Of a stretch of DNA of 64,000 nucleotides, positions 1-64,000 are shown piece after piece; positions within the stretch are counted from its first letter, which is position 1, and the number at the start of each line of letters is the position of its first letter. The notes beneath the pieces are model-generated. The model searched no databases. It had not been told where the DNA came from and was given only the letters and a program-made list of their open reading frames with translations. This DNA is from Eledone cirrhosa (lineage: Eukaryota): NCBI GenBank assembly GCA_964016885.1, contig OZ024741.1, positions 338,396,001 to 338,460,000 of the forward strand. Direction: 5' to 3'. The position numbers were made by a program, and so were the translations under genes.

Positions 1-282
1 CTAATTTAAGTTCACATGGTAAATGATGGTTAAAAGACTTAAAATACTCATGAAATGCTAAAAGTATCCCCCATTACATTACAAATACTTCTCAGATTCA
101 GAGAATATAAAATGCTGAGTCATGGCACCTGTCTCAAAGATTTATGCAGTTCTTAGAATTTCCTTAAAATAAATCCTTGTTGAAATATGGCAGTAGTGTA
201 CAACAATTAAAACAAACTGTTAGTTTATTGTGGATTACTGTATGTGTTGTATGTTCACTAAGAAAGAAAGGAAGAGAGAAAG

Positions 283-582
283 TGTGTGTGTGTAAGAGAG
301 AGGGAAATAAATAGAGAAAAAAGAAAGAGAGGGTGAATGGGAGAGAGAGAGAGAGAGAGAAAGAGACATAAAGAAAGAGAGGAGGAACGTAAGAGAGAGA
401 GAGAGAAAGAGACATAAAGAAAGAGAGGAGGAACGTAAGAGAGAGAGAGAGAAAGAGACATAAAGAAAGAGAGGAGGAACGTAAGAGAGAGAGAGAGAAA
501 GAGACATAAAGAAAGAGAGGAGGAACGTAAGAGAGAGAGAGAGAAAGAGACATAAAAAAGAGAGGGTGAATGGGAGAGAGAG
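283..582. repeat. GA-rich ~42-bp minisatellite (more units at 44160-44537)
   Basis: Unit GAGAAAGAGACATAAAGAAAGAGAGGAGGAACGTAAGAGAGA. Confidence 0.9.
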
Positions 583-608
583 AAATAGTGAAATAATGAT
601 ATATTTAC

Positions 609-788
609 TTGAAACACAGGCGACGTTGATTTTATAATCACAGGTTAAACTTTCAGGATTGAAATAAAGGCCATCATTACAATTCATCTCACGACGAAAA
701 AATCCGTTGGGTGTTGGTTCACACACAATGTACTTTTCACAACGGTAAGGATGCTTGCAAAAATAGGTATTTTGACAGCTGCAAAACT
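609..788 (-). CDS. Exon 2 (CBM14 domain 1), gene copy A; downstream exons lie outside the window
   Basis: Same splice sites as 44563-44742, with three substitutions. Confidence 0.92.
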
Positions 789-1851
789 CTAAAATGATAA
801 AAAGTAAATAATTTTCATAAACAGATAGATAAATATTGTCTATAATATTAGAAGAACCCCATGCATTGCCCACATTTCAAAATAGCAATCTACATTCTAG
901 GTTCAAATCCAGCCGAGGTTAAGCTTTGACTTTTATCCTTACAGATTCGTAAAAATAAATACCACTAATGCATTGGATTCGATTTTATTCAGTTTCTCCT
1001 CCTCCAAAAATTGTTAGCTTTGTACCTAAGTCAGAAAGAGCATATAGTTAGTAAGAAATTCTGAGGCATTTTTAATCTGATGCCCTAACACAACTCTATC
1101 AATTTGCCACACTAAAGCAAATGTTTATAAGTATCATTAGCTTCAGTTATTACTCTGTAATTACTATCTGTTATTACAGTTATTACTATCTGTTCTAAAA
1201 TTCTGAATTGTTGACTTAGAAGCAGGTCGACATATTTTGTTTAGGTGTAAGGTTGCTTGAATTGGTTTTTGAATATATTAAAGGTATTTATTTTATTCAT
1301 CTTCCAGAGAACTAAATAGCAAAGTTCTGTTACAATCACTGTTTGAGATTGAGGAATGACTGTACAATAGAAATGCTAACCAAACATGTGATGGTTGATC
1401 TTCTACTAGACTTGTGGGTTCATGCTCTCAGTAAAGACTGCAATAGTATTCAACATATTTCATTTTCAGAGTCCAGGATCAGTATGCCATATAAACCAGA
1501 ATTTCTGGGTATATGAACAATCATCAAATTTGAAAAATAGCAATTTGATAAATTAATGGTTTGCATAAGAGAACCCCTGTAGTTTATGTTGATTACTGAC
1601 ACATGGAAGTGATTAAAGATAAAAATGTTCATTTAAATAATTTTTTTTTAAAGATATAATTGCATAAATGTTCAGCATGTATATACAAATGACATACACA
1701 ATTAAATGTATTAGTAACTTTGGAGAAATAACTATTTACAGGGATAAGAAGCCAGGATCCTATGATTGAAAAGCAAACTTCTTATAGCAAAATGATTGAG
1801 ATAGGAAATGCATTGTGTGCATGTGTGTAAATTTTAAAGAGTTACAGACAA

Positions 1852-1933
<82 letters not shown>

Positions 1934-2025
1934 ACACATATATATATATACATATATATATATATACACATATATATATATACATATATATATATATACA
2001 CATATATATATATACATATATATAT

Positions 2026-2062
<37 letters not shown>

Positions 2063-2063
<1 letters not shown>

Positions 2064-5000
2064 ATAGAGCAGGAGAAATCGTAGAAATGCTAGAGCGAAA
2101 GGAAGTTGATGTATGCTGTGTGCAAGAGACTAGATGGAGAGGAGGGTCTGCTAGAGTCCTCGTAGGAAAAAGCCAGTGCTACAAATTTTTCTGGGTGGGA
2201 AATGACGATGGGATGGGTGGTGTAGGTATACTATTAGCTGACAAGTGGGTAGATAAAGTAATCTCAGTGTACAGGGTAAATGCAAGAATCATTAAACTCA
2301 GACTAGTCCTGAATAAGACAATTACCACAATAATATCAGCTTACGCACCCCAATCGGGGCTGCCAGACGAACTTAAGGATAGGTTTTACGAGTCCCTAAT
2401 ACACACTACTGCTCTAACAGACGACAAGGACTTCCTAATCATTGCAGGAGATTTTAACGGACACGTAGGTAAACACTGCGACGGCTTCAATAGAGTACAT
2501 GGAGGCCATGGAGTTGGCACAAGGAATGAGGAAGGATTCAGACTTCTAGAATTCTGCGACGCCAATGACATGTCGATATGTAACACAAACTTTAAAAAAC
2601 CCGACAACCACCTGATCACCTATAGATCAGGGGAGCACTCTAGTCAGTTAGATTTTATCCTCATCAGAGGACGTGACAGATGGACGGTCGTAAACACAAA
2701 AGCCTTCCCTAGTGAGGAATGTACATCCCAACATAGCTTAGTTGTCAGCGACCTCACGGTCAGAACTAGACGAGCCCTGAAACAGAGGCCAACCTGGAGA
2801 AGAAAGATCTGGAAGCTGAAAGTCCCCTCAACCAGTAACAGATTTAAAGATATTTTACTCAACGCCTACGACAGTAAAGAAGAACAGATAGAGACATTTA
2901 ACGTAGAAGAGAACTGGGAGTTCCTAAAAAATAACTTACTAGAGGCGACGGATGAGGTTTGTGGCTGGAGTAAGACCTCAAGCAGGAGGAGAGTGACTTG
3001 GTGGTGGAACAATAAGGTAGATGAAGCAGTCAAGGCCAAGAGACAGTCATGGAAAGAATGGAAGAACGGAGGGAGCAGGGTACATTACATAGAGACCAAG
3101 AGGGAAGCTAGGCGACAAGTATACTTAGCTAGGAGGGAAGCAGAGGATAGAAAATTCAAGCATGTTTTACAACGTGAGGACCAGAAACAGGAGGTATTCA
3201 AGATTGCGAGGCAGTGTGTCAGAGATAGTTGTGATGTCATTGGAGAGAAGTGTATCCGGAATGATAAAGGTGAGCTTGCCCTCACAAGTGCTGAGAAGAA
3301 AGATGCATGGAAGAGTCATTATGATAGATTACTAAATGAGGAGAATGCATGGGAAGAGGAGACCCTACCCCACGTAGACCCTATAGAGGGACCAGCAGTA
3401 CAAGTCAGCGGCAGCGTAGTAAGTAAGGCAATCAGAGATATGAAGATAGGGAAGGCAACCGGTCCATCGGGTATAGCTGCCGAGATGCTGAAGGCATCTG
3501 GGTCTGTAGATCACACTATAACCACACGTATCGTTAACCAGGTAATACTAGAGGGGGCCATACCAAAAGATTGGTGCAGTAGCATCATTGTCAACTGCTA
3601 CAAAGGTAAAGGCGATGCACTAGATAGAGGAAACTATAGAGGTATAAAGTTGATGGACCAGGTCATGAAAGTAACAGAAAGAGTTATAGCACAGCTGATT
3701 AGGGACCGGGTGAATATAGACGAGATGCAATTTGGGTTTGTACCAGGGAAAGGCACCACTGATGCCCTCTTCCTTGTGAGGCAATTACAGGAAAAGTACC
3801 TAGCTAAATGTAAGCCACTCTACTTGGCATTTGTCGACCTTGAGAAAGCCTTTGACAGAGTTCCACGTGCAGTAATCTGGTGGGCTCTTAGAAAACTAGG
3901 AGTAGATGAATGGCTTGTGAAAGCGGTACAAGCCATGTATAGGGGAGCAGTCAGCAAAGTTAGGATTGGCAATGAGTATAGCGAGGAATTTAGCGTACAG
4001 GTTGGGGTCCACCAGGGCTCTGTTCTTAGCCCTCTCCTGTTCATCATAGTCCTGCAGGCAATAACGGAGGAGTTTAAGACCGGATGCCCATGGGAACTCC
4101 TGTATGCTGATGACCTCGCACTCATAGCTGAATCTATGGTAGAACTAGAGAATAAATTCCAAACCTGGAAGCAGGGACTAGAGAGAAAGGGCCTCAAAGT
4201 CAACATGACAAAGACTAAGGTCCTTATAAGTAGACGAGAAAACAGAACCCAGATCCCCTCAGGGAAATGGCCTTGCTCAGTATGTAGGAAAGGTGTAGGT
4301 AGGAACTCCATTCTCTGCCCCAAATGCAAACAATGGGTACACAAGAGATGTAGCGGGATCTCAGGAAGCTTAATTAAGAATGTAGGATTCACATGCAGCA
4401 GCTGTGCTGAAACAGCAAGCAAACAGCCACAGGAAACAAGTACCACCAATCTCTGGGATGGCCCTGTAGAAACAGTAGACAGCTTCTGCTACCTAGGTGA
4501 CCGAATTAGCAACGGAGGTGGGTGCTCAGAAAGTACAATAACTAGGGTAAGAACGGGATGGAAGAAGTTTAGGGAACTACTACCACTGCTAGCTGCAAAA
4601 GGCTTCTCCCTCAGAATGAAAGGCAGACTGTATGATGCATGTATCCGAACAGCGATGTTGCATGGTAGTGAGACCTGGGCGTTGAAGGTGGAAGACTTAC
4701 GTAGATTAGAGAGAAACGAAGCCTGCATGCTCCGATGGATGTGTAACAGTAATATACGTGAACGACAAAGCATAAAGGAATTGAGAGAGAGACTGAGCAT
4801 AAGAGGAATCAAATGCTGCGTGCAGGAGAGGCGGTTACGCTGGTATGGACATGTGATGCGTATGAAGGATGACAGCTGCATAAAAAGGTGCAGAGCACTA
4901 GAAGTTGATGGAAACCGTGGAGTGGGGAGACCCAAGATGACTTGGGATGAGGTGATAAAAGCCGACCTTACCCAACTACACCTCTCAAAGTCAATGACAC

Positions 5001-5368
5001 ACGACCGTGACTTCTGGCGTCACGCAGTAATACAGGGTACCCGACCTCCCATGGGTACATGCTGAAGCATATAAACAATATGCCCCCCCCCCCCCCACCG
5101 CAAGGTGGCCGTGGAGGTGCCACGGCAAAAAAGCACCCAGCCCACACTGTAAAGTGGACGTGTAGGCGCCACGAAAAAGCACCCAGCACTCACTGTAAAT
5201 GAGGTTGGTGTTAGGAAGGGCATCCAGCTGTAGAAATCAAGCCAGATCAGTTCCTGTATGAGCAAGGCATGGTCAGCCGACCAGACACTGCCCACAACAG
5301 GACAACCCGTCTAACCCATGCTAGCGTGGAAGAACGGACGTAAAACGGTGATGATGATGATGATGATG

Positions 5369-5370
<2 letters not shown>
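2063..5370 (+). mobile_element. RTE-clade LINE, nearly full length, slightly 5'-truncated
   Basis: APE endonuclease motifs (VQETRW, AYAPQ, GDFNGH, LDF), RT motifs ([24 protein letters not shown]), RRLRWYGHV, (GAT)n tail; flanked by (TA)n. Confidence 0.95.
2087..5065 (+). CDS. RTE ORF: AP endonuclease + reverse transcriptase with PHD-like zinc finger (992 aa)
   Basis: Uninterrupted ORF with the motifs above. The first endonuclease motif appears to be lost at the 5' junction. Confidence 0.9.
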
Positions 5371-5407
<37 letters not shown>

Positions 5408-5411
5408 TATG

Positions 5412-8072
<2,661 letters not shown>

Positions 8073-8079
8073 TATATAC

Positions 8080-8162
<83 letters not shown>

Positions 8163-8167
8163 TGTAC

Positions 8168-8531
8168 CACATGGCTTAGTGGTTAGAATGGAGGCACATG
8201 GCTTAGTGGTTAGAGCATTGGCCTTGCAATCGAATGGTTGTGAGTTCAATTCTCAGACCGGGTGATGTGTTGTTTCCTTGAGCAAGACACTTATTTCACA
8301 TTGCTCCAGTTTACTCAGCTGTAGAAATGAGATGATAGGGACTGGCATCCACATCATTCCACTGCAAAGTGGTCGTGGAGGCGCCACGGCAAAAAAGCAC
8401 CCAGCACTCACTGTAAATGAGGTTGGTGTTAGGAAGGGCATCCAGCTGTAGAAATCAAGCCAGAATCAGTTCCCGTCCCACCCTTGCAAGCAGGGAAAAG
8501 CGGACGTAAAATGATGATGATGATGATGATG
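8168..8531 (+). mobile_element. tRNA-derived SINE with CORE-like centre and RTE-derived 3' end
   Basis: A box TGGCTTAGTGG (8199-8209), B box GAGTTCAATTC (8242-8252), CCTTGAGCAAGACACTT core-like motif. 8360-8465 is nearly identical to the RTE 3' UTR at about 5150-5250. (GAT)n tail. Confidence 0.85.
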
Positions 8532-8829
8532 ATATATATATATATATTATATATATATATAAAACGAAGGAAATATATATATATATATATATAACGAACG
8601 AAATATATATATACAAACACACATGATGTATTATTATGATTGATAGCCCATTTAGCATTGGAGCCCTATCGTATGGAGATATCTAGTTTAAAGATTGGAA
8701 GTTATCCATATATTTTCATGTACAAAAATGGAAGAAATAGAACAGGAGATGAAATAAAGGAGAGAAAAAAAGAGAATGATGAATGTTGAGAAAGAAGAAA
8801 TTATCTTCCTGAACAATCAAATCAAAATT

Positions 8830-9160
8830 ATCTTCCTGAACATTTCAGAGATCAGAGAGTCGTTCCAGGTAGAGCTGCTATTTCTCCAAATTGAGATCAT
8901 AGTTCCAGTACTATGGGCAATTTGGTTAGAATGTCTCAGGAAAGAATTGCTGGACAGATTTTACGGGCAAAACCAACCAGCAGGAAACCCAGGAGTAGAA
9001 GAAACCTGAATAAGATGGTTGGATAACATCCATGGGCTTTGCTGGTCTTGCTTGGTGGGATCTAATCAGATTAATTGTAGATGGTTGCATCTAATAGGAC
9101 CTGTTGGAATGAGTGTTTAAGGACTCTCTCAGGAATAAGTTGGCAAAGAAGAAGAAAAAG
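8830..9160 (+). mobile_element. 3' fragment of a second RTE family (also 52763-53093)
   Basis: Homologous to the reverse complement of 41630-41950. Confidence 0.7.
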
Positions 9161-9231
9161 AAAAATATTTATTAAGGAATTTAGAACAAACATTATTGTA
9201 ATCATAAATGAGAAAATACTGAGATACTTAC

Positions 9232-9313
9232 GGTCCAAGTTTTGACCAAATATCATCCCAATAGACAGCAAAAGACAGACCGCAAAAAGTTGTTGAGGGC
9301 CTTGCATTTTCAT
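9232..9313 (-). CDS. Exon 1 (signal peptide), gene copy A
   Basis: Identical to 53165-53246. Confidence 0.85.
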
Positions 9314-9363
9314 TGTGTTACAGAGTATTGCTATGTATGTACCTATATCTTCATGCAAAAGAG

Positions 9364-9397
9364 GATTGAAAGTCTGTCAAAATCTTGTATTTATATA
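9364..9397 (-). promoter_or_regulatory. Core promoter, copy A: TATATAAA plus Inr-like TCAATC
   Basis: TATA at 9397-9390. The A of TCAATC is at 9367, 30 nt from the first T and 54 nt upstream of the ATG. Confidence 0.65.
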
Positions 9398-9457
9398 GAA
9401 CAGAGCCTGTGAAAGTTACTATGCATGTGTATTTACACGTGTTTAGATTAGAAATAT

Positions 9458-9668
9458 TCATCATCGTCATCATCATCGCCATTGCCTTCGTCATCGTCAT
9501 CATCATCGCCATTGCCTTCGTCATCGTCATCATCATCGCCATTGCCTTCGTCATCGTCATCATCATCGCCATTGCCTTCGTCATCGTCATCATCATCATC
9601 GTCGTCGTCGTCATCGTCGTCATCGTCATCATCATCATCATCATCATCATCATCAATAATAATAATAT
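9458..9668. repeat. 30-bp CAT/CGT minisatellite grading into (CAT)n; one unit shorter in copy B (53391-53571)
   Basis: Unit CATCATCGCCATTGCCTTCGTCATCGTCAT. Confidence 0.9.
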
Positions 9669-10579
9669 TATGTGAGAAAGAAGGTGGAGCTAGTGCAAGT
9701 TTTGTCCGTCTCCCAGATCCTCCTACACCCTGACACATGTTTATTTGCAACGTATTAGAGCTAATATCTACATAAGCAACTAGGCATTTTTATTAAAGAA
9801 TTAATAAAAGGCTTTAATAAAACCACAAAGGTAATTGTTTGAAAAAATATTCTTATTTTTTTAAAAAAAGCTTTACATGTTTTTTATGTTCAATTTCTTT
9901 ATTTCTATTGCTTTAATTTCAAGATTATTTTATATATAAGAAATGAGAGAATTTTAATTTGAATAGAGAAATAAATAGCTTGATTGTGTTTTCAAGGACA
10001 GAAGACTAGTTATGAAAGTTGCATAAGCTAGAATATAAAAAGAAGAGACTAAATTATTCTCCCTTATCCACACCTTTGTGAATAAATTACTATCTCTTCA
10101 CAACAGAGTCTTTAATCACAAACCGGTTTAAACTCATTTTTATCCATTCACTCTTTTATACATTTCTGTTTCAATGAATTCATTCTGACAAAGACAACAA
10201 AAGTCTTTAAAAATATGAAGAAGGTGGTTCCTGTTTAACATGATAGCTTTTAGATAGATCATTACAAAAATACAAACTCTTCAGCGACGCTTAAGTCGTT
10301 TTTTGCTTTATTGCTTGTAAAATATATATATGTGTGTCATCTCCCTCTCCTTCATCTACAAAAAAATGAGAGTAGGATGTATAATTGTGTGACCTGGAGT
10401 CTGTTTAAAAGGAAAGATATTTGCTATACAATGTCAGGTTACTTAGTAAAAAAATGAATTTATTCGTAAATATTTCTTATAGGTTTACAAAACTGTGAAT
10501 TAAACTTCTCAAGGGAGACTACTAGTCTTTATTTTTATATTTTCCTTATAAGGATTTATTAAGTTTTCATAATTAATAC

Positions 10580-10765
10580 GGTGGATTGGCAGTATCGGTA
10601 GAGAGTCAGGCGCCATGCTTTGAAGCATGTAGTTACCTCCCTTTATGATCTGAGTTCAAATCCCGCCAAGGTTAACTTTGCCTTTCATCCTTACGGAGTC
10701 GATAAAATAAAGTACCAGTAATGCACTGATATAATTGCTGGCCTTGTGCCAAAAGTAGAAACAAT
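10580..10765 (+). mobile_element. SINE with conserved central domain (relics also at ~895-1030, 37075-37220 minus, 40390-40530, 40850-40940 and 54483-54668)
   Basis: TGGCAGTATCGG A-like box, GAGTTCAAATCC B box, then the shared GCCTTTCATCCTT..GGAGTCGATAAAATAAAGTACCAG motif in several dispersed copies. It resembles the Deu/Nin-type SINE domain (from recall). Confidence 0.75.
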
Positions 10766-12239
10766 AATTAATAATATAAATAATGAAAGAAGGGGGAAGG
10801 GGTAAAGAAGGGCAGATCTGGCTGTATAGGAGAGTAAAGGAAAGGACTAAAAATGCCATAAATGAGAAGAAAAGGAAGGAAAGAAGCTAGGACTATTAGG
10901 CCATGGAAGAAATAGAGGGGGAAGGGGAAAGGATGACAGGCCCTGCACCTAAGTTGGGGCAGTAAGGTCTAACCTCAAGGTTTCTGATGAAAGGGTTAAA
11001 GAAAAGTCAAATTTCTACCAGGAAGGATGACTGATCATCTTTAACATTTGACTCTATGTATGATTTCCTTAAGAATTATAGTTGTTTGCAATCCAATAGC
11101 TGTAAAACAGTTCAGATTTTTTCAGATGTTTGGAATATTTCTTGAACATATTTGGTTTTTAGGAAATGGATGAAGAGGAAGAGCATCATGGTTGACACTT
11201 TTAGGAAAAAATATTCACAAGGAAATGGATTACAGTTCTAAGAAGGAAAATTTAAGGGAAGGGTTTAGAGTGAGATCTGGCTGATATGTGATAAGAGGGA
11301 GAGAAAAGATGAATAGGATGTATAGAAGGAATGTATCTAGAGTTCAGAGCAACAGAGACCACTGTAATAGCAAAAACAGCATGCAAGACAGTAATTGAAG
11401 CATTTTAGTGGTTAACTCTTTGACAATTACTTCAATGGCTGTCTTTTCAATTAGTATATGCATCAGTAGATTTTGGTAGTACTCCAGTTTTCTTCTTCTT
11501 GCATTTCGGTTGGTCTCAGGTTGTTGTCATTTGCTTGATCAAGATCAGAGCTCAGTGACCAATTTCCAGAGCCCTCCACGAGGAGGTCAACAAATTTGAG
11601 CTCTAATACTCCAGTAAGGAGAAAGGTTCAGCTCCATCAGACTTAAAATACTCAAGACTCAATCGTGTTCCTATGAATCTATCAGGAGTTACAAATCCAT
11701 TCATAAATTCAGTACTCCAGTGATGTTCTTGAGTTTTATAGAGAATTAGCTAATGATCAGAGCTGAAATAATTGCTGACACTGAAGAGGACTCCTGGCCT
11801 TTCTGGTGCAGTTTTGCAATGTTATATGTGGAATCACCATAAGAGATAGTGATGGATTCAGAGGCCTAGCATTTATAATGACAGCAACTATGTGGGTTTT
11901 AATTGTGTTATTTATGACCAGATAGATTGAGATGCAAGACTGCCTCCTAAATTTATATGGGGATTAAATATTTGTTATCTTGCAAAAGACATGGTTGTCA
12001 TGTCCCTTGTGCATGCTTAACGCTCTTTCCTACATTCTTCTACACGCTACAGTCTTCTACACGCCACGCATCTCAACGTACATCCACTTACATCTCTCTC
12101 TCCACCACCGGATCTTGTTACCCGGAGATTTACCCATCTGCATTGTCGAGGCTTCCAAACGACTTAAAGAAATTTACCTTATTATTCCACAATGCTTCAA
12201 GCAAACTTCAATACTCTCATATATATATATATATATATA

Positions 12240-14760
12240 TATCAAAATGAAAATCCGAAGGCAAGGTAAAATTTCCAATCATTTTAATCACGACACATGT
12301 TTCAATCAGAGAACTTAGAAAAAGCTACTGAAAAACTACACGGGCCAACCTGGATTTAATCAACACGGAGGCCAATAGCGTCATGACTAAACTGGGTATT
12401 GAGGATAAAACCGAACCCTTCCACCCTAGAACTCCGAGGATTTTGTTGAAGCACCACAAATTAAACTTTGAATTATCAAGACCTGTCAGGCTGATAGCCC
12501 TTCGAAGTCGGACATAGGAATCATGAGTAAAAACATCCTTGATAAAATAATGCCCACTCTAGTTATGAGATCGAAGATTAAATTATGGTCAGGAACAGCG
12601 AGGTAATTAACTGGTTTGAGAAGTCGCAGAATAATAATAGCACTAAGTTTATACAGTTCGATATCTCTTAACTACTATTCTTCGATCTCTCCAACTCTTC
12701 TAGGTAGGGCCCTAAATTTTGCTAGCTTACACACCGACCTTACATCTGAAGAAATTAACATTATTCTCCTAGCTAGGAAAACCTTAATTGAGTCCAACGG
12801 TGACTTGTGGACCAGGAAGGATTGGCCGGACAATTTCGACATCACCATGGGATCCACGGACTCGGCCCAGGTGACGGATCTGGTGGGCCTTTACTTCCTC
12901 GACTGTCTCTCAGTGGAAATGCCCACTTGGGAGGCGGCGCTTACCGTGACGACGTTTTATTTACTGTGTCGTTCCGTAATAATAATATGGTAGAGAGGGT
13001 GAGGAAAAAACTAAGCAAATTCTTTAAGAACATAGACCTAAGTATAGTATTTGAAGAGAACTTAAAGATAGTTAATTTTCCAACCCTACCACAAACCCAA
13101 TGAGAATTTAAACTATGTCAACGCTAAATCGAACCACCCTAGAATAGTCACTAACGGTATTACTAAAAGTGTCTCTAGTAGAATTTCAGGACTATCGTCC
13201 AATGAAGATACCTTTAATAGGATCTCGAATTACTATAATAGCGCGGAGCATAGCGAGGGAATCTCATTCAAACGTCCATTAGATAGTAGTAGCAACATTG
13301 CCTGCTATAGCTTAGGCCAAAATAGTGACACTTCTGTTAACAGCAGGCGGGATACGAGGGAGTATCAATATAGACTTCATGTTGTATTGCCTCCTAGTCC
13401 CAATGGAAACAACCACCCAGGTACTAACACGGGGTCAGAGCACCGTAATGCCAGCGGAAACTCTAATTGTAACCTTAATTGTAGAACTGATAAAACGACC
13501 GTTGAACGTAAAATGGAACGAGGGTCGAGTAGAGGGAATAGGGATAAATGTAGTAGGTGCATAGTGGATTTAACCCCGGCTATCGATGGTAATCCAAATG
13601 GCTGCACGGGGGTACACCGCCCCGGACACTTGGGACGATTCCGAAAACAATCGGGACACCCCAGATCCACAGGCAGTTTTCAGTTATAATAGACCGGTAG
13701 CTACTAAGGAGACAGGTACCTCTAATATAGATAGTAAGAACAAGAGGCATCTGACCAGAAAAATCCTGTGGTATAACCCCCTTACTCCACTGGCCTGACC
13801 ACTAGTATAGCTAAGCTTTTCTTTAGGGCCTTAGACAAATGCTTCCCTAGATCACACAGATACTATAAAATATTCAATAGGAATACCATCAAACTGTCCT
13901 ACTCCACAACCAGTAACATAGCTCAGAATATAGCTAAGATGAATTATAGTAGACTTAGGACAGGGGGGGGGATGAGACATGACAGAACTAATGGCAGCTC
14001 TATGGATGAACGGACTCATACACGTGAGGCGAGTCAGGTCACACCAACACCTGAGAACTTACTCATAGAGCAGACAAGAACTGAGACCCGACCCCAAATG
14101 TACCGTGGCTCCTCTGGAACTACTCAGGTCGATAACAGAAAATGTAATTGCAGGAACACCGCCACTTGCCCCATGGCTGGGAAATGCCTCACCAAAAACA
14201 TAGTCTACGACTGCAAGGTCTCCACTCTTGATAGATCCTTCAGGTATGTTGGGGAAACTGCCACTGAATTTAAGGGTAGATGGTATAATCACCGCCATAC
14301 CTTTAATAGATTAGATAAAAAAAATAGCACGGCGCTTTCTGAATTAGTCTGCAAGCTTAAACAACAGATTGCTCAGCCCAGCCTTATAACGGCAGCACGG
14401 GCGTTTGTAATTTGTGTATAGCTGAAACCTTTAATATTATTAGAGGCGGCCCCCTATTAATCAATAGGAGAGCGGATTTTTTCAGCAACTGCCAACATAG
14501 AACCTCGAAAACTTTCCGCAGGATTTTTGGGAAGTAACCTACCACTAACTCCTCCCTCTCTACCTTAGCCATAGAGTTCTCTCAATTAGCGAAAAAACAG
14601 ACAATCACACACTCAGGTAGTTAGACAGCTAAGATCGTTTGCGCACTTACAAACAGTACTCGGCCTGTCTCCACAGAGTTTTCACAGATGAGTGCACTTT
14701 AGAATACCTAGTTAGTAATTAGTTAGATTGATTACACACTCAGAATACCTAGTTAGTAAA
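12240..14760 (+). mobile_element. Decayed Penelope-like retroelement (RT + GIY-YIG)
   Basis: Frameshifted fragments: MGSTDSAQVTDLVGLYFL, YRDD, KILWYNP, CNC...CP..GKC..KNIVY...YVGETATEFKGRWYNH. Confidence 0.88.
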
Positions 14761-15706
14761 CGATGATGACATCTTCTTTATTATTGTTCCCGTCTGCCGT
14801 GGGCACAAAGGTGGCTGTGGAGACCGATCCTTGACTTGCAGGTCCGGGGACAGTGGAGACAGGGGAAGAGACCGGAGTCAGACTGGTAACTCCCAGAGGT
14901 TACCTCCCCTGTTACCTCCACCTCTCGCCCATCGCTGCAGGGCTTTGGGAGTGCACGCTAAAGAAGAAACCTGTGCGGGAAAGGGTTATAGTGGGAGGGC
15001 CAGTGTACATTGACGGTCCCACTCACTCGGCCGCAGAAGCCAGAATCCGGTGGTACGGAGGACCGTCACGACCATGGACTTCCTTGGCTGCAGTGGATGG
15101 CCACGACGTCTGTACTGCCTTGCCATGCCCTAGCGCTCCACACCGCTTGCTGTCGCCGCCTTTGTGACCGTTGGGACGATGTTGTCCTCCTCCACTCATT
15201 CCGCCAGGTCCAGTCTTCGCATGCAGGGGCAGACATCCCCTATCTAACAGACCCGTCCGGCTATCCTCAACCTGGTTCTGCCCGTCAGCCAAGGCGGTTT
15301 ACCGGGGTGTGGCCGCTGTCGCATTCTACAGCTTCTTGGGGCCACAGGTGAGAGCTGAGTGTCAGGTGGGACCCAATGCAGGACGAGCTGTCCTGAAAAG
15401 GGAATGGCTAGCCCTCCCTACAGAGGTACATGCCCCTCCCTGACACCCTAAGCATATACATATACATACGTGCATGTGTATATACATATTTACACAATTT
15501 TGGATGGCCGTAGACTCTTATGAGTTCTTCCACCCTTTGTCAGGTTTTGTTTTTTTGTCCTGCAGGGTGTCCAAAATCCCCCTCCTCACCAAGTAAACTT
15601 GGTGGGGTTGCCAGTTTAGTAGCTGACAACCCGACCATGCGACAGGTTGTACTAGTTTACATGTTACCAGTAGCACTCAAGAGTGACCTGGCATATATAT
15701 ATATAC

Positions 15707-15769
<63 letters not shown>

Positions 15770-16172
15770 TTATTTCCTCCTATCTTTATTTATTTCTTTC
15801 TTCTCTCCATACATTTCTCTCTCTCTCCGATATTTCTCCAGGTTTTCTTTCTTTCTATCTTTCTTTCTCTCTCTCCGTCTTTGTTCTTTTCTCTCTCTCC
15901 GTCTTTTTTCGTTTTTCTTTTTCTTTATCTCCGTCTTTTTCTAATTGTGCTTAACACTATGACTTATTAAAACAATATAAACAATTCACTATCCAGACAG
16001 CCTCCAAAAGTAATGGTTGTATTTTAAAAGGGTACGTCAAAGCTATTTGTAAAACTGTTATATATTGTATTTTGTCTGATGAAGGCATACCATAATTTAA
16101 TATGGTATCCCTGAAATATGTATAATGAAATAAATATGGTTTTATAAATATAGTTTCCATTTATTAATATCG

Positions 16173-16280
<108 letters not shown>

Positions 16281-16554
16281 GGAATAGAATGAAACGAAAT
16301 TTCATTTCTCACTCTTAGTACGGCACTTACTTAAATGTAAGTATGTATGTATACGTACATACATATATGTATACAGACGTACAGTAGCATGTATATATAT
16401 ACATACAGGCACACATATATACATGCACGTATCAGTTTACCAAACATTTATTATAATGCTCGGTTTGTTCGTTTGTAAACAAACAAACAGCCTGAATTAA
16501 GCCGTACAGTGTTTAGGCAACCACGTCACCTTTTTGTTCAACACTGACACAGGA

Positions 16555-16597
16555 ACGATGTACTGGTTTCAAGCTTATTAGCTATCGTCAGCACCGT
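16555..16597 (-). ncRNA. Type I hammerhead ribozyme (family 2; CCAG stem III variant; duplicate at 60412-60454)
   Basis: ACGGTG-CTGACGA-T-AGCT-AATA-AGCT-T-GAAA-CCAG-TA-CATCGT. Confidence 0.75.
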
Positions 16598-17297
16598 ATA
16601 CCTTTCTGCCAGATGGTTGAACGTCCGAAAGTATATACTTTCTTATGAAAATTAACGGCTGAGCAGCCTAATTTGCATATCGAGTGAGTTCAGTCGGCCA
16701 GTCGCACCGAAGACGATAAATGGAATAGAATAAAACGAACTTTCATTTCTCACTCTTAGTACGGCACTTACTTAAATGTAAGTATGTATGTATACGTACA
16801 TACATATATGTATACAGACGTACAGTAGCATGTATATATATACATACAGGCACACATATATACATGCACGTATCAGTTTACCGAACATTTATTATAATGC
16901 TCGGTTTGTTCGTTTGTAAACAAACAAACAGCCTGAATTACGGCGTACAGTGTTTAGGCAACCACGTCACCTTTTTGTTCAACACTGAACAAACCGAGCA
17001 TTATAATAAATGTTCGGTAAACTGATACGTGCATGTATATATGTGTGCCTGTATGTATATATATACATGCTACTGTACGTCTGTATACATATATGTATGT
17101 ACGTATACATACTTACATTTAAGTAAGTGCCGTACTAAGAGTGAGAAATGAAATTTCGTTTCATTCTATTCCATTTATCGTTTTCGGTGCGACTGGCCGA
17201 CTGAACTCACTCGATATGCAAATTAGGCTGCTCAGCCGTTAATTTTCATAAGGAAAGTATATACTTTCGGACGTTCAACCATCTGGCAGAAAGGTAT

Positions 17298-17340
17298 ACG
17301 GTGCTGACGATAGCTAATAAGCTTGAAACTAGTACATCGT
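17298..17340 (+). ncRNA. Type I hammerhead ribozyme (family 2; duplicate at 61155-61197)
   Basis: ACGGTG-CTGACGA-T-AGCT-AATA-AGCT-T-GAAA-CTAG-TA-CATCGT. Full core, stem I 6 bp with extension, palindromic stem III, GUA site. Confidence 0.85.
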
Positions 17341-17766
17341 TCCTGTGTCAGTGTTGAACAAAAAGGTGACGTGGTTGCCTAAACACTGTACGGCGTAATT
17401 CAGGCTGTTTGTTTGTTTACAAACAAACAAACCGAGCATTATAATAAATGTTCGGTAAACTGATACGTGCATGTATATATGTGTGCCTGTATGTATATAT
17501 ATACATGCTACTGTACGTCTGTATACATATATGTATGTACGTATACATACATACTTACATATATATATATATATATACATATTATATATATATATATATA
17601 TATATAAATTGGAATAAATGCTCTGAAATAGCGATATATATGTGAATATAGACATAGAATATTCGAAAATATTCTGTATGTTTATAATAAACATTTTGAA
17701 GACCTAATCGCTATAGAATAGAATACGTCACGTATTACAATTAGATTCTCGATAAAAGCAAGGGAA

Positions 17767-17809
17767 GTAATCTACGCGTTTCATTCTTGTTAGAAATCAT
17801 CAGGACTAC
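17767..17809 (-). ncRNA. Type I hammerhead ribozyme (family 1, inverted unit; duplicate at 61624-61666)
   Basis: Exact reverse complement of 18221-18263. Confidence 0.88.
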
Positions 17810-18220
17810 ATATCCAGTGCTTTTATCGAGAATGACACAGCTAGAGACTTATAGAATACTTAGCTGTGTACAGGAACTGGATAAAAGCACTGGATATGTA
17901 GTCCTGATGATTTCTAACAAGAATTTCTAACAAGAATGAAACGCGTAGATTACTTCCCTTGCTTTTATCGAGAATCTAATTGTAATACGTGACGTATTCT
18001 ATTCTATAGCGATTAGGTCTTCAAAATGTTTATTATAAACATACAGAATATTTTCGAATATTCTATGTCTATATTCACATATATATCGCTATTTCAGAGC
18101 ATTTATTCCAATTTCTAATTTCTGCCGGACCGGCAACCGCTCTTTCAAACCAGTTCCTGTACACAGCTAAGTATTCTATAAGTCTCTAGCTGTGTCATTC
18201 TCGATAAAAGCACTGGATAT

Positions 18221-18263
18221 GTAGTCCTGATGATTTCTAACAAGAATGAAACGCGTAGATTAC
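18221..18263 (+). ncRNA. Type I hammerhead ribozyme (family 1)
   Basis: GTAGTC-CTGATGA-T-TTCT-AACA-AGAA-T-GAAA-CGCG-TA-GATTAC. Stem I continues past an internal loop into ATTCTCGATAAAAGCA/TGCTTTTATCGAGAAT. Confidence 0.9.
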
Positions 18264-18385
18264 TTCCCTTGCTTTTATCGAGAATCTAATTGTAATACGT
18301 GACGTATTCTATTCTATAGCGATTAGGTCTTCAAAATGTTTATTATAAACATACAGAATATTTTCGAATATTCTATGTCTATATT

Positions 18386-18544
<159 letters not shown>

Positions 18545-18561
18545 TATATATATATATATAC

Positions 18562-18631
<70 letters not shown>

Positions 18632-18734
18632 TTAAAACAACAGAATGCAAGACAATTTGGTGCATCATCGTTTACCAACCAGAACAACCAGTTCTACTCG
18701 TTGCTAAACAACCTAATATAGATTATATATATAT

Positions 18735-19697
18735 ATATATATATATAATCTATTGATGAACATTACGTTCATCAATACAACCCCTAGAGGTGAATTAGCT
18801 TACAAATTTAGAAGGGCCCGAGATAAACATAAACTCAATATTAAGATAGTAGAAAGACCAGGTACCTCCATAAAAACACTTATTAGCAATACATACCCTT
18901 TTCAAAGACCTCCCTGTATAGATAAGAAATGAATAATCTGTAAACTAAGCCCTCATATTAACTGTAAAACTAGAAATGTAGTATATAGCATAAGATGTAC
19001 TGAAGGACAATGTAAAGATAAGAATATAGTGTACATAGGTGAGACAGCTCGTAGTATAAGAGAACGGTTAAATGAACACTGGCGAGAACTTCAAGATAAA
19101 AAATAACCAACATGCTAAAAAGCATCAACATGCTAAAATAGAACATAAGGGCAAATTAGAGAACATAGAAATGAAAATAGAATCTACACACAGAAAAGAC
19201 GCAATGTTTAGACAAATCACAGAGGCAATAAACATAAATGAACTCCAACCAAATTAAATAGAAAATATGAATGGAATAGCAACATCACAACTTACAATTA
19301 AGGACAAAATGAAAACACACACACACACATAGAACAAACAACCAACCAGTAACATTTAAATAAACAAATAAATAAACAAATAAAAACACACGCAGACACC
19401 CGGATGTAACACATGCGTAAACTAAGCACACAACACACACAAAAACAAGATGGCGTAGGACAGAACAAAGGAGAGGCACAAAACAAAGAAAAAATCCCCA
19501 GTCACTGAAGAGGTCACAGAATGTATGACGAAAGAACTTTGACAATATATGAACAACCGTCCGGTTATGGAACCAACAAACTAACCGGAAATTTATAAAT
19601 TCTTAAATTTATAAATTTAATTTATAATAAATTGGAGTGAAAGCAACTGGTGCGTGTGTTTCTTATTGGCGACATGACCCTCCCAAAGCATAACAAT
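18735..19697 (+). mobile_element. 5'-truncated Penelope-like element (GIY-YIG part + pLTR); partial duplicate at 63500-64000
   Basis: NCKTRNVVYSIRC...C....IVYIGETARSIRER and RQITEAINI motifs, followed by an A/C-rich 3' region with a hammerhead-like motif. Confidence 0.85.
19501..19543 (+). ncRNA. Minimal hammerhead-like motif in Penelope pLTR
   Basis: GTCA-CTGAAGA-G-GTCA-(9 nt)-TGAC-GAAA-GAAC-TT-TGAC. Confidence 0.55.
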
Positions 19698-20318
19698 ATA
19701 TATATATATATATATACAGTGGCGGACTGGACAGGTTGCCAGGTTGCCCAATGACAAAAATAAAAAAAAATTAAGTAAAGCAATTAGTTAACGAATTCCC
19801 CAGGGAATTAATAGAAACCAAAATATACGATAGTGTAAATAGCTGGAATCAATGGTTGTACATTCTACTAAATCTAAAGCTTAGAAAATCTATTCCTGAG
19901 TCCAACCATTCTCGTTGCTGTGGTAATGCGGCTGGACTGCCGATCGCTATATTTGATTTGCTAAGCTGTCTAAACGTATTGTTATTACTCTGGGGTACTA
20001 TTCCCATTCGAGTGCTAAAGCTACATACCGAATTTGCATTCGTTAGCTTGGCCGCAAACAAAGGCTTCGTTAATGCTGTACTAAAATTTGTATATATATA
20101 TATATACTTGAGGGCGGCCGACCGGGGTAGAAGCTGCTAAATGTTCGGTCGCCCTCATGTCTCTGATTTTCAGCCCCATGAATTGTGTCTATTATATTCC
20201 TTTGTTATATTTCGAATACCTGATGATGTCACCGGATTCATACTGAACCCAGTCATTGAAATGATCATAGTATAATAAACCTTTTAAGGAATTACACCAG
20301 TCCAGCCTCCTGTTATTT

Positions 20319-20353
<35 letters not shown>

Positions 20354-20357
<4 letters not shown>

Positions 20358-21130
20358 CACAAGTATGACCCCGACGGCAGAGCTCAAGCCGTTTCGACGG
20401 CTATTTCTGGATTATTTTTGTATTAGTATTTTTCTATTAATATTTTTGTATTAATATTTTGTATTAGTATTTTTGTAGTAGTATTTTAGTATTTTTCTTC
20501 TCAACTTATTAACCTGTCATTGTAAGATAGCATTGGCTGATTACTAACTAACTATAGCAGTGATGTTAGACCCCCTGTAAAGCCGGCTTTAATTCTTTCA
20601 CTACAATCTCGTATTTAGTATTTTTCCCACTCTCCACCTATTAAACTTTTCTATAGCTTAGCAATACCAAAGAGAAACTGGGTGATTGTGGAAATGGAGT
20701 AGTAACCAGAAATTGTTTTTTATATATTTATTTCCTTATTCTTCTATTGGGCTTTTTTTACTCCCTTTCAATTTACCTATTCTTTCAACCACCTCTTCTT
20801 CTCCAGTACACTTTTTTCGACCTTTTATACACTATCCTTAGAATCTGCTGTATAGATTTCTCTTTCAACGCTTGACTGGGTTTCCCCCACTCCCTCTTTG
20901 TTCTACCGGCAAGTTCAGCCACCCCTACCTCCCACCAAATGCCATGATAGATTCATCTGTCTTTACAACAAATGTTTGACCAATCCTCTTGACAATTACT
21001 ATCTTCCCATATAAGGAAATACCCCCTGAGAAGTTCGGCTATTTATTTACCAGGCTAAAAATTCTTATTTAGTCCAGAAATAGCTGTCGAAACGGCTTGA
21101 GCTCTGCCGACGGGGTCATACTTGTTCCTA
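20354..21130. mobile_element. Element bounded by ~57-bp inverted repeats (probable PLE relic with inverted pLTR; related copy at ~30470-30600)
   Basis: 20354-20411 is nearly the reverse complement of 21072-21130. Inserted in (TA)n. Confidence 0.55.
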
Positions 21131-22269
21131 TTACCCACTCTACTACCCTAAGTATTGAGTACTTTGGTGTGTTATGGTCCATCTGGTTCCTTACCACAAT
21201 TCCTTCGTTATATATATATAAGAAAGTAAGTTCATAGAATCAATTGATAAAATATATACAGTATTTCTTCTCCCAATCAGCATAATCAACCACATAAAAA
21301 ATCAATTAAACGAGGCTATAAGTTTAAAATGTACCTATGAAGAAACAATAGATAAATAAATGATACCTATTTTATCCGCGATCCACAGCCACAGAAAATT
21401 TACCGAGTATTTCTAATAGCCCGTAGAAATTGACTAGACATATAGTTAACCATACACAATTCGGTACAAAATCAAAGTTAGAAGAAAAAAATGTACATAA
21501 ACATACCAAAATCATGTTTCTACCTCCGAAGGTTTCATTCGCTTTTTGGAAATATCCGATCATGGATAAATCAACGAGTTTCGAAATCATCAGGAAACAA
21601 ACTCAATTGGACAAAGATTTTTCTTAAATGATCCCCGCCAGAAACGAATTCAAAATGGCTAAGAATTGTCACATGGCTAGTAGTCAAGTCAGAAAGCTTG
21701 TGATTGGTGCCTGACGGCGAGTAGGCTGGTTGCTAGAAAGCGCAGCCGAATACTGCCTAAAGTTTTATTCAACCTTACGAGAGTATATAAAATATAGAGG
21801 TTTACATATACATAAACTAGACAGAGCCATAGATATATGTCTAGTTTATGTACACTATGTGGACTATGTATTGAAGAACGGATAAATATTCTAAGGAAAT
21901 TACGCAATAGCGATTGCCTAAATTCAAGGAATGAAATCTTCTCACGTTGTCCACACGTCTGGAAACATCTCTTGCATAACTACAAGCTCTAGATTGAATA
22001 ACAGCAACATTTAATATTCTAATCAACTTATTCCGGACATTCACAGTTATCTCCCTTACACCTTACGCCCGTGGTTTTGTATCGCTTGGGTGAAGTGACC
22101 GTTTCTGCGCATGCGCGTTCATACGGTTGTTTTTCCTGTTCCGTATAACCATTACCAGTCCGAGCTGAAGATCCGCATAAGGTGAAACAATAGTTCTCGG
22201 TATGGTGAACTAACTGTCGTGTTACTAGTTCTACCAAACTTACTTCTTTTTTCAGCAAACAAAGGGAGA

Positions 22270-22317
22270 TAAGCTGACAGATCTCTGTTTCGTACTGTTG
22301 GTACTCCTCAGAGCTTA
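22270..22317 (-). ncRNA. Canonical type I hammerhead ribozyme with GUC site (family 4)
   Basis: TAAGCT-CTGAGGA-GTAC-CAACA-GTAC-GAAA-CAGAGATCTG-TC-AGCTTA. Stem I is extended by CAGCAAACAAAGGGAG/CTCCCTTTGTTTGCTG. Confidence 0.92.
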
Positions 22318-22564
22318 CCACTCCCTTTGTTTGCTGAAAAAAGAAGTAAGTGACATAGTCTTCAAAATGCTTTTAATTAAGCATACAGTGTATTGCAAAA
22401 TACACTATATATACATTCATATATATATATCGCTATTTCAGAGCACCAATTCTAATTTTCAATTTTTGCTGGACCGGCAACAGTTCTGTATAATCAGTTC
22501 CTCATTATTACTGGAATTCTATAAGAATCCAACGTTCATAATTTTCAGCAAACAAAGGGAGTGG

Positions 22565-22603
22565 TAAGCTCTGAGGAGTACGAAACAGATATCTGTCAGC
22601 TTA
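22565..22603 (+). ncRNA. Family 4 hammerhead with 9-nt deletion in stem-loop II
   Basis: TAAGCT-CTGAGGA-GTAC-GAAA-CAGATATCTG-TC-AGCTTA. Confidence 0.6.
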
Positions 22604-22738
22604 TCTCCCTTTGTTTGCTGAAAAAAGAAGTAAGTGACATAGTCACTACTTTAAAACAATAGCGTAAGGTCTTCAAAATGCTTTTAATTAAGCATACAGT
22701 GTATTGTAAAATACACTATATATACATTCATATATATA

Positions 22739-25143
<2,405 letters not shown>

Positions 25144-25258
25144 GGTGTTCCAGAGTCCCACATTTTACACAAAAGTGTTTTTTTCTTAGCTCCCTATCCA
25201 TTTTCTCATGCCATTTTGTATATTATCAATTTATAATGTGATTTTGATTATTTCAGAC

Positions 25259-25311
<53 letters not shown>

Positions 25312-25314
<3 letters not shown>

Positions 25315-25572
25315 CCCGTTTGACCTGTGCGAAATTCTTTCCTTACTCACATTTCGACCAGGTTGGATGGTCTTTTTTCTCTCTCGTCCACGATTTCACA
25401 GAACTTATGTTCATCGATTTCAGGGACTTGACTCCTTCTTCCTCCCGTTTGACCTGTGCGAAATTCTTTCCTTACTCACATTTCGACCAGGTTGAATGGT
25501 CTTTTTTCTCTCTCGTCCACGATTTCACAGATCTTATGTTCATCGATTTCAGAGACTTGACTCCTTCTTCCT
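25312..25572. repeat. 129-bp direct tandem duplication
   Basis: CCTCCCGTTTGACCTGTGCG at 25312 and 25441. Confidence 0.9.
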
Positions 25573-25793
25573 CACTTTTCGTTGCATTACCATCTTTGTT
25601 TGTTTAATGTCTCGCTCGTTCCCCCTATTTACGTATCCCAACGACTTTCTTTAGCCGTTGCTTGCACCAACCAGAGGTATATGGTCTTTATAGCGATGAA
25701 ATACCAATGAAGGCTGGAAGATCTCTAATGAAGTACTAAATTTATTCATATGTAACCCATTTGCAACCACGCAGCACGTCATGTTTTCATATT

Positions 25794-25844
<51 letters not shown>

Positions 25845-25852
<8 letters not shown>

Positions 25853-26636
25853 TAATAGATTAAAGTTTAAGCAAAGAATCGATGCTTTCACCCTTAACGG
25901 GATCTTCTGAAACTAAAAAAAAGTCAATCTGTGAAAGCAGAAGTAAATAAAGACCATGTGACCCCTGCGCCGCTGAGGCCCTGGAAATACTCTACGCCAA
26001 AGACCACATCTTAAACAAAAAATCTGAGGCTATTTCAGCTTGTAAACATAAATTGCACAAAACTTTCCTGTATTACAGCCCCACATTATACGCTAACGGA
26101 TAATACGAACTATACGCGGATATTTTACATCTTGATGTGGTAGCTAAATATATGTTATGTTTATACCATTACTTATTTGTATAGGTAAGTATATATTTCC
26201 TGTATGTTTAGTGAAGGTATGTATACTTTCTCGTACGTATATTTGCTTGTATATGTTATGGCGTATATATTATATATACTGGTACATTTTCATTTGGTTT
26301 GTGTATACGTGAGTTTTGCGTCTATGTGAGTATGCGGGTTCGTGTGTAGGGTGTGTGTGTATGTGTACGTTGTGTTTTGGTTGACATACGTCTGCGAACA
26401 TATGTGTATTTACATGTAGGTATGTGTGTGCGCGCGTTATATACGTATTTATGTGTGTATATTTATTGACGTTTATTTAATTATATGTACACACACATAT
26501 ATATATATTTTTTTTTAATATATATTTTTGAAATATTTACTTCTGCGTTCACAGATTGACTTTTTTAGTTTCAGAAGATCCCGTTAAGGGTGAAAGCAGC
26601 GATTCTTTGCTTAAACTTTAATCTGTTATTTTAATA
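25845..26636 (+). mobile_element. Short 5'-truncated PLE with inverted 5' pLTR segment
   Basis: About 105-bp inverted ends. Inside is the PLE C-terminal peptide CDPCAAEALEILYAKDHILNKKSEAISACKHKL, plus a mutated hammerhead core (CAGAAGA-TCCC..GGGT-GAAA). Confidence 0.7.
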
Positions 26637-26745
26637 AATATTTGCTCTACGGTTCTTATATATTTGATATATATTTATCCTTATCGAACCCTCTTTGGAT
26701 TTTAGTCTTCAAATTTATTATTATTACTATTATTATTATTATTAC

Positions 26746-26870
<125 letters not shown>

Positions 26871-27188
26871 GAGAGAGAGAGAGAATAAAAATGGCGTAGA
26901 CATACAATACAACAGGAGGAAACATAATAGTACCACTGATGATGTTGCAGATGTGCGACGAAAAAACTTTGACTATATATATATATGTATTTATATCTGT
27001 ATTTTTGACCGTTGGTCAGTCAATGATAAACATTGATTGCTGAATTAATTAACTATGGAGATATAAAAGATACAGAAGCGAAAACCAACCAAACAGTGAG
27101 TTCTGTTATTATTTCTGGCAATAGTATTACAATATCTGTTTCGACACACGATTTCATATAAACCTCGCAAAACTAATTCATCGCCGTC

Positions 27189-27304
<116 letters not shown>

Positions 27305-27619
27305 ATAGTCGTCCCATCTTTTTCTCCTTCATCTCAAAATTTCCTTTTCTCTTTCACCATGTCCCAACTCACTCCCGCCCACCCTATTTCACCACCATTG
27401 CCACATCAACCAATCATACCTCTGCAGCACAAACTAGCAACCAGCTAACTCAATCTCCTCCTAGGACAGTTGTTTTTTGATCTGATGCTTGTTTCTGTAT
27501 GGCTTATGGATTACTAAGTTGGAGCATTACTAATCGACAAATCCACTTCTGGACCATCGCACAATTGTTGTTCTTCTTTATTTCAGGCGTGTAAAACCAA
27601 CACCAACTCTACCACGGGG

Positions 27620-29825
27620 ATCCCCGGGGCTTACGGGAACGGTCCTAGAAACGAGAAAGGCTTCAGACTACTGGAATTCTGTGACACCAATGACCTATTT
27701 ATTAGTAACACGAATTTCAGAAAACGAAACAGCCGCCCAATCACATATAAATCAGGTGACCTCGCCAGCCAAATTGATTTCATTGTTACTAGAAGACGAG
27801 ACAGACTGGCTGTTAGGAACACAAAGTCCCTCCTCGCTGAAGAATGAACCTCCCAACACAACCTAGTAGTTAATGACCTTATTGTTAGGTCTAGAAGAAC
27901 TCAAAAACAGAAGCCAACCTAGAGGAGACGAGTATGGAAGTTAAAAGACCCATCAAACAATGACAAATTTAGGTAGCAGCAGCATCGTAAACTGCTACAA
28001 GGGAAAAGGAGATGCCCTAGATAGAGAAAACTATAGAGGCATTAAATTGGTTGACCAGGTTATGAAGGTCAATGAAATAGTCTTAGCTCAGCTGATTAGA
28101 GAATATGTTAACATAGATGAAATGCAGTTTGGATTTGTCCCAGGTAAGAGTACCACAGATACCCTCTTCCTTGTAAGACAACTGCAGAAGTACCTAGCTA
28201 AGAGTAAGCCCCTCTACCTGGCTTTTGTCGACCTTGAAAAAGCTTTTGACGGAGTCCATCGTTCCATTATCTTGTTGGCTCTTAGGAAACTAGAAGTTGA
28301 CAAATGGCCTGTGAGGACAATTCAAGTAATGTATAGAAGAACAACCAATAAGGTGAGACATAACAATGACTATAGTGAAGAATTTAGCGTGCAGGTTGGT
28401 ATCCATCAGGGCTCTGTTCTTAGCCCTCTTCTGTTTATTATCGTTCTGTAGACAATAACGGAGGAGTTTAAGACCGGCTGCCCATGGGAACTTCTGTATG
28501 CTGATGACCTAACCCTTATAGACGAATCTATAGCTGAACTAGGGATGAAATTCCAGACCTGGAAGTAAGGCCTAGAATCTAAAGGTCTGAAAGTCAACCT
28601 GGCAAAGTCTAAAGTCCTAATAGGTAGAAGGGATAGAAAGGCCCAGATCTCCTCTGGGAAATAGCCCTGCTTAGTGTGCAGAAAAAGATTACCTAGGTAG
28701 AAATTCCATTCTATGTACCAAATGCAAGCAATGGGTACACATGAGATGTAATGGGATCTCAGGCAGGCTAACAAAGAATATAGGTTTTACTTGTGCACAG
28801 GGGCAGTAAGTAACAAGAACCCTCAGAATACAACCACCTTCAAATGCTCAAAGGGATCGGTTGAAGTGGTAGATAATTTCCGTTACCTGAGTGACTAAAT
28901 CTGTAGTTAGGGAGGGTGTTCTGAAAGCACAGTAACCAGAGTGAGATCGGGTTAGAGTAAATTCAAGGAGGTACTACCGTTACTAGCTACAAAAGGTTTT
29001 TCTCTCAAAATGAAAGGCAGACTGTATGATGCATGTATACGAACAACAATGTTGCACAGCAGCGAGACCTGGGCACTGTGTGCTGAGAACCTGCGAAGAT
29101 TGGAAAGAAATGAAGCCCCAAGCTTCGCTGGATGTGCAATAGCAATATACGTGAACGGCAAAGTATAAATATACTGCGTGAGAAATTAGTCATAAGAAGG
29201 TTCAGTTGTTGCATGCAGGAGAGGAGATTGCGTTGGTATGGACAAATGATGCGTATGAAGGATGACAGCTGTATAAGGTGCAGAGTGCTAAAAGTCGATG
29301 GTAGTTGAGGTGTGGACAGGCCTAAAAAGACTTGGGATGAGATAAAAAAAAAAGCTGACCTTGCACAATTACACCTCACAAAGGCAATGACACAGGACCG
29401 CGACCTCTGGCGTTACGCAATTTTACAGAAGGCCCACTCTCAGGATGAGGCTTATACCTAGTAGGCAACACCTTCCTCAACATTCTATATCATCTTATTC
29501 ACCTCCCTAAGCGGTAACCTTACTACCCTGTCCACATTTTCCCCAAGCTTCCTCGCCCCACCATCCCTAGTCACACGACAAAAGAACACAGGCCCCACTG
29601 TAAAGTGGTCGTCTCAGTGTCACGACAAAACGTGCCCAGTCCTCACTGTAAAGTGGTCGTGTAGGTGTCACGACAAAAAGCACCCAGCACTCACTGTAAA
29701 TGTGGTTGGCGGTAGGAAGGACACCCAGCTGTAGAAACCAAGCCAATATCTGCCCCAGGTGAGCTAAACAAGGGTCAATCCATCCTACCCATGAATGATG
29801 GACGCTAATCGACGAGGTTGATGAT
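27620..29825 (+). mobile_element. Older degenerate copy of the PHD-RTE family with internal deletion near 27970
   Basis: Endonuclease remnant fused directly to [15 protein letters not shown], multiple stops and frameshifts, and the same 3' UTR motifs. Confidence 0.92.
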
Positions 29826-29913
29826 ATATTTATGTGTGTATATTATATGAAGTGTGTATGTATGTGTATGATATGTGTATGTATATTACATATATAGTAT
29901 ATGTATATGCACG

Positions 29914-29955
<42 letters not shown>

Positions 29956-29986
29956 TATATCATATCATTATCATGATATGTGTATG

Positions 29987-30082
<96 letters not shown>

Positions 30083-30094
30083 GTATTATGCTGG

Positions 30095-30462
<368 letters not shown>

Positions 30463-31289
30463 AGATAGGGTGCGGTAAAATACTAGGTGGACCATAAACC
30501 ACCAGAGTAATCGATACATGAGGTAGTAGAGTGGGTAATATGAAAAGATTCAGGGCCGCGACGGCTGAGCCCCGGCCGTTTCGACAGCTAGATCCGAACT
30601 AAGCCACCCGTATTAGAACGGTGGGAATGTAGCTGAACTTGTCAACGGGTGCAGTCCATATATGGGCATGCAGTCAAAGCAAAAGAGCAAAAAATCTAAG
30701 CAAAAAATCTTAAAAGTTTGTTGTTTTTCTTGTTTTTCTCCAGGAGTGGTCAGTGATCTGGAGTGGGGGTTACCTTAGATCAAATGGCTCGTTTCGTCCT
30801 GCTAAATGTCGTGTATATAGTTTATTACCTTTTTAACAGGGGGGGGGGGGCAGCTAGACAGACCGAAATACAAGGGGGAAGGGGTTAGTAGACAAACTGA
30901 CCTGAAAGTGCCAAGCCAGTCAGGTGAGCACACACGCCATTAAGAGAGATTTTTTATCCTAAACAATTATTTCTAATATGTAGAAACTTCAATTCAAGAG
31001 GGAAAAAAACAAAGGAGAGAAAATATAATTTCGGCATATATAAGTCAAAGTGGATAGCGTAGTGTACTTATGTTTTTATAAGTTTGCTTTATCTTACACT
31101 TTGCTAAAAGGCTAAGCATTTATAATTTATTACTAATTCAGCTCCTCATAGAGAAATGTAGTTATCAATTACTCTATGGCGCGGGCTCTCTAGTACTGTT
31201 GTAAATTAGCTAACGTTCTATAGCAAAGTAAATTCCTCAAAAAGCCTGAAAGTGTCAATTTAACATGTATGTCAAAGCTATCGCCAAAT

Positions 31290-31590
31290 ATTGGCAAAAG
31301 GAAAGAACTTAGAGATACTTTCCCTAAACTACCAAAGGAGATACTTTTTCCCAAATTACCGAAGGGAAAACTTTGAGATAACGGTCTTCAACCTAAAGGG
31401 AGAGAACCTCCGGATATCTTTCCCCAAACCTCCAAGAGAGAAACATTAGTGATACTTTCCCCAAACTGCCCAAGGGAGAGAACTTCGACATATTTTCCCA
31501 AAACTTCCCATGGGAGGGAACTCCGAGATACTTTTCCTTAAACTACAGTAAGAGAGAGAATTTCAAGATACCTTTCCCAAATCTACCGAA
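31290..31590. repeat. Degenerate ~40-bp minisatellite
   Basis: About 7 units like GAGATACTTTTCCCCAAACTACCAAAGGGAGAGAACTT. Confidence 0.8.
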
Positions 31591-31724
31591 TCATAGGCTT
31601 ATTATAAAAGCCCCAGAATACATTTATGGGGAATTTGCAGAAAGATGTGGAGAGGTTTCAGAACAGAATTTATGAAAAACTCACATATCAACCATTCACA
31701 TGTATATGTATATCATATATATAT

Positions 31725-32462
31725 ATGTATAAGTATGTACACGTACATACATATATGTATACAGACGTACAGTAGTATGTATATATATATACATACATGC
31801 GCACATATATATATGTACGTATGGATTCACCGAACATTTATTATAATGCTCGGTGTGTTTGTAAACAAACATCCCGTATTAAGCCGTAGTGTCCAGCAAC
31901 CATCGTTGCTCATTTGTTCAACACTGACAAAGGAACGCTGTACTAGTTTCGAGCTTATTAGCTATCGTCAGCAACGTATACCTTCCTGCCAGATTGTTGA
32001 ACGTATATACTTACCTTATGCATATTAAAGGCTGAGTAGCCCAATTTGCATATCGAGTGGGTTAATCGACCGGGTGCACCGAAAACGATAAACGGAAAAA
32101 ATGAAACGAAATTTCATTTCCCACTCTTAGTACGGCTGTTACTTAAATATAAGTATGTACACGTACATACATATATGTATACAGACGTACAGTAGTATGT
32201 ATATATACATACACGCACACATATATATATGTACGTATGGCTTAATACGGGATGTTTGTTTACAAACACACCGAGCATTATAATAAATGTTCGGTGAATC
32301 CATACGTACATATATATATGTGTGTGCATGTATGTATATATATATATATACATACTACTGTACGTCTGTATACATATATGTATGTACGTGTACATACTTA
32401 TATTTAAGTAACAGCCGTACTAAGAGTGGGAAATGAAATTTCGTGTCATTTTTTCCGTTTAT
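31725..32462. repeat. Diverged family 2 retrozyme-like array (direct plus inverted)
   Basis: Homologous to 16278-17565, with an inversion junction near 32238. Confidence 0.82.
31935..31977 (-). ncRNA. Type I hammerhead ribozyme (family 2 variant)
   Basis: ACGTTG-CTGACGA-T-AGCT-AATA-AGCT-C-GAAA-CTAG-TA-CAGCGT. Confidence 0.87.
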
Positions 32463-34305
32463 ATATATATGTATATTATACATATTTCGATTTTTGTAGT
32501 GGTCTTTTTCCTTCTCTAGGGGATTTTACCCGACTTTTATGAGCTATTTTACAGCAACTGTCTGTATTCACAGTTATTTTCTGCATCTAAGCTGCCTACG
32601 TCTTATAAATACATGTGTGTATGCGTGTATCCTTCAATAGAAACAACGTAAGTATCCTCTCTCTCACTTACTCCTTCCCACCCAACAACAGCTGAAAGTA
32701 TAAATCACCATGGGAGCAAGGATGGTGGTTTAACGACTTCAGATAACTAGATATAAACGTGGCAGCCATCAGCAAGACCAGAATTTCTTAGTTAGACCCA
32801 TTCACAGCCATCTTCAATGGTTAGAATATGTATTACATTTTGTTGTCAGCCTACATCAGGGAGTGAAGTAGCTGTATTATTTCTGACATGAGCATCAACA
32901 ACGGTGGTGCCTTCAGACAGGAACAAGGTTTTCAGACATCTTTGGGTGTCTAGAAACATTCTGAGGAATGTCCTGCTCTTTAATACTAGAGACTGAAATG
33001 ACATCTTAGACGCGTCGAGATTGTGTGGGGAGGATGAGGGAATAATTGATGGGAGGATGGTGCAATAGTGTCATAAAACTGTTCAGACCTTTCCAAATAT
33101 CTGGCAGGAACTGACTGGGTCTCCTGAAGATGTCATCTAGATTGTATCTAAATAGTCAGTAGACAAGATTAGAGTAGAGTATCCACATTTTCAACTGGTT
33201 GACTACACAGACCACAAATCTTTTAACTGCATGGTTGACCTAGATATAACACAGAAGCAAAAACTCTGCTACTGGGAGCTGAACACATCTGTCCCTGCAG
33301 GTAAAGCCTACAGAAACTGGATTAGTGACTTAGTTAAGTGGCAACTGACAGGGGCTATCTACAACAACTGATAGTTGATTAATTTAAAGAGCAATTAGCA
33401 TAGAATCAATAAGGTTTATTAAAGAAATAGCTTCTGGATTTGCGACCAGTATTTAGCATCTGTAATGGAAAGGCCAATGGAAACATTGTTTACTTGGTCA
33501 GATTAGACAAGTTCCACTTCACTCGTTAAACAAATGAGGTCTGTGTGTGTGTGTAAACAGTAAACAGAAATAGCAAATTAGTAGGGAAATCAAATTAGAT
33601 GTAGGGGAGGCTAGAGAACAATTTAGAGGGAGAAATTCAGAAAGTCATTGCAACTAACATGTTAGTAATAAGAATATCAAAACACAAAGGCTGTGTTCTC
33701 TGAGCTAATGCACTTGCTCTAAGACAGGATGGAATGAAAGCATTCAATAGAACTGAGTCACATAGGATAATATGGCAAGAAAACTATAATAGGTCTTTGA
33801 CCGATTGGTGTAAACACATGCTACTCGATGTCAAGTAGATGTATGTGCCTATTTAGCCACATTTTGCTCTACTGTTCAAGGTGAATGGTGGATGTGGACT
33901 GAAGATAGTTGTGAACTTTAGTGGCTTGAAGTGGATTTTATCAGAAAATGCAAAGTGCTGCAAAAAAGCAAATAACAGCAGCTGAAATACAGATGGTGAT
34001 AAGTAGTTATATGAGAGGCAGATCATCTGGTTTAGATAGTCTGCCCTATGAGTTTTACATATATATTTGCCAGTCTTATTCACTAACGACTTGGCTAATG
34101 TCTTAGATGTGTGTGCTTGAGGTTGGTAGCACTGCTGAGAAAAGGGATGAACAAAGGGGACAATAGTCATCATTTCCAGTTCATAAATGCAGCATTTAAG
34201 ATTTTGGCCAGGTGTACGGCTCAAAATCTTCAATACGTTCAATGTTAGCATCATCATTATTGACTAGTTCAAAAATAAAAAGAGACAAATTTTGCTGAAA
34301 ATTGC

Positions 34306-34311
34306 TTTATT
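34306..34311 (-). terminator. Candidate polyadenylation signal AATAAA
   Basis: About 210 nt after the stop, followed by a T/GT-rich tract on the minus strand. An alternative AATAAA lies at 34426-34431. Confidence 0.5.
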
Positions 34312-34521
34312 GATGTCTTAAGTTTCTATATATATATACATATATAATTGTGTGTGTGTGTGTATGTGTGTGTGTGTGTATTCATATATATATATATATA
34401 TATATACATATATATATTACAATTATTTATTAGAATTACTAGAACTTAGATATAGCAGTATTATTGTTGATGTAAAAGTAGTTTCCGTGAAGCATTGTGT
34501 TTCTGATAGTTATTTTGTCGT

Positions 34522-53246
<18,725 letters not shown>

Positions 53247-53296
53247 TGTGTTACAGAGTATTGCTATGTATGTACCTATATCTTCATGCAAAAGAG

Positions 53297-53330
53297 GATT
53301 GAAAGTCTGTCAAAATCTTGTATTTATATA
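53297..53330 (-). promoter_or_regulatory. Core promoter, copy B: TATATAAA plus Inr-like TCAATC
   Basis: Identical to copy A. Confidence 0.65.
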
Positions 53331-56142
53331 GAACAGAGCCTGTGAAAGTTACTATGCATGTGTATTTACACGTGTTTAGATTAGAAATATTCATCATCGT
53401 CATCATCATCGCCATTGCCTTCGTCATCGTCATCATCATCGCCATTGCCTTCGTCATCGTCATCATCATCGCCATTGCCTTCGTCATCGTCATCATCATC
53501 ATCGTCGTCGTCGTCATCGTCGTCATCGTCATCATCATCATCATCATCATCATCATCAATAATAATAATATTATGTGAGAAAGAAGGTGGAGCTAGTGCA
53601 AGTTTTGTCCGTCTCCCAGATCCTCCTACACCCTGACACATGTTTATTTGCAACGTATTAGAGCTAATATCTACATAAGCAACTAGGCATTTTTATTAAA
53701 GAATTAATAAAAGGCTTTAATAAAACCACAAAGGTAATTGTTTGAAAAAATATTCTTATTTTTTTAAAAAAAGCTTTACATGTTTTTTATGTTCAATTTC
53801 TTTATTTCTATTGCTTTAATTTCAAGATTATTTTATATATAAGAAATGAGAGAATTTTAATTTGAATAGAGAAATAAATAGCTTGATTGTGTTTTCAAGG
53901 ACAGAAGACTAGTTATGAAAGTTGCATAAGCTAGAATATAAAAAGAAGAGACTAAATTATTCTCCCTTATCCACACCTTTGTGAATAAATTACTATCTCT
54001 TCACAACAGAGTCTTTAATCACAAACCGGTTTAAACTCATTTTTATCCATTCACTCTTTTATACATTTCTGTTTCAATGAATTCATTCTGACAAAGACAA
54101 CAAAAGTCTTTAAAAATATGAAGAAGGTGGTTCCTGTTTAACATGATAGCTTTTAGATAGATCATTACAAAAATACAAACTCTTCAGCGACGCTTAAGTC
54201 GTTTTTTGCTTTATTGCTTGTAAAATATATATATGTGTGTCATCTCCCTCTCCTTCATCTACAAAAAAATGAGAGTAGGATGTATAATTGTGTGACCTGG
54301 AGTCTGTTTAAAAGGAAAGATATTTGCTATACAATGTCAGGTTACTTAGTAAAAAAATGAATTTATTCGTAAATATTTCTTATAGGTTTACAAAACTGTG
54401 AATTAAACTTCTCAAGGGAGACTACTAGTCTTTATTTTTATATTTTCCTTATAAGGATTTATTAAGTTTTCATAATTAATACGGTGGATTGGCAGTATCG
54501 GTAGAGAGTCGGGCGCCATGCTTTGAAGCATGTAGTTACCTCCCTTTATGATCTGAGTTCAAATCCCGCCAAGGTTAACTTTGCCTTTCATCCTTACGGA
54601 GTCGATAAAATAAAGTACCAGTAATGCACTGATATAATTGCTGGCCTTGTGCCAAAAGTAGAAACAATAATTAATAATATAAATAATGAAAGAAGGGGGA
54701 AGGGGTAAAGAAGGGCAGATCTGGCTGTATAGGAGAGTAAAGGAAAGGACTAAAAATGCCATAAATGAGAAGAAAAGGAAGGAAAGAAGCTAGGACTATT
54801 AGGCCATGGAAGAAATAGAGGGGGAAGGGGAAAGGATGACAGGCCCTGCACCTAAGTTGGGGCAGTAAGGTCTAACCTCAAGGTTTCTGATGAAAGGGTT
54901 AAAGAAAAGTCAAATTTCTACCAGGAAGGATGACTGATCATCTTTAACATTTGACTCTATGTATGATTTCCTTAAGAATTATAGTTGTTTGCAATCCAAT
55001 AGCTGTAAAACAGTTCAGATTTTTTCAGATGTTTGGAATATTTCTTGAACATATTTGGTTTTTAGGAAATGGATGAAGAGGAAGAGCATCATGGTTGACA
55101 CTTTTAGGAAAAAATATTCACAAGGAAATGGATTACAGTTCTAAGAAGGAAAATTTAAGGGAAGGGTTTAGAGTGAGATCTGGCTGATATGTGATAAGAG
55201 GGAGAGAAAAGATGAATAGGATGTATAGAAGGAATGTATCTAGAGTTCAGAGCAACAGAGACCACTGTAATAGCAAAAACAGCATGCAAGACAGTAATTG
55301 AAGCATTTTAGTGGTTAACTCTTTGACAATTACTTCAATGGCTGTCTTTTCAATTAGTATATGCATCAGTAGATTTTGGTAGTACTCCAGTTTTCTTCTT
55401 CTTGCATTTCGGTTGGTCTCAGGTTGTTGTCATTTGCTTGATCAAGATCAGAGCTCAGTGACCAATTTCCAGAGCCCTCCACGAGGAGGTCAACAAATTT
55501 GAGCTCTAATACTCCAGTAAGGAGAAAGGTTCAGCTCCATCAGACTTAAAATACTCAAGACTCAATCGTGTTCCTATGAATCTATCAGGAGTTACAAATC
55601 CATTCATAAATTCAGTACTCCAGTGATGTTCTTGAGTTTTATAGAGAATTAGCTAATGATCAGAGCTGAAATAATTGCTGACACTGAAGAGGACTCCTGG
55701 CCTTTCTGGTGCAGTTTTGCAATGTTATATGTGGAATCACCATAAGAGATAGTGATGGATTCAGAGGCCTAGCATTTATAATGACAGCAACTATGTGGGT
55801 TTTAATTGTGTTATTTATGACCAGATAGATTGAGATGCAAGACTGCCTCCTAAATTTATATGGGGATTAAATATTTGTTATCTTGCAAAAGACATGGTTG
55901 TCATGTCCCTTGTGCATGCTTAACGCTCTTTCCTACATTCTTCTACACGCTACAGTCTTCTACACGCCACGCATCTCAACGTACATCCACTTACATCTCT
56001 CTCTCCACCACCGGATCTTGTTACCCGGAGATTTACCCATCTGCATTGTCGAGGCTTCCAAACGACTTAAAGAAATTTACCTTATTATTCCACAATGCTT
56101 CAAGCAAACTTCAATACTCTCATATATATATATATATATATA

Positions 56143-58662
56143 TATCAAAATGAAAATCCGAAGGCAAGGTAAAATTTCCAATCATTTTAATCACGACACA
56201 TGTTTCAATCAGAGAACTTAGAAAAAGCTACTGAAAAACTACACGGGCCAACCTGGATTTAATCAACACGGAGGCCAATAGCGTCATGACTAAACTGGGT
56301 ATTGAGGATAAAACCGAACCCTTCCACCCTAGAACTCCGAGGATTTTGTTGAAGCACCACAAATTAAACTTTGAATTATCAAGACCTGTCAGGCTGATAG
56401 CCCTTCGAAGTCGGACATAGGAATCATGAGTAAAAACATCCTTGATAAAATAATGCCCACTCTAGTTATGAGATCGAAGATTAAATTATGGTCAGGAACA
56501 GCGAGGTAATTAACTGGTTTGAGAAGTCGCAGAATAATAATAGCACTAAGTTTATACAGTTCGATATCTCTTAACTACTATTCTTCGATCTCTCCAACTC
56601 TTCTAGGTAGGGCCCTAAATTTTGCTAGCTTACACACCGACCTTACATCTGAAGAAATTAACATTATTCTCCTAGCTAGGAAAACCTTAATTGAGTCCAA
56701 CGGTGACTTGTGGACCAGGAAGGATTGGCCGGACAATTTCGACATCACCATGGGATCCACGGACTCGGCCCAGGTGACGGATCTGGTGGGCCTTTACTTC
56801 CTCGACTGTCTCTCAGTGGAAATGCCCACTTGGGAGGCGGCGCTTACCGTGACGACGTTTTATTTACTGTGTCGTTCCGTAATAATAATATGGTAGAGAG
56901 GGTGAGGAAAAAACTAAGCAAATTCTTTAAGAACATAGACCTAAGTATAGTATTTGAAGAGAACTTAAAGATAGTTAATTTTCCAACCCTACCACAAACC
57001 CAATGAGAATTTAAACTATGTCAACGCTAAATCGAACCACCCTAGAATAGTCACTAACGGTATTACTAAAAGTGTCTCTAGTAGAATTTCAGGACTATCG
57101 TCCAATGAAGATACCTTTAATAGGATCTCGAATTACTATAATAGCGCGGAGCATAGCGAGGGAATCTCATTCAAACGTCCATTAGATAGTAGTAGCAACA
57201 TTGCCTGCTATAGCTTAGGCCAAAATAGTGACACTTCTGTTAACAGCAGGCGGGATACGAGGGAGTATCAATATAGACTTCATGTTGTATTGCCTCCTAG
57301 TCCCAATGGAAACAACCACCCAGGTACTAACACGGGGTCAGAGCACCGTAATGCCAGCGGAAACTCTAATTGTAACCTTAATTGTAGAACTGATAAAACG
57401 ACCGTTGAACGTAAAATGGAACGAGGGTCGAGTAGAGGGAATAGGGATAAATGTAGCAGGTGCATAGTGGATTTAACCCCGGCTATCGATGGTAATCCAA
57501 ATGGCTGCACGGGGGTACACCGCCCCGGACACTTGGGACGATTCCGAAAACAATCGGGACACCCCAGATCCACAGGCAGTTTTCAGTTATAATAGACCGG
57601 TAGCTACTAAGGAGACAGGTACCTCTAATATAGATAGTAAGAACAAGAGGCATCTGACCAGAAAAATCCTGTGGTATAACCCCCTTACTCCACTGGCCTG
57701 ACCACTAGTATAGCTAAGCTTTTCTTTAGGGCCTTAGACAAATGCTTCCCTAGATCACACAGATACTATAAAATATTCAATAGGAATACCATCAAACTGT
57801 CCTACTCCACAACCAGTAACATAGCTCAGAATATAGCTAAGATGAATTATAGTAGACTTAGGACAGGGGGGGGATGAGACATGACAGAACTAATGGCAGC
57901 TCTATGGATGAACGGACTCATACACGTGAGGCGAGTCAGGTCACACCAACACCTGAGAACTTACTCATAGAGCAGACAAGAACTGAGACCCGACCCCAAA
58001 TGTACCGTGGCTCCTCTGGAACTACTCAGGTCGATAACAGAAAATGTAATTGCAGGAACACCGCCACTTGCCCCATGGCTGGGAAATGCCTCACCAAAAA
58101 CATAGTCTACGACTGCAAGGTCTCCACTCTTGATAGATCCTTCAGGTATGTTGGGGAAACTGCCACTGAATTTAAGGGTAGATGGTATAATCACCGCCAT
58201 ACCTTTAATAGATTAGATAAAAAAAATAGCACGGCGCTTTCTGAATTAGTCTGCAAGCTTAAACAACAGATTGCTCAGCCCAGCCTTATAACGGCAGCAC
58301 GGGCGTTTGTAATTTGTGTATAGCTGAAACCTTTAATATTATTAGAGGCGGCCCCCTATTAATCAATAGGAGAGCGGATTTTTTCAGCAACTGCCAACAT
58401 AGAACCTCGAAAACTTTCCGCAGGATTTTTGGGAAGTAACCTACCACTAACTCCTCCCTCTCTACCTTAGCCATAGAGTTCTCTCAATTAGCGAAAAAAC
58501 AGACAATCACACACTCAGGTAGTTAGACAGCTAAGATCGTTTGCGCACTTACAAACAGTACTCGGCCTGTCTCCACAGAGTTTTCACAGATGAGTGCACT
58601 TTAGAATACCTAGTTAGTAATTAGTTAGATTGATTACACACTCAGAATACCTAGTTAGTAAA
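56143..58662 (+). mobile_element. Decayed Penelope-like element, duplicate of 12240-14760
   Basis: Same RT and GIY-YIG fragments. Confidence 0.88.
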
Positions 58663-59608
58663 CGATGATGACATCTTCTTTATTATTGTTCCCGTCTGCC
58701 GTGGGCACAAAGGTGGCTGTGGAGACCGATCCTTGACTTGCAGGTCCGGGGACAGTGGAGACAGGGGAAGAGACCGGAGTCAGACTGGTAACTCCCAGAG
58801 GTTACCTCCCCTGTTACCTCCACCTCTCGCCCATCGCTGCAGGGCTTTGGGAGTGCACGCTAAAGAAGAAACCTGTGCGGGAAAGGGTTATAGTGGGAGG
58901 GCCAGTGTACATTGACGGTCCCACTCACTCGGCCGCAGAAGCCAGAATCCGGTGGTACGGAGGACCGTCACGACCATGGACTTCCTTGGCTGCAGTGGAT
59001 GGCCACGACGTCTGTACTGCCTTGCCATGCCCTAGCGCTCCACACCGCTTGCTGTCGCCGCCTTTGTGACCGTTGGGACGATGTTGTCCTCCTCCACTCA
59101 TTCCGCCAGGTCCAGTCTTCGCATGCAGGGGCAGACATCCCCTATCTAACAGACCCGTCCGGCTATCCTCAACCTGGTTCGGCCCGTCAGCCAAGGCGGT
59201 TTACCGGGGTGTGGCCGCTGTCGCATTCTACAGCTTCTTGGGGCCACAGGTGAGAGCTGAGTGTCAGGTGGGACCCAATGCAGGACGAGCTGTCCTGAAA
59301 AGGGAATGGCTAGCCCTCCCTACAGAGGTACATGCCCCTCCCTGACACCCTAAGCATATACATATACATACGTGCATGTGTATATACATATTTACACAAT
59401 TTTGGATGGCCGTAGACTCTTATGAGTTCTTCCACCCTTTGTCAGGTTTTGTTTTTTTGTCCTGCAGGGTGTCCAAAATCCCCCTCCTCACCAAGTAAAC
59501 TTGGTGGGGTTGCCAGTTTAGTAGCTGACAACCCGACCATGCGACAGGTTGTACTAGTTTACATGTTACCAGTAGCACTCAAGAGTGACCTGGCATATAT
59601 ATATATAC

Positions 59609-59661
<53 letters not shown>

Positions 59662-60064
59662 TTATTTCCTCCTATCTTTATTTATTTCTTTCTTCTCTCC
59701 ATACATTTCTCTCTCTCTCCGATATTTCTCCAGGTTTTCTTTCTTTCTATCTTTCTTTCTCTCTCTCCGTCTTTGTTCTTTTCTCTCTCTCCGTCTTTTT
59801 TCGTTTTTCTTTTTCTTTATCTCCGTCTTTTTCTAATTGTGCTTAACACTATGACTTATTAAAACAATATAAACAATTCACTATCCAGACAGCCTCCAAA
59901 AGTAATGGTTGTATTTTAAAAGGGTACGTCAAAGCTATTTGTAAAACTGTTATATATTGTATTTTGTCTGATGAAGGCATACCATAATTTAATATGGTAT
60001 CCCTGAAATATGTATAATGAAATAAATATGGTTTTATAAATATAGTTTCCATTTATTAATATCG

Positions 60065-60134
<70 letters not shown>

Positions 60135-60137
<3 letters not shown>

Positions 60138-61422
60138 GGAATAGAATGAAACGAAATTTCATTTCTCACTCTTAGTACGGCACTTACTTAAATGTAAGTA
60201 TGTATGTATACGTACATACATATATGTATACAGACGTACAGTAGCATGTATATATATACATACAGGCACACATATATACATGCACGTATCAGTTTACCAA
60301 ACATTTATTATAATGCTCGGTTTGTTCGTTTGTAAACAAACAAACAGCCTGAATTAAGCCGTACAGTGTTTAGGCAACCACGTCACCTTTTTGTTCAACA
60401 CTGACACAGGAACGATGTACTGGTTTCAAGCTTATTAGCTATCGTCAGCACCGTATACCTTTCTGCCAGATGGTTGAACGTCCGAAAGTATATACTTTCT
60501 TATGAAAATTAACGGCTGAGCAGCCTAATTTGCATATCGAGTGAGTTCAGTCGGCCAGTCGCACCGAAGACGATAAATGGAATAGAATAAAACGAACTTT
60601 CATTTCTCACTCTTAGTACGGCACTTACTTAAATGTAAGTATGTATGTATACGTACATACATATATGTATACAGACGTACAGTAGCATGTATATATATAC
60701 ATACAGGCACACATATATACATGCACGTATCAGTTTACCGAACATTTATTATAATGCTCGGTTTGTTCGTTTGTAAACAAACAAACAGCCTGAATTACGG
60801 CGTACAGTGTTTAGGCAACCACGTCACCTTTTTGTTCAACACTGAACAAACCGAGCATTATAATAAATGTTCGGTAAACTGATACGTGCATGTATATATG
60901 TGTGCCTGTATGTATATATATACATGCTACTGTACGTCTGTATACATATATGTATGTACGTATACATACTTACATTTAAGTAAGTGCCGTACTAAGAGTG
61001 AGAAATGAAATTTCGTTTCATTCTATTCCATTTATCGTTTTCGGTGCGACTGGCCGACTGAACTCACTCGATATGCAAATTAGGCTGCTCAGCCATTAAT
61101 TTTCATAAGGAAAGTATATACTTTCGGACGTTCAACCATCTGGCAGAAAGGTATACGGTGCTGACGATAGCTAATAAGCTTGAAACTAGTACATCGTTCC
61201 TGTGTCAGTGTTGAACAAAAAGGTGACGTGGTTGCCTAAACACTGTACGGCGTAATTCAGGCTGTTTGTTTGTTTACAAACAAACAAACCGAGCATTATA
61301 ATAAATGTTCGGTAAACTGATACGTGCATGTATATATGTGTGCCTGTATGTATATATATACATGCTACTGTACGTCTGTATACATATATGTATGTACGTA
61401 TACATACATACTTACATATATA
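60135..61422. repeat. Family 2 retrozyme-like array, duplicate of 16278-17565
   Basis: Same direct plus inverted structure. Confidence 0.85.
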
Positions 61423-61462
61423 TATATATATATACATATTATATATATATATATATATATAT

Positions 61463-63312
<1,850 letters not shown>

Positions 63313-63329
63313 TATATATATATATATAC

Positions 63330-63399
<70 letters not shown>

Positions 63400-64000
63400 T
63401 TAAAACAACAGAATGCAAGACAATTTGGTGCATCATCGTTTACCAACCAGAACAACCAGTTCTACTCGTTGCTAAACAACCTAATATAGATTATATATAT
63501 ATATATATATATATAATCTATTGATGAACATTACGTTCATCAATACAACCCCTAGAGGTGAATTAGCTTACAAATTTAGAAGGGCCCGAGATAAACATAA
63601 ACTCAATATTAAGATAGTAGAAAGACCAGGTACCTCCATAAAAACACTTATTACCAATACATACCCTTTTCAAAGACCTCCCTGTATAGATAAGAAATGA
63701 ATAATCTGTAAACTAAGCCCTCATATTAACTGTAAAACTAGAAATGTAGTATATAGCATAAGATGTACTGAAGGACAATGTAAAGATAAGAATATAGTGT
63801 ACATAGGTGAGACAGCTCGTAGTATAAGAGAACGGTTAAATGAACACTGGCGAGAACTTCAAGATAAAAAATAACCAACATGCTAAAAAGCATCAACATG
63901 CTAAAATAGAACATAAGGGCAAATTAGAGAACATAGAAATGAAAATAGAATCTACACACAGAAAAGACGCAATGTTTAGACAAATCACAGAGGCAATAAA

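Follow-up and report, generated by a model that had tools for sequence, protein, structure and literature searches.

Results

Features of the locus

The window, a stretch of 64,000 nt from Eledone cirrhosa, carries on its minus strand a canonical type I hammerhead (22351-22238) whose predicted cut lies between 22276 and 22275. It forms the inverted 5' (left) arm of an insertion at 22238-22739 that belongs to a high-copy mobile repeat, an arrangement that the initial annotation had missed. The features needed for what follows are:

22238-22351, minus strand: type I hammerhead with a 31-bp outer helix; this is the left, inverted arm, which has lost its distal part
22276-22311, minus strand: catalytic core from C3 to C17, with stem II (GUAC-CAACA-GUAC) and a near-palindromic stem III
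22269-22320, minus strand: stem Ia (22317-22312 with 22275-22270), UGG bulge (22320-22318) and U1.7 (22269)
22321-22351, unstranded: inversion junction, located within the self-complementary outer helix of stem I; the left arm starts at unit position 254 and the right arm at about 8
22321-22739, plus strand: sense (right) arm, a whole unit followed by 142 nt, with the unit's (TA)n box at its end
22420-22460, plus strand: internal (TA)n box and the following segment of about 26-30 nt, found as a one-ended tail in most insertions
22542-22624, plus strand: second hammerhead copy, with a 20-bp outer helix and a perfectly palindromic stem III
21858-22237, plus strand: neighbouring unrelated repeat, not part of the element, cut at the end point of the left arm
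22740-23723, unstranded: start of a separate, multi-copy element, likely a DNA transposon, that inserted at TA and bounds the insertion on the right
17583-18447, with further copies at 61440-63234, unstranded: sister 310-nt hammerhead repeat in an inverted-plus-tandem layout, 68-77% identical outside the core
18717-19700, plus strand: 3' part of a GIY-YIG Penelope-like element (PLE) carrying a minimal hammerhead at 19505; a candidate for the helper type
44740-44546, near 43,200, near 40,000 (last recognisable upstream exon near 39,900) and 592-786, minus strand: chitin-binding (CBM_14) exons

The same inversion junction as at 22321-22351 was also found in loci L005, L008, L010 and L135. Since the junction adds 11 bp, the outer helix of stem I measures 31 bp in the window copy and not the 20 bp of ordinary family copies; a helix of 16 bp had been claimed. 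The sense arm has lost about 25 nt near 22358. The left arm stops 38 nt past the cut site, where the neighbouring repeat is also cut, and this shared breakpoint suggests a later deletion. With 93% identity between the sense arm and its closest non-duplicate relative, and a median of 89% over 112 matches, the window copy is an aged one.

A 44-kb segmental duplication has further multiplied the window copy: four copies of the locus, 99.3-100% identical and spaced about 44 kb apart, lie at G000:C2 338,330,000-338,463,500. The minus-strand core is intact in all four duplicates. The plus-strand core at 22571 is damaged, its stem II lacking the 9 nt between the GUAC repeats in three of the four. We considered whether this copy was a separate, minimal natural variant and rejected the idea, since the duplicated locus L004 keeps the full stem II.

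The element to the right begins in the TA box at 22740 and reaches to about 25,150. Its minus strand has broken frames that resemble transposase genes (23019-24200), an inverted repeat occupies 24491-25015, and no Pfam family reached significance. Elsewhere, at L008:2015-2378, a third and more distant relative (about 70% identical, its palindromic stem III shorter) lies on either side of the insertion, which suggests nested insertion into the TA box of the relative.

The hammerhead motif

Judged by sequence, predicted fold and covariation, the motif is a real, well-formed hammerhead RNA. The conserved core is complete, with C3-A9 reading CUGAGGA at 22311-22305, G12-A14 at 22291-22289, the A15.1-U16.1 pair and an NUH triplet, here GUC, enclosed by three closing stems. 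Stem II consists of 4 bp (GUAC/GUAC, 22304-22301 with 22295-22292), closes on G10.1-C11.1 and carries the loop CAACA. Stem Ia has 6 bp, and the UGG bulge faces U1.7. Together with a loop II ending in A, these elements provide the sequence geometry expected for a contact between stem I and loop II. For the core nucleotides, stem II, its loop and the bulge, the initial annotation was borne out. Stem III (ACAG/CUGU with loop AGAU, 22288-22277) is nearly palindromic, with 4 bp and 4 nt. It had been described as stable; alone, however, it is predicted at only −1.8 kcal/mol and forms with a probability of 0.28.

An Infernal score had been proposed as a check. No Rfam hammerhead family reached the gathering cut-off over the whole window, nor was there one among the 13 matches at E ≤ 5 in 21500-23500. 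The sole Rfam matches were to generic miRNA-hairpin models, which we dismissed as matches to a long hairpin. A family model built here from 25 family copies, close relatives of the motif among them, gave 116 bits. This model also picked up the plus-strand copy (22521-22627) and seven copies of the sister repeat, and it matched weakly near 31,950. This weak match (31912-32019, 23.6 bits) falls into a 441-nt repeat family with a similar tandem-plus-inverted layout, present at 16278-17563, 31704-32485 and 60132-61420. Compared with shuffled sequences, 22235-22355 folded with z = −10.1, a value that mostly reflects the outer helix, while the 45-nt core alone gave z = −1.1.

A family of about 2,000 copies

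The motif is one of about 2,000 copies of a repeat of about 320 nt and not a stand-alone ribozyme. Its unit is non-coding, with 314-346 nt between successive cleavage sites at three independent loci. In the 3.0 Gb of genome searched, the first search for the repeat returned 2,117 candidates, and the tail segment had 1,937 exact matches. The core pattern with C3-G8 matched exactly 348 times and the pattern with U3-A8 1,645 times, with 0 matches for the reversed control in each case. Sequence common to the first 30 loci was mostly limited to about 0.3-1.3 kb.

We surveyed 147 hammerhead-like copies (103 non-redundant loci), 134 of which were parsed. The core pair 3-8 was C3-G8 in 120 parsed copies and U3-A8 in 8, and the pair 10.1-11.1 was A-U in 93 and G-C in 35. 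Loop II was CAACA, ending in A, in 122/134. U1.7 was present in 112/120 and the GUC triplet in 114/120. The bulge usually read UGC (82/134 copies); UGG, which allows a G-U pair with U1.7, occurred in 14/134. Copies with A10.1-U11.1 make up the commonest young subfamily. In the larger subfamily, that with U3-A8 (L164-L188), loop II measures 6 nt, and 7 of 22 parsed copies have a perfectly palindromic stem III. The U3-A8 pair is described as a natural variant (PMC3088659; PMC4209133) and is known from Cercyon PLEs (PMC4209133).

Compensatory changes were found family-wide in stems I, II and III and in the core pair C3-G8/U3-A8; they also include G10.1-C11.1/A-U, the pair 10.2-11.2, at which the U3-A8 subfamily covaries too, and G-C/A-U in outer stem I. 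In an alignment of 25 rows, hand-picked from 73 so as to span the subfamilies, 94.9% of cells were paired and 11 of 36 pairs changed on both sides, a count that is inflated by relatedness and that 0 of 500 shuffles reached. The two-sided changes represent few events, inherited by subfamilies. This result, the fold z of −10.1 and the 348 against 0 core matches argue that the motif is not due to chance. One natural unit had a GC content of 33%, was predicted to be 60% paired and gave a circular-fold z of −6.4 against 60 shuffles.

Predicted folding as monomer and as dimer

The folding results are nearest-neighbour predictions, and tertiary contacts, Mg2+ and concentration lie outside the model. 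For a single molecule, the full hammerhead fold was predicted with a probability of 0.009 and lay 1.6 kcal/mol above a misfold. In this monomer minimum, G5 pairs with stem III (probability 0.65); the same off-pairing was predicted in three subfamilies with median probabilities of 0.65-0.98. The picture changed for two molecules. The stem III of the window copy gained −12.2 kcal/mol as an intermolecular duplex, compared with the −1.8 kcal/mol of the hairpin, and the predicted two-molecule minimum was a double hammerhead (−58.8 vs 2 × −25.6 kcal/mol). A double hammerhead was the predicted minimum in 15 of 18 G-C copies and 9 of 10 U3-A8 copies. The copies with A10.1-U11.1 count against a dimer step, as the strict double hammerhead was their predicted two-molecule minimum in just 3 of 60; stem III was intermolecular in 41/60, and opening the core was predicted to cost a median of 1.4 kcal/mol.

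Stem III is palindromic or near-palindromic across the family and the sister repeats, the latter having a minimal palindromic stem III and, at 10.1-11.1, U-U in the sister copy at 17583-18447 and 61440-63234 and A-U in L209. According to PMC4209133 and PMC3088659, a palindromic stem III is a known sign of type I hammerheads capable of dimerizing. Dimer-dependent animal hammerheads typically have a stem III of 1-2 bp (PMC4209133); that of the family (4 bp + 4 nt) is longer than in these obligate dimers, and monomeric cutting is therefore possible. The isolated motif may also cut as a monomer because tertiary contacts and Mg2+ lie outside the folding model. Overall, the prediction for the family hammerhead is better cutting in pairs than as a single motif, and for efficient monomeric cutting of an isolated construct we see slightly less than an even chance.

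At the locus itself, RNA read from the minus strand contains the antisense of the plus-strand copy before it reaches the motif. The whole region was predicted to form one long duplex at −230.7 kcal/mol, compared with −176.2 kcal/mol when the hammerhead was enforced, a gap of 54.5 kcal/mol. For minus-strand RNA starting at or above about 22640, the predicted equilibrium probability of stems I-III was 0.0; their pairs recovered in RNA starting at 22540 or below. In its natural context the active fold is thus predicted not to dominate in a single molecule. Some cutting could occur through kinetic trapping during transcription, and efficient monomeric cutting at the window locus is doubtful. The initial annotation had proposed the motif as the best candidate for an efficient monomeric ribozyme, which these predictions of a misfolded monomer, a favoured dimer and a locus RNA that buries the motif do not support.

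The insertion footprint and Penelope-like elements

For the architecture of the insertions we used 79 loci chosen by the core pattern alone. At 50 of these the repeat forms an inverted pair with the arms pointing outward. At 26 of the 50, one arm ends in the TA box (position about 142) and the other adds a further 26-30 nt; two tails were seen at none. Both insertion ends mostly run into host TA. The 5' ends are variable, and the 3' ends are fixed at two positions. The arrays are short, with two or more cores in only 5/132 arms, which counts against a retrozyme, as many retrozymes form long tandems.

PLE insertions are described as showing partial tandems, an inverted 5'-truncated copy, a tail at one end and targeting of (TA)n (PMC8557442). 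The repeat shares with them the inverted 5'-truncated arm, the one-sided tail and the microsatellite target. The same asymmetry was found in a PLE resident in this genome. The family of the PLE at 18717-19700, high-copy with 25,157 first-look candidates and ending in TA, was followed at 21 loci, 6 of them two-ended, and five of these six combined a TA end with a tail end. Its tail also begins with ATATCG; at over 50 nt it is longer than that of the repeat, which counts against the comparison. From its C-terminal endonuclease and an upstream CX4CxxC motif we infer that this PLE is of the Neptune/Nematis type.

Pfam gave no score to the GIY-YIG fragments, and we take them to be such from the motif in their translation. 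Two PLE families were compared with the unit at 46 loci, over some 3.2 kb around the endonuclease in each case. No shared sequence was found, which counts against mobilisation by PLEs; the sole overlaps were TA runs and a sister repeat inserted in L209. PLE protein fragments lie near 15 of 120 repeat loci. The four inspected were separated from the repeat by TA runs or other DNA and look like independent insertions.

Discussion

A non-LTR retrozyme by its sequence

By its sequence features the family falls among the known metazoan non-LTR retrozymes. It has a non-coding unit within 150-450 nt, a GC content below 50%, one type I hammerhead per unit and a head-to-tail arrangement, together with many dispersed copies, no LTR and no encoded protein; the circular monomer is predicted to be highly self-paired, as calculated for one natural unit. 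Metazoan retrozymes are described as carrying a canonical type I hammerhead in low-GC, non-coding head-to-tail units of 170-400 nt (Cervera and de la Pena 2020, PMC7229834), those of mussels measuring 350-390 bp (PMC7229834). The type I hammerhead, the self-paired low-GC unit and the copy number in the thousands correspond to that description. Unlike in that description, most insertions of the family contain one to two units, an inverted arm is frequent, and the tail is one-sided. The stem III of the family is longer (4 bp and a tetraloop), and its larger subfamily has a U3-A8 core. The main text of PMC7229834 does not mention octopus or cephalopods, and literature searches turned up no paper on hammerhead retrozymes from these animals.

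The closest likeness for the hammerhead itself is to the extended type I hammerhead of Schistosoma mansoni, with its 6-bp stem Ia, unpaired U1.7, 4-bp stem II and loop II ending in A; the contact between U1.7 and the terminal A of the loop is described in PMC11875169. The family differs from it by a 5-nt loop II (6 nt in the U3-A8 subfamily), a 3x1 bulge, a 20-bp outer helix and the missing Rfam match. With PLE hammerheads (Cervera and de la Pena 2014, PMC4209133) it shares a palindromic helix III for dimeric cutting and the U3-A8 variant, and with PLE insertions (Craig et al. 2021, PMC8557442) the partial tandem, the inverted 5'-truncated copy, the tail at one end and the (TA)n targets. It differs from PLEs in having no ORF, a canonical instead of a minimal hammerhead and a tail of 26-30 nt instead of 30-40 bp.

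Mobilisation of non-LTR retrozymes by PLEs has been proposed by Li, Clavereau and Pollet (2026, bioRxiv 10.64898/2026.07.22.740005), who report co-occurrence with PLEs and many solo or monomer copies. As presented in that preprint, the evidence consists of co-occurrence and homology to pseudo-LTRs (pLTRs), mainly in vertebrates. For the family described here, no pLTR homology was found at the 46 loci of two PLE families, but its footprint matches that of the resident PLE.

How the copies may have arisen

Observed directly were the motif with its covariation, the length and copy number of the unit, the outward arms, the asymmetry between TA end and tail end, and the same asymmetry in the resident PLE. 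Taken together, they make it likely that the motif is the hammerhead of a non-LTR retrozyme that PLE enzymes, acting in trans, copied into TA microsatellites, and that the window copy represents the inverted 5' arm of a single aged insertion. Multimeric source transcripts would be cut at GUC, best as a strand-swapped double hammerhead formed through the palindromic stem III, and the monomer would rest in the off-fold between G5 and stem III. Linear or circular unit RNAs would then be bound by the RT/GIY-YIG protein of a PLE, which would nick (TA)n and prime cDNA at the unit's own TA box. With both ends of the break primed, two 5'-truncated cDNAs would join head to head, in the window copy presumably via the complementarity of stem I; later deletions and insertions would have trimmed it.

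The initial annotation had placed the ribozyme on the strand of the neighbouring gene. This is correct for the motif and the CBM_14 exons, which are both on the minus strand, but carries little weight, as the second, damaged core at 22571 is on the plus strand. One could nevertheless suppose that the window copy is an efficient monomeric ribozyme that cuts the minus-strand transcript of the chitin-binding gene and affects that gene. Its intact core, G10.1-C11.1 pair, 4-bp stem III and 31-bp clamp would suit this role, tertiary contacts could outweigh an off-fold that is just 1.6 kcal/mol lower, and canonical hammerheads of coral retrozymes are reported to cut as single motifs at about 0.8 per min (PMC7229834). 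The core has also survived in all four duplicates, three of which have a damaged plus-strand core; these duplicates, however, are too young at 99.3-100% identity to reveal selection. In read-through RNA from 22640 or above, the pairs of stems I, II and III are predicted to be absent, the last recognisable upstream exon lies as far off as 39,900, the UGG bulge can pair with U1.7, and only one of nine Xenopus retrozymes tested was reported to cut (10.64898/2026.07.22.740005). We consider this explanation quite improbable. A link to the gene is not supported, and in its locus the ribozyme is most probably silent or without benefit to the host.

Two other explanations concern the spread of the family. 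The unit might be the pseudo-LTR of an autonomous PLE, with the copies as 5'-truncated insertions that keep the terminal repeat alone. The insertion footprint is identical to that of PLEs, whose insertions are described as heavily 5'-truncated (PMC8557442), and Xenopus retrozymes are said in the preprint to resemble pLTRs (10.64898/2026.07.22.740005). Upstream of the core, however, long arms continue head to tail into the 3' part of the unit itself, little flanking sequence is shared outside the unit, and the PLE fragments at 15/120 loci, where inspected (four cases), are set apart from it. In addition, the pLTR hammerheads of animal PLEs are usually minimal (PMC4209133), while that of the unit is canonical. 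We therefore regard a pseudo-LTR as very improbable. Still further down we place a spread at the DNA level, foldback- or MITE-like or by recombination between TA runs, which would leave the hammerhead as an inherited relic; to us it is hardly credible. Many insertions do look like foldback palindromes, and the window copy did multiply by segmental duplication, but variable 5' ends combined with 3' ends fixed at two positions, a PLE-like one-sided tail, and compensatory changes that keep the RNA structure across subfamilies, including the tertiary 3-8 pair, speak against it.

A possible trace of cleavage in the 5' ends

The 5' ends of the arms may retain a trace of a template cut in vivo. Of the arms still at risk, 7/14 stop within unit positions 1-20, compared with 75/700 in earlier bins, after removal of the 25/132 arms without the family 3' end. 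The stop rate rises with arm length, the five preceding bins amounting to 25/132 (hand-summed), and in the raw histogram of 5' ends a peak at 161-180 is as high (17 vs 16 of 132). The arm ends lie 5-18 nt after the cut site and not at it; 6 of the 18 arms that lack a complete core end at positions 8-18. A block of the reverse transcriptase by the stem I helix at that place could be an alternative cause of the pile-up. As a sign of cleavage in vivo, the enrichment just past the cut site is suggestive only.

One may go further and read the genomic copies as a fossil record of the retrozyme cycle. In this joint reading, the dimer RNA formed via the palindromic stem III would be the substrate of transposition, each RNA would prime one side of a PLE-cut TA run and so give rise to outward twin arms, 5' ends would pile up past GUC because the template was cut in vivo, and one lineage would have switched between U3-A8 and C3-G8 while mobile. 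We judge the combination unlikely. If it were true, the switch would offer a natural series on monomer versus dimer control.

On its own the window copy matters little, being one aged insertion of a known class. The family may serve as a test set for the question of which enzyme moves animal retrozymes, as a link to PLEs has so far been argued from co-occurrence and homology, and the footprint here matches that of a resident PLE. It may equally serve to ask how a circular RNA avoids cutting itself, given an off-fold that is predicted in three subfamilies and relieved in the dimer. It also holds a warning: a hammerhead of textbook appearance in a stretch of genome can turn out to be one inverted arm, masked by the copy beside it.

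Other repeats and elements in the window

The tandem number of the sister repeat differs between near-identical segmental copies, one of which has two plus-strand cores and the other four. Hammerhead-like cores with a long stem II adjoin a TA run on the plus strand at 16076-16116 and 59968-60008. A broken second GIY-YIG Penelope-like family (13072-14520 and 56975-58400) had 45,315 first-look candidates, and at L033:2030-3027 a long 27-nt satellite starts inside a PLE endonuclease fragment. Open frames of LINEs lie at 1838-5065, 5344-7437, 45754-49023 and 49302-51395, one of which looks complete. From the endonuclease, reverse transcriptase and inserted Cys-rich finger in their translations, we take them to be RTE-like.

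What the first reader, a model, noticed from the sequence alone, without database searches (positions are those of the whole stretch)
22358..22485. Unnamed structured domain shared by two retrozyme-like families with different hammerheads
Seen: family 4 (22358-22485) and family 1 (18017-18140) align outside the ribozyme. Both have GTCTTCAAAATG, hairpin 1 (ATGCTT..AAGCAT versus ATGTTT..AAACAT), hairpin 2 (AGTGTATT-GCAA-AATACACT, with GTAA in the copy near 22700, versus AGAATATT-TTCG-AATATTCT), an invariant TATATATCGCTATTTCAGAGCA, and TGC[C/T]GGACCGGCAAC. Stem changes are compensatory and the loops swap between GNRA and UUCG tetraloop classes. Inference: a selected RNA module, perhaps for PLE RT recognition, transcription or circularisation. 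I cannot match it to any known motif.
Basis: partly seen in the sequence, partly recalled or inferred. Interest (0 to 1): 0.82.

Follow-up and report, generated by a model that had tools for sequence, protein, structure and literature searches.

The report
Pseudoknotted RNA handle of octopus retrozymes
Three families of hammerhead-bearing repeats in an octopus-like genome share a predicted RNA fold with a pseudoknot, most copies end at one of two points inside it, and it is likely the handle that a Penelope-type reverse transcriptase grips to start copying them.

Summary
Families 1 and 4 are two of six subfamilies of one ~310-bp hammerhead retrozyme lineage (16,183 exact core matches in the genome). 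The shared ~140-nt block changes 2-3 times more slowly than the hammerhead arm. It folds into two adjacent closed loops (P1, P2) joined by a 5-bp pseudoknot. A covariance model found two distant lineages (D, and family 2 of this window) with the same fold, and the pseudoknot is kept through paired changes. 182 of 236 mapped 3' ends fall at two points inside the module, one per loop, mostly running into (TA)n. Of 44 inverted insertions with both ends at these points, all 44 use one of each. That is the Penelope-like element (PLE) 'tail', shown in vitro for a lizard PLE to lie between two internal reverse-transcription starts. Best reading: the RT-binding and initiation element of non-autonomous PLEs. 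No match in Rfam or the paper library. The partner PLE, expression and binding are not shown. The tetraloop swap and the invariant TA run are not general features.

The parts
18004..18145 (+). Complete module in family 1 (P1 loop plus P2 loop)
   Evidence: covariance model hit 154.7 bits; further copies at 61861, 62171, 62481, 62791
18006..18092 (+). P1: 6-bp helix (18006-18011 with 18087-18092) closing the first loop
   Evidence: RNAalifold; pairs in all four families tabulated; positions counted
18016..18020 (+). 5' strand of the predicted pseudoknot
   Evidence: invariant in 15 of 15 rows; two double changes in lineage D
18026..18042 (+). Hairpin 1 (dispensable: deleted in subfamily D2)
   Evidence: one double change reached through a U-G step; absent from 37 of 38 D modules
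18045..18064 (+). Hairpin 2, 8 bp
   Evidence: 5 of 8 pairs change on both sides in alignment A4
18077..18086 (+). End site 1: about 10 nt just 5' of the 3' strand of P1, in or next to the loop of a small third hairpin in most subfamilies
   Evidence: 104 of 236 3' ends; hairpin in folds, absent in subfamily A
18095..18144 (+). P2: 5-6-bp helix (18095-18100 with 18139-18144) closing the second loop
   Evidence: three double changes in D
18102..18122 (+). Unpaired 21-nt AU-rich linker holding end site 2 (near 18111); site 1 to site 2 is the 25-35-nt tail
   Evidence: 78 of 236 3' ends; spacer 21 nt in all 100 listed matches
18123..18135 (+). P3 hairpin; its 5-nt loop (18127-18131) is the 3' strand of the pseudoknot
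18197..18285 (+). Long hairpin arm carrying the type I hammerhead of family 1 (core from 18227, predicted cut after 18257)
   Evidence: weak Rfam HH9 match E 0.035 on the duplicate
17603..17880 (-). Inverted arm of the family 1 insertion, ending with the tail (site 2) in (TA)n
17881..18396 (+). Direct arm of the family 1 insertion, ending at site 1 in (TA)n 18389-18628
22358..22488 (+). Family 4 module of the finding; lacks the 5' strand of P1 at a junction
   Evidence: 138.2 bits
22541..22625 (+). Family 4 hammerhead arm (core from 22571; helix II shortened in this copy compared with the inverted copy at 22311)
22659..22739 (+). Start of a second family 4 module, ending at site 1 in a short TA run
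22238..22340 (-). Inverted piece of the family 4 insertion (hammerhead arm only)
61780..63183 (+). 4.5 identical 310-bp family 1 units in the duplicated copy of this locus
16682..16948 (-). Family 2 retrozyme (about 440-bp unit): a whole module of the same architecture with a long insert between hairpin 2 and the site-1 hairpin
   Evidence: positions read
17129..17212 (+). Family 2: 3' strand of P1, P2 and P3 of the direct arm (next unit's P1 5' strand at 17388-17394, pseudoknot strand 17401-17405, hammerhead core 17304)
18760..19700 (+). Broken 3' fragment of an autonomous-type Neptune PLE (GIY-YIG endonuclease, hammerhead at 19505, end in (TA)n); a neighbour, without this module

Best explanation
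The block is a predicted pseudoknotted RNA fold at the end of non-autonomous Penelope-like elements (hammerhead retrozymes), and it is likely the site that a PLE reverse transcriptase-endonuclease binds in order to start copying. Shown in sequence: two helix-closed loops side by side, each holding one of the two points where genomic copies end; the ends run into (TA)n; inverted insertions carry one end of each kind. Inferred: tandem arrays are transcribed, the hammerhead cuts them to ~310-nt monomers that may circularise, a PLE protein supplied in trans binds the module, nicks both strands of a (TA)n tract and primes one cDNA at site 1 and the other at site 2 on the same RNA. The two cDNAs run round the circle or multimer (tandem units) and join head to head. 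The pseudoknot would hold the two loops, and so the two start sites, in a fixed geometry for a two-active-site (dimeric) enzyme. The module is under tighter constraint than the hammerhead arm because protein contacts need sequence as well as shape.
For: End mapping over 175 loci: 104 + 78 of 236 distinct 3' ends lie in two windows covering 15% of the unit, against 48 of 249 5' ends; (TA)n at 92 of 104 and 71 of 78 of them. Head-to-head insertions: 44 with one end of each kind, 0 with two alike, 27 with at least one end elsewhere (n = 71); independent choice would give about half mixed. The same two-site pattern at the same structural positions in lineage D (24 and 17 ends; 8 of 11 loci mixed) and family 2 (30 and 34; 15 of 16 mixed). 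[quoted passage not shown] Conservation: 91 of 127 module columns share the majority letter across six subfamilies against 36 of 108 in the hammerhead arm. Structure: 6 of 19 pairs with double changes on a MAFFT-only alignment with D, 1 of 500 shuffles. The pseudoknot, entered when only invariant columns were in hand, shows two double changes in D (25 of 38 copies carry the fully paired form) and a different 5-bp pairing in family 2 (chance 0.016, 0.03, 0.084). G-U pairs sit on the hammerhead-sense strand in P3, the pseudoknot and both hairpins. Neptune PLEs of this genome also end at two sites in (TA)n.
Against: No autonomous PLE carrying the module was found in Nep-1, Nep-2, Nep-3, one Hydra family or 50 further GIY-YIG loci, nor among 15 + 98 pattern hits chosen to leave the known lineage. 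The ends of Nep-1 to Nep-3 do not fit the model, so the partner may read a different-looking RNA, or was not sampled. P1, P2, P3 and the pseudoknot are nearly invariant inside the main lineage and give no covariation there. Three D loci and one family 2 locus were classed with two like ends (some look like deletions or diverged copies, not checked one by one). PMC11167929 saw no difference in start site between the two strands, which does not by itself predict strict one-of-each use. Antisense strands fold as well or better by energy in 4 of 5 copies. Loci were chosen by queries that need the module, and family 2 was aligned by helix, not by sequence.
Confidence: 0.7

Rival explanations
1. The fold is real but serves the RNA's life outside reverse transcription (ligation to circles, stability, export or host-protein binding); the RT merely starts at the two unpaired AU stretches that can pair with a (TA)n primer.
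For: Both sites are unpaired or loop sequences ending in AU; autonomous Neptune ends have two sites without this fold; only hammerhead-bearing non-coding repeats carry the module so far.
Against: Other AU-rich unpaired stretches of the unit are hardly used as ends; both sites keep their places relative to P1 and P2 in three lineages with different sequences; strict one-of-each use suggests fixed geometry.
Confidence: 0.13
2. The block is conserved as DNA: an internal promoter (TATA-like run, initiator, fixed spacing to a downstream element) that drives transcription of the arrays.
For: 21-nt spacer in all 100 listed matches; PLE pLTRs carry promoter motifs (PMC3846280, PMC2377424 passages); conserved promoter domains in newt satellite 2 (recalled).
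Against: The TA run is absent from subfamilies A and B; D and family 2 keep the pairings but not the letters; G-U pairs and a pseudoknot point to RNA; the linker is longer in D and family 2.
Confidence: 0.06
3. The module is an unknown self-cleaving or self-processing ribozyme that makes the RNA 3' ends at the two sites.
For: Compact pseudoknotted fold with invariant unpaired residues, as in small ribozymes; sits in elements that already use one ribozyme.
Against: Two sites 25-35 nt apart in different loops, site 1 spread over about 10 nt; no Rfam ribozyme match; topology differs from HDV, twister and pistol folds (recalled); internal initiation without cleavage explains the same ends in PMC11167929.
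Confidence: 0.05
4. No special function: relatives share the block by descent, and the stem changes come from template-switch repair of inverted repeats.
For: Families 1 and 4 are one lineage; within it only 3 double changes, all in local hairpins.
Against: 2-3 times slower change than the ribozyme arm; long-range P1, P2 and pseudoknot pairs covary in D and family 2; a U-G intermediate precedes the C-G pair of hairpin 1 on the tree; ends map inside the block.
Confidence: 0.04

Closest known systems
Metazoan non-LTR retrozymes (PMC7229834; bioRxiv 10.64898/2026.07.22.740005)
   Same: Non-coding tandem units of about 310-440 bp, AT-rich, one type I hammerhead per unit, dispersed in thousands of places, proposed to be moved by PLEs.
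   Different: In the parts read, neither paper covers cephalopods, maps ends, or describes a conserved structured module besides the hammerhead; here the ends themselves give the PLE signature.
PLE tail and internal RT initiation of Poseidon PAc (PMC11167929); tail on one end only (Craig et al. 2021; PMC3846280)
   Same: Two start sites about 30-40 nt apart, AT-rich target, inverted insertions, tail on one end.
   Different: PAc starts in an AC-rich stem-loop inside the ORF; no conserved fold, covariation or pseudoknot is described there, and the element is autonomous.
Ends of the Neptune PLEs of this genome (Nep-1, -2, -3)
   Same: Two end sites, (TA)n flanks; in Nep-1 site 1 lies 9 nt before the 3' strand of a closing helix and site 2 in the loop of an adjacent helix.
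   Different: No sequence or model match; tails of about 58, 45 and 36 nt; Nep-1 and Nep-2 sites lie in the start of the ORF; no pseudoknot seen.
3' stem-loops shared by LINEs and their SINEs; central domains of SINE superfamilies (recalled; PMC4758252 seen in listing only)
   Same: A conserved RNA piece shared by several non-autonomous families, read by a borrowed RT.
   Different: No tRNA head, no A-rich 3' end; copying starts inside the RNA at two sites.
Telomerase RNA template/pseudoknot domain (recalled)
   Same: A helix-closed loop holding the copied single strand, plus a pseudoknot, for an RT of the telomerase-related clade.
   Different: No Rfam match; two start sites and no repeated template; the pseudoknot links two separate loops. 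An analogy only.

Membership tests
Non-LTR retrozyme | Type I hammerhead core in each unit | tested here: met
   Rfam HH9 only weak (E 0.035)
Non-LTR retrozyme | Tandem units of 150-1000 bp, at least two | tested here: met
   310-bp units, arrays of many copies; D about 323 bp
Non-LTR retrozyme | No protein coding, no LTR | tested here: met
   no ORF of note in the units; the AUG before hairpin 1 opens different frames in different subfamilies and is deleted in D2 (read)
Non-LTR retrozyme | Self-cleavage and circular RNA in vivo | not testable with these tools
   no RNA holder listed; contigs cannot tell circle from tandem
Non-autonomous Penelope-like element | [quoted passage not shown] | tested here: met
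   44 mixed, 0 like pairs; tail 25-35 nt
Non-autonomous Penelope-like element | Partial tandem plus inverted 5'-truncated copy | tested here: met
Non-autonomous Penelope-like element | (TA)n target as in Neptune, Naiad and Hydra of octopus | tested here: met
   163 of 182 ends at the two sites; targets listed in the Craig supplement
Non-autonomous Penelope-like element | Sequence kinship with the pLTR of an autonomous partner | tested here: inconclusive
   not found in the families sampled; Naiad not searched in the genome
Described Rfam RNA family | Match at gathering score | tested here: not met
   (only generic hairpin matches far below their gathering scores)
tRNA-derived SINE with a shared central domain | tRNA-like head | tested here: not met
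   0 genes in 16000-23000; Ceph/Meta/V domains not compared by sequence
Telomerase RNA | Template copied repeatedly; TERT binding | not testable with these tools
   no Rfam match; whether flanking (TA)n is target or partly synthesised was not resolved

The most novel reading that the evidence does not exclude
The module is the first structural view of how a telomerase-related reverse transcriptase of Penelope elements holds its RNA: a pseudoknot clamps two loops so that a dimeric enzyme primes both strands of the target from one RNA, one at each site, which would explain tail, inversion and tandem copies in one mechanism and may be a cousin of the template/pseudoknot core of telomerase RNA, present in PLE RNAs well beyond octopus.
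Probability: 0.2. Interest if true: 0.88.

Novelty: new variant of a known kind. Interest (0 to 1): 0.66.

Why it matters
How PLE reverse transcriptases pick their RNA, and which machinery moves animal retrozymes, are open questions. This gives a 140-nt element with a covariation-backed fold, two mapped start sites and natural variants (hairpin 1 deleted, long insert, swapped pseudoknot) that can go straight into the existing in vitro PLE assay. The strict one-of-each use of the two sites is a countable constraint on the integration mechanism. The model can also be used to find such elements in other animals.

Tried and rejected
Rfam at gathering score and by E-value: nothing for the module. 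Paper searches: no description found; three motif strings absent from the Craig supplement (long runs are cut and line breaks can hide a match). Metagenome scan: 0. Earlier scan notes: nothing. Sequencing runs: no RNA holder listed; six runs of unknown kind under four organism labels hold family 1; three give one collapsed 340-nt contig, and X2 shows loose ends at both sites but may be the assembly's own sample. Retained-intron idea (donor-like site after the hammerhead arm, acceptor-like site between P1 and P2, as in Nep-1): no skipping joint, weak donor in family 1, not kept in family 2; unsupported. Short-ORF idea: frames differ, AUG lost in D2; rejected. Partner search: four protein queries and one Pfam query of the genome and two exclusion patterns found no ORF joined to the module; chimeric junctions were too rare to name a partner (4 of 108). 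A descriptor scan of 648 kb recovered the main and D modules, missed family 2, gave about 25 single background hits and a recurrent antisense hit in the Nep-3 3' region resting on a CA-repeat helix; it had no shuffled control. A filter for antisense echoes of the hammerhead arm removed nothing, so some 'other' ends are such echoes. One search timed out after its BLAST part.

Full report
OBSERVATION. The block is present as described. 22358-22502 aligns to 18017-18158 at 77%, and the two units are colinear over their full 310-311 bp, with a type I hammerhead at the same place. A pattern made of the two best-kept motifs has 8,277 + 7,906 exact matches in the 3.0-Gb genome and 0 in the reversed control. 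The genome is octopus-like by inference: the best protein match of one of its PLEs is an Octopus vulgaris record at 67%. The window holds a ~44-kb duplication, so family 1 appears twice.

ONE LINEAGE. Excluding the family 1 and 4 letters after the core gave 87 matches of older subfamilies. A tree of 59 natural units joins them all. Clustering 124 units gave six groups of three or more (110 units; 14 left out). Across these, 91 of 127 module columns keep one majority letter against 36 of 108 in the hammerhead arm; families 1 and 4 differ at 21% and 53% of columns in the two regions. Family 1 is young (mean difference 2.7%), the others 7-9%.

STRUCTURE. RNAalifold on 19 copies gives P1 closing a loop with hairpins 1 and 2, then P2 closing a loop with a 21-nt unpaired linker and hairpin P3. 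One change passes through a U-G step in copies basal to family 4. I noticed that an invariant strand after P1 is complementary to the invariant P3 loop and entered it as a pseudoknot; all five pairs were invariant, hence untested. A covariance model run over 507 kb then found, besides the lineage itself, hits at 39 and 37 bits in locus L120 and weaker ones at family 2 of this window. L120 is a separate retrozyme, lineage D (about 323-bp units, own hammerhead, 2,245 candidates). On a MAFFT-only alignment of six main-lineage and four D copies, 6 of 19 counted pairs change on both sides, 5 of 8 in hairpin 2 (1 of 500 shuffles; P2 and P3 were out of register and not counted there). By helix, D keeps P1, P2 (three double changes), P3 and the pseudoknot (U-A to C-G and C-G to U-A); 25 of 38 D copies carry the fully paired pseudoknot, the rest single changes or parsing misses. 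Subfamily D2 has lost hairpin 1. Family 2 (1,391 candidates) has the same order of helices with unrelated letters and a long insert; its P3 loop pairs with the strand after P1 over 5 bp, and the window's variant shows a further G-C to A-U change with one mismatch. Chance of such a 5-bp match at any register is 0.016, 0.03 and 0.084 for the three lineages. Sense strands have the better folding z-score in 3 of 5 copies, but not the better energy; the G-U pairs are the stronger argument for the sense RNA.

ENDS. Insertions are tandem arrays with an inverted part. In 60 loci, 18 ends stopped just before the 3' strand of P1 and 18 about 25 nt after it. With an HMM over 175 loci, 104 and 78 of 236 distinct 3' ends fall at these two sites, against 38 and 10 of 249 5' ends; 163 of the 182 run into (TA)n. 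Of 71 head-to-head insertions, 44 have one end at each site, none has two alike, and 27 have an end elsewhere. With independent choice about 49% would be mixed, so 44 of 44 has odds near 1e-14 (my arithmetic). D and family 2 end at the same structural positions, with 8 of 11 and 15 of 16 loci mixed. Site 1 lies in or beside the loop of a small hairpin in B, family 4, D and family 2, but subfamily A lacks that hairpin.

WHAT IS KNOWN. PMC11167929 (parts 1-2 of 4 read) shows that a PLE protein cuts AT-rich DNA on both strands, starts reverse transcription inside its RNA at two sites in a stem-loop, and that the genomic tail is the stretch between them; a dimer is predicted. Craig et al. (passages; supplement searched) describe the tail on one end and (TA)n targeting, with octopus Naiad and Hydra families. 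bioRxiv 10.64898/2026.07.22.740005 (parts 1-3 of 5) argues that animal retrozymes are non-autonomous PLE derivatives; its bioRxiv supplements are closed and could bear on novelty, though it samples vertebrates, insects and a coral. PMC7229834 (passages and Discussion), PMC4209133, PMC3846280 and PMC2377424 (passages) give background. None of the text seen describes this module; ten searches and Rfam found no description. Dfam, Repbase and closed journals were not searchable.

PARTNER. Three Neptune families and one Hydra family were examined, plus 50 loci around GIY-YIG matches that fall into several further families. The Neptunes end at two sites in microsatellites, and Nep-1 places them in the loops of two adjacent helices, but none matches the model; strong model hits in those loci were nested retrozyme copies. 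The partner is therefore unnamed. For the 30 short loci the element's end may lie outside the 3.3 kb held.

MECHANISM AND VERDICT. Shown: the fold's covariation, the slow change, two end sites inside the module, strict mixing of ends, (TA)n flanks. Taken from the literature: that such ends are RT start sites. Inferred: transcription, hammerhead cutting, circles, protein binding to the module, and a dimer copying one RNA from both sites with the pseudoknot fixing their spacing. The elements are new members of a known kind; the module is an undescribed, well-supported RNA motif whose job class (template recognition by a borrowed RT) is known, hence a new variant. Interest 0.66.

Noticed in passing
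L065, L073, L007, L024 and others: The hammerhead core pair C3-G8 is replaced by U3-A8 in subfamily A and, separately on the tree, in part of family 4: a repeated compensatory change in the catalytic core, suggesting selection for cleavage.
   Followed up: partly
L216-L223: A young Neptune-like PLE family with many intact ~777-aa RT-endonuclease frames, an upstream ORF and a long microsatellite-rich 3' region; one end site often runs into (TC)n before (TA)n. No typical hammerhead was looked for. A good candidate for in vitro work.
   Followed up: partly
window 18760-19700; L095-L128, L144-L185: Nep-1 and Nep-2 have the start codon just before end site 1, so their tails lie in the ORF start, with a conserved splice-donor-like motif shortly upstream.
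   Followed up: partly
window 1-19500 and 44000-64000: A ~44-kb segment is repeated at least four times in tandem on contig C2; the family 1 array has about 1.6 units in one copy and 4.5 in the next, so arrays also grow or shrink in place (or are mis-assembled).
   Followed up: no
L389:509-616: A lone 5' half of a D-like module with a longer hairpin 2 (31 bits): probably a further old sublineage.
   Followed up: no
L133, L136, L141: Subfamily C of the main lineage, with a longer hairpin after P2 and the U3-A8 hammerhead core.
   Followed up: no
L017, L281, L267: Family 2 or lineage D sequence joined directly to main-lineage copies without (TA)n between, possibly template switches between retrozyme RNAs using the same enzyme.
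   Followed up: partly
window 20356-21210 and 12600-16150: Other PLE-derived pieces: an inverted-repeat element ending in (TA)n and a broken Hydra-type element with a minimal hammerhead at 16076.
   Followed up: no
The family 1 unit is held almost word for word by runs under four different organism labels; kind and origin unknown.
   Followed up: no
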